Shown here one piece after another: positions 1-64,000 of a DNA stretch of 64,000 nt (within the stretch, counting starts at the first letter, position 1; each line of letters begins with the position of its first letter). A program made the translations under genes and the position numbers. The notes below the pieces were generated by a model. The model had not been told where the DNA came from, did no database searches, and saw only the letters and a list, made by a program, of their open reading frames with translations. This DNA comes from Eubacteriales bacterium (lineage in GTDB: Bacteria > Bacillota > Clostridia > Oscillospirales > CAG-272), in contig JAZSLM010000019.1 of NCBI GenBank assembly GCA_045535375.1, positions 10,871 through 74,870 of the forward strand, given 5' to 3'.

Positions 1-297
1 CGCGTAACACTCTCCGACGACGCCGAAGGCTACTTCTTCAAGCTTAAAAAGACGCTTTCAAACGGTACGTCTTATTACGTTGTAACTCCCGTCGTGCTCA
101 AATCCGATAACGTCGAGGCTGAACCCATCCCTGATATCACCGAGGAAGTAACGACAGAGGTTCCCGCTGTGACCGAACCCGCGACAGAGCCCATCACCGA
201 GCCTACCGCAGAAGGCGGATGCGGCGGTATGATCTCGCTCTCCGTGCTCGCGCTCATTCCCGCGGCTGTACTTATTATTAAAAAGAAGGAAGATTAA
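1..297 (+). CDS. 3' end of a secreted or membrane-anchored protein (partial, continues upstream of the window)
   Basis: Frame 1 is open from base 1. A Thr/Glu/Pro-rich linker is followed by the hydrophobic helix ISLSVLALIPAAVLII and a KKKED tail; TAA at 295-297. Confidence 0.45.
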   Translation, partial: RVTLSDDAEGYFFKLKKTLSNGTSYYVVTPVVLKSDNVEAEPIPDITEEVTTEVPAVTEPATEPITEPTAEGGCGGMISLSVLALIPAAVLIIKKKED

Positions 298-300
298 CCG

Positions 301-1053
301 ATGAAGGAATATAAATTCGATCCCGTCCGCGCGACCGAGGAATGCGCCGAATGGATAAAAAATTGGTTTGAAAAGAACGGCAAGGGCTGCCGCGCAGTCG
401 TTGGCATTTCGGGGGGCAAGGATTCCTCGATAGTTGCCGCGCTCTGCGTCAAGGCGCTTGGCCGTGACCGCGTTTTCGGCGTGCTGATGCCTCGCGGCGA
501 GCAGTTTGATATCTCCTGCTCGCATCAGCTCTGCGAGCACCTCGGCATTGAAAACGTCGTTGTCAATATCAAGGAAACCGCGGATGCGATGGATAAGGCT
601 GTCGCCGATGCGCTCGGGAAGAATCTTACACCGCAGTCCTTCCAGAATATCCCGCCCAGAATCAGAATGACCACACTTTACGCCGTTTCGCAGTCGGTGA
701 ACGGACGCGTTGCCAATACCTGCAACCTTTCCGAGGACTGGGTAGGCTATTCTACCCGCTACGGCGACAGCGCGGGCGACTTTTCGCCCATCTCCTGCTT
801 CACCGTCACCGAGCTGAAGCAGATCGGCAGATATCTCGGACTTCCCATCGAGCTCGTCGACAAGACCCCCATCGACGGCCTTTGCGGAAAGACCGACGAG
901 GACAACCTCGGTTTCACATATGCGGAGCTTGACCGTTATATCAGAGAGGGAATCGAGCCCACGCCCGAAAAGAAGGCGCTGATCGACCGCAAACACGAGA
1001 TCAATCTTTTCAAGCTGAGATATATGGATTGCTTCGTATATGAGGAGAAATAA
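301..1053 (+). CDS. nadE: NH3-dependent NAD+ synthetase
   Basis: PP-loop motif GISGGKDSS; about 250 aa, typical of NadE; RBS AAGGAAG upstream. Confidence 0.85.
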   Translation: MKEYKFDPVRATEECAEWIKNWFEKNGKGCRAVVGISGGKDSSIVAALCVKALGRDRVFGVLMPRGEQFDISCSHQLCEHLGIENVVVNIKETADAMDKAVADALGKNLTPQSFQNIPPRIRMTTLYAVSQSVNGRVANTCNLSEDWVGYSTRYGDSAGDFSPISCFTVTELKQIGRYLGLPIELVDKTPIDGLCGKTDEDNLGFTYAELDRYIREGIEPTPEKKALIDRKHEINLFKLRYMDCFVYEEK

Positions 1054-1715
1054 TGAAAAAATATAAAGCAGTAATAATGGATTTCGACTTGACGATAGCG
1101 GATACTGCGTTCCTTATCGAGGAATGCCTTTACACCAACGCCGCGCGATTCGGTTACGATCTTGACAGGGGAATTCTCCGCGACGGCATCGGCATGACCG
1201 CCGAGACGATCTATCTCGACGCGGGCTGCAGCGCTCCCGAGGCGAAAAGGCTTCACGATGAATACATCCCCTATTCCGCCGAAATTATGTGCGAGCGGAC
1301 GGAGTTCTACCCCGGCGTTGCCGAGGGACTTGCGGAGTTTCACGAAAGGGGCGTTCTTCTCGCCGTGCTCTCGCTGAAGTCGTCGGATCAGATATGGCGT
1401 CCGCTCGAGCGCAAGGGACTGGACAAGCTGATGCATTCGGTCATCAGCCCCGACGAGGTCGAAAAGCACAAGCCCGAGCCCGACGGTATATTTTACCTCT
1501 CCGAAAAGACGGGCATCGCGCTTGCCGATATCCTCTACGTTGGCGACAGCGTGACGGATATGAAGACCGCGCAGAACGCGGGCGTGGATTTCGCCGCCGT
1601 CTGCACGGGCGCCGTCACCGCCGAGCAGTTCGCCGATATGGGCGCGGATAAGGTTTATCCAACGTTTGCGGAGATGTGTAACGATCTGAGCACTATGTTC
1701 GCACAAATTAAATAG
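1053..1715 (+). CDS. HAD-superfamily hydrolase (phosphoglycolate phosphatase-like)
   Basis: N-terminal MDFDLTIADT (DxDxT) and late GDSVTDMKTAQNAG motif. The start overlaps the nadE stop (TAATG). Confidence 0.75.
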   Translation: MKKYKAVIMDFDLTIADTAFLIEECLYTNAARFGYDLDRGILRDGIGMTAETIYLDAGCSAPEAKRLHDEYIPYSAEIMCERTEFYPGVAEGLAEFHERGVLLAVLSLKSSDQIWRPLERKGLDKLMHSVISPDEVEKHKPEPDGIFYLSEKTGIALADILYVGDSVTDMKTAQNAGVDFAAVCTGAVTAEQFADMGADKVYPTFAEMCNDLSTMFAQIK

Positions 1716-1727
1716 TGAGCGTCCACG

Positions 1728-1905
1728 TTTGCGAAGCAAACATATCGTATTGTTTGCCGAAGGCAAACGGTATATCGTGTTCACATATCGCATTCGCCCA
1801 AGCGAATATATCGTGTTTACCCACTCGGGTCTTCGACACGATATGCTACGCACGATATATCCTGCGGATACGATATGCTTCGCACGATATGTCGGCTTCG
1901 CCGAC
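1728..1905. repeat. Tandem mini-hairpin array with an ACGATAT(A/G)-type linker
   Basis: Units such as TTTGCGAAGCAAA, TTTGCCGAAGGCAAA, ATTCGCCCAAGCGAAT and GTCGGCTTCGCCGAC are separated by (A)CGATAT-like linkers. Confidence 0.7.
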
Positions 1906-1950
1906 GTAATAACAAAGAAATTAAAATTTCACATAGAAAGGTATGTCAAA

Positions 1951-3015
1951 ATGAGTAACATTCCGAAAGAACTTGACAAAAATATGATCGTTTCCGCCGA
2001 TGCGGAGGGGTTTGTCTGGTACGATGCCGCAAATCTTGATCTTTACGGCTTTGCGGGCATTGAGGGCGACACCTACCGCCGTCTGCCCAAGGAAGTAGCT
2101 GAAGCTACCAACCCCGGCACCCTGCGCAATTCGTCGCACACCTGCGGCGGACGCGTTCGTTTTTCGACAGATTCAAAGCGCATCGCTATCCGCGTCAAGA
2201 TGCCCTATATGACCAAATACGACCATATGCCCATGACCGGCGCGGCGGCGTTCGATATGTATGAGGATTTTCCGAATTCTCATCACTACGTCTGCACCTT
2301 CCGCTGCCAGATGACGGATACCGACGGATATACCTCCAAGAGAGCGGTCCTCGGCGGTCAGATGAGATATTACACCATCAATTTCCCGCTTTACAGCCCC
2401 GTTTCGGCTCTTGAGATCGGTATCGACGAGGGTTCCGCAATCGCAGAGGGTGCAAAATACCGCGACCTCGCGCCCATCATCTATTACGGCTCTTCGATCA
2501 CTCAGGGCGCCTGCGCGAGCCGCCCCGGAATTGCTTATCAGTCGATAATCTGCCGCCGCAACGAGATCGACTTCGTCAATCTCGGCTTCTCGGGCAACGC
2601 AAAGGGCGAGCAGGCGATGGCAGATTACATCGCGTCCCGCCCCATGACCGCATTCGTCTGCGACTACGACCACAACGCCCCCACAGCCGAGCATCTCGAG
2701 GCAACTCACTACAATTTCTATAAGACCATCCGTGAAAAGAACCCGAAACTCCCCATCATCTTCGTTTCCAAGCCCGACTTTGACAACGGCTTTGAGGCAA
2801 GCGTTGCCCGCCGCCGTGTAATTGAGGACACTTTCTATCGCGCCCGTGAGGAAGGCGACAAGAACGTCTTCTACATCGACGGTCAGGGACTTTACCGCGG
2901 CTATCACAAGGAAGAATGCTCGACAGACGGCTCGCATCCCAACGATATCGGTATGATGAAGATGGCGGAATCGATCGGTCAGATGCTCTCCCGCGTCCTC
3001 CGCAGCCGCATCTAA
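1951..3015 (+). CDS. SGNH/GDSL-family hydrolase (carbohydrate esterase-like), paralog of 3875-4981
   Basis: YYGSSITQGACASRPG Ser-nucleophile block and C-terminal DGSHPND block. Start placed at ATG 1951 because 1729-1950 is repeat DNA. Confidence 0.7.
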   Translation: MSNIPKELDKNMIVSADAEGFVWYDAANLDLYGFAGIEGDTYRRLPKEVAEATNPGTLRNSSHTCGGRVRFSTDSKRIAIRVKMPYMTKYDHMPMTGAAAFDMYEDFPNSHHYVCTFRCQMTDTDGYTSKRAVLGGQMRYYTINFPLYSPVSALEIGIDEGSAIAEGAKYRDLAPIIYYGSSITQGACASRPGIAYQSIICRRNEIDFVNLGFSGNAKGEQAMADYIASRPMTAFVCDYDHNAPTAEHLEATHYNFYKTIREKNPKLPIIFVSKPDFDNGFEASVARRRVIEDTFYRAREEGDKNVFYIDGQGLYRGYHKEECSTDGSHPNDIGMMKMAESIGQMLSRVLRSRI

Positions 3016-3027
3016 GGAGGGAAGACA

Positions 3028-3672
3028 ATGAAAAAGATAGTTCTTATCGGCGATTCGATCCGTATGGGATACGACAAGTACGTCAAGGAAGCATTTTCCG
3101 AGACCGCCGAGGTCTATTACCCCGCAGATAACTGCCGTTTTGCTACATATATACTCCGCTTCGTTCACGAATGGAAGAAGAAGGGCGAATGGCCCGAGGA
3201 TGCCGATCTCGTGCATTGGAACGCGGGTCTTTGGGACGTTCCCGAAATTCTCGGTGACGAGCCCGTAACCCCCGTCGATCAGTACGCCGTCCAGATCGCG
3301 CGCATCGACCGTCGTCTGCGCCTGCTGTTCCCGAAGGCGAAGATAGTTTTCGCGACCAGCACCGCCGTTCAGGAAGAAAAATTCGGCCCCGTTTTCAAGC
3401 GCCATAACGCAACCATCGAGGCTTTCAACGCCGCCGCACTCAAGGCTCTTGAGGGTACGGATACCGTCATTGACGATCTTTATGCCGTCACATCGACCGC
3501 CCCCGAGGAATGCCACAGCGACATGACTCACTATTCGACCCCCGCGGGCATCGAGCGCGTCGGCGGCAAGGTCATCGAGTGCATCTCGCGCGAGCTCGGA
3601 ATCGAAGCGAAGGCAGTCGATATGGACACCTTCTATCCCGAAGCGTACCCCAAGAAAGTAATCGGAAATTAA
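3028..3672 (+). CDS. SGNH/GDSL-family hydrolase
   Basis: N-terminal VLIGDSIRMGY (GDS block); strong RBS AAGGAGGG. Confidence 0.75.
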   Translation: MKKIVLIGDSIRMGYDKYVKEAFSETAEVYYPADNCRFATYILRFVHEWKKKGEWPEDADLVHWNAGLWDVPEILGDEPVTPVDQYAVQIARIDRRLRLLFPKAKIVFATSTAVQEEKFGPVFKRHNATIEAFNAAALKALEGTDTVIDDLYAVTSTAPEECHSDMTHYSTPAGIERVGGKVIECISRELGIEAKAVDMDTFYPEAYPKKVIGN

Positions 3673-3673
3673 C

Positions 3674-3832
3674 CACTTGTAAAACTGCGTTTTACAAGTG
3701 AAGAGCGCGCGCTTATCGCCGCCGCCAAAATCGAAGATTTTGACGGCTCCCCTCGGCGCGCGAGCTCGCCCTGCTCGCCTGAAAGGTGTTTTTTCGGAGG
3801 CTAAGCCCCCGAAAAAACGGATTTTATTAATT
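3674..3832 (+). repeat. ~157-nt structured intergenic repeat, copy A (copy B at 59299-59455)
   Basis: About 80 percent identical by eye to 59299-59455, in the same orientation. Hairpins CACTTGTAAAAC..GTTTTACAAGTG, GCGCGC..GCCAAAAT..ATTTTGNC..GCGCGC and GTTTTTTCG..CGAAAAAAC. Confidence 0.7.
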
Positions 3833-3874
3833 ATATTACAATCACCTATCATTGGAAATTGAAAGGAGATAAAA

Positions 3875-4981
3875 ATGAGTGACATCAAAAAAGAAGCTTA
3901 CGTAGAAGTAGATAAAAACCTGATAGTTGAAACCGTTTTCCCCGATACCGAGGACGTAAAATTCCATAACGTAAGAAATGAGCCCTTTGAGCTTTATAAT
4001 CTCTACGGCGAGCAGGACGAAATATATCGCCGTCTGCCCAAGGCGGTTGCCGAGGCAACCAGCAAGGGTGTTGACAAGCTTGCAAAGGAGACCGCGGGCG
4101 TTCGCGTTCGCTTCTCGACTGACTCGGGTTATATCCTCATCAAGACGAAAATGCCCGTCATCGCCAGAAATTCGCACATGACCCTGCTTATGTCGGGCGG
4201 ATTCGACCTTTACGAGGACACGCCCACGGGCAGCCGCTTTGTCAAGGCGTTTATGCCTCCCTACAAGATGGAGGACGGCTACGAGCAGATCATCCGCTTC
4301 GGCAGCCGCAAAATGAGGTATTTCACCATCAACTTCCCGCTCCACTCGGTAGTTTCCGAGTTTTACGTAGGCCTGCAGGAAGACGCGCAGATCGGCGCGG
4401 GCAAGCCCTATAAGAACGAAAAGCCCATCATCATCTACGGCTCTTCTATCGTTCACGGCACCGGCGCATCCCGCCCCGGACTTGCTTATTCGAACATTAT
4501 CAGCCGCAAGCTCGATATGGACGTTGTAAACCTCGGCTTCTCGGGCAACGCAAAGGCAGAGCTGCCGATAATGAATTATCTGGCGTCCCTTGATATGTGC
4601 CTCTTCGTTTACGACTACGACCACAACGCGCCCAATCCCGAATATCTTGCCGAGACCCACAAGCGCGGCTTCGATATCATCCGCGCGGCACATCCCGATA
4701 TCCCGATAATCCTCATCACCCGCCCGAATGCGGCAACCAATCCCTCGAAGGTCGAGGAGAGAAAGAAAGTGGTTATCGACACCTACCGCGCGGCGCTTGA
4801 CGCGGGCGACAAGAACGTTTACTACATCGACGGCGAATCCTTCTTCCTCGGCGTAGACGGCGAGAGCGATTTCGTGATCGACGGCGTTCATCCCAACGAT
4901 ATGGGCTACTATCTGATGGCAGAGGGCATCGGAAATACCATCGTTCAGGCGATCGAGCGCATGGGAGGCTCCCTTGAGTGA
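3875..4981 (+). CDS. SGNH/GDSL-family hydrolase, paralog of 1951-3015
   Basis: Shares YRRLPKAVAEAT, RVRFSTDS, MRYFTINFPL, IYGSSIVHGTGASRPG, NLGFSGNAK, YDYDHNAP and DGVHPND blocks with the 1951 gene. Confidence 0.75.
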   Translation: MSDIKKEAYVEVDKNLIVETVFPDTEDVKFHNVRNEPFELYNLYGEQDEIYRRLPKAVAEATSKGVDKLAKETAGVRVRFSTDSGYILIKTKMPVIARNSHMTLLMSGGFDLYEDTPTGSRFVKAFMPPYKMEDGYEQIIRFGSRKMRYFTINFPLHSVVSEFYVGLQEDAQIGAGKPYKNEKPIIIYGSSIVHGTGASRPGLAYSNIISRKLDMDVVNLGFSGNAKAELPIMNYLASLDMCLFVYDYDHNAPNPEYLAETHKRGFDIIRAAHPDIPIILITRPNAATNPSKVEERKKVVIDTYRAALDAGDKNVYYIDGESFFLGVDGESDFVIDGVHPNDMGYYLMAEGIGNTIVQAIERMGGSLE

Positions 4982-5357
4982 GAGCGGCGGCGTAATTGCC
5001 GTTGAAGCTCTCGCCTACCTCGGCGACGCGGCAATGGAGGTGCTCATCCGTGAACGCCTCGTCCGCTCGGGGCTCTGCTCATCAAAAAGGCTGAACGATG
5101 CTTCTCTCGCATACGTCAAGGCGACGGCACAGAGCGAGGCGCTCGAGAGAATGCTCCCGCATCTGACAGAAGCGGAAGAGGCGACCTACAAGCGCGGAAG
5201 AAATCTCGGCCACGGCAAAAACACGCCGAAAAGCGCATCCGTCAGCGAATACCGCCGCGCAACGGGGCTGGAGACCTTGTTTGGGCAGTTGTATCTTGAT
5301 GGCGACACGCGGAGGATGAACGAGTTACTCGACATTGGGTATCCCGACCTGCGGTAG
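4974..5357 (+). CDS. mrnC: Mini-ribonuclease 3
   Basis: LAYLGDAAMEVLIRERL RNase III-like signature; about 127 aa. TTG start 5 nt after GGAGG, overlapping the upstream stop. Confidence 0.75.
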   Translation: MSESGGVIAVEALAYLGDAAMEVLIRERLVRSGLCSSKRLNDASLAYVKATAQSEALERMLPHLTEAEEATYKRGRNLGHGKNTPKSASVSEYRRATGLETLFGQLYLDGDTRRMNELLDIGYPDLR

Positions 5358-5421
5358 TGAAAAGTGTAAAGTGGAAAGTGTAAAGTTGAGGTGAATTTCC
5401 TCGCTTTGCTCGGAAATTATC
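5357..5421 (+). repeat. Period-7 array (GTGAAAA/GTGTAAA/GTGGAAA) followed by the conserved AGGTGAATTTCC..GGAAATT hairpin module
   Basis: Starts at the mrnC stop. The same composite occurs at 27871-27937. Confidence 0.6.
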
Positions 5422-5437
5422 CTATTAAATAAAAATA

Positions 5438-5548
5438 CTTTTCGCCAAAGGCGAAAAGTTACCTTCATTCTGCGCAGCAGATTATCATTCGGCGCAAGCC
5501 GATTATCATTCCGCCGAAGGCGGATTATCATTCGCGCGAAGCGCGACA
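5438..5548. repeat. Tandem mini-hairpin array with an ATTATCATT linker
   Basis: CTTTTCGCCAAAGGCGAAAAG, then TGCGCAGCA, GGCGCAAGCC, CGCCGAAGGCG and GCGCGAAGCGC, each preceded by (G)ATTATCATT(C). Confidence 0.7.
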
Positions 5549-5576
5549 GAAATTTTACAGAAAAGGAACCAAAATA

Positions 5577-6080
5577 ATGTCCAATCCCATCATTGAAATC
5601 AAAGTAACCAACTTCGGCACCATGAAAGCCGAGCTTTACCCCAAGCTCGCGCCCAAGACTGTTGAAAACTTCTTGAAGCTCATCGAAGAAAAGTTCTTCG
5701 ACGGACTCATCTTCCACCGCGTGATCAAGGGATTCATGATCCAGGGCGGCGGGTACAACGCGCAGTTCGAGCACAAAGAGGCTTCCCCCATTAAGGGTGA
5801 GTTCGCGGCAAACGGCTGGGTTCAGAACGATCTTAAGCACACCGCGGGCGTTCTCTCGATGGCTCGCACGTCCGACCCCGACTCGGCATCCTCGCAGTTC
5901 TTCATCATGCACAAGGATTCCCCCCACCTCGACGCCCAGTACGCGGGTTTTGGAAAGGTCATCGAGGGCATCGAGGTCGTCAACAAGATCGCATCGGTGA
6001 AAACCGGCACTCTCGGCTTCTACATGGCAGACGTCCCCCGCGAGAGCGTTGTTATCGAGAGCATCAGAGTGGTGGAATAA
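5577..6080 (+). CDS. ppiB: Cyclophilin-type peptidyl-prolyl cis-trans isomerase
   Basis: FHRVIKGFMIQGGG and SMARTSDPDSASSQFFI cyclophilin blocks. Confidence 0.85.
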   Translation: MSNPIIEIKVTNFGTMKAELYPKLAPKTVENFLKLIEEKFFDGLIFHRVIKGFMIQGGGYNAQFEHKEASPIKGEFAANGWVQNDLKHTAGVLSMARTSDPDSASSQFFIMHKDSPHLDAQYAGFGKVIEGIEVVNKIASVKTGTLGFYMADVPRESVVIESIRVVE

Positions 6081-6089
6081 AATAAAGGG

Positions 6090-6403
<314 letters not shown>

Positions 6404-6407
<4 letters not shown>

Positions 6408-8458
6408 TTTTCTTCGCTATCTTTCTTCTCCTCAACGCCATCCTTTTTCTCGGAAAAATCCATCTTATCGATGTCCTCTCCGCGGAGGTCGGCTTTGATG
6501 CGTTCGAAGGCTTCACGGTCGCGGCGTTCTTTCTCAAGGCGCTCTTTTTCCTGCTCCTCGCGTCGGCGCGCGTTAGCTTCTTCGCTCTTGCGCTTCTTTT
6601 CAGCCGCGATCTCCTCGAGAGCTTCAACGGTCGGTTCATCCGATTCCATAGCGCACTTGAACTGGTCGCCGTCCATTATCTCGTGTGTAAAGAGGTATTC
6701 GGCAACGAATTCGAGCTTCGATGCGTTTTCGGTGAGAAGTTTCTTTGCAACCTCGTAAGCATCGGTGACGATCTTGTGGATCTCGGCGTCGATCTTAGCT
6801 GCGGTCTGACCCGAGTAATCCTGGCGCGCGGAGAAATCTCTGCCAAGGAAGACATCGCCGCCGCCCTGACCGTAGCGGATGGGTCCGAGCTCATCCGACA
6901 TACCGAGCTGTGTTACCATCTTGCGTGCGATATTGGTTGCGCGCTCGATGTCGTTCGAGGCACCGCCCGAGAAATCGCCGAAGGTCAGCACCTCTGCGGC
7001 ACGGCCTGCAAGAAGAACGCTGATCTCTTCCTTCAGTTCCTCACGGTATTCGCTCTGCTTATCCTCGGTCGGCACGTTGAGGGTGTAGCCGAGGGCGCGG
7101 CCCGCGGGGATGATCGAGATCTGGTGAACGGGGTCGGGCGTGGGGAGGAGGAAGGACACAAGCGCGTGGCCCGCCTCGTGATATGCGGTCTTGCGAAGCT
7201 CCTTGGGGTTGCGCTTCATCGACTTCTTCTGGGGACCTGCGATGACCTTGATGAAGGAATCTTCGATATCCTCCATGCCGATCAGCGACTTGCCGCGGCG
7301 GACCGCAAGCAGAGCAGCCTCGTTGAGGAGGTTCTGAAGGTCAGCACCGGTAAATCCCGCGGTGGTCTGCGCGATCTTTTCGAAATCGACTTCATCCTCG
7401 AATTTCTTGCCGCGCGCGTGAACGTGAAGGATCTCCTCACGTCCCTTGATATCGGGGTAGTTAACGGTGATCTGTCTGTCGAAACGTCCGGGGCGGAGAA
7501 GTGCGGGGTCAAGGATGTCGGGACGGTTGGTTGCCGCCATAACGATGATGCCCTCGTGCGCGCCGAAACCGTCCATTTCAACAAGGAGCTGGTTGAGGGT
7601 CTGCTCTCTCTCGTCGTGACCGCCGCCCAGGCCCGCGCCTCTGTGGCGTCCGACGGCGTCGATCTCGTCGATAAAGACGATCGAAGCGGGAGCCTTGCGC
7701 GCGGTCTCAAAGAGGTCGCGGACACGCGATGCGCCGACACCGACGTACATTTCAACGAAATCGGAACCCGAGATCGAGAAGAAGGGAACGTCAGCCTCGC
7801 CCGCAACAGCCTTCGCGAGCAGGGTCTTACCCGTGCCGGGAGGGCCCATCAGCAGAACGCCGTGGGGTATCTTTGCGCCGAGAGCGGCAAATTTTTCGGG
7901 ATTCTTAAGGAATTCAACGATCTCCTGGAGCTCTTCCTTTTCTTCCTGTGCGCCTGCAACGTCGGAGAAGAGGACTCTTTGCTTCGTGTCTGCGGGAGTT
8001 TTTACTCGCGCCTTTGCAAAGCTTCCGGGCTTGCCGTTCTTGCCGCCGACTTGACCCATCATAAAGATCCAGAGAACGGCGAAGAGAATGAGCATACCCA
8101 CATAGGGGAGGATCGATACCCACCAGGGCCAGACTGTGGCGGGTTCGTATTCATAAGCGGTGATGATTCCCGCGGTGTGCTGTTCGGCAATAAGATCGCC
8201 GAGATCCTCGCGGAAGAAGGAGATGCTTGCAAGACGGTAGGTGACCTTCGAGCCGTCTTTAAGGGTCAGTTGGATGATGCCTTCGTTATCAACGAAGAAT
8301 TCTGTGACCTCTTCTTTTTCAAAATAGGTCTTGATATCGCTGTAATCGGGCGCCTTTTTACCTGTCCCCGAGAAAAGGGAGGAGAGCATAAAGATCAGAA
8401 CAGCGACAACAATGATATAGATCAGTATTGTGCGGAAATTGCCTGAGCGTTTGTTCAT
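6404..8458 (-). CDS. ftsH: ATP-dependent zinc metalloprotease FtsH
   Basis: Walker A GPPGTGKT, an AAA domain, Zn motif HEAGHA, and two N-terminal TM helices. Confidence 0.95.
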
Positions 8459-8477
8459 TTGGGTTTATTGCCTTTCG

Positions 8478-9026
8478 TTAGTGAGTATATACTTCTTCTT
8501 TAAGCACTCCGATGAAGGGAAGAGTGCGGTATTTTTCATCGTAATCAAGACCGTAGCCGACGACGAATTCATCGGGGATGATCTTTCCGACGTAGTCGGG
8601 AGTGAAGTCGACGACACGGCGGTCGGGCTTATCGAGCATCGTGCAGGTCTTGACACTGCGCGCGCCCGTCAGTTTGAGGTAGTCAACGAGGTATGCAAGT
8701 GTGCGGCCGCTGTCGATGATGTCCTCAACGACGATGACGTCAAGGTTTGCCATATCGGCGCGGTGAAGGTCGAGCATGATGTTTATCTTTCCCGTTGAGG
8801 AGGTTCCGCTTCCGTAAGAGGAGACCTTCATGAAGTCGATCTCAACGGGGCGCTCGATCTTTTTCATAAGATCACCCATAAAGACGACGCTTCCCTTGAG
8901 GATGCAGAGAAGGAGAAGACCCTTCGAGGTGTCGGGGTAATCGCGGTCGATCTCGGAGGCGATGCGGGTAACTGTGGAGTCTATTTCTTCCTCGGAAACG
9001 AGAGTGTATGCGATATCGTTTTTCAT
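8478..9026 (-). CDS. hpt: Hypoxanthine phosphoribosyltransferase
   Basis: PRPP-binding block VIVVEDIIDSGRT. Conserved tilS-hpt-ftsH neighbourhood. Confidence 0.9.
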   Translation of the reverse strand: MKNDIAYTLVSEEEIDSTVTRIASEIDRDYPDTSKGLLLLCILKGSVVFMGDLMKKIERPVEIDFMKVSSYGSGTSSTGKINIMLDLHRADMANLDVIVVEDIIDSGRTLAYLVDYLKLTGARSVKTCTMLDKPDRRVVDFTPDYVGKIIPDEFVVGYGLDYDEKYRTLPFIGVLKEEVYTH

Positions 9027-9047
9027 ATTATCTCTCCTTTTTCTACA

Positions 9048-10046
9048 TTATATATATTTCTCGATCTCGGCGATCAGCCCCGCGGCGTATTCGGCAAAGC
9101 CGAGGTCGTTCGGGTGAAGTCTGCCGTCCCAGAAAAATTCGGGAGATTGGGGCATAAACGGACGGGCGTCGATGATGTGGAAGCCGTATTTCGATGCAGT
9201 TTCGGAGATAAACTCGCAAGCCTCGTCAAGGCTGCCCTCGTATTTCTGCTTGCCCGACTTTGCATCGGCACGCCAGATGGGAAGGATGGCGAATTTCAGC
9301 GCGTCCGGGTAGATGCGGCTTGCCTTTGCGAAGAAATCTTCGCAGCGGGGGTGGAAGTAGGATCTCACGGTTCCCGACCAGTCGTTTGTGCCGTAAGCAA
9401 CGGTTACAACGTCGGGCTTGAATGCGGTGTTCTCGAGAACTATCTCGGGCACGAATCTCTCGCCGCCGATCGCCTGGTTGACGGTGTAAGCCTCGAAGTG
9501 CGAGGTCAGGCGGTTGACGTAGGATTTCGAAGCGAAAGCGGCGTCATAGCCCTGTGTGATCGAATCGCCGAAGCAGAGAAGCTTCATTTTGTAATCAATG
9601 GGTGTGAGGGTTGCGCCGTCGTCGATCTCGATGTTCGAAAGCTGTGCTGCCGCGAGGTTCGGAAGCCAGAGGGTGATCCTGTGTTCTTTGCCGTCGTGCG
9701 GGATATAGTCGGATACTTTCAGTGAGATGTGACCCTTTTTGATCCAGGCGACCTCCTCGCCGAGATGCTTGCGGATGATGCCGTCAACGCAGACGTCAAA
9801 ATAATAATATGTGCGGCTTGAGCCGTAGTTTACCGAAAAATCGGTGTCAAATCTGTCAGAGCTCGTCATAAAGTCGAGGCGGATGCTCGAGCTTGCCTTG
9901 GATTTGAGGCAGAATCCCGTGGAAGCACCGGCGTAATGCTCCATCGCTTCCTTTTCGAAACGGCAGAAAGTGAATGTGCCGTTCTCTTCGGTTATCTCAA
10001 GCGCGCCCGCGGTTATCTTTTTTACTTGATCAAGTGTCAGCTTCAT
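9048..10046 (-). CDS. SGNH/GDSL-family hydrolase with an N-terminal beta-rich domain
   Basis: CFGDSITQGY and AYGTNDW blocks. Start moved to ATG 10046, which has GGAGG upstream. Confidence 0.7.
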   Translation of the reverse strand: MKLTLDQVKKITAGALEITEENGTFTFCRFEKEAMEHYAGASTGFCLKSKASSSIRLDFMTSSDRFDTDFSVNYGSSRTYYYFDVCVDGIIRKHLGEEVAWIKKGHISLKVSDYIPHDGKEHRITLWLPNLAAAQLSNIEIDDGATLTPIDYKMKLLCFGDSITQGYDAAFASKSYVNRLTSHFEAYTVNQAIGGERFVPEIVLENTAFKPDVVTVAYGTNDWSGTVRSYFHPRCEDFFAKASRIYPDALKFAILPIWRADAKSGKQKYEGSLDEACEFISETASKYGFHIIDARPFMPQSPEFFWDGRLHPNDLGFAEYAAGLIAEIEKYI

Positions 10047-10060
10047 TTTAGCCTCCGATT

Positions 10061-11374
10061 TCAGTCTATGAAATAAGTTAATGTTAGTTTCTCGCCGTGC
10101 CAACCGTCGGCAACGTCGAGAAAGGGTACCCAGACGATCTCCTCCCCGCAGCAAATAACGGGCAGAGCGCGTCTTTTTGAAAGCTCGATGTGAGCAGTTT
10201 TATCACAGATCAGCTTTTTTACGCTTCTGTGCATTCCGCGGATGAGGATGCGGTCGCCCTCTTTTCGCGGACGCGCATAAAGCTGTCCTTTTATTTTATC
10301 AGTATTAATAAGAGCCGATGTTGATAAATTGTAAACTTGTGCGGAATCATTTGCGGGTTTGCCGTTAACAAGTATCAACTTTCCCGCATAAAGCTCGTTT
10401 TCGCCGATCTTAAGCTCGATCGGCTCAAAATCGGGATAGATCGTGCTCTTCTTTTCTCTCGTTTCGCCGCGGAAAACTATTCTTCCTCCAAGGCACTCGG
10501 CGGATACCGAGCCGGGGAGAGAGAGCGAACCGCATCCGCTCTTTGCCATTCCCAGCATCTTTTCGATGTGGAAGGCTTCGGGCTCCGCGCCTGCGCGGTG
10601 TGCGGCGATTGCAAGTGCACGCGATGCGATCGGGTGGGGAAGAGATGCAAGTGTGTCAAGTTCGAGAGTATCGGCAAATTTCTCCGCCTCGCGGTCGAGA
10701 AATTCACTGTTAAGCCGAGCCGATTCCGTGAAGCGAGCAAATGCGGCAAGAAACGCGGGATTTATCGCTTCGAGCTCGGGAAGAATATTGTTTCTGATGC
10801 GGTTGCGCGGGTAGGATGTGTCCGCGTTGGTGCAGTCCGTTACAAAAGCAAACGAGTTTTTGTTGCAGAAATCAACGATATCCTTCTTTGAAAAGCTCAG
10901 AAGAGGTCTTTCCACAACGCCGTACGCAAGTTTTCGGCTTCGAGCGATACCGCCTGCTCCCGAGGGGGAGCATCCTCGCGTGAGTGAGAGAAGCAGAGTT
11001 TCGGCGTTATCGTCGGCATTGTGCGCCGTCAGAAGCACCGGAATATCTTCCGCGCGCATCACTTCCTCAAAGAAAGAGTATCTTACGTTCCGCGCGGCTT
11101 CCTCAAGACTTTCTCCGGCTTCGCGCGCAAGCGCGGGCACGTCAAGGCTTGCACAATAAAATTCTATGCCGTGCTCTCGGCAAAGATCTCGGCAGAAATC
11201 CTCGTCGCGCCGTGCCTCGTCGCCTCTGATATTGTGGTTTATATGCGCGGCACGGAAATCGTATCCGTCCATCCGCAGAAGATGGAAAAGACAGACCGAA
11301 TCTGCCCCGCCCGAAAGACCGAGAAGGTATTTTTTGTCCCGATCGAGCGAAAGAGAAATTACGTTTGCTTTCAT
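10061..11374 (-). CDS. tilS: tRNA(Ile)-lysidine synthetase
   Basis: PP-loop LGLSGGADSV; position upstream of hpt-ftsH. Confidence 0.85.
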   Translation of the reverse strand: MKANVISLSLDRDKKYLLGLSGGADSVCLFHLLRMDGYDFRAAHINHNIRGDEARRDEDFCRDLCREHGIEFYCASLDVPALAREAGESLEEAARNVRYSFFEEVMRAEDIPVLLTAHNADDNAETLLLSLTRGCSPSGAGGIARSRKLAYGVVERPLLSFSKKDIVDFCNKNSFAFVTDCTNADTSYPRNRIRNNILPELEAINPAFLAAFARFTESARLNSEFLDREAEKFADTLELDTLASLPHPIASRALAIAAHRAGAEPEAFHIEKMLGMAKSGCGSLSLPGSVSAECLGGRIVFRGETREKKSTIYPDFEPIELKIGENELYAGKLILVNGKPANDSAQVYNLSTSALINTDKIKGQLYARPRKEGDRILIRGMHRSVKKLICDKTAHIELSKRRALPVICCGEEIVWVPFLDVADGWHGEKLTLTYFID

Positions 11375-11380
11375 ATTATC

Positions 11381-12784
11381 TTAACCTGCGGGGGGAGGCG
11401 GAGGAGGCGGTGCGCCGTAATCGGGCGGAGCCTCTTCGTCACCGCGCTTCTCCTCGATCGAGTAGAAGGTGGTGTAGCGTCCGATCCAGTTGAGATATAC
11501 CGTTCCCGTCGAGCCGTGACGGTTCTTTGCAACTATGATCTCGGCAACGGGTGCCTTGGTCACGTCGACTTTGCGCTTGTCCTCAACGTCCATATAGTAT
11601 TCGTCGCGGTAGATGAAGATAACGGTATCCGCGTCCTGCTCGATGGATCCCGATTCACGAAGGTCGGAAAGCATGGGTCGCTTCGAGGTTCTGCCCTCGG
11701 TTCCACGGGAGAGCTGTGAGCAGCAGATAACGGGCACGTGGAGCTCTTTTGCGAGAAGCTTGAGGTTACGCGAAATGTCCGCGACCTCCTGCACGCGGTT
11801 GTCCGTGTGCTTGTCGCCCTGCATAAGCTGGAGATAGTCGATCACGACAAGTCCGATCTTGCCCTCGCGGCGGAGCTTTGCCTTCATACCCGAAACCGTG
11901 ATGTTCGGGGTGTCGTCGATGAGGACGTTTACGCCCGCAAGGTCAACGACCGAGTTTGCAAGCTTCTGCCAGTCCTGCGTGGAAAGGCGGCCGGTTCGCA
12001 TATTGTAGCTGTCGACCATAGCGTAGGAGGAAAGCATACGCTGAACGAGCTGTTCGCTCGACATTTCAAGCGAGAAGATGGCAACCTTCTCCTTCGTTCT
12101 GCGCGCGTAATTGAGCGCGATGTTAAGACAGAACGACGTTTTACCCATACCGGGACGCGCACCGACGAGAACGAGGTCGCTCTGACCGATGCCGGCAAGG
12201 GTGGTGTCAAGGTCGCCGTAGCCCGTCTGGATGCCGTCAAAAGCATTGGGGTCGTCATAAAGGATGGAAAGATTGCGGAAGATGGTCTCGAGTACCGAGG
12301 TCATCGTGACGAATCCGCGGCTGTCGCGGCCCATTGCGATCTCGGACATCTGCGCGGCGGCATATTCAACGAGCTCGCCGACGTTTTCCTGCTCGGAATA
12401 CGCGCGTTCGGTGATATTTCCGCAGGTTTCGATCAAGCGGCGCATAAGGCTCTTTTCAAGCACGATGCGCGCGTAGTCCTTGATGTTGAGCGCGTTTGGT
12501 ACCGCATCCGCGAGGGTTCGGAGATAAACCTCCGCCTCGTCGCGGTTATATACCTTTTCCTTTTCAAGCACGTCAAGCAGAGTGACGTGGTCGATGTCGT
12601 GGTTGAGAAGCGAGAGCTGCTTCATCGCCGAGTAGATCTGGCGGTGCTCCGAAAGATGGAAATCCTCGGCGCGCACGGTGTCGGAGATCTGCGTCAGCGC
12701 GGGAGGGTCGATCAGTATCGAGCCGAGAAGCGCCTGCTCCGCGAGCATTGAAAAGGGGAGTTTTTTAATAATGTCCTGATTCAT
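11381..12784 (-). CDS. dnaB: Replicative DNA helicase (DnaB family)
   Basis: N-terminal LPFSMLAEQALLGSIL, Walker A GARPGMGKT and RecA-like C-terminal domain, plus a Pro-rich tail. Confidence 0.9.
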   Translation of the reverse strand: MNQDIIKKLPFSMLAEQALLGSILIDPPALTQISDTVRAEDFHLSEHRQIYSAMKQLSLLNHDIDHVTLLDVLEKEKVYNRDEAEVYLRTLADAVPNALNIKDYARIVLEKSLMRRLIETCGNITERAYSEQENVGELVEYAAAQMSEIAMGRDSRGFVTMTSVLETIFRNLSILYDDPNAFDGIQTGYGDLDTTLAGIGQSDLVLVGARPGMGKTSFCLNIALNYARRTKEKVAIFSLEMSSEQLVQRMLSSYAMVDSYNMRTGRLSTQDWQKLANSVVDLAGVNVLIDDTPNITVSGMKAKLRREGKIGLVVIDYLQLMQGDKHTDNRVQEVADISRNLKLLAKELHVPVICCSQLSRGTEGRTSKRPMLSDLRESGSIEQDADTVIFIYRDEYYMDVEDKRKVDVTKAPVAEIIVAKNRHGSTGTVYLNWIGRYTTFYSIEEKRGDEEAPPDYGAPPPPPPPAG

Positions 12785-12815
12785 TTTCAGACTCCGGAAA
12801 AAATAAATTTATTCC

Positions 12816-13262
12816 TTATTTCTTGCAGACAAGAACGTTGATCTTTGCTACGATTTCCGTGTAGAGCTTTGCGTCCACGGTGTAGGAGCCGTAGGAGCGG
12901 ATGGGATGGTCGAGAACCATCTTGCGGCGGTCGATCTCGATGCCGTGCTGCTCTTTGAGAGCTTCTGCGATATCCTTTGCGGTGATCGAGCCGTAAAGCT
13001 TGTCGTCCGCGCCCGAAGCGACTGAGATCTTTACAAGAACTCCGGAAAGCTTCGATGCGAGCTCGTTTGCGGCATTACGCTCGGTCTCGATCTTATGAAG
13101 TCTGGATGCTTCCTTGTTTTTTGCTTCGTTTAATGCCTTTGCGTCGGCGATGATGGCGAGCTTGCGGGCAAGGAGGAAGTTGCGCGCGTAGCCGTCGGAA
13201 ACCTCGATGATGTCGCCCTTTTTGCCCTGGGCCTTTACGTCCTGTGTAAGAATTACTTTCAT
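12816..13262 (-). CDS. rplI: 50S ribosomal protein L9
   Basis: [30 protein letters not shown] is the canonical L9 N-terminus. Confidence 0.9.
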
Positions 13263-13289
13263 TGTTATATCTCCTTGTGTGATGAGTAA

Positions 13290-15317
13290 TTAGTCATTAT
13301 CCCCGTCAAGGTAGGCGTCGATGGCGCCGCGGAGCTGTTCAAGCACCTCGCGGGAAACTGTGTTTTTGACCTGCGCGCCGGCAGAGTCGAAGTGACCGCC
13401 GCCGCCGATCCGCTCAAGAATGAGCTGAACGTTTATCTTGCCGTTCGAGCGCGCCGAGATCGCGATCTGATCGTCGGTGCGGATAAGCACGAATGCGGCG
13501 TCGATGTTCTGAACCGTCAGGAGAGTATCCGCGGTCTTCGATGCCGCGATGCGGTCGTCGGGAGTGCCCGTGCCTTCGCATACGGTGATGGCGATGCGGT
13601 CGCGGTAGAGGCGAACCTCGCTTCCGAGCTTCGATTCGGTGACAAAGGAATCAAGATCGGCAAAGAAGAAGGTTCGCGCGAATTCGGGATCCGCGCCCGC
13701 GCTGCGCAGGTGGAGCGCCGCCGAGAAGGTGCGCTCGGACGTGGTTCTGGTGAAGTTTTTGGTATCAAGCATGATGCCCGCGAGCATGACGTTTGCCTCG
13801 TGGCGCGAAAGCTTGATGTTGCCGAGAGCGCCCTGCGAGAGCGCGGAGATCTCGATGATCTCGCTGACAAGCTCACTTGCGGAGGATGCCGAGGGTTCGA
13901 TGTAGGCGATGAGCGGCTCGCGGTCGAATTCCGCGATCTTACGGTGGTGGTCGATGATGACGGTGTTGAAGACGTTCGCCGCGATGTCGGGCGATTCAAC
14001 GATCTTCATATTGTTAACGTCGGTCATGATAAGAAGCGTATCCGAGCGGATCATATCAAGGCCGCGTGCCGCGCCGATGAATATATCCTCGTATTCGGGC
14101 ATAGCCTCGATCAGCTTGGGGGTACAGCACTTGAAGTTGGGGTTGCTCTTATCAACGACGATCTTGACGTTCGGGTTGTAGGAAAGCGCGAGCCGCGCAA
14201 CGCCGATGCAGGAGCCGATCGAGTCGAAGTCGGGGCTCTTGTGACCCATAACGATGACGTTGCCCGCCGCCTTGATGTGCTCGGCAAGCTTGTCCGAAAT
14301 GACTCGCGCACGGACCTTGGTGCGCTTCTGGTTGATCTTTGTCTTGCCGCCGAAGAACTCGATGCCGTCCTCCTTACGCAGAGCGACCTGGTCGCCGCCT
14401 CGCTGGAGAGCGGTTTCGAGAGCAGACTGCGCGTTTGCGCTTCTTTCTTTGTAATCGGTGCCCGAGTTGCTGACACCCATCGAAATGGTGACCGACATGC
14501 TTCCGTCGCCGAAGCGGACCTCGCGGATGCGGTCAAGGATCTCGAATTTGCTTTCGGCGCAGGCGGGAAGCTGCTCCTTCGGGAAGATAAGGATGTATTT
14601 TTCGCGGTCGTATTCGCGGATAAGTCCGCCGATCGAGTGCGCCCATTCGGTTATGAGCTCCTCAACCTCTGCAGCCGCCTCGCGGTACGAGCCCTGAACG
14701 TACTGGGTAAGCTCTTCAAGGTTATCGACCGAAATATACGCAACGACGGGGCTTTCGCGGTCGATGCGTGCCTCGAGCTCCTCGATTTCGGAGCGGTCCT
14801 CGAGGGTGGTCATCCAATAGTCGCGGTCGGGCGCTTCCATAAGATAGGAATAAGCGTAGAAATTCTTGCCCGAAACGGTGATGACCTTTTTGCCGACTGC
14901 GGTGATGATCTCGCTCATCGGAACACCGGAAATTACCGAGAAATTCTTGCCTGCCAGAGCCACCTGATTTGCGGCGCCGCAAAGCTCGAGCATTTTTTTG
15001 TTCGACCAGAGCATTTTTCCGTCCGCGGTGGTGATGACGGAGGGGAAGTCGACCTGTCTGACGACCTCACTTATGAGGTGTTCAAGCGAATTTGCCGTTT
15101 CCTCGGTCTTGTGTTTTTTGTGGGTGAGGTAGGCAAAGTAGCATATGACCGCCTCGAAGATCGCAAGGACGAGTATGAAAACGAGCGAGATGGTGATTAT
15201 CGGGATATCGGTCAGCGCCGCCGCACCGAGCGCGACGATGAGAAGAACGAGTCCCGTGCCTGCGCTCATAAGCGTCAGGTCAAAAGAGCTGATATCGTAG
15301 CTTTTGTTTGAAGACAT
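13290..15317 (-). CDS. gdpP: GdpP/YybT-type DHH-DHHA1 phosphodiesterase (c-di-AMP phosphodiesterase family)
   Basis: Two N-terminal TM helices, a degenerate GGDEF-like middle region, DHH block VMGHKSPDFDSIGS and GGGGH block. yybS-gdpP-rplI-dnaB synteny. Confidence 0.8.
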   Translation of the reverse strand: MSSNKSYDISSFDLTLMSAGTGLVLLIVALGAAALTDIPIITISLVFILVLAIFEAVICYFAYLTHKKHKTEETANSLEHLISEVVRQVDFPSVITTADGKMLWSNKKMLELCGAANQVALAGKNFSVISGVPMSEIITAVGKKVITVSGKNFYAYSYLMEAPDRDYWMTTLEDRSEIEELEARIDRESPVVAYISVDNLEELTQYVQGSYREAAAEVEELITEWAHSIGGLIREYDREKYILIFPKEQLPACAESKFEILDRIREVRFGDGSMSVTISMGVSNSGTDYKERSANAQSALETALQRGGDQVALRKEDGIEFFGGKTKINQKRTKVRARVISDKLAEHIKAAGNVIVMGHKSPDFDSIGSCIGVARLALSYNPNVKIVVDKSNPNFKCCTPKLIEAMPEYEDIFIGAARGLDMIRSDTLLIMTDVNNMKIVESPDIAANVFNTVIIDHHRKIAEFDREPLIAYIEPSASSASELVSEIIEISALSQGALGNIKLSRHEANVMLAGIMLDTKNFTRTTSERTFSAALHLRSAGADPEFARTFFFADLDSFVTESKLGSEVRLYRDRIAITVCEGTGTPDDRIAASKTADTLLTVQNIDAAFVLIRTDDQIAISARSNGKINVQLILERIGGGGHFDSAGAQVKNTVSREVLEQLRGAIDAYLDGDND

Positions 15318-15333
15318 TGCAGAAGTAGCTCCT

Positions 15334-16461
15334 TTACTTGTTTATTTTGGATCTCATCTTTGAGAAAAGGAATCGGTATATGGGGGTAAGCGAATATGCG
15401 ACTCCCGCCGAAACGAATATCGCGAATCCCACGGAGGGGGAAAGCAGGAAGATAACGACGGGGAAGAGGCGGAGGGCTCCCGGATTTACGTGAAGCCTTA
15501 CCGTGAACTTTTTCAGAAGGTATTCGCCCATTGCGCGGAAGCCGAGCGCCGTGAAGGGAAGCGAGAGCGCGATGATGACGTTTTCGGTGACCGCGGCAGC
15601 CATCTCGTAATCCGCGCCTTCAAGCATAAACGCCGCCGAAAGGAAGAAGCAGAAAAGGTAGATGATTCCGCTGATGGGCGAGAGGGTGATCTTTGCCATC
15701 TCCACGGGAATTTGTTCCCCGACTCCCGATGCGCGGAAGAGGGTGTTTGCAAGCGAAAGCGCGATGAAGCAGAGCGCGCTTGCCGCGGCGAAGATCAAAC
15801 CGGGTGATATGTTGATGATGTAAGCGGCAAGGATCTGTGCGGTCTCCTCGGTGATAATGAGAAATTCGGAATTGAGCGATGCATAAGTGCTTGCCATATT
15901 CTCGCGCAGAAGGTCGGCGGTTTCGGTAAGGTCGCCGCCCGAAACAAGGAAGAGCAAAAGCCCTGCCGAAAGCGAGAGGATGGTCAGCGCCGCAGTCGAG
16001 AAGGTGAGTCCCGAGCGCGGGAGCATCAGCGCGGCAAGAAGTCCGACCGCCACGGGGATGAGCGCGGGAAGTGCGCTTATCGGGTCGATGGCAACTGCGC
16101 CGAGAGCGTAAGCCACACCCGCCGCCGCAATGGGTGCCCAGATCCTTCCGCCGAGGGTGAGATAGATCGACACGCCGACGGTGAAGACCGCGCCGATATA
16201 GATCGCGGGGATCGAAAGATCGCCCGTCATCATAAAGGCGAGGATAGCGGGGCAGATGATCCCGACGATGGGGAGGATCTCGCGCGCCGCCATAAAGATC
16301 AGCGAGGAGAGCACAAAGAGTGCCGCGCCCGAGAACGCGGGTACCTCGTTAAAGACAAAGGTCAGCGAGCCGAGAAGCGCACCGAGTGCGAAAATGAGCA
16401 CAAGCGGAATGCGCGGCTTGAATCCTTCAAATATTCCCTTTTCGCTTTTTATGTTTTCCAT
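15334..16461 (-). CDS. Polytopic membrane protein, YybS/DUF2232-like
   Basis: Many TM helices; sits immediately upstream of gdpP, as yybS does in Bacillus. Confidence 0.6.
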   Translation of the reverse strand: MENIKSEKGIFEGFKPRIPLVLIFALGALLGSLTFVFNEVPAFSGAALFVLSSLIFMAAREILPIVGIICPAILAFMMTGDLSIPAIYIGAVFTVGVSIYLTLGGRIWAPIAAAGVAYALGAVAIDPISALPALIPVAVGLLAALMLPRSGLTFSTAALTILSLSAGLLLFLVSGGDLTETADLLRENMASTYASLNSEFLIITEETAQILAAYIINISPGLIFAAASALCFIALSLANTLFRASGVGEQIPVEMAKITLSPISGIIYLFCFFLSAAFMLEGADYEMAAAVTENVIIALSLPFTALGFRAMGEYLLKKFTVRLHVNPGALRLFPVVIFLLSPSVGFAIFVSAGVAYSLTPIYRFLFSKMRSKINK

Positions 16462-16583
16462 AAGCGATATTTCTCCAATTATAATATTACATTATAATAT
16501 TGTATCATACTTTTTTATATTTGTAAATAGTAAAATATTGAATATGTAATGAATTTTGGGTGAAAGAATCAATTTTAAGCGCA

Positions 16584-16612
16584 AAAAAGAAAACCCGCAC
16601 CGAAGCGCGGGT
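16584..16612 (-). terminator. Intrinsic terminator candidate after the lipoprotein gene
   Basis: Minus-strand stem CCCGC..GCGGG followed by a T-run (plus strand AAAAAAGAAAA). Confidence 0.55.
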
Positions 16613-16620
16613 GATCGATA

Positions 16621-17031
16621 TTAGTCGGGGCTGAGAAGAAAATTCGGTTCGGCGAAGTAGAGATCGCTTCTGTAGGCGAGTTCTTTTATTGCATCAATAG
16701 TGTTTTGTTTGTATTTTGCTTTTATTGTGATCTTCCAAAATGAGTACTCCTCGTTCCTGGAGCTGAACTTTATTGATTCGCAATCGATCTCGGGGAAATC
16801 TTCAACAGTATAATTTGCATTGGGATCTTTTGCCGCGATCAATATTTCTCCGGGTGTAAAGTCAGCGTACGGCGAAAAGTCGATCCGGAAACAAGTCTCC
16901 GCAGGTCGGGCTGTGGTTTCTTCCGTTGTGATTTCCGCAGTTTCCTCGGGCAAGGTATTATTACACGAGAAAAGACAAGCGGCTATGATCGGCAATAAAA
17001 GCACAAGCGGCAGAATTTTGACTTTTTTCAT
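16621..17031 (-). CDS. Small lipoprotein with possible similarity to protease-propeptide (I9-like) folds
   Basis: Signal peptide plus lipobox (LFSC). Start at ATG 17031 with GGAGG upstream. C-terminal AIKELAYRSDLYFAEPNF resembles the end of subtilase prodomains. Confidence 0.55.
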   Translation of the reverse strand: MKKVKILPLVLLLPIIAACLFSCNNTLPEETAEITTEETTARPAETCFRIDFSPYADFTPGEILIAAKDPNANYTVEDFPEIDCESIKFSSRNEEYSFWKITIKAKYKQNTIDAIKELAYRSDLYFAEPNFLLSPD

Positions 17032-17123
17032 TTGGTGTACCTCCTGATGCATTTGGTAATTATATTGTATCAATTTTTAATTAATTTGTCAATTATAACT
17101 TATTATTCACGTTAAGAAAGCAT

Positions 17124-17449
17124 ATGTTCGCATTCGCCCATCAGCCTTCCCCGGTGGGGGAAGGGGACCCACGTATGTGGGGGATGAGGCGTTTCAATAA
17201 GATACAGTTTTTCGAGCGAAGCGACACAATCTTCCCGATTGACTAATTAAAGGGTACTATATTAATCAAATTTAGCAAATATCTTTCGCATTGTATTTTT
17301 TTGCAATCTAAATTCAGAATGAAATATTTAGTTAGCTATGTTTGGGAAGATTTTCGCTGACGCGAAAAACTGTATCTTATCAGGCGCCTCATCCGTCACT
17401 TCGTGACACCTTCCCCCACCGGGGAAGGCTGATACACGAGTGCGAACAT
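17124..17449 (-). mobile_element. MITE-like 326-bp element, copy A (inverted relative to copy B at 25981-26292)
   Basis: Terminal inverted repeats ATGTTCGCA..TCAGCCTTCCCCGGTGGGGGAAGG / CCTTCCCCCACCGGGGAAGGCTGA..TGCGAACAT. The interior aligns to the reverse complement of copy B. Confidence 0.65.
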
Positions 17450-17504
17450 AGCGTTCTGATTATTATATCAGTAATCTGACCGCCAATAGGCGTAGGTTTT
17501 ACCG

Positions 17505-17714
17505 TTATTCATCCCGATCTCTTTTATATTCAAGAATACCGTCAACTCCGCAATCAAGAATCTTGCAGAGATCGTTTATAGTTACGGTCGTTATCGGTTT
17601 GTTATGCTTGAGACGGTCGATAAGACTGCTGCTGAGTCCGTATGTGTTTATAAGCTTGTATGTCGTTAATCCTTTTTCTTTCAACGTTTTGAAGAAAGGT
17701 TCGTATGAAATCAT
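17505..17714 (-). CDS. Small XRE-family helix-turn-helix protein (69 aa)
   Basis: MISYEPFFKTLKEKGLTTYKLINTYGLSSSLIDRLKHNKPITTVTINDLCKIL is a Cro/CI-type HTH. The rest of the 241-aa ORF is low-complexity and was rejected. Confidence 0.7.
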   Translation of the reverse strand: MISYEPFFKTLKEKGLTTYKLINTYGLSSSLIDRLKHNKPITTVTINDLCKILDCGVDGILEYKRDRDE

Positions 17715-17839
17715 AATTTTCACCCCCGTATTATTATAAATTATAGTCTGCCTATCGAAAAAAGTCAAGACACAGATTATAATCTTACAAATAAACTTGA
17801 AAATATTTGAAAAATACCGATAAAAATTCCTCAAACCTA

Positions 17840-17868
17840 TTGCATTTTTCTTTTCATTGTGATATAAT
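17840..17868 (+). promoter_or_regulatory. Sigma-A-type promoter candidate for the rimP-nusA-infB operon
   Basis: TTGCAT-17 nt-TATAAT with an extended TG (TGATATAAT). Confidence 0.5.
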
Positions 17869-17891
17869 ATATGTGTACGATTAGAGAGACT

Positions 17892-17923
17892 GAGAGAGGG
17901 CGCCACGTCCTCTCTCATTTTCT
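17892..17923 (+). terminator. Leader hairpin plus weak U-tract (attenuator candidate) upstream of the nusA operon
   Basis: GAGAGAGG..CCTCTCTC stem followed by ATTTTCT, between the promoter and the first ORF. Confidence 0.45.
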
Positions 17924-17954
17924 CGAATAAACATTTTTGCTTGGGAGGTAAAAA

Positions 17955-18257
17955 ATGAAACCTCAAAAGGCACAAAAACCGCAAAAGCCGCTCGAGCCGC
18001 TCGAGCCTTTGGCTCCGCATCCGGTTCAGCCGCCGCAACCGCCGCAGAAGCCTCTGCGCCCGCTCGTCACACTCCCCGAACTGATCGCGGAGCATTTCGA
18101 GAATAAAAAGCGTCTCAAAAAAGAGATGAAGAATTTCAAAAAGACTCTGAAAAGAGAAGAAAAAGCGGCAAAGGCTACTCTCAAATGGGTCAAGCGTGAA
18201 AAGAAGAATCTTAAAAAACTGAAAAAACAAAAGAAAAAAGAGAAAAAGAAGAAATGA
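17955..18257 (+). CDS. Hypothetical Pro-rich/Lys-rich highly basic small protein
   Basis: GGGAGG 6 nt upstream of the ATG. The stop overlaps the rimP start (ATGA). Low-complexity sequence, so uncertain. Confidence 0.45.
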   Translation: MKPQKAQKPQKPLEPLEPLAPHPVQPPQPPQKPLRPLVTLPELIAEHFENKKRLKKEMKNFKKTLKREEKAAKATLKWVKREKKNLKKLKKQKKKEKKKK

Positions 18258-18754
18258 AGAAAGAACTTACGGGAGTTGCCGCGAGAGTCTACCCCCTGAT
18301 CGAGAGCACCGTAACCGCGTGCGGCTGCGAGATCTGGGACCTTGAATTCGTCAAGGAAGGCGCGGACAGAATACTCCGCATCACCATCGACACCGACCGC
18401 GAGGGCGGCATCGGTATTGAAGACTGCGAGCGCGTCAACCGCGCAGTCGATCCCATCCTCGACGAGGCAGATCCGATCGACACCTCCTATTATCTTCAGG
18501 TGTCCTCCCCCGGAATCGAGCGCGATATCACCCTGCCCCGGCACGTTGCTGCCTGCGAGGGCGAGCGAGTCGAGGTCAAGCTTTTCGCTCCTCTTGAGGG
18601 AAGCCGCAAATATGACGGCGTTCTTCTCGGTTTTGAAGGCGGAGAGATCGATCACACCAAGCCCGTTCTCCTGGATATCGGAGAAAAAACGCTCGCGATC
18701 CCCTTCGAGGCGATCTCGAAGATGAAAACTTTGTTTGATTTTGACAGCATATAA
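18254..18754 (+). CDS. rimP: Ribosome maturation factor RimP
   Basis: Position upstream of nusA. LRITIDTD..GIGIEDCERVNRAVDPILD and YLQVSSPGIERDI blocks. Confidence 0.85.
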   Translation: MKKELTGVAARVYPLIESTVTACGCEIWDLEFVKEGADRILRITIDTDREGGIGIEDCERVNRAVDPILDEADPIDTSYYLQVSSPGIERDITLPRHVAACEGERVEVKLFAPLEGSRKYDGVLLGFEGGEIDHTKPVLLDIGEKTLAIPFEAISKMKTLFDFDSI

Positions 18755-18777
18755 TCTCAGAAAGGACTTACTCAAAA

Positions 18778-19803
18778 ATGAATTCGGAATTTTTCGCCGC
18801 ACTTGACGAGCTTGAACAGAAGCGAGGCATATCCAAGGAGTATATGATCGAAAAGATCGAGGCGGCACTCGTTGCAGCTTATAAGAAGGAATACGGCAAC
18901 AACACCAACGTACGCGTAAGTATTGACGAAAATAAAAAGGACGTCCGCGTTTTCCAGCAGAAGACCGTCGTGGCACAGGTTGAGGATCCCGAAACCGAGA
19001 TCTCTCTTGAGGAAGCAAAGCTCCGCAACAAGAGAAGCACCGTCGGCAAGATCCTTGAGTTCGAGGTAAAGCCCAAGAACTTCCGCCGCCTTTCCGCGGG
19101 CGCGGCTCGCTCGGTGATCATCCAGGCTATCCGCGAGGCGGAAAGAAAGATCGCGCAGGAGGCTTACGAGGCTAAGCGCGAGGAGATCATCACCGCAACC
19201 GTATCCAAGATCGACGAGGAGAACGGAGACGTTATCATCTTCACCGGCACCGGCAACGCACGCCTTCGCCAGACCGAGCAGATCCCCGGCGAGGAATTCT
19301 TCATAGGTCAGAAGATCAAGATCTACATCTGCGAGGTAAACCGTGAGGCACGCGGTCCCCTGATCACCATTTCGAGAGCGCATCCCGGCCTTGTACGCCG
19401 TATGTTCGAGCTCGAGGTCCCCGAGATCCAGGAGGGCATCGTTACCATCAAGGGCATCGCACGCGAGGCAGGCTCCAGAACCAAGATCGCGGTATTCTCG
19501 GAGGACGAGAGCGTTGATCCCGTCGGTTCCTGCGTCGGCGCAAAGGGTATGCGTATAAACACCATCCTTGGTGAGCTTGACGGCGAGAAGGTAGATATCA
19601 TCAAGTACAGCGAGGATCCCGCGGAGTATATTGCAGCCGCTCTCGCGCCCGCAACCGTTGAGTCCGTCACAATGCTCGGCGAGAAGACCGCGCACGTAGT
19701 CGTCAGACCCGACCAGCTCTCGCTCGCGATCGGTCGCGAGGGTCAGAACGCACGTCTTGCCGCAAGACTTACCGGCTGCAAGATCGATATCAAGCCCGAA
19801 TAA
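18778..19803 (+). CDS. nusA: Transcription termination/antitermination factor NusA
   Basis: N-terminal domain, S1 and two KH domains (SRTKIAVFSEDESVDPVGSCVGAKGMRI, AIGREGQNARLAARLTG). Confidence 0.95.
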   Translation: MNSEFFAALDELEQKRGISKEYMIEKIEAALVAAYKKEYGNNTNVRVSIDENKKDVRVFQQKTVVAQVEDPETEISLEEAKLRNKRSTVGKILEFEVKPKNFRRLSAGAARSVIIQAIREAERKIAQEAYEAKREEIITATVSKIDEENGDVIIFTGTGNARLRQTEQIPGEEFFIGQKIKIYICEVNREARGPLITISRAHPGLVRRMFELEVPEIQEGIVTIKGIAREAGSRTKIAVFSEDESVDPVGSCVGAKGMRINTILGELDGEKVDIIKYSEDPAEYIAAALAPATVESVTMLGEKTAHVVVRPDQLSLAIGREGQNARLAARLTGCKIDIKPE

Positions 19804-19814
19804 CATAAATAAAA

Positions 19815-20105
19815 ATGGCAAAGAAACAGCAAGTATTGCCGCAAAAAAAGATACCGATGCGCCAGTGCCTCGGATGCAACGAGCATAAGCCGAAGATAGA
19901 GCTTATCCGCATCCTTCGCACGCCCGAGGGGGAGATCACCCTCGATACCACCGGCAAAAAGTCGGGCAGAGGCGCGTATATCTGCAAAAATCCCGCGTGT
20001 CTTAAAAAACTGCGCCGCAACCGCCGCGCCGAGTCAAATCTCGGTGTCAGCATCCCCGAAGAGGTTTGGGATGCGCTCGAGGCGGCACTCGCGGAGGAAA
20101 AGTGA
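19815..20105 (+). CDS. ylxR: YlxR/RnpM-family (DUF448) RNA-binding protein
   Basis: RQCLGCNEHKPKIELIRI and GRGAYIC motifs; located between nusA and the L7Ae gene. Confidence 0.8.
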   Translation: MAKKQQVLPQKKIPMRQCLGCNEHKPKIELIRILRTPEGEITLDTTGKKSGRGAYICKNPACLKKLRRNRRAESNLGVSIPEEVWDALEAALAEEK

Positions 20106-20440
20106 TGGGAAACAGCCCAAAGGAAAAGCTTCTCGGAATGCTGGGGCTGTGCATCCGCGCACGCCGCGCGGTCTGCGGAACCGTCAACGTCTGCGAGGCG
20201 CTTAAGGCAAGGAAAGCCGTTCTCGTGATCACCGCCTCGGATAATTCGGCGGCAACCGAGAAAAGACTTTTCGATCGCGCAAGCTTTTACGGCGTAAAGA
20301 TAATCAAAACCAACCTCACGTCCGCCGAGATCGGTGCGGCAACGGGCAAATCGCTCGTTGCGGCTATGGCGATAAGCGACGCCTCAATGGCATCGGCGGT
20401 CGAGAAAAAAGCGGAAGAAATGTCCGCAGCAAAACAATAA
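20105..20440 (+). CDS. L7Ae-family RNA-binding protein (YlxQ-like)
   Basis: Conserved position between ylxR and infB. ATG overlaps the ylxR stop (GTGATG). Confidence 0.75.
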   Translation: MGNSPKEKLLGMLGLCIRARRAVCGTVNVCEALKARKAVLVITASDNSAATEKRLFDRASFYGVKIIKTNLTSAEIGAATGKSLVAAMAISDASMASAVEKKAEEMSAAKQ

Positions 20441-20486
20441 AAACAAAAAGTACTAATTCGTATCCGTTAGGAGGAAGACAGATAAT

Positions 20487-23069
20487 ATGGCAGTCGGCTC
20501 TCAGTATAAAGTGAATCAGTTGGCAAAGGACCTCTCGATCAAGGCAAAGGATCTCACCGATCTTATGGCGGCGCAGGGACTTGACGCCAAAACACAAAAG
20601 GCTCTTGATAACTTCGAGCTTGACGTGATTTGGGAGGCACTCACCAAAGCGCATCAGATCGTTGGTATCGAGGATTATATCGACGGCGTGACAGGCATAC
20701 CCTCTTTGCGGAAAAAAGCCGCAGAGACGAAGCCCGAAGCTAAGGCAAAGGCGGAAAAGCCTGCCGGACAGCCCCAGGCAAAGTCCGAAAAGCCTGCGCC
20801 CAAAGCAGAAGAAAAGAAACCCGAGGCAAAGCCCGAGGTGAAGGCAGAGGGAAAGAAGCCCGAAGCTCCCAAGCAGGAAAAGAAGGCGGAAGAAAAGAAG
20901 CCCGAGCAGAAACCCGAGGAAAAGAAGCCCCAGGAAAAGCAGAACGTCGCGCGCAGTGCGGGCGAGCGTTTTGAGTCGCGCATGAGTGCGGCAAACGAAA
21001 AGTCAAAGCAGGAAAAGACCGAAAAGAAGCAGGAAAGACGCGAGGAAAAGAAATCGGGCAGAACTGCTATCGATATGCGCGCATCGGCACGTCCCGAGGG
21101 CGAGCGCGAGGTCGTAACCGTCAGCCCCAAGGCGGCAACCCGCGTTGTCGACACCAGAGGCAGCGGTGCCGTTGACCTTTCGAAGTATGACGATAACCTT
21201 GACGGCATCGTTCCCGAAAATATCCGCGAAGAGCGCGGCGGAAGCCAGAAGGTAAAGAAGTCCCCCGCTGCACAGAATGCGGAAAAGGATGGCGGAAACA
21301 ACCGTCAGGGACAGAAGAACCAGAATCAGGGCGGCAAAAACGAGGGCCGCAAGGATAACCGTCAGAACGGCAAGAACGACAGAAACAACAACAATAATAA
21401 CAATAAGGGCGGCAAGAACGGCAAGAAGGGCGGATTCGTTCCCACTCCTCCTCCCGCACCCGCAAAGAAGGTTCCCGTAAAGGCAGAGATCCCCGAGGAG
21501 ATCACCGTTGGCGAATTCGCGCAGAGGATCAAGGCTCCCGCAGGCGAAGTCATCAAGAGACTTATGCTCATGGGCATGATGGTGACCCTCAACCAGACCA
21601 TCGACTTCGACACCGCATTCCTCATCGCGGATGAGCTCGGTGCCGAGATCACCAAGGAAGTCGTCGTCAGCATCGAGGACAGACTCTTCGAAGAGGAAGA
21701 GGACAGCCCCGAGAACCTTGTTGAGCGCGCTCCCGTCGTTTGCGTAATGGGTCACGTTGACCACGGTAAGACCTCGCTTCTCGACGCTATCCGTAACACC
21801 CGCGTGACCGCAGGCGAGGCGGGCGGAATTACCCAGCATATCGGCGCATACCGCGTAAAGATCAACGGCAAGGAGATCACCTTCCTTGACACCCCCGGCC
21901 ACGAGGCGTTCACCGCAATGCGTGCCCGCGGCGCGCAGGCTACCGATATCGCGATCCTCGTTGTTGCGGCGGACGACGGTATCATGCCCCAGACAGTCGA
22001 GGCTATCAACCACGCAAAGGCTGCGGGCGTTCAGATCATCGTTGCCATCAACAAGATGGATAAGCTCGGAGCAAACCCCGACAATATCAAGACAGCACTC
22101 ACACAGTACGATCTCGTTCCCGAGGAATGGGGCGGCGACGTAATGTGCATCCCCGTTTCGGCACTCAAGCACGAGGGTATCGACGACCTTCTCGAGGCTA
22201 TCCTTCTCATCGCCGAGATGCAGGAATATAAGGCAAATCCGAACAGACGTGCAAAGGGTATCGTCATCGAGTCGAAGCTCGACCGCGGACGCGGACCCGT
22301 TGCAACCGTCCTCATCCAGAACGGTACTTTGCGCGCAGGAGACATCGTTATCGCGGGCACAGCCGTCGGACGTGTCAGAGCAATGACCGACCACACCGGC
22401 AGGACCGTAAAGGTCGCTCCTCCCTCGATGCCCGTTGAGATCACGGGTCTTGCGGACGTTCCTCAGGCAGGCGACGAGGTCAACGCAGTCGTTGACGAGA
22501 GAATGGCAAGAGAACTCGCCGAGCAGAGACGTGCTCAAGCGAAGGAAGAGGAGTTCAAGGCAAACGCGAGAACCAACCTCAACGACCTCTTCGCGCAGAT
22601 CCAGGAAGGTGTCAAGGAGCTCAACGTCATCGTCAAGGCAGACGTGGGAGGCTCCGCCGAGGCAGTCAAGCAGTCGCTTGAGAAGATCACCAACGAGGAA
22701 GTCAGAGTTCGCGTTATCCACGCGGCAGCGGGAGGTATCACCGAGGGTGACGTTATGTTCGCGGCGGCATCGAACGCCATCATCGTCGGTTTCAACACCC
22801 GTCCCGACCGTACCGCTCTCGATTCCGCAGAGCGCCAGGGCGTTGATATCCGCACCTACCGTATCATCTACGATTGCAACAACGAGATCACAGCCGCTAT
22901 GAAGGGTATGCTTGCTCCCAAATTCCAGGAGAAGCTGCTCGGTCATATCGAGGTCCGTCAGGTCATCCACGTTCCGAACGTCGGCTTCATCGCGGGCTCT
23001 TACGTTCAGGACGGTAAGATCACCCGTAAGGCGCAGATCCGCGTAGTACGCGACGGTATGGTTGTATAG
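20487..23069 (+). CDS. infB: Translation initiation factor IF-2, ended by an in-frame TAG; homology continues to the TAA at 23217-23219
   Basis: GTPase blocks [19 protein letters not shown] and NKMD. The frame after TAG 23067 encodes [25 protein letters not shown]..., the normal IF2 C-terminus. Confidence 0.9.
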
Positions 23070-23230
23070 GAAGATAAGATGGCATCTCTCCGCCGCTTCA
23101 AGGACGACGTCAGCGAAGTTGCGCAGGGCTACGAGTGCGGTGTCGGACTTGAGAAGTTCAATGACCTCAAGCTCGGCGATATACTCGAAGCTTTCGTGAT
23201 GGAAGAGATTGAACAGTAATTTATCATAAA

Positions 23231-23258
23231 AAGCAGGAAGCGGGAGCTTCCTGCTTTT
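23231..23258 (+). terminator. Intrinsic terminator after the complete infB reading frame
   Basis: AGCAGGAAGC-GGGA-GCTTCCTGCT followed by TTTT. Confidence 0.6.
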
Positions 23259-23259
23259 T

Positions 23260-23385
23260 ATGAATGATACTTCGCCCTGCGGGCGAAATGATAATCTGCC
23301 TGCGGCAGAATGATAATCGGCTTGCGCCGAATGATAATTTGCCTTCGGCAAAATGAAGGTGAATTTCCGCAAGCGGAAATTTTCG
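23260..23385. repeat. Tandem mini-hairpin array with an AATGATAAT linker, ending in the AAGGTGAATTTCC..GGAAATTTTCG module
   Basis: CTTCGCCCTGCGGGCGAA, CTGCCTGCGGCAG, CGGCTTGCGCCG and TTGCCTTCGGCAA are separated by ATGATAAT. Confidence 0.7.
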
Positions 23386-23745
23386 ATCAAATAAACGACA
23401 ACAATAGCGGGAAAGTTTTGGTCCACCTTTTTCAGAAAGGTATGCTTGCCTTCGGCAAGCTGCGACTCTGTCTTGTCGGCTCACGCCTCCATTTTCCTTC
23501 GGAAAACCGCCAGAGTCGCGCTCGTACTGAAAGCTTTTGAAGATTTTTAAGAAACTTTTCTCGAAAAGTTTCTTAAACAGAGCTCGAGACAGCGTCTCGA
23601 TTTAATGCGAAGGCTTCAGCCTTCGCTTCCGTGCTTCAAAACGGTGAAGCTCTGCTTCTCCGTTTTGGACAGAGTCAATACTTCCCGAATGTAGGGAAGT
23701 ATTGCGCTCTGTCACCCCCGCCGTCCGCAGACGGCGCAATTATAC
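23386..23745. repeat. Mosaic of shared intergenic modules
   Basis: Contains the reverse copy of GGCGGTTTTCCGAAGGAAAATGGAGGCG..GCCGACAAGACAGAGTCG, the AAGAAACTTTT..AAAAGTTTCTT palindrome, and the GACAGAGTCAATACTTCCC..GGGAAGTATTGCGCTCTGTC hairpin. Confidence 0.55.
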
Positions 23746-23762
23746 TTAATCCCATTGTAGTA

Positions 23763-23792
23763 TTGAATTTATCTGTTTTTTTATGATATAAT
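23763..23792 (+). promoter_or_regulatory. Promoter candidate for the Nudix gene
   Basis: TTGAAT-18 nt-TATAAT with an extended TG. Confidence 0.4.
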
Positions 23793-23823
23793 ACATTTAT
23801 TACCTCATCAAGGAGATAAAACT

Positions 23824-24282
23824 ATGTCAAGTTATATTATGGATTTACGTAAGATCGTCGGTCACAGACCTTTGCTGCAGGTTGGCGCGAGTGTTATTGT
23901 TGAGGACAAAGAGGGCAGAATATTGCTCCAATTAAGAAGCGATAATCATTGCTGGGGATACGCGGGCGGTTCGGTTGAGCTTGACGAGGTCGTTGAAGAA
24001 GCGGCAAAAAGAGAATTGTTTGAGGAAACCGGACTTGTCGCAAAAGAATTGACTCTATTCGGCGTTTTCTCGGGCAAAGACACTCATTATGTTTATCCCA
24101 ATGGAGACGAGGTTTCAAACGTGGATATTGTATATATATGCAAAGATTACAGCGGCGATTTGCTTTGCCAAGAGGGCGAGGTTGATGCGCTGAAGTTTTT
24201 CCCGATAGATCAGATTCCGGATAATATTTCTAAACCTATTGAAAAACAGTTGAAACAGTATATTGCCTCGAAGCTTCATTAA
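23824..24282 (+). CDS. Nudix hydrolase
   Basis: Nudix box GGSVELDEVVEEAAKRELFEETG. Confidence 0.8.
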   Translation: MSSYIMDLRKIVGHRPLLQVGASVIVEDKEGRILLQLRSDNHCWGYAGGSVELDEVVEEAAKRELFEETGLVAKELTLFGVFSGKDTHYVYPNGDEVSNVDIVYICKDYSGDLLCQEGEVDALKFFPIDQIPDNISKPIEKQLKQYIASKLH

Positions 24283-24286
24283 CCGA

Positions 24287-24323
24287 ATTTCAGTTGTCGA
24301 TATTTTGTCGACAACTGAATTTT
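24287..24323 (+). terminator. Terminator hairpin, sequence-related to the one at 25919-25954
   Basis: ATTCAGTTGTCGA..TCGACAACTGAAT followed by TTT. Confidence 0.55.
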
Positions 24324-24369
24324 AGTTTTGTGACAATAAATATCAATATATAATAACAAAATTATACTT

Positions 24370-24509
24370 GTAGGGGACGGCGCCTCGACGTTACGAGCCC
24401 AATTAAGTTATTGCTGTGTTTTTATTCAAGAAAACATCATTGTAGTTTCTGCATTTAGTCAACGCAATAATATCGTGCTGTCGCGGGACGTCGAGGCGCC
24501 GTCCCCTCC
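24370..24509. repeat. ~140-bp element with ~20-bp terminal inverted repeats, copy A (copy B at 51771-51910)
   Basis: GTAGGGGACGGCGCCTCGACGT ... ACGTCGAGGCGCCGTCCCCT flanking an AT-rich core. Confidence 0.6.
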
Positions 24510-24572
24510 GGATTATAATTTCATTTGAGCATATTGATACAATGTGCGCGAGAATGTAGTTCTTCGGATGTT

Positions 24573-24675
24573 GCGACCTCTGCGGAGGTCGCGCGATATA
24601 TCGGCTTGCGCCGATGCGATATATAAATACGATATATCCGCTTTGCGAATGCGATATGTTCCGCAAGCGGAACGT
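24573..24675 (+). repeat. Mini-hairpin array with a GCGATATAT-type linker, homologous to 26425-26540
   Basis: GCGACCTCTGCGGAGGTCGC, CGGCTTGCGCCG and TTCCGCAAGCGGAA, then CGTGAAAATTTTT. Confidence 0.65.
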
Positions 24676-24747
24676 GAAAATTTTTGATAAAATTTTGTAA
24701 GACTTCCCCCATTTTCGACACTAATAGATGAAGGGAGGTGAGAGGTG

Positions 24748-25239
24748 ATGAAGTTCGAGGAGATATACACCGAATATTTTTCCGACGTGTACCGATATAT
24801 GCTCCGGCTTTCGGGCGACGAGCACGTGGCGGAGGAGATAACGAGCGAGGCGTTTTTTGCGGCGCTTTCCTCGCTCGACCGGTTCCGCGGCGAGAGCGAG
24901 GTCCGCGTCTGGCTCTGCGGGATCGCGAAAAACTGCTACTATCAGTACCTCAAAAAGAAAAAGCCGATCGTCAGCATCGACGATGACGGTATCGAAGAAA
25001 TGCCGGATGACTCAGCCACGCCAGCCGAGCACGCGGCGGATAAGTCGCACGCGGAGCAGATAAGGCGGATATTGCACTCGATCCCCGACCCCTACCGTGA
25101 GGTCTTCATGTGGCGCGTCTTTGCCGAGCTTGACTTCCGCGAGATCGGTAAGCTCTTCGGAAAGACCGACAACTGGGCGTGTGTCACCTATCACCGTGCA
25201 AAAAATATGATCAAGGAACGAATGGAGGAAAAGAAATGA
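24748..25239 (+). CDS. ECF-type sigma-70 family RNA polymerase sigma factor
   Basis: Region 2 (YFSDVYRYMLRLSGDEHVAEEITSEAF) and region 4 (PDPYREVFMWRVFAELDFREIGKLFGKTDNWACVTYHRAK). GTG at 24745 is an alternative start. Confidence 0.8.
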   Translation: MKFEEIYTEYFSDVYRYMLRLSGDEHVAEEITSEAFFAALSSLDRFRGESEVRVWLCGIAKNCYYQYLKKKKPIVSIDDDGIEEMPDDSATPAEHAADKSHAEQIRRILHSIPDPYREVFMWRVFAELDFREIGKLFGKTDNWACVTYHRAKNMIKERMEEKK

Positions 25240-25910
25240 AAAACGAATGCAACATAGTCCGCGACCTTTTGCCGCTCTATATCGAGAATATGGTTAGTGC
25301 GGAAACAAAGGAGTTTGTCGAGGCGCACCTTTCAAAATGCCCGGAGTGTAATGAGCTGTATCTTTCTATGACAGAAAAAAGCGCGGAAGAGATCGCCGAT
25401 GACGAGGCGCAGAAAAAGATCCTTCCCTTGCGTTTAGTCAAGCGTAAGTTGCTGTGCAAAAAGATCGTAGCGTCCGCTATTTCGGTAGTGGTTTTGCTTG
25501 CGATAGTTATCGTTGCGGGAGTAAAAGCCTACGATTTTGTCGATAGGCAGAATAAGGTCGCTCATATAGATTACGGCACGTCAGAGCTATATTCGAAGGT
25601 AGAAATAATGAATGTGCTGAATGACAAAGTTCTTCCCCAAATATACAGATTTGGTTTTGGATATGATATTATTTCGGTCAGATATGCAGGCGATGAGGAG
25701 AGCATAGATTTCAGCCGGAATAATTCCGGAAATTATGACGCCTATATGGTTTTCGATGTTGAAATAAAAACTCCCGCGTGGGCAAAACCTATCTGGGGGC
25801 TCAAGCCGAATACCTATTACGACAATCTCAAGTGGCATGTGGCAATAGATTATGATTCCGCCCTTTGGGTGCAGACTTGGAATACACCTTATTCAAAACC
25901 CGCTGAATGA
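25236..25910 (+). CDS. Anti-sigma factor (zf-HC2) with one TM helix and an extracytoplasmic domain
   Basis: H-x3-C-x2-C (HLSKCPEC) motif, TM segment IVASAISVVVLLAIVIVAGV, and a start overlapping the sigma gene stop (ATGA). Confidence 0.7.
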   Translation: MKNECNIVRDLLPLYIENMVSAETKEFVEAHLSKCPECNELYLSMTEKSAEEIADDEAQKKILPLRLVKRKLLCKKIVASAISVVVLLAIVIVAGVKAYDFVDRQNKVAHIDYGTSELYSKVEIMNVLNDKVLPQIYRFGFGYDIISVRYAGDEESIDFSRNNSGNYDAYMVFDVEIKTPAWAKPIWGLKPNTYYDNLKWHVAIDYDSALWVQTWNTPYSKPAE

Positions 25911-25918
25911 AAATTAAA

Positions 25919-25954
25919 ATCAGTTGTCGACACTTTGTCGGCAACTGATTTTTA
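25919..25954 (+). terminator. Intrinsic terminator after the anti-sigma gene
   Basis: ATCAGTTGTCGA..TCGGCAACTGAT followed by TTTTT. Confidence 0.55.
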
Positions 25955-25980
25955 TATAGCGTATTATATCAATGTTTGCA

Positions 25981-26292
25981 ATGTTCGCACAAACTTATCA
26001 GCCTTCCCCGGTGGGGGAAGGTGGCAGCCGAAGGCTGACGAATGAGGCGCCTAATAAGATATTGTTTTTCGCGTTAGCGAAAATCTTCCAAAACATAGTT
26101 AACTAAATATTTTGTTCTGAACTCAGATTGCAAAAGAATACAATGCAAAGGTTATTTGCTAAATTTGATCCAGATATGGCTTTTTTATTGGTCAAACGGG
26201 AAGATTTTCTCGCTACGCTCGAAAAACAGTATCTTATAAAAACGCCTCATTCACCACTTCGTGGTCCCCCTTCCCCCACCGGGGAAGGCATA
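25981..26292 (+). mobile_element. MITE-like element, copy B
   Basis: Starts ATGTTCGCACAAA..TCAGCCTTCCCCGGTGGGGGAAGG and ends CCTTCCCCCACCGGGGAAGG. The interior matches the reverse complement of 17124-17449. Confidence 0.65.
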
Positions 26293-26424
26293 GTTCGCTT
26301 GCGGCGAACTGCCGTGTCTGCCTCGTCGGCTGAACGCCTCCGTTTTCCTTTGGAAAACCGTCAGACACGCGTTGTGGGCGTGAATTCTTTTGTTCAGCGT
26401 TCTGGATTTTGATATTTTGATGTT

Positions 26425-26540
26425 GCGCCGTCATGCGCGGCGCGCGATATGCTCGCTTCGCGAGCGCGATATATCGGCTGTGCCGATACGATATACCTTC
26501 GGCACGATATGTTCCGCTGTGCGGAACGTGAAATTTTTTA
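26425..26540 (+). repeat. Mini-hairpin array with a GCGATAT-type linker
   Basis: GCGCCGTCATGCGCGGCGC, GCTCGCTTCGCGAGC, CGGCTGTGCCG and TTCCGCTGTGCGGAA, then CGTGAAATTTTTT. Confidence 0.65.
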
Positions 26541-26570
26541 TAAAAACCGCATTTTTATTCATTTTAGGTA

Positions 26571-26599
26571 TTGACATATTCATTAAAATGTAGTATAAT
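26571..26599 (+). promoter_or_regulatory. Consensus sigma-A promoter for argG
   Basis: TTGACA-17 nt-TATAAT. Confidence 0.55.
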
Positions 26600-26620
26600 A
26601 TGCAAGTATTCAAAAAATCG

Positions 26621-26634
26621 TGCATATTTATGCA
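26621..26634 (+). promoter_or_regulatory. Palindromic ARG-box-like operator candidate
   Basis: TGCATATTTATGCA compared with the ARG-box core TGAAT-WWWW-ATTCA, lying between the -10 and the argG RBS. Confidence 0.3.
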
Positions 26635-26649
26635 AACAAGGAGTTAATT

Positions 26650-27888
26650 ATGAAAGTTCTCGACAAATCCAAGATCAAGAAAGTCGCCCTTGCTTATTCG
26701 GGCGGTCTCGATACATCCATCATCATTCCGTGGCTCAAGGAAAACTACAACAACTGCGAAGTAATCGCGATCTCGGGCAACGTCGGTCAGGCTGACGAGC
26801 TTGAGGGTCTTGAGGAAAAGGCGCTGAAGACCGGCGCGTCCAAGCTCTACGTCCTCGACCTTTGCGACGATTACGTTGACAATTACATCATCCCCACCAT
26901 GAAGGCGGGCGCGATCTATGAGGAATACCTCCTCGGCACCTCGCACGCTCGTCCCTGCATCGCGAAGGCTCTCGTTGAGGTAGCTCTCAAGGAAGGCTGC
27001 GACGCTATCTGCCACGGCTGTACCGGTAAGGGCAACGACCAGGTCCGTTTCGAGCTGACCATCAAGGCGTTCGCTCCCGATATGCCCATCATCGCTCCCT
27101 GGAGAGAGTGGGATATCAAGTCGCGTGAGGAAGAGATCGACTACGCGGAGGCGCACAACGTACCGCTCAAGATCAACCGCGAGACCAACTACTCGAAGGA
27201 TAAGAACCTCTGGCACCTCTCGCACGAGGGTCTTGACCTTGAGGACACCGGCAACGAGCCGCAGTACGAGAAGCCCGGCTTCCTCGAGATGGGCGTTTCT
27301 CCCATTATGGCTCCCGATAAGCCTACCTACATCGAGCTCGATTTCGTACAGGGTGCTCCCGTAGCACTCAACGGCGAAAAGATGAGCGCGAAGGATATCA
27401 TCCTCGCCCTCAATAAGATCGGCGGCGAGAACGGCATCGGTCTGCTTGACATCGTTGAAAACCGTCTTGTTGGTATGAAGTGCCGTGGCGTATACGAAAC
27501 TCCCGGCGGAGCGATCCTCTATAAGGCGCACAGCGTGCTCGAGTCGATCTGCCTTGACAAGTACACACTCCACGAAAAGCAGAAGCTTGCCGTCACATTC
27601 GGTGAGCTCGTATATAACGGCCAGTGGTTCACACCTCTCCGCGAGGCGCTTTCCGCGTTCGTTGACAAGACCCAGGAGACGGTTACCGGTAAGGTAAGAC
27701 TCAAGCTCTACAAGGGCAATATGATCAACGCGGGCGTATGGAGCGACTACTCTCTCTACAGCGAGGAGATCGCAACCTTCGGCGAATCCGACTACGACCA
27801 GTCGCAGGCGGCAGGATTCATCAATCTCTTTGGACTTCCCATTACCGTTAAGGCGATGGTCGATAAAAAAGTGAAGAGTGAAAAGTGA
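26650..27888 (+). CDS. argG: Argininosuccinate synthase
   Basis: [12 protein letters not shown]-binding motif. Start at ATG 26650 with AAGGAG upstream. Confidence 0.95.
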
Positions 27889-28400
27889 AAAGTGAAAAGG
27901 TGAGGTGAATTTCCTCGCTTTGCTCGGAAATTTTCGATTTTAATTAAAACCAAAGACAACAGCAGCGGGAAAGTTTTTGAAGATTCTTAAGTGACTTTTT
28001 TCAAAAAGTCACTTAAGTCGCCCTCCGCAGAGGGCGAAACTTCTCCGCGCTTCGAGCTGACTGCGCCCCGCAGGCAGCTCGGACAGAGTCAATAGCCCCC
28101 TTGCGGGGCTATTGTGCTCTGTCAATCTTTATAAAAATAAAATGAATGAGTCATACCTTCCGCGAGGGAAGGTATGACTCATTCCGAACAGTCGGCGGGG
28201 TGCCGCCTGTTCGAAGCACAAGGTGTTTCGCGCGGCTCTGGCGGTTTTCCGAAGGAAAATGGAGGCGGGAGCCGACAAGACAGAGTCGACTTTTGCCGTA
28301 GGCAAATATGTCTGCGGAGGGCGACTTAAGGCTCTGCCTTAAGAAACCGCAAACTTTTGAAAAAGTTTGATCAAAACTTTCAAGCTTTGAGAGGATTTAA
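27871..28400. repeat. ~530-bp mosaic of repeat modules filling the argG-argH spacer
   Basis: GTGAAAA heptamers, the AGGTGAATTTCC hairpin, CTTAAG palindromes, the GACAGAGTC..GCTCTGTC hairpin, a 105-bp module (28226-28330), and a 34-nt CGCAAACTTTTGAAAAAGTTTGATCAAAACTTTC module. Confidence 0.65.
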
Positions 28401-28402
28401 TT

Positions 28403-29782
28403 ATGGCTAAACTTTGGGAAGGCAGGACGGCGGCACAGACCGATAAGATCGCAGATGATTTCAATTCGTCGATCGCCGTTGACTGCCGTATGTATAAAGA
28501 AGATATCACGGGCAGCATGGCGCACGCCGCTATGCTCGGGGAGCAGGGAATTATCGCGCCCGATGAGGCGGAAGTGCTTATCGACGGTCTTGCGGGCATT
28601 CTGGCAGATCTGAATGAGGGCAAGCTCGAGATCGATCCCACCGCCGAGGATATCCATATGTTCGTCGAAACCGTACTGACGGCGCGCCTCGGCGATGTGG
28701 GCAAAAAACTTCATACCGCGCGCAGCCGTAACGATCAGGTCGCGCTCGATTTCCGTATGTATCTCCGAAATGAAACCGAGGTCGTTGTGGAAAAGATCAA
28801 GGCGATGGCAGCCACTCTTGCAGATAAGGCGGAGGAGTACGCCACCGCGATCATGCCCGGCTACACGCACCTGCAGAGAGCGCAGCCGATCAGCTTCGGT
28901 CATCACCTTTTAGCTTACGCGATGATGCTTCTGCGCGATGCGGAGCGATTCACGGATACACTCAAGCGTATCGATATCTGCCCCATCGGCTCCTGCGCGC
29001 TTGCGGGAACGACTTATGATACCGACAGATATTTCGAGGCGGAAAAGCCCGGGTTCTCGAAGATCGCGCTCAACTCGATCGACGGCGTATCCGACCGCGA
29101 TTTCGCTCTCGAATTCCTTGCGAATTGCTCGATCCTCATGACTCACCTCTCGCGATATGCCGAGGAAGTGATCCTCTGGTCGAGCTGGGAGTTCGGATTC
29201 GTCGAGCTTTCGGATGCCTACACCACCGGCTCGTCGATCATGCCGCAGAAGAAGAATCCCGATATGGCGGAGCTGATCCGCGGCAAGACGGGACGCGTCA
29301 ACGGTGATCTCATCACGCTTTTGACCGTAATGAAGGGTCTGCCGCTGGCGTATAACAAGGATATGCAAGAGGATAAGGAAACCGTATTCGACGCGCTCGA
29401 TACCGTCAAGATCTGCCTCGACGTTGCCATACCGATGACGGCAACCATGACGGCGCGTACCGAGAAGATGCGCAAAGCCGCAGAGGGCGGATTCATCAAC
29501 GCCACTGACCTCGCCGATTACCTCGTCGGCAAGGGAATGCCCTTCCGCGCGGCATATAAGATCTCGGGACAAGTCGTCGCCGAGTGCATCAAGACGGGCA
29601 AAGTGCTTGAAAACCTGCCGATCGAGGTTTATAAGTCCTATTCCGAGATAATCTCCGATGACGTCTACGACGCCGTAAACCTCGATAATTGCCTCTGCCG
29701 CAGAACAAGCGAGGGAGGACCGGCGGCGGAGTCTGTGAAGAAGCAGATTGAGTACGTTAGAAGTCGCGCTTCGCGCAAATGA
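28403..29782 (+). CDS. argH: Argininosuccinate lyase
   Basis: Fumarate-lyase signature GSSIMPQKKNPD. Confidence 0.95.
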   Translation: MAKLWEGRTAAQTDKIADDFNSSIAVDCRMYKEDITGSMAHAAMLGEQGIIAPDEAEVLIDGLAGILADLNEGKLEIDPTAEDIHMFVETVLTARLGDVGKKLHTARSRNDQVALDFRMYLRNETEVVVEKIKAMAATLADKAEEYATAIMPGYTHLQRAQPISFGHHLLAYAMMLLRDAERFTDTLKRIDICPIGSCALAGTTYDTDRYFEAEKPGFSKIALNSIDGVSDRDFALEFLANCSILMTHLSRYAEEVILWSSWEFGFVELSDAYTTGSSIMPQKKNPDMAELIRGKTGRVNGDLITLLTVMKGLPLAYNKDMQEDKETVFDALDTVKICLDVAIPMTATMTARTEKMRKAAEGGFINATDLADYLVGKGMPFRAAYKISGQVVAECIKTGKVLENLPIEVYKSYSEIISDDVYDAVNLDNCLCRRTSEGGPAAESVKKQIEYVRSRASRK

Positions 29783-30360
29783 TAGTCTGCCTTCGGCAGA
29801 ATGAAGGTAAATTTCCGAGCCGGAAGGCTCGGAAATTTTCGATTATAATTGAAACTAAAGACAACAGCAGCGAGAAGTTTTTTGAAGATTCTTAAGAAAC
29901 TTTTTCGAAAAAAAGTTTCTTAAGTCGCCGTCCGCAGACATATTTGCCTACGGCAAAAGTCGACTCTGTCTTGTCGGCTCCCGCCTCCATTTTCCTTCGG
30001 AAAACCTCCAGAGCCGCGCGAAATACCCCTGCGCTTCAAACAGACGACGCCCCGTCGGCTGTTTGGAAGGAGTAAAACCTCCCCTTGGGGAGGTTTTCGC
30101 TCCTTCACCCTGCGTGACCTTCGGTCACGCAATGCCAAATAAAGATTTAACAATAGGCACAGATCCCTCGCCTCGGCAAACCGTGTACCCTCCATGGCCC
30201 TCCCGCAAGCGGCAATGCTGTCAACTTAAGAAAGTTATTAAAAAGCTATGTTCGTACTCGTTTCGAGGGGATTTCCTTAAGTGGACAGCATTGCTGCCAG
30301 CGGGAGGGCTTTGTTTTATTATAAAACCTCTTATTTGGCACTCTGAACATAGAAATTAAC
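29766..30360. repeat. Mosaic repeat region downstream of argH
   Basis: Starts inside the argH 3' end. Contains the direct repeat of 27920-28031 and the inverted 105-bp module (29919-30023). Confidence 0.6.
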
Positions 30361-30409
30361 AGTTGAATATTCCTCAACAAACAGTTGTGCACTTTCAACC
30401 GCACTGCTA

Positions 30410-30438
30410 TTGCATTTTGGATAAATATATGATATAAT
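30410..30438 (+). promoter_or_regulatory. Promoter candidate
   Basis: TTGCAT-17 nt-TATAAT with an extended TG. Confidence 0.45.
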
Positions 30439-30477
30439 GTAATCGTGCCGCAAAACAGGTTTTAAGGAGGTGTTCGC

Positions 30478-31119
30478 GTGATACATATCGGCTCATTTGA
30501 GATCAAAACAGAAATTTTCGTTTTGATCGTGTCGCTTTTGCTGTTGTCGATTCAGCTTCTCTTGTGCTTCAAGGCGAAAAGGCTTTGGATCCGTTTGATT
30601 CCGTTCGGTTTGTTTGCGGGCACGGCGGCTATATTGGTTTTTGCTTCTTTGATTGCTGACTATTATGCGCTTGTGTTGTTTGTGTATGCGATCTATTCCG
30701 GATTTCTGGCTTTTGTCTGTGCTTGCGGTTGGGCGATTTGGTGGATAGTTGAATCGCTCTGTGCGTATATTAGAAAATCGAGCAAAAAACAAATCATCAC
30801 TCTGTTTTCGGTGATCGCATCGGCGGTGCTGATCGTTGTGACTTCCGTGAGTCTTTTTAACTATACTTATCCCACCCATTACCCCTATAAAGACCGCGAG
30901 ATCATCGGAAGCACGCCCGAGGAGATCGAAGAGAAGTACGGTGAGTTTTCGGAATTTTACCGTGACGAGGAAAATGCACCGAGCTTGGCAAAATATATGA
31001 TACGCGATAATACTCCCGAATGGATCATGAGCTATGACGATTCTCTTTGGTATCATATATATTTTAAGGACGGTGTTGCCGTGAGAGTCAGACTGCAAGA
31101 AGGCTACCCGGGAGGGTGA
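30478..31119 (+). CDS. Hypothetical membrane protein (about 4 TM helices plus a soluble C-terminal domain)
   Basis: GTG start 8 nt after AGGAGG; hydrophobic N-terminal half. Confidence 0.55.
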   Translation: MIHIGSFEIKTEIFVLIVSLLLLSIQLLLCFKAKRLWIRLIPFGLFAGTAAILVFASLIADYYALVLFVYAIYSGFLAFVCACGWAIWWIVESLCAYIRKSSKKQIITLFSVIASAVLIVVTSVSLFNYTYPTHYPYKDREIIGSTPEEIEEKYGEFSEFYRDEENAPSLAKYMIRDNTPEWIMSYDDSLWYHIYFKDGVAVRVRLQEGYPGG

Positions 31120-31283
31120 CGGAGTTGAGCCTTCCTCGAAAAACCTGTTCGGATTATTTTTGTCACCCTTGATCGTATTTGGACTTTTTGAAATGTATTT
31201 GAATTTCAAAAAGAAAATTGAGGACCTTTCGTATCGGGTTGAACAGCTTGAGGAGAGTATGAAGGATAAAGAATAATTAGAGT

Positions 31284-31325
31284 GAATGATTAAAACCTCC
31301 CGCAAGCGGGAGGTTTTAATCATTC
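31284..31325. repeat. Perfect 20-bp-stem hairpin containing the CCTCCCGCAAGCGGGAGG module
   Basis: GAATGATTAAAACCTCCCGC..GCGGGAGGTTTTAATCATTC. The core recurs at 51652-51676 and 30190-30320. Confidence 0.5.
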
Positions 31326-31590
31326 CAAGCGGTCGGCAGGGGCGCCGCCCGCTTGAAGCACACGGGGAATTTCGCCGTCTGCGGACGGCGACTTAAGAAA
31401 CTTTTTTGAAAAAAAGTTTCTTAAGAATTTTCCAAAAACTTTCCGCTGCTGTTGACTTTAATTTAATTGAAAATTTCCGCGTGCGGAAATTTACCTTCAT
31501 TCGGCGCAGCCGACTATCATTCTGCGAAGCAGATTATCATTCTCGCGCAAGCGAGATTATCATTCCGCCGAAGGCGGACAGTACGCATAT
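31326..31590. repeat. Mosaic repeat region including a mini-hairpin array (31471-31582, ATTATCATT linker)
   Basis: Reverse-orientation copies of the CTTAAGAAACTTTT palindrome and CAACAGCAGCGGAAAG modules, then GGCGCAGCC, TGCGAAGCA, CGCGCAAGCG and CGCCGAAGGCG hairpins. Confidence 0.6.
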
Positions 31591-31592
31591 AA

Positions 31593-31628
31593 CCAAAAAA
31601 TGCAAGCCAATTTCGGCTTGCATTTTTT
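31593..31628. terminator. Bidirectional terminator hairpin downstream of argF
   Basis: AAAAAATGCAAGCC..GGCTTGCATTTTTT. Confidence 0.55.
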
Positions 31629-31643
31629 ATACTTACACTTAAT

Positions 31644-32546
31644 TTACGCCATCAGCTTGACCATTACAGCCTTCTGCGCGTGCAGACGGTTTTCTGCTTC
31701 CTCGAAGATCTCGGCGGCGTGTGCCTCGAAGACCTCGGCGGTGATCTCCTCTTCGCGGTGCGCGGGGAGGCAGTGAAGCACGAGTGCGTCGGGTTTTGCG
31801 TAGGTCATAACTGTTGAGTTGATCTGGTAGCCCTCGAACGCCTTGCGGCGGATAGCGGCTTCGCCCTCCTGACCCATCGATGCCCAGACGTCGGTATAGA
31901 GCGCGTCGGCATCCTTTGCGGCTTCTTCGATAGATTCGGTGCAAAGGAAGCGGCCGGTCGCCTCCGCCCATTTCATAATTTCAGCATCGGGCTTGTATGC
32001 CGCGGGGCAGGCGATCGCGACCTTCATGCCGGCAAGGATACAGCCGACGATGAGGGAGTTTGCCATGTTGTTGCCGTCGCCGATGAAGCAGAGCTTCTTG
32101 CCGTGCAGGTCGCCGCGGAGCTCGCGGATGGTCTGAAGGTCTGCAAGCACCTGGCAGGGGTGAGCGTAGTCGGTAAGGCCGTTGATGATCGGGATCGAGC
32201 CGTATTCCGCCATATCCTCGACCTCTTTCTGGTCGAAGGTACGGATCATAATGCCGTCGAGGTAGCGCGAGAGCACGCGGATGGTGTCTGCGGTTTCCTC
32301 GCCTCTGCCGATCTGCAGGTCGTTCGAGGAGAGGAAGAGGCCTTTACCGCCAAGCTCGTGGATACCCACTTCAAAGGAAACGCGGGTGCGGGTGGAGGAC
32401 TTGCGGAAGATCATACCGAGGGTCTTGCCCTGAAGGTAAGGCTTTTTGATGCCCGCCTTGCGCTCGGCTTTGAGCTCGTCGGCGAGGTCGAGGATGGAGT
32501 AAAGCTCTTCTGTTGTAAGGTCTGAAAGTTTGAGAAGATGTTTCAT
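31644..32546 (-). CDS. argF: Ornithine carbamoyltransferase
   Basis: STRTR, HPCQ, DVWASMG and HCLPA motifs. Confidence 0.9.
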   Translation of the reverse strand: MKHLLKLSDLTTEELYSILDLADELKAERKAGIKKPYLQGKTLGMIFRKSSTRTRVSFEVGIHELGGKGLFLSSNDLQIGRGEETADTIRVLSRYLDGIMIRTFDQKEVEDMAEYGSIPIINGLTDYAHPCQVLADLQTIRELRGDLHGKKLCFIGDGNNMANSLIVGCILAGMKVAIACPAAYKPDAEIMKWAEATGRFLCTESIEEAAKDADALYTDVWASMGQEGEAAIRRKAFEGYQINSTVMTYAKPDALVLHCLPAHREEEITAEVFEAHAAEIFEEAENRLHAQKAVMVKLMA

Positions 32547-32564
32547 TGTATTAATTCCTTTTGT

Positions 32565-35498
32565 TTATTTTGCTGATACCGAACCGTCGGAGCACTTGAT
32601 CGAGCTGACGGGGGCGTTGCCGAGCCAGCTTGCGTTCTTGGTGACGGTGTTCCACTGCACTGTGGTACCGGAGTAGTTGATAGTCTTGAGTGCGGTGCAC
32701 TTATTAAATACGTTTTTGTCTACGTTGGAGATATCGGCGGGAAGGGTGATGCTCTTGAGCGCGGTGCATTCCGCGAACGCGCCCTCCTTGATGGCGTCAA
32801 CGTTCTTGCCGATGGTGACGCTTGTCAGCTTCTCGCATTTATTGAACGCATAGCTTTCGATCGAGGAAACGTTATCGGTGATAACGACCTCGGTGAGATT
32901 CTTGCAGCTGAGGAATGCATAGGAGCCGATGACGGTGTAGTCGGGCTGCTCGGCGCCCTCGCCGATAACTACCTTCTGGAGGGAGGTGCAGGATTCGAAG
33001 CATCCTGCGTCGATAAGCTTGACGGTGGAGGGGACGGTGACGCTTGTCAGCGACGAGCAAGCCGAGAACGCATAGGAGCCGAGGGTGGTAAGCTCGGTTC
33101 CGAAGGTGACGCTCTTAAGAGCCGTGCAACCTGCGAACGCGTTGCTTCCGATGCTCTTTACCGTGGAAAGATCAATGGAGGTGAGAGCCGAGCAGTTGTA
33201 AAATGCGTTTTTACCGATCTTTTCAAGCGCGGGAGACGTTACGATCTTCTGAAGCTTTTTGCAATTATAGAAGCATCTTTCTCCGATCTCGGTGATATTA
33301 TTGCCGAGAACGACGCTTTCGATCTGTGTGCCGGAGAAGGTGTATGTTCCTGTCGAGCCGACTCCGTTGCCGAATGTGACGGTCTTAAGCGCGGGGCAGT
33401 TGTAGAAAACGTAATTGCCGATTGCGGTAAGCTCCGCCTGCTCGCTGTCGTCGCCTACCTTGGCGCTTTCAAGCTTTGTGCAACTGTCAAATGCACTTGC
33501 GCCGATGGATTTTACCGAAGCGGGAACGGTTATCGACTTGAGCATAGAGCAGCCCGCGAATGCATAAGTGCCGAGAGCGGTGGTGCCCGATCCGAGATTT
33601 ACGTTTGCAAGTGCCGTGCACTTATAGAATGCGTAGTTTCCGAGGGAGGTATTGCCGGGGACGGTGAGGTCGGTGATGCCGATACACTGCGAGAATGCTT
33701 CCTTGCCGATGGTTTCAACCGATGCGGGGATCGCCATTGAGAGAAGCTTTGCGTCATATGCGAACGCGCCGTTTCCGATCTTTTTGAGAGATGCGCCGAG
33801 ATTGATATTGCTCAGTCCGGTGCATTTATAGAAGGAGTAGTTGCCGATCTCGCCGACGGTGTTGCCGATGAGGACGTTCTTGAGATCAGTGCACTCGGCA
33901 AACGCGTATTCACCGAGAACGGTGAGCTCTTCGACGACACTGCTGTCGCCGATCGTCAGGGTTTCAAGTTTGGGGCACTTATAGAATGCATAGGCGTTGA
34001 TATTTTTAACGGTAGCCGGGAGGGAGAGGCTCTTGAGGCTCTTGCAGCCTGCGAACGCGTACTTATCAATAGTCTTGACGGTGGGAGCAAGGGTGATATC
34101 AGCAAGATATTCGCATTCGTAGAAGGCGTAAGTACCGATGGTCTCAACGGGCGCGGGGATAACTGCTGAGGTGAGGGCGTAGCATCTGTAGAATGCTTCG
34201 GTGCCGATCTTGGTGATATTTGTGCCGAAGTTGACGTTTGAAAGCATGGAGCAGTTCTTGAACATACGGGTCGCGATCTCGCCAACGCTTGCTTCGATAC
34301 TTGCGGAGGTAAGAGCGGTACAGCCCGAGAACATAGAAATTCCGGTTGCGGTGGGCGTTTCAAGAAGGGTGGAGTCGCCGACTTTGACGGTTGCAAGTGC
34401 GGTACAGTCGGCAAAGATGTATTCGCCCGCCTTGGTAACGGTAGAGGGAACGGTCACCGAAGTGAGCGCGGTGCATCCGCGGAAGGCGTTGGATTCGATG
34501 TTATTGACGTTCGCGCCCCAGTTGATGGTGGTCAGAGCGGTGCAGTTGCGGAATGCGTCGTATCCGACGCGCTCGATCTTGTCGGTAAGGGTGACGCTTG
34601 TGATCGCGGTGCCCTTGAACGCATAGGAATCGATCGCCAGAACAAAATCGCCGTTGTAGCTTACGGGTATAACGATGTCGGTGTCGGTGCAGGTGCCGAT
34701 GCCATCAACCATATAGCCGCCGAGGGAGTTTGAATAGGTGAAAACGAGATCTCTGTTCGCATCCTCGCGCTCACCGCAAAGGGTACATTTTCCGTTGACG
34801 AAGGTGTGAGTGTCGGTAAGAAGGATGACTGAGCCGCGCTTGTTGAGATAATCGCAGCGCGAGCAGACCTCATCCGACTCTTTACCGTAGGAGTAGCAGG
34901 TGGATGGAGTTTTCTCGGTGAAAATGAAATCGTGTCCGAGCTTCGAGAGGTACTCTCTCTTGAGAGTGGTAGTGCCGCAGACCGAGCATTCCTTGCCGTC
35001 GGCATAGCCGCTCGAGGTGCAGGTGGGAGCGGTTCCGGGAACGACTACCTCGGTGTGGGGAATCTTTTCGATGTATTCCTGCTCGAGCAGAGTGGTATAG
35101 CAGACCGAGCAATACTTGCCATCGGTCTTTCCGCGAGAGGTGCAGGTAGCCGCGTAGCCCTCGTTAATAGCTTCAACGTGGTCTGAGAGGGGAATTGCGG
35201 TCTGTTCCTCAAGGGTGAGGTAGCAAACCGAGCAGATCTTGCCGTCGGTAAGACCTTCGCGCTGGCAGGTGGCGTCGTAGCCCTCAACTACCTGTTCGGT
35301 ATGGGGCAGGGTATCGATATATTCGCGCTCGCGATCCTCGCATTTTTCGCAGGTGCGGGAGCGGATGCCCTTTTCGGCGCAGGTGGGTTCTTTTGTGACC
35401 CTCCAATCTCCGTAATCGTGCTTGCATTCGCTGTCGCAGGAGGCGAAGCAAACAAGACAGAGGATGAGAGAAAGGAGGGCGATAAGAATCTTTTTCAT
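32565..35498 (-). CDS. BspA-type leucine-rich-repeat surface lipoprotein with N-terminal Cys-rich repeats
   Basis: Signal peptide plus lipobox. Four to five ~40-aa repeats carry C-x10-11-C-x2-C, followed by many ~23-aa LRR units (AF.GCT.L.S...P.SV..IG..AF). Confidence 0.8.
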   Translation of the reverse strand: MKKILIALLSLILCLVCFASCDSECKHDYGDWRVTKEPTCAEKGIRSRTCEKCEDREREYIDTLPHTEQVVEGYDATCQREGLTDGKICSVCYLTLEEQTAIPLSDHVEAINEGYAATCTSRGKTDGKYCSVCYTTLLEQEYIEKIPHTEVVVPGTAPTCTSSGYADGKECSVCGTTTLKREYLSKLGHDFIFTEKTPSTCYSYGKESDEVCSRCDYLNKRGSVILLTDTHTFVNGKCTLCGEREDANRDLVFTYSNSLGGYMVDGIGTCTDTDIVIPVSYNGDFVLAIDSYAFKGTAITSVTLTDKIERVGYDAFRNCTALTTINWGANVNNIESNAFRGCTALTSVTVPSTVTKAGEYIFADCTALATVKVGDSTLLETPTATGISMFSGCTALTSASIEASVGEIATRMFKNCSMLSNVNFGTNITKIGTEAFYRCYALTSAVIPAPVETIGTYAFYECEYLADITLAPTVKTIDKYAFAGCKSLKSLSLPATVKNINAYAFYKCPKLETLTIGDSSVVEELTVLGEYAFAECTDLKNVLIGNTVGEIGNYSFYKCTGLSNINLGASLKKIGNGAFAYDAKLLSMAIPASVETIGKEAFSQCIGITDLTVPGNTSLGNYAFYKCTALANVNLGSGTTALGTYAFAGCSMLKSITVPASVKSIGASAFDSCTKLESAKVGDDSEQAELTAIGNYVFYNCPALKTVTFGNGVGSTGTYTFSGTQIESVVLGNNITEIGERCFYNCKKLQKIVTSPALEKIGKNAFYNCSALTSIDLSTVKSIGSNAFAGCTALKSVTFGTELTTLGSYAFSACSSLTSVTVPSTVKLIDAGCFESCTSLQKVVIGEGAEQPDYTVIGSYAFLSCKNLTEVVITDNVSSIESYAFNKCEKLTSVTIGKNVDAIKEGAFAECTALKSITLPADISNVDKNVFNKCTALKTINYSGTTVQWNTVTKNASWLGNAPVSSIKCSDGSVSAK

Positions 35499-35540
35499 AA
35501 TGAAGTCCTTCCTAAAAAGAAAATATTATATATAAGATAT

Positions 35541-35569
35541 ATTATATCACAATGCCCCGCTTATTTCAA
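35541..35569 (-). promoter_or_regulatory. Promoter candidate for the LRR gene
   Basis: Minus strand TTGAAA-17 nt-TATAAT with an extended TG. Confidence 0.45.
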
Positions 35570-35590
35570 TAAGCGGAGCATTTTTTATGA

Positions 35591-36751
35591 TTATTTTTCC
35601 AAAATTTCCGCCAGCACCGCGAGTGCTTCGTCGATCTCCCCGTAGGTTATCGAGAGGGGAGGAAGAAGACGGAGCTTGTCCTTTGCGGAAAGGAAGAGGA
35701 CTCCGCGCTCGATACCCGCCGCGATGATCTCGGGCGTGGGCTTTTCCGTCTTGATACCGATCATAAGACCGAGACCGCTTACCGAGATAACGCCCTTCAT
35801 GGCTGAAAGTTTTGCGAAGATATATTCACTTTTGGCACGGACGGAGGCGAGAAATTCTTCATTAAGACGGCTGATCACGTTCAGAGCGCCCGCCGCGCAG
35901 GTGGGATTTCCGCCGAAGGTCGAACCGTGCGAGCCCGCCGAGAGGGTGTCCTTGACTTTTTCGCCGAGGATGACGGCGCCGATGGGAAGTCCGCCGCCGA
36001 GGCCCTTTGCGGTCGAGATGATATCGGGCTTGATGCCGAACTGCTCGAAGGCGTAAAGGGTGCCCGTGCGTCCGTTGCCGGTCTGGACCTCGTCGACGAT
36101 GAGGAGGATATCCTTTTCACCGCAAGCCGCCGCGACAGCCGAAACGTAGTCCTTATCAAGCGCGTTTACGCCGCCTTCGCCCTGAACGAGCTCGATCATA
36201 ACTGCGCAGACGTCGTCTGTCATTGCAGCGAGCATAGCTTCCGTGTCGTTCGCGGGGACGTGGCAAAATCCCTCGGTGAATGGCATAAAGGTGGTGTGGA
36301 AAACGTCCTGACCCGTTGCCGCGAGGGTGGTGATGGTTCTGCCGTGGAAGGAGTTTACGAGGGTGACGATCTTATTTCGTCCCTCGCCGTATTTATCAAA
36401 GGAGTATTTGCGCGCCGCCTTGATCGCGCCCTCGTTCGCCTCCGCGCCCGAGTTGCCGAAGAAAACGCGGCACATTCCCGTGCGTTCGCAGAGAAGCTCC
36501 GCAAGACGCGCGCAGGGGGAGGTGTAGTAGAGGTTGGAGGTATGGGAGTAGGAGTTCAGCTGAGCCGTGACAGCCGCTACCCATTCGGAGTCGGCGTAGC
36601 CGAAAGTGTTCGTGGCAATGCCCGAACCCATATCAATGTATTTTTTGCCGTCAGCATCGTAAGCCACCGCGCCCTTGCCCGAAACGATCTCAACGGGGAA
36701 ACGGCGGTAAGTCTGCGCGACGTATTTGGAATCAAGTTCGAATGTGTTCAT
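35591..36751 (-). CDS. argD: Acetylornithine aminotransferase
   Basis: Class-III aminotransferase blocks (GSGIATNTFGY, LIVDEVQTGNGRTG, TAKGLGGG). Start at ATG 36751. Confidence 0.85.
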   Translation of the reverse strand: MNTFELDSKYVAQTYRRFPVEIVSGKGAVAYDADGKKYIDMGSGIATNTFGYADSEWVAAVTAQLNSYSHTSNLYYTSPCARLAELLCERTGMCRVFFGNSGAEANEGAIKAARKYSFDKYGEGRNKIVTLVNSFHGRTITTLAATGQDVFHTTFMPFTEGFCHVPANDTEAMLAAMTDDVCAVMIELVQGEGGVNALDKDYVSAVAAACGEKDILLIVDEVQTGNGRTGTLYAFEQFGIKPDIISTAKGLGGGLPIGAVILGEKVKDTLSAGSHGSTFGGNPTCAAGALNVISRLNEEFLASVRAKSEYIFAKLSAMKGVISVSGLGLMIGIKTEKPTPEIIAAGIERGVLFLSAKDKLRLLPPLSITYGEIDEALAVLAEILEK

Positions 36752-36771
36752 TTTTGCACCTTTTAATAAGC

Positions 36772-37137
36772 GGAAAGTTTTGATCAAACTTTTTCAAAAG
36801 TTTGCGAATTCTTAAGGCGGGGCCTTAAGTCGCCCTCCGCAGAGGGCGAAACTCTCTTCTGCGCTCCGAGCAGACTGCGCCCCGCAGGCTGTTCGGAAGG
36901 AGTCAAGCCTTTCCCTTCAAGGGAAGGCTTGCGCTCCTTCAATTTTTCTAAATTCAAATACCAAAAGGGTGACAGAGCGCGATACTTCCCTACAATCGGG
37001 AAGTATCGACTCTGTCCGAAACTCAGAAGCAGAGCTTCAGAGTTTCGAAGCACGATGAAGCGAGCTTACGCTCGCATTGAAATGAGGCTCTGCCTCATAC
37101 TCCGCAAACTTTTGAAAAAGTTTGATCAAAACTTTCC
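36772..37137. mobile_element. 366-bp element with perfect 35-bp terminal inverted repeats inside the argB-argD spacer
   Basis: 36772-36806 GGAAAGTTTTGATCAAACTTTTTCAAAAGTTTGCG is the exact reverse complement of 37103-37137. The interior carries the same modules as 27990-28125. Confidence 0.6.
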
Positions 37138-37156
37138 ACTGAATTCTGTCGGTTGT

Positions 37157-38010
37157 TTAAGCCAAAACCATAGTACCAAGACCCTCATCGGTGAGAATTT
37201 CAATGAGAATCGAGTGCTGAACTCTGCCATCAATGATAAACACGCGCTTTACGCCGCCGCGGACGAGGTCGGCACAGCCGTTGACCTTGGGGATCATACC
37301 GCCCGAAATGGTTCCGTCGGCGATCATCTTGCTGATGTCATCAAGATGGATCTGCGAGATGAGAGTTGTGGGATCGTCCTTATCGGCAAGGATGCCGGGG
37401 GTGTCGGTCAGCGAGATGAATGCTTCGGCGCCGAGTGCCGCCGCGATCTCGCCCGCCATAGTGTCGGCGTTGATGTTGTAGATCTCGCCCGACTTGTCGC
37501 AGGCAACGCTCGAAATTACGGGGATGTAGCCCTTACCCAGCACGTCGGTGATGAGTCCGGTGTTGACCTTGGTGATCTCGCCGACGTAGCCGAGTGCGGG
37601 ATCAAGTTCTTTGACGTGGATCATGTTGGCGTCGATTCCCGAAAGTCCGACGGCAAGTCCGCCGACAGAGCCGATCAGTCCGACGAGGCCCTTGTTGACC
37701 TTGCCCGCGAGGACCATCGTTGCGACCTTCGCGGTCTCGGCGTCGGTAACTCTCAGACCGTTTTCGAATTTGCTTTCGATGTTCATTCTCTTGAGCGTTT
37801 CGGTCAGCGCGGGTCCGCCGCCGTGAACGAGAACGACCTTGACGCCGATGCGGTTCAGCAGCGCGACGTCGCGCATAACGTCCTCTTTGAGACTCTCGTC
37901 GATCATCGAGGAGCCGCCGTATTTGATAACGATTATCTTGTCGGTGTATTTTTTGATATAGGGAAGCGCTTCAACGAGCACTTTGGCGCGGTCGGCGTTT
38001 GAAATATTCA

Positions 38011-38014
<4 letters not shown>
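37157..38014 (-). CDS. argB: Acetylglutamate kinase
   Basis: IVIKYGGSSM and VLVHGGGP motifs. The start overlaps the argJ stop (ATGATG). Confidence 0.9.
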
Positions 38015-39224
<1,210 letters not shown>

Positions 39225-39228
<4 letters not shown>

Positions 39229-40169
39229 AATACGAGTCCTTTCACGGGGTCTGCCCCGATTGCTATATTCATATTCTGGATGGCTGCGCCCGAAGCGCCC
39301 TTGCCGAGGTTGCAGAATAATGCATAAATATTCATTGTGTATTCATTTCCCGAAACGATGATCTGCATCGAATCTCTGCCCGAAAGCGAATTCGAGAAGA
39401 TAAGCCCGTCGGGTGTGCCCTTTTCGCAGAGGGGAGCGACCGAGATGATCTTGCTTGACGCGTAGTGCTCCGAATAGAGCGCGTGCATTTCGGCAACCGA
39501 AAGCTGCTTCTTTGCAAGACGCATCTGCACGGGTACGCAAACGCACATTCCCGAATAGAAATCAGAAACGATCGGGTTGAACGCGGGGGCAAAATCGAGC
39601 GAGCAGACCGACTTGATCTCGGGCAGATGCTTGTGAGAAGCGGTCAGCGCGTAATGACAGGGCGAATCGAATTTCGGGTCGCGTCCGTCAGCCTCATAAT
39701 CGGCGATCATTTTCTTTCCTCCGCCCGAATATCCCGTCAGGCTGTGGATCGCGAAAGGATAGGCGGCGTCAAGGATTCCGCGCGATACGAGGGGGTAGAG
39801 GATCGCGATCGCGCCGCTTGCGTGGCAGCCGGGATTTGCGATGCGTTTCGAGCTTTTTATCTTTTCGGCGTGAGCCGCGGAAAGCTCCGGAAAACCGTAT
39901 GCCCAATCGGGGTTTGTGCGGTGCGCGGTCGAGCAGTCTATGATAACGGTGGAGTCATTTTTGCAAAGAGTCACAGCCTCGCGCGCCGCGTCGTCGGGCA
40001 GGCAGAGGAAGGTGACGTCGGAGGCACAGATCGCCTCTTGTCGCGCGGCGGCGTCCTTGCGTAATTCCTCGGGAAGAGTGATGAGCGAAATATCCTCGCG
40101 CGAGGCAAGCCGCTCATGGATGCGCAGTCCCGTAGTCCCCGCGCTTCCGTCAATGAACACTTTTTTCAT
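39225..40169 (-). CDS. argC: N-acetyl-gamma-glutamyl-phosphate reductase
   Basis: GSAGTTG NAD-binding motif and catalytic ANPGCHASG. Start at ATG 40169; the upstream part of the ORF is promoter DNA. Confidence 0.9.
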
Positions 40170-40218
40170 AAAATTTTTCTCCAAAAAGAAATTCTTTCTC
40201 ATTATAAATATGTTACAT

Positions 40219-40247
40219 ATTATACTACAAAAATCCCGAAAGGTCAA
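40219..40247 (-). promoter_or_regulatory. Promoter candidate for argCJBD
   Basis: Minus strand TTGACC-17 nt-TATAAT. Confidence 0.45.
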
Positions 40248-40256
40248 GGGGTTTGG

Positions 40257-40291
40257 TGAATATTTTTTCGAGAAAAATGAATAAATAATCA
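40257..40291. promoter_or_regulatory. Pair of ARG-box-like sites with centres 21 bp apart
   Basis: TGAATATTTTTTCG and TGAATAAATAATCA, upstream of the -35. Confidence 0.3.
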
Positions 40292-40302
40292 TTTTTATTA
40301 AT

Positions 40303-40604
40303 AAGTGGCTAGTGTCTAGTGACTAGTGGAAGGTAAATTTTCGCGGAGCGAAAATTTCAGATTAATAATTTTATGATGTGCCGACAAAACTTCGAGTAGC
40401 GCAAAGCTAAAGCAAGTAAAAAAGATTCTCGGATATTTCGAAGCAAAATCTTCTCAATATCCGAGATTTTTATTTAGGCATTAAATTATCCAACTAAATA
40501 GAGGATTATCAACACCAAATTAAATTATCATACAAGCTTGATTTTCGAGCAAAGCGAGAAAATCTTCTTTCACTAGCCACTAGTCACTAGCCGCTAGCCA
40601 CTAT
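40303..40604. repeat. ~300-bp element bounded by inverted CTAGTG-type heptamer arrays (sibling of 6090-6407)
   Basis: Left arm GTGGCTAGTGTCTAGTGACTAGTGG plus the AAGGTAAATTTTCG hairpin. Right side is ATTTTCGAGCAAAGCGAGAAAAT plus CACTAGCCACTAGTCACTAGCCGCTAGCCACTA. Confidence 0.65.
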
Positions 40605-43600
40605 TTACTATACTTCTCCATCATCTCTCTCGCTCTCTTGACGAGCTCCTTATATCTCTCGTCATCGCGCGCGGAGTTGAACCATTCCCAGCCTTTTTTG
40701 GCTGTCATGCCATTGTAGTAGCGCTGGGGGCAAGTGGTGTTCAGAAACCAAGCTTCCTCATAGTGCTCGCGGGTGCCGTCGGGGAGCACTAAAGAGCCGT
40801 TATCTCCTTTTTCGATCTTGATTCCGCCGTAAACTTCACTGTCGCCAACATCGAGCAAGGTTCCATCGGGTATCTCAAACCACTTCGGCGCAAGCTCGAA
40901 GGCGCGCTCGAGATATGCGTAAGCCTCGTCCTTGAGCTCCGGCTTCTTGCATCCGAAAGTGGTGCAAGCCGCCATAAAGTGCATTTCGGCGTAAAGACCG
41001 AGCCACGCGGGCGCGATCTCGCCGTTTTCATCGGTGAGCATATTCTCGATCATCTTGATGCGGTATTTTGCCCACGCTCTGCCTCTCGGCGCGTATTTCC
41101 AGGATCTGCTGTTGCGCGTAATGAAGTGCAGCATCAGGTGAAGATTGTTCGCGGCATTGCGCAGGCGCGCTTCGGGGAGTTTACCCTCATCCCAGATGCG
41201 ATCCTCAATGACCTCGCGCTCAACGAATGCATATTCGGTGGTCGGCGCGGGAACGTTGCGGATGCCCGTCATATCCTCAAAAATATTGATTTCGCCGTCC
41301 TCATTGCGGATATAGGTGTATTCCACAGCGCCATAGTATCCGTCGGTGAGGTCGATCGCCTCGTAAAAGCGCACAAGTCCGTCCTCGAAGGGCATATAAC
41401 CCTTGCCGATGCCCTCGTAGGAGGAAAGCTCGTATATTGCCTTTCTTCCGCCGGCATAATCGTTCACGGTGCGGACGATTCCGATGCCCTCGGCGAAGTA
41501 ATATTCCTTGTTGCCGCCGCGATAGGAGTGACCCCTATCCATACCGTCGATCTTGAGCGAGAGCTTGAGGCAGTTTTCAAATGTACCCGCCTTGGTGGTG
41601 ACGCTTCCGCCGTCCTCGACCGACATCGTCGTCTTGATCGGCATACGGTCGTAAAGTGAATATTCGATCACGGGAGACGCGCCAACGACCCAGGTGTCCG
41701 ACCAAAGGCATTTTGTCGCATCCTGAAGAATTCCGTACATGTGGTTGAAAAGCAGGGCATCCTCTGAGGCGACATTTCCGCTTCCGTTCTTCCATTCAAA
41801 GGAGAAGCGACGGTCCTGCGTCAGATGATATTCCCCATTCTTTTCGTGCAGGGCGGATTTCTGGAAGAAATTCCAATGCCCCGTGACCTTGGTGCCGGGG
41901 TTGAACTCGGGATCGGTGTCAAGGATCCTCCTCGCGACCTTCGCGGCAACACGGCTGTGCAGCTTTTCCATCTGCGTGAGCGCAAGCTTTTCGGTAAGCT
42001 CGATCTGGCGGTAAACGTCCTTGATCTTGCAGTTGTCCTTATCGTCATATTCGCAATATTCGTTGCGGACACACTCGATCATCTCAAGCCACGAGGACTC
42101 GTCATAGCCGAAGCGCTCGCTTTCATCGTATGTTGAGATGATCGCGTTTTCGCCGTCAAAGTATCTGACCTCGTAGCTGTCAACCGACCTTAAATATTGG
42201 GAATTTCCGTCGATCGAATATTCCCATCTGTTGCCGACCGCAAGCGGGATCAGTCCTTCGCCGCCCTTTATCTCGTATGAAGTGAGGTAAGCCGTGTCGC
42301 TGATACCGTCGAGTCTGCGCTCGTATTTTACGATACCAACGCCCGCGCGGTACCAGATCTTGTAATAGGAAGTACCGTTCCACCATTTGTATTCTTTAGA
42401 CTCCCAAACGTGGCAGTTTTCAAACACACCCGCGGGAGTTTCGGCGCGTTCGCTGTCGGAAAGATAGGTGAGAGTCGAGCCGTCGGTGGCGGTGTAGCAC
42501 TCACCCACGGGAATATCGAGGAAGAAATAACCGTCGCAGCTGCCCGCGTTTTCGAACAACATCGAGCGCGTGTCGCAGCCCGAATGAAGATAACCTTCCC
42601 CGTAGCCGTCGCGGTTCCAGGATCTCGGCACGCCGTCGATAATTCTTATCTTATCTGCGCCGAAACCGACGGCGTATGAGTTTTTATCTGCCTGTCCGAA
42701 TTTTTCTTCCATTCTTCCAAGCAAGTCAAGCGCGTTTGCGGCGAGCGAATGTACGGTATCGGACGCGGGGACGAGCTTTTGCGCCTTTTCCAGACATTCA
42801 CGGCTTTCCTCATATTTCCTATCCATCATATATCTGTATCCGAGGCGGAATATTTCGTAAGCCGTTGCACCGACAAATCCCGCTTTTTCGAGCGCGGGGA
42901 TCTGCACGTCGCGCATAAATTCGATCCGCTTCTGACCGCTGTATTCTTCGTCCTCGCGGGTGAGGATGAAGCGCATTATTTCGTCATTTTTACCGATCAG
43001 CGCCGCTTCCTTGATGCGGGCGAAGAGTTCCTCGTTCTTTTTGCCGGGGAGCCACCACCAGCCGCGCGCGAGGACGTCGGCGAGGGCGTGGTATTTATCC
43101 TTGCATTCGGGAAGGTTTTCGACCTCGGCGAGGACGCCCTTGTAGACCTCCGCGAAGCCGCTCTTGTCGCTCATGATCTGCCAGAGCTTGAGCTCCTCAA
43201 CCTTCTTCATTACTCTCTCGACGAGAGTATCGTTTGCTTTTTCATTCATTGCACAAAGTTCCTTTCTCAGCCTTTTTCTGCCTTCGTGGAGCTGGGATTT
43301 GACGGTGCCGACCGAAATTTGCATCCTTTCCGCGATTTCGGCGACCGAAAGCTCCTCGAAGTAATGGAGCGTGATCACGCGGCGTACCTTCTCGGGAAGC
43401 GAGAGGACGGTGCGGTGAAGCTCTTCCTTTTCCTCGGAGATCGCGTAAAGAGAGGCGGGGTCCTGCTCGTAGTCGGTGACGTCCGCGTATTTTTCGACGT
43501 CCTCGATGGGTGCAAAGGGACGGTAGCGGCGCACGGTGTTCTTCGCGCTGAACATTGCGATCTTGCACACCCAGGCGAGGAATTTTGAGGGCTCGGAGAG

Positions 43601-43795
43601 GGTATCGAGCTTCATCCACGCGGTGACGAATGCGTCCTGCGAGGCGTCCTCTGCCATGAAGTGATTGTGCGTGACCGATGCCGCCGCCGCGATGACGGCG
43701 TTCTGATGGCGCACGACCAGCGCCTCGAAGGCTTCCTTTTCGCCCGCAAGAGTCAAAAGCACCAGAGTTTCGTCGTTTTGGTTCTTGTAATTCAC
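40601..43795 (-). CDS. ECF-type sigma-70 factor fused to a ~850-aa C-terminal domain of unknown function
   Basis: Sigma region 2 (DASQDAFVTAWMKL) and region 4 (LPEKVRRVITLHYFEELSVAEIAERMQISVGTVKSQLHEGRKRL), followed by a long domain with no TM segment. Preferred start is GTG 43795, 8 nt after AGGAG; ATG 43819 and ATG 43990 are alternatives. Confidence 0.75.
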   Translation of the reverse strand: MNYKNQNDETLVLLTLAGEKEAFEALVVRHQNAVIAAAASVTHNHFMAEDASQDAFVTAWMKLDTLSEPSKFLAWVCKIAMFSAKNTVRRYRPFAPIEDVEKYADVTDYEQDPASLYAISEEKEELHRTVLSLPEKVRRVITLHYFEELSVAEIAERMQISVGTVKSQLHEGRKRLRKELCAMNEKANDTLVERVMKKVEELKLWQIMSDKSGFAEVYKGVLAEVENLPECKDKYHALADVLARGWWWLPGKKNEELFARIKEAALIGKNDEIMRFILTREDEEYSGQKRIEFMRDVQIPALEKAGFVGATAYEIFRLGYRYMMDRKYEESRECLEKAQKLVPASDTVHSLAANALDLLGRMEEKFGQADKNSYAVGFGADKIRIIDGVPRSWNRDGYGEGYLHSGCDTRSMLFENAGSCDGYFFLDIPVGECYTATDGSTLTYLSDSERAETPAGVFENCHVWESKEYKWWNGTSYYKIWYRAGVGIVKYERRLDGISDTAYLTSYEIKGGEGLIPLAVGNRWEYSIDGNSQYLRSVDSYEVRYFDGENAIISTYDESERFGYDESSWLEMIECVRNEYCEYDDKDNCKIKDVYRQIELTEKLALTQMEKLHSRVAAKVARRILDTDPEFNPGTKVTGHWNFFQKSALHEKNGEYHLTQDRRFSFEWKNGSGNVASEDALLFNHMYGILQDATKCLWSDTWVVGASPVIEYSLYDRMPIKTTMSVEDGGSVTTKAGTFENCLKLSLKIDGMDRGHSYRGGNKEYYFAEGIGIVRTVNDYAGGRKAIYELSSYEGIGKGYMPFEDGLVRFYEAIDLTDGYYGAVEYTYIRNEDGEINIFEDMTGIRNVPAPTTEYAFVEREVIEDRIWDEGKLPEARLRNAANNLHLMLHFITRNSRSWKYAPRGRAWAKYRIKMIENMLTDENGEIAPAWLGLYAEMHFMAACTTFGCKKPELKDEAYAYLERAFELAPKWFEIPDGTLLDVGDSEVYGGIKIEKGDNGSLVLPDGTREHYEEAWFLNTTCPQRYYNGMTAKKGWEWFNSARDDERYKELVKRAREMMEKYSK

Positions 43796-44097
43796 TTCGC
43801 GTTCTCCTTTCTTTGCCATACGAAAGTCGAACCTAATCGCCTCATAGCGATTAATTTTCGCGTCTTTCGGCGTGATTTTTCTCGCAAGGTTAATACCTTG
43901 CTTCGAATAATCCCACCAAAATCCATCAAAAATTAATTCGCTCTGAGGTGATTTTGTTCGGCTTCCGTATGGCACTTCTTGAACGTTCATTTAGTAGTGT
44001 CCAAAGAACGCCCGAAGGTTGGGAAGGTTGAGAAATTTTTCAAAAAATTTTGTGCGATTATATTATAGCATATAATTGTGGTTTTGTCTACAAATAA

Positions 44098-44122
44098 AAA
44101 ACGGCTCGATTGAGCCGTTTGA
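44098..44122 (-). terminator. Intrinsic terminator after the antitoxin gene
   Basis: Minus strand AACGGCTC-AATC-GAGCCGTT followed by TTTTATTT. Confidence 0.5.
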
Positions 44123-44124
44123 TA

Positions 44125-44439
44125 TTATCGGGCAACAAACCCCGATTTCTGCGGGAAGTTAGGATCGTTTCTTGTGAGTGAGAGCAATCTGCAAGCGGCA
44201 CCTTCGGGATGGTTTCTGCCCGCCTCCCATGATTCAACGGTCTTGACCGAGACCCCCATATATTTTGCAAACAAAACCTGTGTAAGACCGGTATTGTTTC
44301 GTATCTCCTTGATCTCTTGCGCGGTAAAGGTATCTACGGGAGCTATGGTTATTGTGGTTTTTCTTGCTTTGAGGTTGCCCTTTTCGTATTCAATCGCTTG
44401 CTGTACACCAAGCTTGATATCTTCAAAAATACTGCTCAT
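44125..44439 (-). CDS. XRE-family HTH antitoxin (HigA-like)
   Basis: HTH segment IKEIRNNTGLTQVLFAKYMGVSVKTVESWEAG. AGGAG RBS, 10 nt downstream of the toxin stop. Confidence 0.7.
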   Translation of the reverse strand: MSSIFEDIKLGVQQAIEYEKGNLKARKTTITIAPVDTFTAQEIKEIRNNTGLTQVLFAKYMGVSVKTVESWEAGRNHPEGAACRLLSLTRNDPNFPQKSGFVAR

Positions 44440-44449
44440 ACCTTCTCCT

Positions 44450-44794
44450 TTATTTACTATCTTTAAGTTGGTTTTCAAGAATCTCAATCAGTTGACGGAG
44501 TTCGTTCCTTTCGCCTTCGGTAAGATTATCTTTCTCATTTTTAGGATATGCGGTTATGAGATAAATTTTCTCATAAACTTCAAAATCTATGTAGATAATT
44601 CGGACACTCCCACTCTTGCCCTGATGTTCAAAGGCAAAGCGCATTTTTCGAATACCTCCGGTACCCCTCATAACAGCACCTACCTTCGGATCTGCGAGAA
44701 GCATTTCCTGAAGTCTACGAAGGTCTTTATCTGTTAAGCCGAGTTTTTCCCATTTTGAACGAAAAAGAGGCAATTCAATAAATGTGCGAGTCAT
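44450..44794 (-). CDS. RelE/HigB-like type II toxin
   Basis: About 114 aa, toxin-first order, with the GTGGIRKMRFAFEHQGKSGSVRIIY pattern typical of HigB-2/RelE-like toxins. Confidence 0.65.
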   Translation of the reverse strand: MTRTFIELPLFRSKWEKLGLTDKDLRRLQEMLLADPKVGAVMRGTGGIRKMRFAFEHQGKSGSVRIIYIDFEVYEKIYLITAYPKNEKDNLTEGERNELRQLIEILENQLKDSK

Positions 44795-44931
44795 ACAACC
44801 TGCTCCAATCTACTTTCTTTATCTATATTATACCCTATTTAATAGGGGTTGTCAATAGGTGCGTGAAAATTTGTCATATTTTCCTCCACCGCGCCGTATT
44901 AATTAATGAATAAAATTTGCGAGGTGAAACT

Positions 44932-46230
44932 ATGCGAAGAAGGATTTTTGTATTTTTGATCGGCTTTTGTTTGTTTTTTAGATGCGCGGTGATGCCGGCG
45001 ATGGCGGCGGAGGGGGAAGAGGTGCTTCTCTCGCCGGGGCTTTCTGTGATCGCGGCGCAGTGCGAGATGGTGGTTTCCGGCGTGCCGGGCGGTGAGGTCG
45101 TCTTCACGCGCGATGATTTCGCCCGCGCTGTCGGGTACGTTCCCGAAAGCATTACCGTTACCTCCCGCCCCGACTCCGCGGTCGGTCAGCTGACTATGGG
45201 AAGCGTGGTTATTCCCGAAGGTCAGGTGCTTTCGCGCGCGAGTCTTGACAAAATGGCGTTCATGCCGAGCAATCTTCCCGCGGCGGAGGATACTGCTTTT
45301 TGCTTCACCGCCGACGGCTCGCCCTATGAGTACACCTGCGTCGTAAGGCTTGTGGAGGCAGGCGAGACCAATTCCGCGCCCACGCTCGAATGTGCCACGG
45401 CAGCATCGCTTTCGGCTCGTGTGCCCGAGGGCGGGATCTGCGGCGGAACTCTTGCGGCGAGCGATCCCGAGGGGGATGAGCTCGTTTTTGAGATCACGTC
45501 CTATCCGCGCCACGGAAGCGTGATCCTCTCCGACCGTTCGAGCGGACGCTATCTTTACCGCCCGATCGCGGGATACACGGGCAGGGATTCATTTACTTAC
45601 ACCGTTCGCGACGAATGGGGCAGCTACGCGGGCGAGGCAGAGGTGAGGGTGACGGTCAGCCGTCTTTCCTCGCCCGATTATGCCGATATGGCGGGCAGTG
45701 CCGAGACTTTTGCGCGTCTTTGCGAGTCCGAGGGACTGATGAGCGGCACCGCATACGGCAACGCAGACTATTTTTATCCCGAAAACGGAATGACCCGCGC
45801 CGAATTCACCGTGACTCTGCTGACCGCGGCGGGTATCTCGCCCGATGCCGAGGGAGAGTGCAATTTTGCCGATAAGGACGAAATTCCCACCTCGGCGCGC
45901 GGATACGTCGCAAAGGCGGAAGCTCTCGGACTTTCAAACGGCTGGATAAAGGACGGAAAACAGGTCTTTGAGCCGAACCGCGAGATCACACTCGGAGAGG
46001 CGGCTCGAATGACGGCAATTCTTCTCGGAATCGGATACGACGGCGTCGTCGAAGTATCCGTTGGTGGCGCGAATTACGCGCGTTACGAGATCGCGGCGCT
46101 ATGCTCCGCGGGGCTTGGAAATCCCTTTGCGGGTGCAACTCCGAACGGCATTCTCACCCGAGCCGGCGCAGCCGAAATTCTTTGCGGAGTGCTCTCCGTC
46201 GCACGCGCGGGAGGTGTGATCAATGAATAA
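44932..46230 (+). CDS. Secreted wall-associated protein with a cadherin-like/Ig-like domain and C-terminal SLH repeats
   Basis: Signal peptide. The DPEGDELVFEITSYPRHGSV..YRPIAGYTGRDSFTYTV motif is followed by three SLH-like repeats (FADKDEIP..YVAKAEALGL..G..F.P...ITLGEAA). Confidence 0.7.
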   Translation: MRRRIFVFLIGFCLFFRCAVMPAMAAEGEEVLLSPGLSVIAAQCEMVVSGVPGGEVVFTRDDFARAVGYVPESITVTSRPDSAVGQLTMGSVVIPEGQVLSRASLDKMAFMPSNLPAAEDTAFCFTADGSPYEYTCVVRLVEAGETNSAPTLECATAASLSARVPEGGICGGTLAASDPEGDELVFEITSYPRHGSVILSDRSSGRYLYRPIAGYTGRDSFTYTVRDEWGSYAGEAEVRVTVSRLSSPDYADMAGSAETFARLCESEGLMSGTAYGNADYFYPENGMTRAEFTVTLLTAAGISPDAEGECNFADKDEIPTSARGYVAKAEALGLSNGWIKDGKQVFEPNREITLGEAARMTAILLGIGYDGVVEVSVGGANYARYEIAALCSAGLGNPFAGATPNGILTRAGAAEILCGVLSVARAGGVINE

Positions 46231-46807
46231 CAATCCCTATCCTCAGCTTACTTATATCCCCTATGACCGCCAAAGGGCGGTCGAGTATGCCCGCCGTTGG
46301 GCGCTTGAACGCAATCCCATCTTCGAGGACTACACGGGCATCGGCGGCGACTGCACGAATTTCGTTTCGCAGGCGATCTTTGCGGGTACCTGCGTGCAGA
46401 ATTACACGCGCGACCTCGGGTGGTACTTCATTTCGCCCTCCGACCGCGCCCCCGCCTGGACGAGTGTGGAGTATTTTTACGCTTTTATGACCGGCGCTCC
46501 CGAATTTGCCGCGGAAAACGGCGGCACGGGTCCCTTCGGATTTCCGACGACACTCGACCGCGTGCGACCCGGCGACGTCATTCAGCTTGCCGACGAGAGC
46601 GGGGATTTTTATCACACCCTGATAGTATCAATGGTTGAGGGCGGGGAGATATACGTTTGCGCCCACTCGGACGATGCCCTCGACCGCCCGCTTTCAAGCT
46701 ACAACAACGCCTCCGAGCGCGCCATTATGATCGCGGGAGCGAGGACCCGACCGGTTTATCCGTGCTTTGATGAATTGATGGGAGGGGGAACTCCGACAAA
46801 TGAATGA
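46223..46807 (+). CDS. Putative amidase-domain protein (Amidase_6-like)
   Basis: YDRQRAVEYARRWA..NP.F and GGDCTNFVSQAIFAG motifs. The start overlaps the upstream gene. Confidence 0.65.
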   Translation: MNNNPYPQLTYIPYDRQRAVEYARRWALERNPIFEDYTGIGGDCTNFVSQAIFAGTCVQNYTRDLGWYFISPSDRAPAWTSVEYFYAFMTGAPEFAAENGGTGPFGFPTTLDRVRPGDVIQLADESGDFYHTLIVSMVEGGEIYVCAHSDDALDRPLSSYNNASERAIMIAGARTRPVYPCFDELMGGGTPTNE

Positions 46808-46812
46808 AAATT

Positions 46813-46834
46813 CCGCGCTTCGGCGCGGTTTTTT
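46813..46834 (+). terminator. Intrinsic terminator
   Basis: CCGCGC-TTCG-GCGCGG followed by TTTTTT. Confidence 0.6.
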
Positions 46835-46836
46835 CA

Positions 46837-46865
46837 TTGACTTTGCTTCGAATATATGCTATAAT
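46837..46865 (+). promoter_or_regulatory. Promoter for the glycyl-radical enzyme operon
   Basis: TTGACT-17 nt-TATAAT. Confidence 0.55.
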
Positions 46866-46898
46866 CATCTCAAGAAAACATTTCTTACGAGGCGTGCT

Positions 46899-48878
46899 AT
46901 GAACGAGAAATATTATAATGATATTATAAAAAACAGAGTGCAGAGGTCGATGCGCCGCTCTTTTCCCGATGAGGGATTCACCGAGCGGCACGCATCGCTC
47001 GGAACTTCCGCGGTCGAGCGAATGAGCGAGCGCTTTGAGCTCGCCGCGCGCGCCGAAAAGCCATATATTTTTGAGGGTCAGCAGATCGTTTTCATGCGTA
47101 CCATCGGCGAGCTTCCCGATATTTTTACCAAGGATGAATGGCGCGCGATCAGGGTGGAGCATATCGTCCACGAGATCGGATATCAGTCGAATTACACTCC
47201 CGATTACATTTCCACGATAAAATCGGGACTTCTCGCGCGTCTTGACTCTGCCGACGAGCACCGCGCGCGTGTGATAAAGGCGATCCTTGATCTTTCCGAA
47301 AGATACTGTAAGCACGCCGCACAGATCGGCAGAGATGATGTTGCCGAGGTTTTGTCCCGTGTTCCCGCGCACCCCGCGACAACTCTGCGCGAGGCTTTGC
47401 AGTTCTTCAGAATTTTGCACTATGCGCTCTGGCTCGAGGGCGATTATCACAACACCGTGGGCAGATTCGACCTGCAGTTTGCTCCCTACTACTATGCCGA
47501 CCTCGCGGCGGGCAGACTGACGAAGGAATCCGCGCTCGAACTGATCGAGGATTTCTTCATCTCCTTCAACATCGACAGCGATATGTATAGCGGCATTCAG
47601 CAGGGCGACAACGGTCAGAGCCTTATGCTCGGAGGTCTGACGGCGGAGGGCGAGGATTGCTTCTCGGAATTTTCCGAGCTTTGCCTCATCGCAAGCCGAA
47701 ATCTGCGTGTCATTGACCCGAAGATCAACCTCCGAGTGAATAAAAACACGCCCGAAAGCCTCTATGAACTCGGAACGACGCTGACGGCGGTCGGACTCGG
47801 CTTTCCGCAGTATTCGAACGATGATGTCGTCATCCCGGGGCTCCTGGAGCTCGGATACGACTACTCGGACGCGGTCAATTATTCGGTCGCGGCTTGCTGG
47901 GAGTGCATCATCCCCGGCTGCGCGATGGACGTGGTCAATTACGGTTCGATGAACCTCAGCCTTGCTGTGCGCGAGGCGATCGTGGCGGATCTCGAAAAAT
48001 CGGCGGATTTCGAAAGTCTTATAGGATCGGTGAAGGATAATATAGAAAAACGTTGCTCCGAGATGGTTGAAAACCGCAAAAAGCCGCTCTGGCAGATGCC
48101 CTCGCCCTTCCTTGAAATGCTCTTTTCCGAGATCAAGTACCGCAATTTCGGCTTCCACGGTGCGGGCATCGCATCGGCAGCGGATCAGCTTGCGGCGGTG
48201 AAGAAGTATGTTTTTGATGAAAAGACGGTCACTCCCGCGCGCCTCATCAAGGCGATCGAGAGCGATTTCGAGAACGACCCCGAGCTTTTGCACCTACTTC
48301 GCTACGAGGCGCCAAAGATGGGTAACGATGAAGACGAAGCCGACGGTATGGCTTGTAAAGTCCTTGAATTTTATGCCGATGCGCTTCGCGACAAGCGCAA
48401 CATCTTCGGCGGACGCTTCCGCGCGGGCACGGGCACGGCGCTGATGTATATCAACAACGCGCGCGAAACTCCCGCAACCGCAGACGGCCGCCGCGACGGC
48501 GAATCTTTTGGCGCAAACTACGCGCCAAACCTCTTTTCGCGCATTTCGGGACCCGTTTCGCTTGTGAGATCCTTCTCCAAGCCCGATCTTGCCAAAACGA
48601 TCAACGGCGGACCCTTCACTGTCGAGTTTTCGGCGGATATGTTCAAAAATGACGAGGCAAAGTCGAAAACGGCGAAGCTCGTCAAGTACTTCATCGACCG
48701 CGGCGGCCATCAGATACAGCTCAACGCCGTCAGTCTTGAGGATATGCTTGACGCGCAGGAAAATCCCGAGGCGCATCGCTCGCTCATCGTCCGCGTGTGG
48801 GGCTGGTCGGGCTACTTCGTTGAGCTTGACAAGTGCTATCAGGATCACGTCATCGCCCGCAGAAGGTACACGGTATGA
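46899..48878 (+). CDS. Glycyl radical enzyme (PFL-like), unusually short at about 659 aa
   Basis: C-terminal glycyl-radical motif IVRVWGWSGYF, Cys-loop AACWECIIPG, and LREALQFFRILHYALWLEG block. Start at ATG 46899, downstream of its own promoter. Confidence 0.85.
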   Translation: MNEKYYNDIIKNRVQRSMRRSFPDEGFTERHASLGTSAVERMSERFELAARAEKPYIFEGQQIVFMRTIGELPDIFTKDEWRAIRVEHIVHEIGYQSNYTPDYISTIKSGLLARLDSADEHRARVIKAILDLSERYCKHAAQIGRDDVAEVLSRVPAHPATTLREALQFFRILHYALWLEGDYHNTVGRFDLQFAPYYYADLAAGRLTKESALELIEDFFISFNIDSDMYSGIQQGDNGQSLMLGGLTAEGEDCFSEFSELCLIASRNLRVIDPKINLRVNKNTPESLYELGTTLTAVGLGFPQYSNDDVVIPGLLELGYDYSDAVNYSVAACWECIIPGCAMDVVNYGSMNLSLAVREAIVADLEKSADFESLIGSVKDNIEKRCSEMVENRKKPLWQMPSPFLEMLFSEIKYRNFGFHGAGIASAADQLAAVKKYVFDEKTVTPARLIKAIESDFENDPELLHLLRYEAPKMGNDEDEADGMACKVLEFYADALRDKRNIFGGRFRAGTGTALMYINNARETPATADGRRDGESFGANYAPNLFSRISGPVSLVRSFSKPDLAKTINGGPFTVEFSADMFKNDEAKSKTAKLVKYFIDRGGHQIQLNAVSLEDMLDAQENPEAHRSLIVRVWGWSGYFVELDKCYQDHVIARRRYTV

Positions 48879-49690
48879 GAGGAGTCATTTTTGACATAAA
48901 GGAATTTGCTCAGCACGACGGTGACGGAGTACGGACGACGGTATTTTTCAAGGGCTGTCCGCTGCGTTGCATCTGGTGCCACAACCCCGAGGGGCTGTCG
49001 CCGAAGCCTGAATTATACGTCGGCACGAACGGGTGCACGGGTTGCGGTCTTTGCCGAAAGCCGTGCAATCATCCCGATTGCGTTTACGGACGTTGCCTGC
49101 ATATCTGCCCCCGGGGGCTTTTGCGCGTCAGCGGCAAGGAATATGAAGCCAAAGAGCTTGCCGAAAAGGTCAAAAAAGGCGCCGATTTCCTGTCGGAAAA
49201 CGGCGGAGTGACTATTTCGGGCGGCGAGCCCCTGATGCAATGGGAGTTCGCGCTTGAGCTGATACGGGAGCTCAAACCGCTCCATATCGCAATCGAAACG
49301 AGCGGATATGCCGACGCGGACGTTTTCCGCAGAGTAATTTCCGAGTGCGACCTCGTGATGATGGATCTGAAGCTCGCCGACAGAGAAGAGCATAAGAGAT
49401 ATACGGGTGTTTATAACGACAAAATACTTGAGAATCTTGAAATTCTCAAGGCGAGCGGGAAGAAATTCCTCCTTCGCACGCCGCTGATCCCGGGTATTAC
49501 AGATACCGATGAAAATTTCACGGGAATCGCGAAAATTGCCGACGGCGCACCCGTCGAGCTTCTGCCGTATAATAACCTCGCTCCCGCGAAATATCGCGCC
49601 GTCGGACGCGAGTTTACCGATTTGATTACCGGAAGCGAGAGCAGGATCAAAAGCGTTGAAGGTTTGCCGGGGAATTTTCGGATCAAATAG
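48875..49690 (+). CDS. Glycyl-radical enzyme activating enzyme (radical SAM)
   Basis: CPLRCIWCHNPE (CX3CX2C) motif plus a ferredoxin-like Cys-rich insert, CTGCGLCRKPC..CLHICP. The ATG overlaps the GRE stop (ATGA). Confidence 0.85.
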   Translation: MRGVIFDIKEFAQHDGDGVRTTVFFKGCPLRCIWCHNPEGLSPKPELYVGTNGCTGCGLCRKPCNHPDCVYGRCLHICPRGLLRVSGKEYEAKELAEKVKKGADFLSENGGVTISGGEPLMQWEFALELIRELKPLHIAIETSGYADADVFRRVISECDLVMMDLKLADREEHKRYTGVYNDKILENLEILKASGKKFLLRTPLIPGITDTDENFTGIAKIADGAPVELLPYNNLAPAKYRAVGREFTDLITGSESRIKSVEGLPGNFRIK

Positions 49691-49744
49691 TTGTTAGTCG
49701 AAGGTGAATTTTCGCAAGCGAAAATTTTCATTTAATAAATAAAA

Positions 49745-49826
49745 ACAAGTGCGAACAAAGCTTTCTTGGTGTCCCCTCCGCAGAGGGTGATGAGGGGGCA
49801 CCAAGAAAGCTTTGTTCGCACTTGTT
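49745..49826. repeat. Long (~30-bp stem) hairpin between convergent genes
   Basis: ACAAGTGCGAACAAAGCTTTCTTGGTG ... CACCAAGAAAGCTTTGTTCGCACTTGT. Shares TGCGAACA with the MITE termini. Confidence 0.6.
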
Positions 49827-49843
49827 AATTTTGTCGCATCTTT

Positions 49844-49876
49844 CTGACCACTGATCACTAATCACTGACCGCTAAT
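49844..49876. repeat. Period-7 array CTGACCA CTGATCA CTAATCA CTGACCG CTAAT
   Basis: Overlaps the serpin stop codon and its last three codons. Confidence 0.55.
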
Positions 49877-51598
49877 ATTCTCGCAAACCCCAAGGAAGAT
49901 CGGCAATCCCGTCGCCGTATCGATGATGGCGTAGAGGAAGGGGCGGTCGAGGTCGACACGGTAGAATTTTGCGTTCATTATGCCGCCCTCGGCTTTGATG
50001 GTAACTGCGGTGACGGCTGCTGCGCGGGTTCCGGAATTGTCGAGGTCGATGTGGGTCTTCTGGATGACGCGGCTGATGGAAAGATTACCGCGCGAGTCGG
50101 TGCCGAGTCCGCTCAGATCAGCCCCGGCGCTGTCGAAAGCCTTGACCATTCCCATTTTTTTGAGAACTTCCTTCATCTCGATCTTGCAATCGAAGGAGAA
50201 GTGCGGGATCTTGGCGCTGACTTCCACGCTTCCCGTGGCTTTTATGCGCTTGTCGTAAAGCTTCAGAAGATCCTCCCCGTCAAGAGATGCGGCGTATTCG
50301 TAAACGTCGCCCTCGGGAAGAAGCGCGAGGAATGCGTAATTCCCGCCCTTATAGTTCTTGACGATGCCCGTAACGCCCTTGCCCTCGATATAACCCTCGC
50401 ACTCGGTGCGCATGAAGGTTGCTTTTTGAACGTTTTTGTCGGTTACGTGGAACTGATCCTCAAAGCAAGCGTGGTCATCTGCCTGATTTGCCCAGAGAGC
50501 GTCGAGCGCGAGAGCGTTAAGGAGCACCATCACCGTGTCGGCGTCAAGGTCGCCGTCGTTCAGGATGGAGGGGATCATGCCAAAGGTCTCTTCCTTTGCC
50601 CAATCGTTGATGTCTGTGATTGAGTTTGGAAGATCAGCCGCAACAATGTCGGCGTCAAATGTGTTTTCGATAGTTTTAACGAAGTTTTTGTTGATGCTGA
50701 ACGAGGGGCTTGAGGTGACCCAGACTGCGTTTGCGAGGTTGAATTTTGCATCGTCGGTCGAGATGAGGGACGAGGTGTAGTTGAAGAGCTCGGCGTTGAG
50801 CTTTTCAATGGACAAGCCGCCGCCGAGAACTTTTTCCATCTCGGCGAGAGTTTCGCCCTCGGCGCCGTTTGCCGTCATCGCGAGCGCGATCATTGCTGAA
50901 AGGGGCGAGACGAGAAGCGCGTCGCCCTCGAACTCGGAGCGGCTCTCATTCATAAGCTTCAGCGCAAAATCTGCGTAAGCCTCGCGGAAACCGTCGCTTA
51001 CCTCGCCCGCTGTGCGATCGGGGGCGAAATCGCGCGCGGTCAGGTATTCGACAGCCGCGCCCTTCATGGGTGTGTAATCGGGTTCGGTTATTATTTCTGT
51101 TTCGTGGGGGGTTGCAGTTCCGGAGGAATAGTCCGTTCTGAAATAATAATAATGATCTTCGCCTTCGGTGTCGCGGATGAGGACAAGATAGGACCATATC
51201 GTATATTTCTTTGTTTTTTCACCTGCTCTGTGCCACCAATCGGTCTTGAATGTTATTTGACGTCCATTGCGTTCGGTGTCAATGATCAAGTCGATGTATC
51301 CGTGCAGCTCAACTTCTATGTTGCTGTCGTCTACCTTTGATATCCGCGAGACTGTATAGCTCGAAATATCAAAATCCGTTTCAATCGTCACCGAGACTGA
51401 TTTGTCGGCGCTTCCTACGGGTTGATAATTGCTTCGGTATTCCTCGATCGTGCTTATTAAAGCTTCCTCGCTGAATTCACCGCTCCATGCTTTCAGAATA
51501 TGCTCCTTGCTTGTTACCCCCTCGGTGCCGGTACAGCTGGGAAACAATAAGCAAACCACCAAAATGGCGCAGATGATGCGAAAGTAATTCTTTTTCAT
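49862..51598 (-). CDS. Serpin-family lipoprotein with an extra ~190-aa N-terminal domain
   Basis: Lipobox LFPSC, serpin blocks SPLSAMIALAMTANGAEGETLAEMEKVL and DRPFLYAIID, and hinge GTRAAAVTAV. Start at ATG 51598 with AGGAG upstream. Confidence 0.8.
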   Translation of the reverse strand: MKKNYFRIICAILVVCLLFPSCTGTEGVTSKEHILKAWSGEFSEEALISTIEEYRSNYQPVGSADKSVSVTIETDFDISSYTVSRISKVDDSNIEVELHGYIDLIIDTERNGRQITFKTDWWHRAGEKTKKYTIWSYLVLIRDTEGEDHYYYFRTDYSSGTATPHETEIITEPDYTPMKGAAVEYLTARDFAPDRTAGEVSDGFREAYADFALKLMNESRSEFEGDALLVSPLSAMIALAMTANGAEGETLAEMEKVLGGGLSIEKLNAELFNYTSSLISTDDAKFNLANAVWVTSSPSFSINKNFVKTIENTFDADIVAADLPNSITDINDWAKEETFGMIPSILNDGDLDADTVMVLLNALALDALWANQADDHACFEDQFHVTDKNVQKATFMRTECEGYIEGKGVTGIVKNYKGGNYAFLALLPEGDVYEYAASLDGEDLLKLYDKRIKATGSVEVSAKIPHFSFDCKIEMKEVLKKMGMVKAFDSAGADLSGLGTDSRGNLSISRVIQKTHIDLDNSGTRAAAVTAVTIKAEGGIMNAKFYRVDLDRPFLYAIIDTATGLPIFLGVCENISGQ

Positions 51599-51770
51599 GT
51601 TTTTTCTCCTTTTTGCTTGGATATTTTTTATGATGGAGCGCTGTATGCCCTCCCAACCCTCCCGCAAGCGGGAGGGCTTTATTTTTGATAGCAGACTTTA
51701 TTGTTCAGAGTTCTGAACATTGAGATTTGATGTGAAATAATATTGATGTGTAATAATTAAATTATAATCC

Positions 51771-51910
51771 GTAGGGACCGACGTCCTCGGCGGTCCGAGT
51801 CCAATAAAAATATTGCTTTGTATAAAATCAATATAATTACATTACACTTTCTGAATTTCACCAAATATATAATTTAATGCCCACGGATCGCCGAGGACGT
51901 CGGTCCCTAC
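51771..51910. repeat. 140-bp element with perfect 22-bp terminal inverted repeats, copy B
   Basis: GTAGGGACCGACGTCCTCGGCG ... CGCCGAGGACGTCGGTCCCTAC. Confidence 0.65.
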
Positions 51911-51975
51911 AAACTCGTACTAAATTCAGCAAAACTATTCAATTTATGCTCGTTCTGAACATTATCAATAAATTG

Positions 51976-52091
51976 CTTTTCGCATGCGAAAAGCTACCTT
52001 AACATTCCGCTTTTGCGGAATATATCACTCGCGTTATGCGCGAATATCACTTTTGCGAAGCAAAAATATCACATTTCGCCGCAAGGCGAAA
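51976..52091. repeat. Mini-hairpin array with a (T)ATATCAC linker
   Basis: CTTTTCGCATGCGAAAAG, TTCCGCTTTTGCGGAA, TCGCGTTATGCGCGA, TTTTGCGAAGCAAAA and TTTCGCCGCAAGGCGAAA. Confidence 0.65.
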
Positions 52092-52110
52092 TATTTATCT
52101 GCGCTTATAT

Positions 52111-52139
52111 ATATAGACGAAAAACCGCGGAAAAAGTTC
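52111..52139. terminator. Bidirectional terminator hairpin
   Basis: AAAACCGCGGAA..TTCCGCGGTTTTT. Confidence 0.55.
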
Positions 52140-52156
52140 CGCGGTTTTTATAAAAA

Positions 52157-53671
52157 TTATTCGGTTTTTTCAAGATCCGCTATTGTTTTATCTATGAGTC
52201 GCGGAACAGTCTTTGATGCCATTTTGATAAGCGAAGCGATTCCGGTAGCTCTGCCTGCGTCGAGCTCGCTGTTGATATTGGGCTCAATGGAGCTTATCCA
52301 ACCGTAGGCGATCGGCCAGTTGAGGTATCTGGTTTCGCTGATGATCTCAAGCATTGCAACCGATTCCGCATCACGCATTCCGCGGTAGCAGAGTCTTTCA
52401 TAATAAACGGGAAGAACGTCGCGCCAGGAATAGAAGGAAAGTGCATCCATAACAGCGGCGGCACGCTCGGGGTCGGAGCAGGATGCGGGGATCGTCATAA
52501 GCAGTGTCGACCAAAGCATATTGCTCAGATAGTTTTCCTGGTCCGAGTTATATTTCGGAATGGGAAGGAGTCCATAAGGATTGGTCATCTCCTGAAGCTC
52601 TGCGGCACCTGCCTTGAGCTCGCCGCCCATGAATACCGATCTGTTCTGTGAAAAGATATCGTGGATATAGTGTTTGCCCGTTGCGTTTGCGCTGATATAG
52701 GTTCCGTCAGCCGTGGATCCGGTAAGCGCGGCGATGGTTTCGGTCACGTCATATACCGTTGCGCTGTTTGCCATTGAGAAATAGGGCTTTCCGTCAGCGT
52801 CCTTGAGGCAGTAATGCTCGTTGCATCCGACCATCAGTGCGTTGATGAGGTTCTTGAAGGACGCCATACCGTAAAGGCTCGAGCCGTTTGTGCTGAATTC
52901 CCAGGAGTTGTCGCCGCGAAGAGTAGCGCACTGTTTTGCAAGCTCGGTGAGTCTGGGCAGAGTCCAGGTGTTGTTATATACGTCCTCGTAGGGAGAGGGG
53001 ATCTGCATGTCTGTTGCAAGGGTCTTGTTGAAGTAGATACCCCAGGTACCCTCGAATGCCATAAGGTGAGCATCGCTCGAGAGATAATAGAGATGGTCGC
53101 CCAGAAGGGTAGCGTCATCCTTCATCTGCTGATTCCACCAAGGCTGATCAATGTTGATGTTCTGGATGTCGTAAAGGTTGTAGAGATATGAGCTTGTAAA
53201 CATCGAGCCGACGTGTGTGGATCTCAGATATGCAACGTCATAGAGCTGTTCACCCGTCGCGCAGACATTCTGGATCTCGGTGAGCTGATTGTCCCAGCCG
53301 CAGTAATACTCGACGAGGTCGATGTTGTACTTTTCCTCGACCTTGCTCATAGCGTTGTACTTCGCGTCGTTTACTGCCTCGCCGTTGACGTCGTCGGCAA
53401 GGACGTTCATGATCATGTAGTACTTCTGTTCGCTGTTGAAGATGTGGAATTCTTCGCCCTGGTAGTTAACGTCAAGGAAATCATAGGTGATTTCCGTTTC
53501 TTCGGGTTCGCTCTCGGTAGGAGCTGTTTCGGCGATATCGGGGGAGGTCAATGCGGAGCTGCTCTCTTCGCCTCCGGTTTCCGCGCAGGATAATACGGGG
53601 AGGATCATGGAGATGCACAGACAGAGGGCGACGGTGAGTCGCAGATACTTTGCGAGTCGATTGGCTTTCAT
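52157..53671 (-). CDS. ABC-transporter extracellular solute-binding lipoprotein (carbohydrate type), with no adjacent permease
   Basis: Lipobox LSCAE and a Ser/Glu/Thr-rich linker; size and composition fit family-1 solute-binding proteins. Confidence 0.7.
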   Translation of the reverse strand: MKANRLAKYLRLTVALCLCISMILPVLSCAETGGEESSSALTSPDIAETAPTESEPEETEITYDFLDVNYQGEEFHIFNSEQKYYMIMNVLADDVNGEAVNDAKYNAMSKVEEKYNIDLVEYYCGWDNQLTEIQNVCATGEQLYDVAYLRSTHVGSMFTSSYLYNLYDIQNINIDQPWWNQQMKDDATLLGDHLYYLSSDAHLMAFEGTWGIYFNKTLATDMQIPSPYEDVYNNTWTLPRLTELAKQCATLRGDNSWEFSTNGSSLYGMASFKNLINALMVGCNEHYCLKDADGKPYFSMANSATVYDVTETIAALTGSTADGTYISANATGKHYIHDIFSQNRSVFMGGELKAGAAELQEMTNPYGLLPIPKYNSDQENYLSNMLWSTLLMTIPASCSDPERAAAVMDALSFYSWRDVLPVYYERLCYRGMRDAESVAMLEIISETRYLNWPIAYGWISSIEPNINSELDAGRATGIASLIKMASKTVPRLIDKTIADLEKTE

Positions 53672-53699
53672 TGCGATTCTCCTTTTATAATTAATTTAT

Positions 53700-55130
53700 T
53701 TACGCGCCTTTATGGTGCAAGGGCGGGGCGGGGTTTTCCATCCGCTTTTTGATGCGGTGCAGTATAACTGCGTAGCAGATATAAAGTCCGATCGTCGTTG
53801 CCAGCCAGGATATCGGGAAGGAGATATAGAGTGAGGCGGGGGTCCTTGCCGCATCGAAGACGGTGTAGACCCATACAACACGCATCGCGCAGGCACCGAT
53901 AAGGCTGACGAGCATCGAGGTCGTGGAGGCTCCGAGTCCGCGCAGCATTCCCGACATGACCTCCATAAGTCCGCAAAGGAAGTAGAAGATGGTCGTGTAG
54001 AACATTCGCTCCATACCGAATTCGATGATGGCTTGCTTGTTCGCCGCGCCGTCGTCCGAAAGGAAGATTCCGAGAAGCGGTTCGCCGAATGCGTACGTAA
54101 CAAGGCAAAGCGGAATGCCGACGATAAGCACGAGCAAGAGGCAGTAATAACAGGTCTTCTTGACGCGCTTCAGCTCGCGCGCGCCGAGATTCTGTCCCGA
54201 GAAGGTGAGTGAGGCGTGGTAGAAGGAGTTGAGCGCGATATAAATGAGTCCGTCGATCGTAGCCGCGGCACCGTTGCCGGCAACGCCGATCTTGTCAAAG
54301 GAGTTGACCGAGGACTGGATGATCACGTTCGAGAAGGAGAAAAGACAGCCCTGAATTCCCGCGGGGATGCCGACCTTGATGATCTTCACCATAAGGTGGC
54401 GCGAAATGCGGAGGCGGCGGATATCGAGTTTGCATTCATCGTCAAGACGCGAAAGACGGATGAGGACGAGTGTCGCGGAGAGATACTGCGAAATGATGGT
54501 CGCCAGCGCAACGCCCGCAACGTCAAGATGACATACAATAACGAAGAAAAGGTTGCAGATAACGTTGACTGCTCCCGCTACCATAAGGAAGTAAAGGGGT
54601 CGCTTGGTGTCGCCCTTCGCGCGGAGGAGTGCGGCGCCGTAGTTATAAACCATCTGCGCGGGCATACCGATAAAGATTATGCGCATATAAAGTGCCGCGT
54701 GGTCGAGCACTTCCTCGGGAGAATCCATAAGCACAAGGAGGGGTTTGCAGGTGATGAAGCCGAGGATTCCGACAACAACGCCGAGTATCGAGGCAATGGT
54801 GATCGCGGTATGAACAACGTCGCCTGCCTCGTCGTTGCGCCCCGCGCCGAGAGAGTGCGAAAGCGTTACCGAGGCACCGACCGAAAGACCTATAAAGAGT
54901 CCGGTGATCAGATTCGAAAGCGCACCGGTAGATGTGACCGCGGCAAGCGCGGCTTCACCGTCAGCGGCAAAATTCGAAACGATCAGCGTGTCCGCAGTGT
55001 TGTAAAGAAACTGCAGAATACCCGTCGCAAGGATGGGCAGAGTGAAGAGAAGAATGGGCATAAAGAGCGGACCCGAAGTGAAATTGACATCCTTGGATGA
55101 GCGGATCGTCTTCGTTGCTGAACTCGCCAT
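53700..55130 (-). CDS. MATE-family efflux transporter
   Basis: About 12 TM helices, with the typical MATE N-terminus (PLFMPILLFTLPILATGILQFLYNTADTLIVS). Start at ATG 55130 with GGAGGA upstream. Confidence 0.85.
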   Translation of the reverse strand: MASSATKTIRSSKDVNFTSGPLFMPILLFTLPILATGILQFLYNTADTLIVSNFAADGEAALAAVTSTGALSNLITGLFIGLSVGASVTLSHSLGAGRNDEAGDVVHTAITIASILGVVVGILGFITCKPLLVLMDSPEEVLDHAALYMRIIFIGMPAQMVYNYGAALLRAKGDTKRPLYFLMVAGAVNVICNLFFVIVCHLDVAGVALATIISQYLSATLVLIRLSRLDDECKLDIRRLRISRHLMVKIIKVGIPAGIQGCLFSFSNVIIQSSVNSFDKIGVAGNGAAATIDGLIYIALNSFYHASLTFSGQNLGARELKRVKKTCYYCLLLVLIVGIPLCLVTYAFGEPLLGIFLSDDGAANKQAIIEFGMERMFYTTIFYFLCGLMEVMSGMLRGLGASTTSMLVSLIGACAMRVVWVYTVFDAARTPASLYISFPISWLATTIGLYICYAVILHRIKKRMENPAPPLHHKGA

Positions 55131-55389
55131 GGCTTCCTCCGATAAAGCATAATATGATATGCTAATTATAGCACAGTAAAAGTGATAAGTCAATGGCTTT
55201 GCGCGAATAAAAAAACGAAAAAATTCAAAGAAAAATCGAGAAGGTATAGAAAAATTCGGAATTATGTGATATAATATAATTGGTGTATAGTATTATAATA
55301 ACAACATTGAACCATTTTTTCAAAAGCAGTGCTGTAATGCTTGCGCTTGCTTATTGATCTAATGAGAAAATTTTTGAGCTGTGCGAGGA

Positions 55390-55503
55390 AATAATTATTC
55401 ATTATTCATCATTCATCAGCGAAGCGGCTTCATTATTCGTTATAAATAAAATCCGCGCGTGCCAAATGAATAATGAATGATGAATAATGAAAAATGAATA
55501 ATT
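55390..55503. repeat. Inverted pair of period-7 AT-rich arrays (TTATTCA/TCATTCA versus TGAATAA/TGAATGA)
   Basis: 55390-55418 is complementary to 55465-55503. The right arm ends 3 nt before the GDPD RBS. Confidence 0.6.
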
Positions 55504-55518
55504 TCAGGAGTGTACGAA

Positions 55519-56268
55519 ATGCATACAGGACCTATTTTTCACGAAAGAAACTCATACCGCCGTCCGCTTATCATAGCGCACAGAGGATGCAATAATTACG
55601 CGCCGCAGAACTCGCTTCCCGCCTTTGAAGTGGTTGCGAAGATGGGCGTCTGGGCGATCGAGACCGATATTCACCTCACCCGCGACGGCGTGGCGGTCTG
55701 TATGCATGACAGTACGCTCGCCACAATGACGGACAATGACGGAATTATCGAGGAAATGACCTTCGAGGAAGTCAGCAAAGCTCGCATCAATAAGGGCGTC
55801 GGTGCGGATAAGCTCCCCTCCGATCTGCTCCGTGTTCCCACCTTCGAAGAATATCTTGACATCTGCATGCGCTACGGCTGCGTGCCCTTCATCGAATATA
55901 AGACTCCCGAGGGCGTTGAGGCTTCAATAAAGGCTCTCCGCCGCCGCGGAATGCTTGATTATGCCGTTGCTTCATCTGGCAAGCTCGATCACCTGATCGA
56001 GGCAAGACGCCTTTCCTCCGAGATCTTTATACATCATATTTTCTCAAAAGAGAAGCACTTCGATACGCTCTGCGATCTCGGCTACGCGGGGCTTTCCCTC
56101 AAGATCGCCGACCCCTCCGAGCTTCCCGAAGGCATCATCGGTGACATCCACGAGCGCGACCTCCGCATCTGCCTCCGCGCCGCGGATACAAGGGAGAAGC
56201 TCCGCGAGATGATCGACCTCGGACTCGATTACCAGCCGTCTAATTGTATTTTTACTCCTATTTGTTGA
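55519..56268 (+). CDS. Glycerophosphodiester phosphodiesterase family protein
   Basis: IIAHRGCNNYAPQNSLPAFE and ETDIHLTRDG motifs. ATG lies 8 nt after AGGAG. Confidence 0.8.
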   Translation: MHTGPIFHERNSYRRPLIIAHRGCNNYAPQNSLPAFEVVAKMGVWAIETDIHLTRDGVAVCMHDSTLATMTDNDGIIEEMTFEEVSKARINKGVGADKLPSDLLRVPTFEEYLDICMRYGCVPFIEYKTPEGVEASIKALRRRGMLDYAVASSGKLDHLIEARRLSSEIFIHHIFSKEKHFDTLCDLGYAGLSLKIADPSELPEGIIGDIHERDLRICLRAADTREKLREMIDLGLDYQPSNCIFTPIC

Positions 56269-56285
56269 TAGTTTGTCACGCTTCG

Positions 56286-56486
56286 CGTGAATGATGATCT
56301 CGCTTCGCGAGAATGATTATCGGCTTCGCCGAATGATAATTTGCCTTCGGCAAAATGAAGGATAATTTTCGCCTTTGGCGAAAATTTCCGAATTTTATAA
56401 AACACTTTTCGCCGCACGGCGAATCTTAACTCGGCGCAAGCCGATCTTAACTTGCCGCAGGCAACATTAACTCGCGCGCAGCGCGA
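56286..56486. repeat. Two adjacent mini-hairpin arrays (AATGATNAT linker, then TCTTAAC linker)
   Basis: Nine hairpins; see the first finding. Confidence 0.7.
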
Positions 56487-56516
56487 TAGAAAACTCAAAG
56501 AAAAGGAACCCAAACA

Positions 56517-57053
56517 ATGATCTACATGTTTCTCGCAAACGGATTCGAAGAAGTCGAGGCCCTGATGCCTCTTGATCTTATGCGCCGCGCGGGTCTTGAA
56601 GTCAAGACCGTCGGTGTCGGCTCGCGCGATATTACCGGCTCGCACGGTATTACCGTGAAGGCTGATATGCTTGATTCGGATTTTGCCGATAACGTCCCCG
56701 AATGTGTCATTCTTCCCGGCGGTATGCCCGGAACGAAGAATCTTGATGCCTCGGCAGTTGTCCATAAGGCGCTCGATTCCGCACTTGAAAACGATGCCCT
56801 TATCTGCGCTATCTGTGCCGCGCCGATGATCCTCGGTAAGAGAGGCTTTCTTCGCGGCAAAAATGCGACCTGCTTCCCCGGATTTGAGGAGTATCTCGAG
56901 GGCGCGACAGTCGGCGGACGTGCCGTGCGTGACGGTCAGGTCATCACCGCCGTCGGCATGGGCGCGGCACTTGAATTCGGCATCGAGATCGTTGCCGCGC
57001 TGAGGGGCAGAGAAGAGGCGGACAAGCTCTTTGCCGCAGTTCTTGCAAAATAA
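56517..57053 (+). CDS. DJ-1/PfpI-family protein
   Basis: Nucleophile-elbow AICAAP and ILPGGMPG motifs. Confidence 0.8.
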   Translation: MIYMFLANGFEEVEALMPLDLMRRAGLEVKTVGVGSRDITGSHGITVKADMLDSDFADNVPECVILPGGMPGTKNLDASAVVHKALDSALENDALICAICAAPMILGKRGFLRGKNATCFPGFEEYLEGATVGGRAVRDGQVITAVGMGAALEFGIEIVAALRGREEADKLFAAVLAK

Positions 57054-58022
57054 ATGAGAAATTATTTCAAAAATTCCGCCAACACGGTTCCGCTGCTCGT
57101 TCTTGCGATCTTTTTTCTGCTTTATATCAGCAGGCTGATCGACACCGCGCTTCTGACGCCCGAAAACGAGTATGCCGCCGTTATTGTGCTCCAGCTCGTG
57201 ATCTTTCTGGTCCCCGCCGCCTTTTATATTCGTGCGCTCGGGCTTGATTTCACAAGGTTTCGCATTTCGATATTCGGTCCCGGTCAGCTTCTGCTCTTGA
57301 TCTCGGGGCTCGTTGCCCTCACCTCGGGCACGATACTTATCGATCACTACACCCTCGGCGACTCGGCGTTTGCGCAGAATTATGACCTTTGGGGCGTCTT
57401 TATCTCGAAAAACGAAGGCACCGCCGCGAGCTCGATCTATCTCATTCTCGCGTATGCCGCGCTGCCGGCGCTCTGCGAGGAATTCGTTTTCCGCGGACTT
57501 CTGATATCCGAGTACGAAAAGAGAAGCTCGACCTCCGCCGTTCTGCTCAGCTCGATCTTTTTCGCACTTCTGCATTTTGATATCGAGCGTTTTCCCACCT
57601 ATTTCTTCGCGGGACTCTTGCTTTCGCTGATCTTGTATGCCTCGCGCTCGCTCCTTGCCGTGATGGTGGTGCATTTCTGCCACAACATGATCGGCATTTT
57701 CGGCAGACCCTATATGCAGACCCTTGCCGAGCTCGGCGGCGCTGAACTCTTTATTACTCTGCTTACCGCAACCTTTCTGCTCTCTATCGGTATATTTACC
57801 GCGGAAGCGGCAAGACTTTATAAAAATTACGCCCGCTTTGATCTTTCGTCGGATTACAGAACGATCGATCCACCCTACCCCCCCGCAGATGCCGAGTCAT
57901 CGCCGCTTGACGAATTCGCGGCGAAGCATCCCCGTGTAGCCGCAACGCTCGGCTCGTTCTTCTCGTTCCCCGCGCTCGTTTGCTATATCGCGTATACCGC
58001 GGCGGTGTTTATCGATCTCTGA
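57054..58022 (+). CDS. CPBP-family intramembrane metalloprotease (CAAX protease-like)
   Basis: EEFVFRGLL, FALLH and HFCHN motifs in a polytopic membrane protein. Confidence 0.75.
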   Translation: MRNYFKNSANTVPLLVLAIFFLLYISRLIDTALLTPENEYAAVIVLQLVIFLVPAAFYIRALGLDFTRFRISIFGPGQLLLLISGLVALTSGTILIDHYTLGDSAFAQNYDLWGVFISKNEGTAASSIYLILAYAALPALCEEFVFRGLLISEYEKRSSTSAVLLSSIFFALLHFDIERFPTYFFAGLLLSLILYASRSLLAVMVVHFCHNMIGIFGRPYMQTLAELGGAELFITLLTATFLLSIGIFTAEAARLYKNYARFDLSSDYRTIDPPYPPADAESSPLDEFAAKHPRVAATLGSFFSFPALVCYIAYTAAVFIDL

Positions 58023-58035
58023 GAAAGGAATTTCA

Positions 58036-59292
58036 ATGGAAAAAGAAAAGAATACACAAAAAAAGCCGAAAAAGCCGAGTAGGAGGGAGCTGATCGGCGG
58101 TTATACCCGCGCGCAGTATGCCGCGGCACTCCGCGAGCTTGATCCGGAAGAAAAGGACTTTTTTGACAAGAGCGACTACACGGAAACTCAAAGCACGGTT
58201 TCGGCGGTCATAAAGGCTCTTGTTTATATCGTGGCTATCATAACGGTTTCGATCGCGCTTTCGACCTTCGCACTTTCCTGCGCCAACGATATCTTCGCCT
58301 TCGTCAAGGAGGAAAAGACCGTTGAGGTCGTGATCCCCGATTACGTCACTACGGAGGAGCTTTCCGAGATCCTCGGCGAGGCGGGTGCGATAAACTACCC
58401 CTGGCTTTTCAGATTTTACTGCACGCTGAAAAACGTCGATACGAGCCCCGCGTATAAATTCGTCGGCGGCACTTACACGATCGCCACGAATATGAACTAC
58501 GACACGCTGATGCTCTCCTTCGTTGAAACGCTGACGCTGACAACGGTGCGAATCACCTTCCCCGAGGGCTCGACGGTCGACGAGATCATCGCGCTCTTCG
58601 AGGCAAACGGATGCTCCTCCCGCGAGGAGTTCGTTGAATGCATGACTACCTACGATTTCGGCGCGGAGTACGAGTTTTTGAAGGATATCGACATGACGGG
58701 CAGATATTATCTCCTCGAGGGCTATCTCTACCCCGACACCTATGATTTTTATACCGGACGCAAGCCCGAGTATTATCTTTCCCGAATGCTGGATCAGTTC
58801 GCAAAGGTCTTCCGCCAGTCGAAATTCTTCGATGCCGCGGATGAATCCGAGTACACTCTCGATCAGCTTCTGACCATTGCCTCGATCATCGAGAAGGAGG
58901 CGTATCATCAGAACGACTTCGATATCGTTTCCTCAGTAATTCACAACAGACTCAAGGATCCCGAGAACTTCCCCAAGCTCGAGTGCGACTCGACTGTCGT
59001 TTACGCAATGTCCTGCATCGCGGGCGAGCGAGTAACCGAGATCTCGGGCGAGGATCTGAATCTTGACGATCCTTATAATTCCTATACCAAGGAAGGTCTG
59101 CCCCCCGGCCCGATCTGCAGCCCCAGCTACAACTCGATAGCGTGCGCCTTCGACCCCGCGGAAACCGACAAGGCGTATTACTACTTCGTTTCCGACAAAT
59201 ACGGCGTGATGTATTACGCCACCACCCTCAAGGATCACGAGAAAAACATTGCGGATATAAAAAAGGCGGAAGCCGACGCCGAAAAACAATAA
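58036..59292 (+). CDS. mltG: Endolytic murein transglycosylase MltG (YceG-like)
   Basis: N-terminal TM helix, ASIIEKEA block and YNSYTKEGLPPGPICSP block. Confidence 0.85.
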   Translation: MEKEKNTQKKPKKPSRRELIGGYTRAQYAAALRELDPEEKDFFDKSDYTETQSTVSAVIKALVYIVAIITVSIALSTFALSCANDIFAFVKEEKTVEVVIPDYVTTEELSEILGEAGAINYPWLFRFYCTLKNVDTSPAYKFVGGTYTIATNMNYDTLMLSFVETLTLTTVRITFPEGSTVDEIIALFEANGCSSREEFVECMTTYDFGAEYEFLKDIDMTGRYYLLEGYLYPDTYDFYTGRKPEYYLSRMLDQFAKVFRQSKFFDAADESEYTLDQLLTIASIIEKEAYHQNDFDIVSSVIHNRLKDPENFPKLECDSTVVYAMSCIAGERVTEISGEDLNLDDPYNSYTKEGLPPGPICSPSYNSIACAFDPAETDKAYYYFVSDKYGVMYYATTLKDHEKNIADIKKAEADAEKQ

Positions 59293-59298
59293 AATACC

Positions 59299-59455
59299 CA
59301 ATTGTAAAACTGCGTTTTACAATTGATACGCGCGCTTATTGCCGCCTGCCAAAATTAAGAATTTTGGCGGCTCCCCTCGGCGCGCGGACTCGCTTTGCTC
59401 GTCAGGTAGGTGTTTTTTCGTCGGCAAAGCCGCCCAAAAAACAGATTTTATTATA
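59299..59455 (+). repeat. ~157-nt structured intergenic repeat, copy B
   Basis: Aligns with 3674-3832, with compensatory changes in the first hairpin (CAATTG..CAATTG versus CACTTG..CAAGTG). Confidence 0.7.
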
Positions 59456-59483
59456 ATAAAAAGAATAAAGGAGAATATTGAAA

Positions 59484-60077
59484 ATGATGACGGATAAAGA
59501 AAGATTTATACAGATATTCAAGGAAAAAATTACGAGAGAGGGCTCGGCGGAGCTTCTGAATTACCTTTGCTCCGAGTCCTGCGATTTCTTCACCGCACCC
59601 GCGTCGACCCGCTATCACGGCGCCGAGGTCGGCGGTCTTTGCCGCCACAGCCTCAACGTTTACGACTGTCTGGTCGATATCATGAATCGCAGACGTATGA
59701 AGGAGGAGTACGGGATTCATTACAGCGACGAAAGCATTGCCATCGCCGCGCTTCTGCACGATCTTTGCAAGATCAATTTCTACCGCGTTGACAGCCGAAA
59801 CGTAAAGAAAAACGGCGCGTGGGTCACCGTTCCCTACTATACCATCGAGGATACTCTGCCTTACGGCCACGGCGAAAAGTCGGTCTATATCGCATCGGGC
59901 TTTATGCGCCTGACCCGCGACGAGGCTTTTGCCATCAGATATCACATGGGATTCTCGGGTCCCGAGGATAACGGCACCGTCGGAAAGGCGCTTGAGATGT
60001 TCCCGCTTGCATTTGCCCTTATGGTTGCGGATATGGAAGCCGCATATTTCCTTGAGGGTATGCCCGAGGATAACTGA
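59484..60077 (+). CDS. HD-domain phosphohydrolase
   Basis: RYHGAEVGGLCRHSL and LLHDLCK motifs. ATG 59484 is preferred over TTG 59478. Confidence 0.7.
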   Translation: MMTDKERFIQIFKEKITREGSAELLNYLCSESCDFFTAPASTRYHGAEVGGLCRHSLNVYDCLVDIMNRRRMKEEYGIHYSDESIAIAALLHDLCKINFYRVDSRNVKKNGAWVTVPYYTIEDTLPYGHGEKSVYIASGFMRLTRDEAFAIRYHMGFSGPEDNGTVGKALEMFPLAFALMVADMEAAYFLEGMPEDN

Positions 60078-60078
60078 T

Positions 60079-60744
60079 ATGGCAGAGCGTACCCCCTCGC
60101 TCAGAACGCGCCGCAGACATAAGCTCGAAAAGACGCTGGTCTGGCTGAAATATTGCTCGCCTGCGATACTTACACTCTCCGCGTGGTTCTTCTGCCTTGT
60201 CAAATGCGTCCGTTTCAATGACGGAAAGACGGTGTATAGCTTGCAATCGGTCAATGAAATGGTGCAGGCGGCGATAAAGGGCGTCGGCTCTTTTGATGCG
60301 GCAAAGGACGACAGCTACACGGAGCTTCTCACGAATGCGCTGAAGCCCGCGACGGCGGCATACGTACTCTGCTTCGCCATAGCCGGAGTGCTCGCGCTCT
60401 ACCTTCTCGTCTTTGCGTGCATCATCCTCACGGGTGACCCTATGTCGCCCCACACCAACCGCGCAAAGGTGTGGTTCAAGACCTTTTATCCCGGAAGGTG
60501 GCTTATGCTGATTTCCTTGATTTTGCCTGTATATCCGGCCTTTATGCCCTACGTTATCAGGCATCTGTTTTTCAAGTATTACGTCATGAACGACCTCAGC
60601 GTCATAGCCGCTCGCTTCAATCCCGCCATAGCGGCAAGTGTCCTTTGCGTGCTCTTCCTGGTGCTCTTTTTCGTGGCGATCCCCTTTGAAAAAAGACACC
60701 GAATGGACCCGTTCCGCAGATACGACAAAGAAGAGGACGAATAA
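60079..60744 (+). CDS. Hypothetical membrane protein
   Basis: Four to five hydrophobic helices. The ATG immediately follows the HD gene stop. Confidence 0.55.
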   Translation: MAERTPSLRTRRRHKLEKTLVWLKYCSPAILTLSAWFFCLVKCVRFNDGKTVYSLQSVNEMVQAAIKGVGSFDAAKDDSYTELLTNALKPATAAYVLCFAIAGVLALYLLVFACIILTGDPMSPHTNRAKVWFKTFYPGRWLMLISLILPVYPAFMPYVIRHLFFKYYVMNDLSVIAARFNPAIAASVLCVLFLVLFFVAIPFEKRHRMDPFRRYDKEEDE

Positions 60745-60770
60745 ATATACAATAATTGTTGATAAAACGA

Positions 60771-60807
60771 GAAAAATGCAGGAAGTGTCACCACTTTCTG
60801 CATTTTT
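60771..60807 (+). terminator. Intrinsic terminator candidate
   Basis: TGCAGGAAGTG..CACTTTCTGCA followed by TTTTTT. Confidence 0.5.
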
Positions 60808-60810
60808 TGC

Positions 60811-60839
60811 TTGACAAATCCTATCTTTTGTGATACAAT
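60811..60839 (+). promoter_or_regulatory. Promoter candidate for rny
   Basis: TTGACA-17 nt-TACAAT with an extended TG. Confidence 0.5.
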
Positions 60840-60919
60840 AAAGTGGTATGAGTTTATCCTTATTTATTTAGTATATATCTCATAATTGATTTTGATTTTG
60901 AAAGAAAGCAACAAAGGAG

Positions 60920-62482
60920 GTGCAAAAGAAATTGGAATTGATTCACATTATCATCTGTGTGGCTGTCGGTATCGTGGCTCTCGCTCTCGGAATCGTCATC
61001 GGTATTCTCATCCGCCGTTCCATCGCTGAAAAGAAACTCGGCGTTGCAGAGGAACGCGCAAAGAAGATCGAGTCGGATGCCAAGGTCCAGGCCGAAGCCG
61101 AAGCAAACAAGATGATTCTTGCCGCTCAGAAAGAGATCAATCAGATACGTTCCGAAAACGAAAAGGAAATCAAGGTACGCCGCAGCGAGATCTCCCGTTC
61201 CGAGCGCAGATTGACACAGAAGGAAGAATCCCTCGACAAGAAGACCGAGCAGCTCGAAAAGAAGAACGAGCAGCTTGATAAACGCATCAAGGACAACGAG
61301 ATCGTTCGCGAACAGCTCAATGCGTCGCTCGAGCTCCAGACAAAGGCTCTTGAGCGTATTTCGGGTCTGACCGCCGAGGAGGCAAAGAGAGAGCTTATCG
61401 AAAAGCTCGAAAGCGTTGCAAAATTTGAGTTTGCACAGAGAATGGACGAGCTCGAGGAGCAGTTCAAGGACGAGGCAGACACCAAGGCGCGCAATTACAT
61501 TTCGCTGGCTATTCAAAGATACGCCGCGGATAACGTTTCCGAAGCAACCATCACCAGCGTTTCCCTCCCCGGAGAGGAGATGAAGGGACGAATCATCGGA
61601 CGCGAAGGAAGAAACATTCTTATGCTCGAAAAGCTCACGGGAGTCGATCTCATCATCGACGATACCCCCGAGGCTATCACCCTTTCGGGCTTCGACCCCG
61701 TTCGACGCGAGATCGCGCGACTTGCGCTTGAAAAGCTCATCGCGGACGGCCGCATCCATCCTACCCGCATTGAGGAGATGGTCGAAAAGGCAAAGAGAGA
61801 GGTCGAGGCAGGAGTCAAGCAGGCGGGCGAGCGCGCAACCTTCGAGGTTGGCGTTCACGGACTCAATCCCGAGCTTGTCAAGCTTCTCGGCAGACTCCGC
61901 TACCGTACTTCCTACGGTCAGAACGTGCTCAAGCACTCTGTTGAGGTCGCATTCCTCGCAGGAATCATGGCAGAAGAGCTTGGAGTTGACGCGGCAACCG
62001 CACGTCGCGCAGGTCTTCTCCACGATATCGGAAAAGCATTCCCCCACGACGTCGAGGGTACTCACGTACAGATCGGCGTAAACGCAGCCAAGAAGTATAA
62101 GGAGAGCCGCGAGGTCATCCACGCTATCGAGGCGCATCATAACGACGTTGAACCCAAGACCATCATCGCAGTTCTCGTTCAGGCGGCAGACGCGATCTCC
62201 GCCGCAAGACCCGGCGCACGCCGCGAGGATCTCGAGAACTACACCAAGCGTCTTGAAAAGCTTGAGGAGATCGCGAAGGAATTTAATGGAGTCGAAAAGG
62301 CGTATGCGATCCAGGCAGGCCGCGAGCTCCGCGTAATGGTCAAGCCCGAGGAGGTCGATGACGTTGCAATGAAGGTCATCGCCCGCGATATGGCGCAGAA
62401 GATCAAGGAAGACGTCAAGTACCCCGGACAGATCAAGGTCCACATCATCCGCGAATCCCGCGCGGTAGATTACGCAAAGTAA
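60920..62482 (+). CDS. rny: Ribonuclease Y
   Basis: N-terminal TM helix, coiled coil, KH domain ([11 protein letters not shown]) and HD domain (LLHDIGKA). The exact start is uncertain: TTG at 60932 or 60938 is more plausible than GTG 60920, which abuts the RBS. Confidence 0.9.
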
Positions 62483-62580
62483 ATCTCACAACTTGTTTTA
62501 TCACTTTTTATCAGCCGCAAGGCTTTGAATATATTGATATAAAGTCCTAAAGCATAAAACGCAGAAATGCGATGTGAATA

Positions 62581-62622
62581 AAAAACCAAACCCGTCAGCG
62601 AAATGCTGACGGGTTTGGTTTT
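62581..62622. terminator. Bidirectional terminator between rny and the convergent gene
   Basis: AAAAACCAAACCCGTCAGC-GAAAT-GCTGACGGGTTTGGTTTTT. Confidence 0.6.
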
Positions 62623-62636
62623 TAGTATGAGAAAAT

Positions 62637-64000
62637 TTACTTTGCAGTATTTGTTCGGTATTTTTGAGAAGGACTTTTGGGATGGTCGGGGTTTTCGAGG
62701 ATCAGTTTCTTTTCGTTTATTAAAGGAGTAATATAGGTTCTGATTGCATAGGGGATCGATTTTATGCCTAAAAAATTCGATATTTCCTCGCGTGAGCGAG
62801 GTACCAAACAAAATTCCAAAATATCGCGGGTTTCTATGGCTTTTTTTACGGTTTCTGTGCGTTCGCCGAACAAGGTGACTCTGAAAGAACCTCTTGTATC
62901 TTCGAATTGCGGCATAGGCAAACCTGCTTCGCGCATTTCGCGTCGTATGGTTGGGATACCCGAATACCGGTTTTCTGTAATGCTCAGTGTTTCCAAAGCT
63001 GTTGCCAAAACAGGATTTCTTGTATCGGGTTGGATCTGTCCGAGTTGATCCAGACTGATACGTCCGTAAAGCCCACCCGGATTTGTGACCACTATCCTAT
63101 CGGGGAATATTTGCAGTTGGATCGGCATTCCTTCGGTATGAATGCTGTAATCTCGGTGAACAAGAGCATTTAGCAAAACTTCTCTGATTGCCGTTATAGG
63201 ATAATCCCATACATCGCGACGTTCTCCGGTAGCTTTATCGATTATCGTCTTTCGACGAGTGTTTTTTCGCACAAAACTTAAAGCTTGTGTAAGCATTTCG
63301 CCGATAGAACCTTCGATTCTTGCGTTGTCAATAAAGCGTTCCTCTGTGTTCCCTATCTCGCCGACATTGGTGCCGGGTAATACTGTTGCAATAATGCAAA
63401 GTTGTGGGAAATATGCTTGCGGATATAACCCAAACAAAAGCGTTGCGGTTAACGAATATTGCCCGTTTACCGTTATACTCATAAGCTCCGATATCTGTTC
63501 TTTGTCAAGCCTTGAAAGATTTGGCTTATTATCCGACAGCAACTCGATATATTCGTTTAAGGAACTTTTATTAATGGATTTATCGGTGACTCTGGGAATA
63601 ACGCGGATATCATCCTGGTACTTTTTTCGATATGCTTCGTAGCTGTAGATCTCGTATTCGGTCATAGGCTCGTCGTTGGTTCCCACACGCACGTATGAGC
63701 CCTTTAATCTTCCTTTGCCCGAGTAATAGCAGGGTCTGTCGGATATATCTATAGCGGGGACTTCAATAGAGCAAAAATATTTACCGTTTTTTTCTGCGTA
63801 TGAAAATAGAGGTCGCACCTTTGGGGTCATCGAATCACATTGTTCTGTGATTTTTTGCTGTATATCCTGAATATCGTACACACCGCATTTCTCAAAGTTT
63901 TGTTTTTCATCGATTCCGAAAATTATAATTCCGCCGTCATCGCGATTCGAAAAACTTGAAAGTGTATCATAAAATTTTTCGGGACAGCCTTTTCTGGCGG
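62637..64000 (-). CDS. AlbA_2 (Schlafen-like) plus HATPase_c_4 putative DNA-binding protein (partial, N-terminus beyond the window)
   Basis: The frame stays open to the window edge (..NRDDGGIIIFGIDEKQNFEKCGVYDIQ). C-terminal RNPVLATALETLSITENRYSGIPTIRREM motif and a winged-helix-like tail. Codon usage is more AT-rich than in neighbouring genes. Confidence 0.7.
   Translation of the reverse strand, partial: ARKGCPEKFYDTLSSFSNRDDGGIIIFGIDEKQNFEKCGVYDIQDIQQKITEQCDSMTPKVRPLFSYAEKNGKYFCSIEVPAIDISDRPCYYSGKGRLKGSYVRVGTNDEPMTEYEIYSYEAYRKKYQDDIRVIPRVTDKSINKSSLNEYIELLSDNKPNLSRLDKEQISELMSITVNGQYSLTATLLFGLYPQAYFPQLCIIATVLPGTNVGEIGNTEERFIDNARIEGSIGEMLTQALSFVRKNTRRKTIIDKATGERRDVWDYPITAIREVLLNALVHRDYSIHTEGMPIQLQIFPDRIVVTNPGGLYGRISLDQLGQIQPDTRNPVLATALETLSITENRYSGIPTIRREMREAGLPMPQFEDTRGSFRVTLFGERTETVKKAIETRDILEFCLVPRSREEISNFLGIKSIPYAIRTYITPLINEKKLILENPDHPKSPSQKYRTNTAK

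Follow-up and report, generated by a model that had tools for sequence, protein, structure and literature searches.

Can a repeat decide where a protein ends? The question is raised by a 64,000-nucleotide stretch of contig JAZSLM010000019.1 from a Eubacteriales bacterium (the window, in what follows), in which a preliminary description placed the ends of six genes inside or against repeat modules: argG, argH, ftsH, a sigma fusion, a serpin and a HAD gene. It went on to suggest that the elements insert at gene 3' ends and rewrite the C-termini. All six quoted junctions are found in the window sequence, and the gene identities at them are backed by Pfam. The rewriting part of the suggestion is supported, as the tails of orthologues differ. 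Insertion is one of several routes that would fit: no target-site duplication was found, and the modules are not specific to 3' ends, their other ends adjoining a promoter or a start codon. We give a probability of about 0.65 to the reading that the junctions are the outer edges of lineage-specific, modular, non-coding intergenic cassettes, similar to MITEs and BIMEs, with arrays that turn over and gene tails that are encoded by the repeat.

Repeat units at gene ends

The 3' end of argG, GTG AAG AGT GAA AAG TGA, lies within a period-7 array detected by TRF (27867-27899). That of argH, AGT CGC GCT TCG CGC AAA TGA, occupies 29762-29782, one base away from the start given earlier (29763), and is composed of a CGCGCTTCGCGC hairpin and a AAATGATAG linker, as had been claimed.

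26620-27888: argG, with TGA at 27886-27888
27868-27902, plus strand: argG heptamer array, AAAGTGA AGAGTGA AAAGTGA AAAGTGA AAAGGTGA, coding for the last five residues VKSEK and the TGA
27903-27950, plus strand: argG anchor hairpin, GGTGAATTTCCTCGCTTTGCTCGGAAATTTTC and an AT-rich tail, lying inward in the cassette end on the argG side
29762-29803, plus strand: two argH hairpin-plus-linker units, GTCGCGCTTCGCGC-AAATGATA and GTCTGCCTTCGGCAG-AAT, coding for the last six codons SRASRK and the TGA at 29780-29782
29803-29912, plus strand: argH anchor, hairpin GAAGGTAAATTTCCGAGCCGGAAGGCTCGGAAATTTTC, and a downstream module common to the argG spacer

Several of these parts have relatives elsewhere in the window. 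The argG module and the non-coding one behind mrnC, the mini-RNase III gene, share 86% identity across 80 nt (family D10); the argH downstream module is 88% identical over 86 nt to 27922-28007 (D9), and the argH unit family recurs at 23282, 23325 and 56327 (D4). In 78 relatives the ArgG tail reads ..VD[A/G/K]KN[N/K/A]K-stop, mostly with TAA, against VDKK-VKSEK-stop in the window. In the closest species (L001) it is VDKK-NAKC-stop, encoded at the same position by a different array with AATGCAA units. The ArgH tail is SRASRK-stop in the window versus EATK-stop in L001.

The sigma-fusion TAG (40601-40603) is located within ATAGTAA ATAGTGG CTAGCGG..., and the serpin gene ends AGC GGT CAG TGA within TTAGCGG TCAGTGA TTAGTGA TCAGTGG.

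40296-40610, unstranded: inverted-repeat cassette of 315 bp between the sigma fusion and argC
40570-40610, minus strand: right arm, with the sigma-fusion codons TAT AGT AAA and TAG 40601-40603
40296-40342: left arm, non-coding, ending 12 nt from an ARG-box-like site
40417-40476: terminator-like hairpin at the centre of the cassette
49848-49875, minus strand: serpin heptamer array, TTAGCGG TCAGTGA TTAGTGA TCAGTGG, then type-2 anchor TCAGAAAGATGCGAC, coding for SGQ and TGA 49862-49864
49687-49735, plus strand: radical-SAM short array, ATAGTTG TTAGTCG, and anchor hairpin GAAGGTGAATTTTCGCAAGCGAAAATTTTC, with TAG 49688-49690 in the first unit

The arms 40296-40329 and 40577-40610 are 85% identical over 34 nt. 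Relatives with an array-free sigma-fusion tail end in MEKY-stop (TAA), the window in MEKY-SK-stop and L171 in MEKY-GD-stop; L172 has a different cassette at this gene. Most serpin homologues end in NI[K/G/N]-stop, against NI-SGQ-stop in the window. On the other side of the 315-bp cassette, the start of argC is over-extended by simple ORF calling.

The ftsH TGA, at 6404-6406 on the minus strand, is in the first unit of AAAGTGA (CTAGTGG)x4 CTAGTGA. A search of the window for the same junction yielded at least four more genes: mini-RNase III (4974-5357), radical-SAM (48833-49690), cyclophilin (5577-6080; its array begins 3 nt past the stop) and GDPD (55510-56268).

6084-6410, unstranded: inverted-repeat cassette of 327 bp, filling the convergent cyclophilin/ftsH spacer
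6084-6111: left array of CTAGTGG type, starting 3 nt after the cyclophilin TAA
6369-6410, minus strand: right array, holding the ftsH TGA 6404-6406
5354-5576, unstranded: complete spacer cassette, from the mini-RNase III TAG at 5355-5357 (first heptamer unit) to the cyclophilin ATG at 5577
56266-56516, unstranded: cassette of mrnC-cyclophilin type, from the GDPD TGA at 56266-56268 to the DJ-1/PfpI ATG at 56517

The arms of the cyclophilin/ftsH cassette (6084-6111 and, inverted, 6383-6410) are 89% identical, and over a length of 91 nt the ftsH and sigma-fusion ends agree at 84% (D7). FtsH of the window keeps the residues of the array-free L161 and L162 (..EEK-stop; gaa gaa aag taa), and only TAA is changed to TGA. 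Since the native FtsH end AAAAGTAA is already unit-like, some overlaps may be partly due to chance or microhomology. In sister genomes FtsH ends in ..K-SDQ-stop and ..K-ND-stop, cyclophilin in ..LI-SEQ-stop and mini-RNase III in ..G-EVRGNSEE-stop. Junctions were compared through protein search and contig look-ups; a metagenome scan gave only distant FtsH relatives (67% or less), and no record had the exact sequence of the window cyclophilin.

For the HAD gene, the earlier claim was that its tail shares a 13-mer with a repeat. The 13-mer, ATGTTCGCACAAA, indeed has exactly two occurrences, at 1695 and 25981; the stop, though, is not inside an array, and the hairpin-array element begins 9 nt past it.

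1695-1715, plus strand: tail of the HAD gene, ATGTTCGCACAAATTAAATAG, whose initial 13 nt equal the beginning of the repeat family with copies at 25981 and 17124 (D17)
1725-1907, unstranded: palindromic hairpin-plus-linker (ATATCGTGT) element of ~190 bp after the HAD gene

The window tail NDLSTMFAQIK-stop differs from WAVDKQ-stop in L163 and RALCAELDK-stop in L165, the only two orthologues compared. L165 lacks the downstream element and has 15 nt between the HAD stop and the leader of the next gene; a contig look-up (P0010) gave no synteny to the HAD gene. The HAD tail is lineage-specific; going by its 13-nt match, it may originate from a MITE or repeat end (ATGTTCGCAC..).

The junctions exceed chance. 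An ORF of at least 90 codons ends inside, or up to 24 nt upstream of, 22 of the 27 heptamer arrays in the window and 175 related loci, one of these 22 ORFs being a mere shadow ORF. Stop codon usage is skewed, too: stops within repeat units of window genes comprise 0 TAA, 4 TGA and 3-4 TAG, against 24 TAA, 10 TGA and 0-1 TAG in the remaining 34-35 genes (Fisher p = 0.0004 to 0.001), so that all or nearly all TAG stops of the window are inside repeat units. Array-free orthologues use TAA, and they do not share the C-terminal residues and stop of the arrayed genes. Judging from these alignments, the stop and last residues of ArgG, ArgH, the serpin and the sigma fusion are encoded by the repeat and are not ancestral.

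Cassette anatomy and turnover

A cassette end has two parts. The first is an array of 7-nt units with the consensus YYAGTKR (CTAGTGG, TCAGTGA, AAAGTGA) or, alternatively, of a similar linker bearing a 13-15-nt hairpin, as in Gut-1-like units. The second is a conserved anchor, either a GAAGGTAAATTTTC-hairpin or AGAAAGATGCG, which occurs after heptamer arrays and hairpin arrays alike. Usually, two such ends are inverted around an AT-rich core that contains a terminator-like hairpin. The 5354-5576 cassette reads, in order, heptamer array, anchor hairpin, AT-rich core, inverted anchor, inverted Gut-1-like hairpin array (5457-5542) and a segment containing a Shine-Dalgarno (SD) sequence; the mrnC-cyclophilin and GDPD-DJ-1 spacers are homologous and represent one cassette. 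The inverted-arm layout is also found in L163 and L169.

TRF places period-7 arrays at 5356, 6089, 6370, 27867, 40304, 40571, 49844, 55394 and 55465. Units found include CTAGTGG, TCAGTGA, AAAGTGA, TTAGTTG, ACAGTGG and AATGCAA, and the dispersed families are D4, D6, D7 and D9-D14. At these gene ends, sister species have different arrays or lack them altogether. The unit 3' of ftsH is CTAGTGG in the window, TCAGTGG in L163, ACAGTGG in L164, TTAGTTG in L165, and there is none in L161 and L162. Three loci of a single MAG (L165 and L168) all have TTAGTTG, their window equivalents being CTAGTGG or TCAGTGA.

We propose that the cassettes fill the entire spacer 3' of a gene, so that the edge of the array comes to lie at the ORF end or a few codons inside. 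Fast turnover of the arrays, by change of unit, gain or loss of copies and swapping of cassette types between species, would then shift the boundary between array and ORF by a few nucleotides. As TAG or TGA is present in every frame of a heptamer array, the ORF would close at the first in-frame repeat stop, within ~7 codons, and the stop codon and the last 0-6 residues would be provided by the repeat. All frames are closed within 7 codons in seven of the eight window heptamer arrays tested, which keeps the cost of encroachment to a few residues; the exception is the mrnC array, where the two other frames run for 9 and 12 codons. Frame closure is not universal, since some units of relatives (ACAGTGG, AATGCAA) are free of stops. 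The altered tails are outside folded domains, the Pfam domain ending at residue 409 of 422 in ArgG and 595 of 601 in the serpin, and are probably near-neutral.

The anatomy, the dispersal of copies, the stops derived from repeats, the lineage-specific tails and the variation of cassettes at orthologous sites (present, absent or replaced) are all shown by the sequences. How the cassettes arrive and spread may involve transposition by some enzyme, ectopic recombination, gene conversion, slippage or palindrome-correcting template switching; the data fit replacement by recombination, slippage or template switching as well as classical transposition. Inspection by eye of the boundaries of 40296-40610 and 6084-6410 gave no convincing target-site duplication, the degenerate array ends leaving the exact termini uncertain, and a Pfam scan of window ORFs (64 kb of genome) gave no transposase domain. 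With neither found, we infer mobility from the distribution only. In convergent spacers the cassettes touch both ORF ends, which a single insertion cannot explain; secondary processes such as array growth, spacer deletion or replacement are therefore needed.

Three other identities of the modules were considered and dropped. The anchor hairpin is a poor candidate for an intrinsic terminator, as no free U-tract accompanies its stem, which is mostly A/T below a 3-bp GC top; the more terminator-like structures are the central CTCGGATATT..AATATCCGAG hairpins. Housekeeping genes are an unlikely setting for integron attC sites, and the window has no integrase. The likeness of AG|GTAAAT to a group II intron or splice site is a chance resemblance.

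Alternative readings

The modules could instead be functional 3'-UTR RNA, of Gut-1 type or as periodic protein-binding arrays, kept after stops to tune termination, ribosome rescue or mRNA decay. The altered tails would then be a by-product of position, which is compatible with the cassette explanation. One array reaches the gathering threshold of the Rfam Gut-1 model (50 bits; three hairpins, GUGAAAU linkers):

52017-52101, minus strand: hairpin-plus-linker (GTGATAT) array, Rfam Gut-1 (RF01706), 53.2 bits

Three others score below it: 31489-31565 (47 bits), 5457-5533 (37) and 23262-23342 (35). None of the arrays at the six reported junctions reaches the Rfam threshold, those of argH and GDPD have no Gut-1 match at E <= 0.05, and twelve related loci gave none at the gathering threshold. 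Rfam matches to mir-2513 at 51770-51911 are artefacts of a long palindrome. Among 18 copies of the anchor hairpin, compensatory changes maintain pairing in three of seven outer pairs, and many loops are of UUCG type. Every array abutting a stop is in sense orientation relative to that gene. AAAGTGA arrays with other flanks occur in Logan metatranscriptome contigs (~0.2 word share), a weak indication; such contigs do not show transcript ends. In addition, ribosomes stall at E. coli REPs that lie no more than 15 nt from a stop (Liang et al. 2015, as related in PMC12306157). Against a role as 3' UTR, the cassettes are symmetric, and the second array, reversed at a promoter or start codon, cannot serve the flanking gene as a 3' UTR. 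Nor is a requirement of particular genes visible, since in close relatives the array is missing from the gene in question (ftsH of L161 and L162) or has an unrelated unit. We regard a 3'-UTR function as the origin of the pattern as unlikely, albeit the strongest of the competitors.

The direction could also be reversed, with the gene end seeding the repeat by in-place slippage or inverted duplication. Several ends look the part: the native FtsH GAA AAG TAA of L161 resembles AAAGTGA, the array-free L028 ends AAT GCA AAA TAA, like the AATGCAA unit of L001, and an inverted duplicate of the gene end stands just past the stop in L004 and L164. The 5' part of the unit moreover co-varies with the anchor edge (AGTTGTT..AGTTGAAGG in L165, AGTGGCT..AGTGAAGG in the window). 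Yet a small number of unit families, each with an anchor type of its own, recur behind unrelated genes and in different genomes: AATGCAA is found after argG in L001 and after the sigma fusion in L172, AAAGTGA after argG and mrnC, and CTAGTGG after ftsH, the sigma fusion and the cyclophilin gene. Array-free relatives have tails that differ from the array-encoded ones, and the coding-side arm of 40296-40610 is mirrored by a non-coding arm. This makes seeding by the gene improbable as a general account.

An equally speculative idea, to which we attach little credence, is that the arrays are genome-specific tags. They would be actively made or homogenised where genes end, for a trans-acting factor that co-evolves with them and reads them. 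The reader could be an RNA-binding protein of the HutP/TRAP kind with periodic NAG-N4 recognition, or a recombinase recognising array and anchor. If true, tag reading would explain why all loci of a genome have one unit variant (TTAGTTG in one MAG, CTAGTGG in the window) that differs between sister species, and why stop-to-start cassettes (stop, terminator, Shine-Dalgarno) are common to unrelated gene pairs; the cassettes would amount to a mobile 'intergenic punctuation' system.

Finally, mere coincidence, by which short spacers are simply rich in repeats while stops and tails go back to the ancestor, accommodates the unchanged FtsH and cyclophilin residues relative to array-free or differently arrayed relatives, as well as the HAD 13-mer, by our estimate not very improbable given many tails against 128 kb, but it is scarcely credible in view of the stop usage, the 22 arrays at ORF ends and the orthologue tails that diverge exactly from the first repeat nucleotide.

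Under the cassette reading, repeats would continually rewrite the ends of essential housekeeping proteins, ArgG, ArgH, FtsH (in the window, its stop only) and cyclophilin, in a widespread, uncultured group of ruminant-gut Clostridia whose sister species differ at the same gene ends. In annotating these MAGs, TAG stops and C-terminal differences would count as repeat-derived and not as functional divergence, and start and stop calls beside cassettes need care.

Relation to known repeat systems

Gut-1 was described as three short hairpins with GUGAAAU-type linkers, found only in gut metagenomes; it was rated as very likely an RNA, free-standing and not associated with mRNAs (Weinberg et al. 2010, PMC2864571). 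The arrays studied here are not free-standing: in the spacer cassettes they are flanked by a gene stop or terminator on one side and by an anchor hairpin on the other. Unlike Gut-1, they are an interchangeable cassette module with a variable number of hairpins and with linkers AATGATAAT, AGTGATAT and ATATCGTGT; they are continuous with hairpin-less heptamer arrays and adjoin ORFs. The orphan motif would thereby gain a genomic context, as a module of MITE/BIME-like cassettes, and its function becomes testable.

Like the REPs and BIMEs of enterobacteria and pseudomonads, the modules are small extragenic palindromes in mosaics, concentrated after gene 3' ends. According to PMC12306157, citing Liang et al. 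2015, many REPs are 1-20 nt from a stop and can affect translation. In contrast to REPs, there is no GTAG-type conserved head here, and the linkers are those given above; REPs and BIMEs come without heptamer arrays and are described as extragenic, while the window modules encode last residues.

As with MITEs, the cassettes are short, non-coding, multicopy inverted-repeat elements, present or absent at orthologous sites, and can supply neighbouring genes with stop codons or coding sequence. Examples of MITEs with an effect on coding ends are Correia/NEMIS of Neisseria and RPE of Rickettsia. The termini differ, being variable tandem arrays here instead of fixed terminal inverted repeats, with no target-site duplication found, and the cassettes fill spacers from the stop to the promoter or start codon.

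The closest counterparts of the heptamer arrays are the TAACTGA repeats of Beggiatoaceae, Cyanobacteria and Bacteroidetes, for which overlap with stop codons is already described in Beggiatoaceae (MacGregor 2015, PMC4679880). As with TAACTGA and the cyanobacterial STRRs, the units are tandem 7-mers in 2-6 or more copies, with many intergenic sets per genome; stops in three frames likewise limit the overlap with ORF ends to a few codons, and the reverse complement of TAACTGA, TCAGTTA, fits the window consensus YYAGTKR. However, the window units are not the TAACTGA or STRR1-3 heptamers, and there are several variants per genome, not one fixed unit. Beggiatoa repeats are mostly just upstream of start codons, whereas the window arrays are downstream of stops, are joined to a conserved anchor hairpin to form inverted cassette ends, and include hairpin-bearing units. 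The host, too, belongs to a different phylum, an uncultured gut Clostridia, and the heptamer-repeat phenomenon of Beggiatoaceae and cyanobacteria now extends to Bacillota.

Gene ends within repeat modules

The window derives from an uncultured Clostridia lineage, has a GC content of ~53% and carries an arginine-biosynthesis cluster. The public relative closest to it is a goat-colon MAG (locus L001), with identities of 98% in ArgG and 91% in DNA. According to the preliminary description, six genes end in or against repeat modules: argG, argH, ftsH, a sigma-70/TPR/DUF3108 fusion, a serpin and a HAD hydrolase. Pfam confirmed their identities and each quoted sequence was found in its place, the sole error being the start of the argH junction (29762, not 29763). 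Four additional Pfam-identified genes, encoding mini-RNase III (mrnC), cyclophilin, a radical-SAM activase and a GDPD protein, possess a like 3' junction.

Stop-codon usage differs between repeat and non-repeat genes (Fisher p = 0.0004 to 0.001); ranges in p and in the counts depend on whether HAD is placed with the repeat-overlapped genes.

Stop codons by position relative to repeat units
Outside any repeat unit (34-35 confidently called genes): TAA 24, TGA 10, TAG 0-1
Inside a repeat unit (7-8 genes): TAA 0, TGA 4, TAG 3-4

Of the 27 strict heptamer arrays counted in the window plus 175 related loci, 22 have the end of an ORF (90 codons or longer) inside them or no more than 24 nt upstream; one of these 22 ORFs is a shadow ORF only. 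The arrays are lineage-specific: the 64-kb window has five, while the argG-centred loci of 80 other species, 639 kb in all, have four.

Separately, an in-frame TAG at 23067-23069, presumably a conserved Tyr position by E. coli IF-2, breaks the IF-2 frame (infB, 20487 to ~23238, + strand), which runs on for 56 codons to a TAA; possible explanations are an error of sequencing or assembly, a variant of the strain, or read-through. Two GxDLY/GDSL lipase genes are paralogues (2472-2709 and 4423-4660, 72% over 238 nt).

Arrays, anchors and spacer cassettes

Tandem Repeats Finder returned nine period-7 arrays and several 20-22-nt arrays in the window. The 7-nt units match YYAGTKR (CTAGTGG, TCAGTGA, AAAGTGA); the longer unit joins a heptamer-like linker (AATGATAAT, AGTGATAT or ATATCGTGT) to a 13-15-nt hairpin. 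Both kinds of array lead into a common anchor, the GAAGGT(A/G)AATTT(T/C)C-hairpin, while a second anchor type, AGAAAGATGCG, comes after NCAGTGR units. Among 18 anchor copies, compensatory changes preserve pairing at three of the seven outer-stem pairs, and the inner stem varies in sequence and length with constant self-complementarity. Two such ends in inverted orientation, with a terminator-like hairpin at the centre, bound cassettes of 315-327 bp:

40296-40610, inverted-end cassette
6084-6410, inverted-end cassette

In related loci, this layout also occupies the convergent ftsH/cyclophilin spacer (L163) and the serpin/radical-SAM spacer (L169). The modules are dispersed: the argG and mrnC ends share 86% over 80 nt, the ftsH and sigma-fusion ends 84% over 91 nt, and the mrnC-cyclophilin spacer (5354-5579) is homologous throughout to the GDPD-DJ-1/PfpI spacer (56266-56519), over ~220-250 bp (repeat family D14). 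Since the cassette common to these unrelated gene pairs extends from the stop of one gene to the ATG of the next, Shine-Dalgarno segment (AGAAAAGGAACC..ATG) included, 5' leaders may also be repeat-supplied.

Other palindromes and modules lie nearby. An 83-bp element (49744-49826; arms 97% complementary, ends CAAGTGCGAACA..TGTTCGCACTTG) lies in the radical-SAM/serpin spacer, with an array/anchor end on either side, and its terminal motif TGTTCGCAC matches the core of the 13-mer in the HAD tail. A ~140-bp near-perfect palindrome at 51770-51911 (GTAGGGACCGACGTCCTCGGCG ... CGCCGAGGACGTCGGTCCCTAC) is probably a further MITE-like element; its GC-rich arm type recurs near 24300-24400, and the mir-2513 matches on both its strands are spurious products of the palindrome. 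A ~160-nt non-coding module (hairpin TTGTAAAACTGCGTTTTACAA..) follows hyp214 (3666-3829) and again yceG (59291-59453). For argC (- strand, 40169-40300), simple ORF calling gives too long a gene (ATG at 40292); the gene in fact begins at ~40171 with MKKVFIDGSAGTTG... Upstream are a TTGACC/TATAAT promoter and an ARG-box-like ATGATTATTTATTCAT, 12 nt short of which the distal cassette array stops. In the argG leader (26540-26640), a palindromic TGCATATTTATGCA and ATTCATTAAAATG lie downstream of a TTGACA/TATAAT promoter and resemble ArgR operator boxes.

Lineage-specific protein tails

The preliminary description proposed that the repeats rewrite C-termini. Orthologue alignment supported this for ArgG, ArgH, the sigma fusion and the serpin, whose tails are lineage-specific; in FtsH the residues are the same and the stop alone is altered. 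Tails below run to the last residue, with a hyphen between ancestral and repeat-encoded parts.

ArgG ends in VD(A/G/K)KN(N/K/A)K in 78 of 80 relatives, mostly with TAA, and in VDKK-VKSEK in the window versus VDKK-NAKC in L001, where an AATGCAA array of the same position and unit count encodes the tail. ArgH reads YVR-SRASRK against FVR-EATK in L001, and other relatives have 4-8 varied residues. FtsH of the closest array-free relatives (L161/L162, 95%) ends DDEEK (gaa gaa aag taa) and that of the window SEEK (tga-CTAGTGG); repeat-encoded tails occur in sister genomes (K-SDQ in L163 and L164, K-ND in L165). The sigma fusion ends MEKY plus TAA in L172/L173, MEKY-SK in the window and MEKY-GD in L171; the window codons TAT AGT AAA TAG are a portion of the cassette's inverted arm, whose non-coding mirror adjoins the argC promoter. 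NI(K/G/N) terminates most of 120 serpin homologues, and the array-bearing ones take their tails each from its own array: NI-SGQ (window), NI-SD (L168), NI-SGQK (L169). For cyclophilin the tail is RVVE in both the window and L165 but LI-SEQ in L163, and for mini-RNase III it is PDLR in the window, PELGR in L163 and PDLG-EVRGNSEE in L165.

The HAD tail, NDLSTMFAQIK, differs from WAVDKQ (L163) and RALCAELDK (L165), which resemble each other (xA(V/L)..DK), so the window tail is the derived one. Its 13-mer is shared exactly with the repeat family that starts at 25981 and 17124 (D17) and is the one link to that family; the tail may derive from it. A ~190-bp hairpin-array element beginning 9 nt past the stop is absent in L165 and reads as a lineage-specific insertion.

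The altered residues lie past Pfam domain ends. Of the eight heptamer arrays tested in the window, seven close every frame within 7 codons, and the mrnC array leaves two frames open for 9 and 12; an array edge entering an ORF therefore replaces few residues and always gives TAG or TGA.

Turnover, mechanism and known systems

At one and the same gene end, species differ in having CTAGTGG, TCAGTGG, ACAGTGG or TTAGTTG units or in lacking an array altogether, and turnover is fast. Unit type correlates with anchor type, and a unit variant is common to the loci of one genome: the ftsH, cyclophilin and serpin arrays are all TTAGTTG in L165 and L168 (one MAG, GCA_052830265.1) and CTAGTGG or TCAGTGA in the window, as if the unit changed in concert across dispersed loci. 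Turnover across species and sharing within genomes together point to cassette ends that spread or become homogenised within genomes, plus local slippage. The route could be transposition, or ectopic recombination with gene conversion; no clear target-site duplication was seen at either of the two inverted-end cassettes (40296-40610, 6084-6410), and Pfam scans of window ORFs found no transposase. Palindrome-correcting template switching may also contribute, given that cassette arms reach into final codons and that the final 8-18 nt of argG in L004 (~5220-5260) and of ftsH in L164 (~4630-4660) recur inverted directly past the stop, forming a hairpin that takes in the stop codon, ahead of a heptamer array.

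The modules could also act as RNA in the 3' UTR, a plausible role that does not conflict with such spread and could resemble that of REPs, which are reported to stall ribosomes when at most 15 nt from a stop (PMC12306157). However, the symmetric second cassette ends point at promoters or start codons, and arrays are missing or exchanged in close relatives. Origin in place, each array arising from its own gene end, is contradicted by identical unit families after unrelated genes. Chance overlap with ancestral stops and tails is contradicted by both the stop-codon statistics and the orthologue tails.

The cassettes also contain matches to the Rfam family Gut-1:

52017-52101, - strand, above gathering score
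31489-31565, - strand, below gathering score (35-47 bits, as for the next two)
5457-5533, - strand, below gathering score
23262-23342, + strand, below gathering score

These matches are the hairpin-plus-linker arrays within spacer cassettes, here in a ruminant-gut Clostridia genome. The Gut-1 consensus has three hairpins with GUGAAAU between, and the same linker builds the hairpin-less argG array (AGTGAAA). Gut-1, which had been recorded in human-gut metagenomes only and listed among probable free-standing ncRNAs (Weinberg et al. 2010, PMC2864571), is here one cassette module.

TAACTGA heptamer repeats have been described in Beggiatoaceae, cyanobacteria and Bacteroidetes; forward repeats carry a stop in every frame and, at 13 upstream genes, overlap the stop codon (MacGregor 2015, PMC4679880), so the core phenomenon is already known. 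New here are the phylum and the co-existence of several unit variants. Also new are the physical continuity by which heptamer arrays, hairpin arrays of Gut-1 type and anchor hairpins jointly make up the inverted ends of spacer-filling cassettes, and the documented rewriting of housekeeping-protein tails species by species.

Follow-up and report, generated by a model that had tools for sequence, protein, structure and literature searches.

Tandem mini-hairpin arrays at gene boundaries of an uncultured gut Clostridia genome are members of the Gut-1 motif family

The spacer between the GDPD and DJ-1 genes consists of two oppositely oriented modules, which we call arrays J and K, and lies within a 64-kb stretch of DNA that was analysed as a whole (hereafter the window). 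Array J (56276..56357, + strand) makes up the 3' trailer of the GDPD gene, with four units in the Gut-1 orientation, whose hairpins (TCACGC, TCTCGC, TCGGC and TTTGCC) all carry TTC loops and are joined by the linker ATGATRA. It begins after the GDPD stop codon and runs through to a terminator-like hairpin (56276-56386). This terminal module (56358..56388, +) comprises AAGG-AT, the hairpin AATTTTCGCC-ttt-GGCGAAAATT and a T-containing tail; we refer to it as the T hairpin, and the same module also ends arrays at 23356, 29804, 31470(-), 40330, 49701, 51976(-) and 6339(-). The convergent modules J and K are separated by the AT-rich centre CCGAATTTTATAAAACACT (56389..56407, assigned to neither strand), where promoter prediction found no sigma-70-like promoter ahead of leader K. 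Array K (56408..56486, - strand) forms the 5' leader of the DJ-1 gene and adjoins its ribosome-binding site, with four hairpins (TTCGCC, TCGGC, TTGCC and TCGCGC) separated by TCTTAAC or CATTAAC linkers as read on the + strand. As its Gut-1-type polarity lies on the - strand, GNA/GNRA loops fall on the mRNA-sense strand. The leader ends in a conserved ribosome-binding region before the DJ-1 ATG (TAGAAAACTCAAAGAAAAGGAACCCAAACA; 56487..56516, +), and this end is common to the ppiB leader at 5548-5576.

By hand curation we counted 11 arrays in nine spacers of the window, since the spacers at 1728-1905 and 56276-56486 each contain two arrays of opposite polarity. Array A (1728..1815, -) is an inverted member of the RCGATAT linker family that adjoins the stop codon of a HAD gene, and it stands back to back with array B (1837..1905, +), which has ACGATAT linkers, GC-NNN-GC hairpins and a unit of about 14-16 nt. 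Array C (5437..5548, -) is the ppiB 5' leader and contains a hairpin designated hp0 plus four units with TTATCAT linkers on the + strand. Arrays D (23262..23385, +) and H (31471..31582, -) are trailers of infB and argF, respectively, each located past a canonical terminator and each composed of four units and a T hairpin. Arrays E (24573..24675, +) and F (26425..26540, +) belong to the RCGATAT family; E has the terminator-like end GTTCCG-caag-CGGAAC-GTGAAAATTTTT and F ends in GTTCCGC-tgt-GCGGAAC-GTGAAATTTTTT, with a predicted argG promoter (26571-26599) just 3' of it. Array G (29766..29850, +) is the argH trailer, with two units and a T hairpin, and its first unit lies over the argH stop codon. 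Array I (51975..52101, -), with GTGATAT linkers, four units and a terminal hairpin, is found 3' of the terminator of the SBP gene.

The first-pass annotation had described tandem mini-hairpins in these nine spacers, and each spacer shows the arrays described, with the linkers that it gave. Its estimate of roughly 50 hairpins is close to the 45 perfect hairpins of at least 4 bp obtained by hand curation, which we used in place of a relaxed detector that, when one mismatch was allowed, took linkers into stems and missed true arrays. In a strict census (stems perfect over at least 5 bp, 3-6-nt loops, three or more hairpins set 5-11 nt apart) we detected eight arrays with 36 hairpins, compared with 0.3 ± 0.6 in 50 dinucleotide shuffles. 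The suggested unit of about 20 nt corresponds to the 20-22 nt that we measured (TRF periods 20-22), except at 1837-1905, where it is 14-16 nt because the hairpin is reduced to GC-NNN-GC. The loops, described as 3-5 nt, are mostly of 3-4 nt (TTC/GAA, TGC/GCA, TTGC/GCAA). Pairing is indeed retained despite sequence change: 92% of cells are paired and in 8 of 21 pairs both sides have changed, a level that none of 500 shuffles reached. The stems are not arbitrary, however: the outer TC..GA and inner GC..GC are nearly fixed, and variation is confined to the one or two middle pairs. The arrays are in general non-coding, but not wholly so, given the overlap of array G with the argH stop codon. Orthologous arrays in independent assemblies (L084-L087, L330-L332 and L378) demonstrate that the arrays are real and not artefacts of assembly.

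Three kinds of unit make up the arrays: a bare linker of 7-9 nt, a linker with a 7-nt GC-NNN-GC, and a linker with a 13-17-nt hairpin, which produce periods of 7, about 14 and 21-22 nt, respectively. The module has a set order, in which N units are followed by (G)AAGGTR, a terminal hairpin with A/T flanks and a T-rich tail. The stems follow the template TC-N-GC-GNA-GC-N'-GA, the core of which is a GCGNAGC mini-hairpin. Stems start with TC, TT, GT or AT, GTAG occurs in no unit, and the same stem was never seen in adjacent units. A few cases of wobble were noted on the Gut-1 strand (C.A or A.C in 3-4 stems only, no G.T), in numbers too low to tell the strands apart. Several readings of the linkers were considered and set aside. 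A small ORF from the ATG of AATGAAGG showed no conservation across arrays and was rejected, and a role as back-up stop codons in three frames was judged incidental because RCGATAT linkers and several heptamers have no stop. HutP-like NAG-N4 repeats suit some heptamers (CTAGTGG) but not the linkers of hairpin arrays.

All units of one array share polarity, and inverted pairing occurs only between whole arrays. Each of the 26 GCGNAGC/CCGNAGG cores in the arrays lies opposite the strand annotated in Rfam, and GNA/GNNA loops favour that opposite strand by 29 to 1, compared with 20 to 22 for hairpins outside arrays. The strand opposite the Gut-1 annotation also has G-free linkers and better local folding, and the linkers, which are conserved above the stems, are predicted to be unpaired on it (0.74). 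Together, loop type, linker composition and predicted folding point to the strand opposite the Rfam annotation. Minimum free energies computed with RNA and DNA parameters did not separate the strands, and the ViennaRNA DNA set apparently contains no GNA bonus. The orientation of arrays tracks gene direction and not strand (6 versus 5 arrays, in a window with mostly positive GC skew), and a single genome contains four or more unrelated linker families.

This layout, which the first-pass annotation did not recognise, is that of the Gut-1 motif (Rfam RF01706). The identification of the window arrays as members of this family, and of the GDPD-DJ-1 spacer as holding two of them, is well supported. 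Gut-1 was described from gut metagenomes, with its function given as unknown (Weinberg et al. 2010, Genome Biol 11:R31), as three tandem hairpins with the linker GUGAAAU/GUGAUAU, and was classed as an sRNA rather than a cis-regulatory element (Rfam; Weinberg et al. 2010); in the literature that we searched it is mentioned in the original 2010 paper alone. When scored against the Gut-1 covariance model (gathering score 50), array I reached 53.2 bits, and sequences from the relatives L331 (56.9 bits) and L332 (51.6 bits) were also above threshold. Arrays H (47 bits), C (37 bits) and D (35.1 bits) were below it, as was array J (24.1 bits at 56289-56364, +), and array K gave no match to the model. 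The window arrays have at least three tandem hairpins with a constant 7-nt linker of the purine-UGA type, and the GUGAAAU of the model is matched in the alignment by AUGAUAA, GUGAUAU and RCGAUAU. The alignment of Weinberg et al. has the same order as the window (stop codon, terminator, GUGAUAU array, inverted AUAUCAC array), and arrays D, H, I and the J/K pair share the seed-type context of BAAZ01000095 and BAAZ01025322. It is likewise well supported that the Gut-1 family is a dispersed, modular and polar intergenic repeat hosted by an uncultured, Oscillospirales-like lineage of gut Clostridia.

Comparison with relatives showed that some arrays are conserved and others turn over. Leader K, which has orthologues in L084, L330 and L331, is 93% identical to that of L084, whereas the four-fold sites of DJ-1 reach 69%; array I and its counterpart in L332 share 98% identity, compared with 67% at codon position 3, and array I with its unstructured tail is 96-98% conserved, compared with 63-70% at synonymous sites. 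Array J is conserved at 68%, about the neutral rate. The length polymorphism among relatives that had been suggested as a check was observed: array G has two units in the window and four in its L378 orthologue, and the L332 orthologue of array J has one unit fewer. The SBP trailer array is present or absent depending on the relative, and we saw no target-site duplications at presence/absence junctions. Bare heptamers occupy the place of hairpin arrays at the same site in relatives, and such heptamer arrays are abundant, with up to 18 copies. The canonical GDPD terminator is present in L082 and L330 and decayed in the carriers of array J (the window and L332).

Stems also recur between loci: TCGGC, TCTGC, TCCGCC and TCGCGC are found in arrays C and H, in array G of L378 and in the L331 leader, and the DJ-1 leader of L331 is closer to the ppiB leader of the window than to its DJ-1 leader. 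L379 has a dialect of its own at two loci, with CA..TG stems and ATGATATA linkers. In an argH-based contig search, the relatives listed were all at most 69% identical, and among the 80 loci listed comparable arrays were found in L010 only, an Acutalibacteraceae MAG whose arrays use another linker. In metagenomes, the matches listed for the pattern AATGATAAT-N12-16 x3, which had no GC anchors, were AT-rich coding sequences and simple repeats, with no GC-stem array among them. Searches of viral contigs with the AATGATAAT pattern and the terminal module TGAAGGTRAATTTCCG recovered no genuine arrays, and so gave no sign of a phage origin.

The reading that we favour, with a probability of about 45%, is that the arrays are a dispersed boundary element of the REP/BOX type, which would be co-transcribed with neighbouring genes and act through its hairpins and terminator. 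In support of this reading, 11 of the 14 terminal modules lie 3' of a gene and in the direction of that gene, and in about seven cases no other terminator-like structure comes between the stop codon and the terminal hairpin. On the Gut-1 strand, a consensus terminator scan flagged the terminal hairpins of E and F, as well as the hp0 or terminal hairpins of C, I and K, as terminator-like; the T hairpins of D, G, H and J, in which the T-run lies partly within the stem, were unflagged. Opposite-strand units of the arrays score terminator-like as well. Further points in favour are the decay of the canonical GDPD terminator where array J is present, the constraint on leader K and array I, the covariation of the stems, and the dispersal and turnover of arrays among loci and relatives.

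We infer, at about 40%, that the modules are co-transcribed with the adjacent gene and serve as its boundary elements. In 3' trailers such as array J, where the array sits between stop codon and terminal hairpin, the latter would be an intrinsic and probably bidirectional terminator, and the string of GC hairpins would provide a structured 3' end that slows exonucleases. The trailer array may in addition block transcription coming from the opposite side, because each unit reads on the opposite strand as a GC hairpin with UUAUCAUU behind it. In the 5' leaders of DJ-1 (array K) and ppiB, where the module is reversed, it would place stable GNA/GNRA-loop hairpins and G-free unpaired linkers at the start of the mRNA, followed by the conserved ribosome-binding region. 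Arrays would lengthen or shorten by whole units through slippage, and may be copied or exchanged among loci by recombination or some mobilising activity.

Several observations weigh against the boundary reading. Trailers D, H and I lie past strong canonical terminators, so that they would be transcribed by read-through only. Bare heptamers in the same slot can form no hairpin barrier, and the hairpins may thus be inessential. In trailers the marks of an optimised hairpin are antisense to the upstream gene, which suits a leader role and not a trailer role. Folding energies are alike on both strands, and leader K is not preceded by a predicted promoter. Finally, lineage-specific unit dialects such as that of L379 suggest a partner that reads sequence over a generic structural role.

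In a different reading the active form is single-stranded DNA: an array of d(GCGNAGC)-type hairpins on one DNA strand would be read by an ssDNA-specific enzyme (a HUH/RAYT-like transposase, a primase or a recombinase) that copies modules, so that the system would be REP-like with a different repeat architecture and effects on adjacent genes would be by-products. d(GCGNAGC)/d(GCGNNAGC) are extraordinarily stable DNA mini-hairpins (Hirao, Yoshizawa and co-workers; review PMC13037366), and among 64 triloops tested only GNA was very stable as DNA (Tm 70-76 C), with RNA forms much weaker and TTC loops nothing special (PMC13037366). The occurrence of every core on one defined strand, and the loop bias that is seen in arrays and not outside them, favour this reading, and it also accommodates the same ordered stems at several loci, presence/absence polymorphism, insertion over a stop codon and a unit dialect peculiar to each lineage. 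However, neither the 64-kb window nor the gene lists of about 0.3 Mb of related loci contained a Y1/HUH transposase, an integrase or another candidate, and the RAYT/IS200-like gene that the first-pass annotation had proposed to look for, or any other partner protein for the arrays, was likewise seen in neither. The junctions without target-site duplications, the orientation by gene direction rather than strand and the equal strands under ViennaRNA DNA parameters also argue against it. We regard an ssDNA element as unlikely, and the stronger proposal of a new class of REP-like mobile element, in which mini-hairpins joined by a lineage-specific linker are read as ssDNA and whole modules are copied to gene boundaries, as more doubtful still.

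The original Rfam/Weinberg reading, a stand-alone sRNA or protein sponge in which hairpin-spaced linkers bind several copies of an RNA-binding protein (cf. RsmY/Z-CsrA), appears improbable to a similar degree. It agrees with the classification of Gut-1 as an sRNA, the high conservation of array I and its tail, and linkers that are more conserved than stems and predicted unpaired, and the replacement of hairpin arrays by bare linker repeats is expected if the linker is the active part. However, most arrays start directly at a stop codon or terminator or only a few bases from one, which leaves no room for a promoter of their own, and none was predicted upstream of arrays; the unrelated linker families within one genome, and gain, loss and resizing among close relatives, would be unusual for a trans-acting regulator.

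We consider it very unlikely that the arrays have no function and arose by neutral slippage on heptamer tracts, with quasi-palindrome template switching keeping the arms complementary. Unit lengths in multiples of 7, abundant heptamer arrays, differences by whole-unit insertion or deletion, the near-neutral rate of array J and the frequent absence of arrays at orthologous sites would all follow from such a process, but arrays K and I are conserved far above synonymous sites, and loop polarity is strict, the core sequence fixed, the terminal module conserved and the orientation biased relative to genes. Fresh slippage products would, moreover, place identical stems in adjacent units, which we never saw.

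Least probable of all is a double-stranded DNA signal, in which AT-rich linkers every 21-22 bp (two helical turns) would be overlapping promoters, phased bends or protein sites: adjacent TTATCAT-family linkers do form TTATCA-16/17-TATCAT, 5300-6450 holds six promoter-like matches where 1.2 are expected (with similar ones at 23288-23338 and 31534-31563), ppiB has no other predicted promoter and TCGCGC..GCGCGA, the last hairpin ahead of the ribosome-binding site, is invariant, but the matches are just 9/12 and easily produced by AT-rich linkers, the TCTTAAC (including array K), ATATCAC and RCGATAT families are not promoter-like, so that the promoter-array idea suits the TTATCAT family only, 7- and 14-nt periods are off this geometry, and perfect palindromes with GNA loops are left unexplained.

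Gut-1 has been in Rfam since 2010 without a host or function, and the window ties the motif to a definable lineage. New relative to the published motif are its host, an uncultured Clostridia lineage, and the organisation of arrays as polar modules with a conserved terminal hairpin; the bare heptamer repeats that stand in for arrays at orthologous sites; the differences in unit number, linker type and presence among close relatives, with some arrays conserved far above synonymous sites; and the stem template with a GCGNAGC core that is always opposite the Rfam-annotated strand. Gut-1 is thus one dialect of a larger modular repeat system, found in about two thirds of the longer spacers of the window. 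The polar module with its terminal hairpin, whole-unit length change, heptamer interchange and strand-specific mini-hairpin core are all testable features. Should the arrays fix the boundaries of transcripts or the stability of mRNA, gut Firmicutes would possess a naturally occurring insulator or stabiliser that can be tuned; should they function as ssDNA, the REP/RAYT concept would gain a new architecture, and Rfam would annotate Gut-1 on the wrong strand. The strand annotation merits re-examination under either an RNA or an ssDNA reading.

Among known systems, CRISPR arrays alternate identical 23-50-nt repeats with unique spacers of about the same length and have cas genes nearby, whereas here 7-9 nt are conserved, the variable portion forms a 13-17-nt palindrome and cas genes are absent from the window; the arrays had rightly been called not CRISPR-like. 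Intrinsic terminators resemble the terminal hairpin, with its A-tract, GC core and T-tract, and the opposite-strand unit, a GC hairpin plus TTATCATT that scores terminator-like; the arrays depart from them in having short stems (4-7 bp) and U-tracts with interruptions, and in often lying behind a strong canonical terminator. BOX elements of Streptococcus pneumoniae (boxA-boxBn-boxC) similarly have variable tandem units between fixed end modules; stable stem-loops in the transcript are predicted for them, and no enzyme that mobilises them is known. However, boxB is 45 nt with near-identical copies, has no sequence relation to the arrays and belongs to another host group, and BOX has neither a linker-plus-mini-hairpin unit nor a GNA-loop polarity.

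The comparison with REP/BIME-type dispersed intergenic repeats, drawn in the first-pass annotation, is apt. Like the arrays, the REPs of Enterobacteria and Pseudomonas are dispersed extragenic palindromes at gene 3' ends, form arrays with linkers and are oriented by genes; they are thought to stabilise mRNA or terminate transcription, and to be mobilised as ssDNA hairpins. However, REP units are 20-40 nt, conserved in sequence and marked by a 5' GTAG, whereas the hairpins here are 13-17 nt and have no GTAG; BIME units alternate in orientation, whereas those of the window are direct with a conserved linker; and REPs have a RAYT partner, whereas none was seen in the window or among the listed genes of related loci.

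In most units the core is exactly one of the DNA mini-hairpins, GCGAAGC, GCGCAGC, GCGCAAGC or CCGAAGG. The known natural cases of these mini-hairpins are single, at phage and plasmid replication origins, ssi signals and phage N4 promoters, and chromosomal tandem arrays at gene boundaries are not among them. The closest counterpart is Gut-1 itself, which shares with the arrays at least three tandem GC hairpins with the constant 7-nt linker GUGAAAU/GUGAUAU, a position past a stop codon and terminator, often with an inverted array behind it, and an origin in gut-associated uncultured bacteria. Its published description names neither a host nor a function and mentions no terminal module, heptamer equivalents or 5' leader context. 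Arrays J and K have other linkers (on the Gut-1-type strand, AUGAUAA and GUUAAGA), and against its model J scores 24 bits and K nothing. In the arrays described here the features of an optimised hairpin lie opposite the strand on which Gut-1 is annotated.

The first-pass annotation described tandem mini-hairpin arrays at 56286-56486. This observation is correct: the layout can be read from the sequence at 56276-56486, and the same architecture was seen in all eight further regions it listed. Using strict criteria (stem of 5 bp or more without mismatch, loop of 3-6 nt, at least three hairpins at 5-11 nt spacing), a mechanical census of the window found 36 hairpins in 8 arrays, compared with 0.3 ± 0.6 arrays in 50 dinucleotide-preserving shuffles. 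Hand curation resolved 9 spacers into 11 arrays (A-K) with 45 perfect hairpins (stem at least 4 bp), close to the roughly 50 first estimated, and opposite-polarity pairs occur in two spacers (1728-1905 and 56276-56486). The proposed ~20-nt unit agrees with Tandem Repeats Finder periods of 20-22 nt at five regions; the period at 1837-1891 is ~16 nt. Since independent assemblies from other samples hold orthologous arrays, the arrays are not assembly artefacts.

The layout, which the annotation did not recognise, is the Gut-1 motif, as judged by matches to RF01706 and by the anatomy of the Weinberg alignment. The RF01706 model, in which GUGAAAU joins three tandem hairpins, matched array I in the trailer of a solute-binding protein (SBP) gene (52017-52101, minus strand) at 53.2 bits (gathering score 50), and two related loci (L331 and L332) likewise scored above threshold. 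Sub-threshold matches lie at 31489-31565 (-, 47 bits), 5457-5533 (-, 37 bits), 23262-23342 (+, 35 bits) and, between the GDPD and DJ-1 genes, 56289-56364 (+, 24 bits).

The window is ordinary bacterial chromosome, encoding HAD phosphatase, GDSL lipases, Mini-RNase III, ppiB, infB, argG, argH, argF, serpin, SBP, MatE, GDPD, DJ-1, Rce1-like, YceG and RNase Y, with no tRNA genes in its 64 kb. Among the matches listed, the nearest proteins, at 85-93% identity, belong to metagenomes and to MAGs labelled 'Clostridia bacterium', and those at ~70% identity are labelled Oscillospiraceae, Ruminococcaceae or Acutalibacteraceae; because of these labels, the host is taken to be an uncultured Clostridia lineage, probably Oscillospirales-like. 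Mini-RNase III (4974-5357) lies immediately 5' of the ppiB spacer and its two modules, and RNase Y (60920-62482) is also present; both enzymes process structured RNA, and the adjacency is probably coincidence. A perfect consensus sigma-70 promoter of argG (TTGACA-17-TATAAT, 26571-26599) directly follows the array F terminal hairpin.

The arrays are dispersed, polar, modular repeats at gene boundaries. On the strand on which Gut-1 is annotated (the Rfam strand), each module reads N units, (G)AAGGTR, a terminal hairpin (AATTTYCS-loop-SGRAAATT or a variant) and a T-rich tail; the RCGATAT-linker family ends differently, in GTTCCGC-loop-GCGGAAC-GTGAAATTTTTT, which was flagged by a terminator scan. 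Units consist of the linker alone (7 nt), the linker plus a GC-NNN-GC mini-hairpin (~14 nt; 1837-1891) or the linker plus a 13-17-nt hairpin (21-22 nt). As bare heptamer arrays (AGTGAAA, CTAGTGG, AAAAGTG and others) share the terminal module of hairpin arrays, the linker alone can count as a unit. Tandem 7-nt repeats (AGTGWAA, CTAGTGG, AAAAGTG, AATGAAT and others) are frequent in window spacers (5356-5386, 6089-6109, 6369-6408, 27867-27899, 40304-40328, 40570-40603, 49844-49876, 55394-55416 and 55465-55502), most with this terminal module. Five copies of AATGAAT lie closely 5' of the GDPD start, with sequence and copy number kept in five relatives, and another related locus (L381) carries 18 copies of ACTCWGC.

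By our own count, ~15 of the 23 window spacers longer than 60 nt bear modules. Terminal modules lie 3' of a gene and co-oriented with it in 11 of 14 cases; in ~7, no other terminator-like structure comes between the stop codon and the terminal hairpin, and a strong canonical terminator precedes the module in three (infB, argF and SBP). Reverse-oriented arrays abut the conserved ribosome-binding region (AGAAAAGGAACC...ATG) in the ppiB (5437-5548) and DJ-1 (56408-56486) leaders. In the GDPD-DJ-1 spacer, the GDPD stop codon is thus followed by array J (56276-56386; four units) and the terminal hairpin that closes it. An AT-rich centre of 19 nt separates this hairpin from array K, whose four hairpins have the opposite polarity, and the ribosome-binding site and DJ-1 come last. 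The argH stop codon falls within the first linker of array G (29766-29782; aaaTGAtag), whose first hairpin encodes the last codons; ArgH has 459 aa in the window and in L378 and 456-457 aa where relatives have a different trailer, and the repeat has apparently remodelled its C-terminus.

Arrays were oriented by linker and terminal module before loops were typed. On the strand opposite to Rfam's, 29 of 45 hairpins have a GNA/GNNA loop closed by C-G and one the complementary type, the other loops being mainly those of terminal hairpins; among 249 hairpins outside arrays these types numbered 20 and 22. The stem template on this strand is TC-N(1-2)-GC-loop-GC-N'(1-2)-GA, with variation confined to the middle 1-2 pairs and a fixed core of GCGAAGC, GCGCAGC, GCGCAAGC or CCGAAGG. 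All 26 occurrences of GCGNAGC/CCGNAGG within arrays (~1.7% of the window) are on this strand, and its linkers contain G at only 4 of 218 nt. These cores are the sequences of 'extraordinarily stable' DNA mini-hairpins: among 64 GCNNNGC triloops tested, GNA alone folded stably (Tm 70-76 °C), the RNA counterparts were far weaker (r(GCGAAAGC), Tm 39 °C) and TTC-loop hairpins were nothing special (PMC13037366). A single-stranded DNA element acting with a hypothetical partner enzyme is a rival reading that we consider unlikely. The window's genes include no transposase, integrase or cas gene.

RNA folding also separates the strands. The intended local hairpins had a mean pair probability of 0.80 on the opposite strand versus 0.64 on the Rfam strand (Wilcoxon p = 0.03), and linkers were unpaired at 0.74 versus 0.51 (p = 0.005); minimum free energies alone gave no separation. 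By direct reading, the mismatches in the conserved terminal hairpin ATTTCCTCGCTTTGCTCGGAAAT are a tandem U.C/C.U on the Rfam strand and a tandem G.A on the other. Gut-1 was classed as an sRNA without proposed function (Weinberg et al. 2010, Genome Biol 11:R31), the only paper mentioning it in the literature searched; that the arrays are a stand-alone sRNA or a protein sponge seems doubtful to us.

Syntenic loci of relatives revealed fast turnover of arrays and strong constraint on some single copies. The GDPD-DJ-1 spacer is shortest in L082, at 109 nt (terminator and three heptamers, without a hairpin array), and exceeds 1 kb in L081, L084-87 and L332, where it has gained one or two genes. The DJ-1 leader holds four hairpins with TCTTAAC linkers in the window and L084, with CATTAAC linkers in L330 and with TCATCAT linkers in L331 (closest to the window's ppiB leader), bare TGCATTT x4 in L088, bare TCTGCAC x4 in L081 and nothing in L082. 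Across five leader arrays, the annotated pattern of pairing kept while sequence varies held up, with 92% of cells paired (21-48% with the partner slid) and both-sided change in 8 of 21 pairs, matched by 0 of 500 shuffles. The window leader matches that of L084 at 104 of 112 positions (93%; DJ-1 four-fold sites, 69%), and the inserted G/C pair that distinguishes them leaves the stem intact. Judging from these alignments, the leader array is under constraint where retained.

Array I occurs in the window, L084 and L332, is absent from L082, L088 and L330, and is replaced by a different RCGATAT pair in L081; window and L332 copies are 98% identical (124/127; unstructured tail, 96%; flanking-gene codon position 3, 63-70%). 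Array J is 68% identical, about the neutral rate; a clean deletion of one unit (21 nt) separates it from the L332 copy. Array G has two units in the window and four in L378, with the terminal hairpin unchanged. A neutral slippage product would lose and gain units in this way, yet with single copies so constrained we consider it improbable. The stems TCGGC, TCTGC, TCCGCC and TCGCGC are reused across loci and genomes, which indicates dispersed copies of a repeat family rather than independently evolved hairpins. L379 and L380 use a different dialect, with CA..TG stems and the ATGATATA linker, at two loci separated by 10 kb, and L382 (78% argH identity) has neither hairpin nor heptamer arrays. 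Of the more distant Clostridia loci, 80 of which were listed, one has comparable arrays: L010, an Acutalibacteraceae MAG (39% GC), with an inverted pair beside a tRNA gene (11792-12041) that has a different linker (TATGYAAT / ATTACATA), GNA loops and C..G-ended stems. The beads-on-a-string layout therefore extends beyond the Gut-1 linker family.

Array-bearing spacers are hot spots of gene gain and loss. Low-GC3 genes (NUDIX, an ECF sigma/anti-sigma pair, a 276-aa ORF without family match) lie between housekeeping genes at 23824-26412 and 29850-31470, and in relatives at L378 1590-9530, L081 8146-10000 and L084 4840-7013; relatives' inserts at these sites differ: the argH-argF interval of L378 contains five genes, and one or two extra lie between GDPD and DJ-1. 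A MITE-like element (~150 nt, 22-bp terminal inverted repeats, GTAGGGGACGGCGCCTCGACGT) occurs at 24360-24530 and 51770-51911, L084 6660-6810 and L331 ~9690-9860, ~65 nt from a hairpin array in three copies; its long hairpin accounts for sub-threshold Rfam 'mir-2513' and 'MIR166' matches. A second hairpin-rich family, without an Rfam match, has a ~75-nt core, TTTTCC-GNA-GGAAAA...AGCCGACAAGACAGAGTCGA...TTTGCC-GNA-GGCAAA (6130-6200 and 28240-28310, plus; 23440-23510 and 29940-30010, minus), with a larger repeat at 23400-23760, 27940-28400, 29850-30060, 31310-31470, 36780-36935 and 37060-37124. Hairpins such as CTTAAG..ACTTTT/AAAAGT..CTTAAG and CAAACTTTtgaaAAAGTTTG flank the core; the family comes after several array trailers and recurs in L081 and L084. 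Another intergenic repeat (3674-3870 and 59299-59470), CAMTTGTAAAAC-tgc-GTTTTACAAKTG then ...GGCTCCCCTCGGCGCGCG... and a T-rich hairpin, sits 5' of two genes, for a GDSL lipase and an HD-domain protein.

Of the functions weighed, we infer that a co-transcribed boundary element is the likeliest (probability about 0.4). The terminal hairpin would act as a terminator, the hairpin string as a structured RNA end withstanding exonucleases, and units on the other strand as weak terminators in series against incoming transcription; a 5' leader module would place stable mRNA hairpins before the ribosome-binding site. Precisely the two genomes with array J (window and L332) show a decayed canonical GDPD terminator, which fits a module that may have taken over termination. 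Against a boundary element, trailers carry the optimised strand antisense to the gene before them, bare heptamers can stand in for hairpins and three trailers sit past strong terminators. A double-stranded DNA promoter or binding array is the least probable reading.

The annotation likened the arrays to REP/BIME elements. This comparison is useful as an analogy of how they work; as membership it fails on the form of the palindrome and on alternating orientation, and no RAYT gene was seen among the genes of the window or those listed for related loci. The order in the Weinberg Gut-1 alignment is that of the window: stop codon, terminator, GUGAUAU-linker array and inverted AUAUCAC-linker array. 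To that description our analysis adds a host lineage, a grammar of modules, the equivalence with heptamer arrays, and data on turnover and constraint. It also adds the strand-specific mini-hairpin core, and this core puts the annotated strand of Gut-1 in question.
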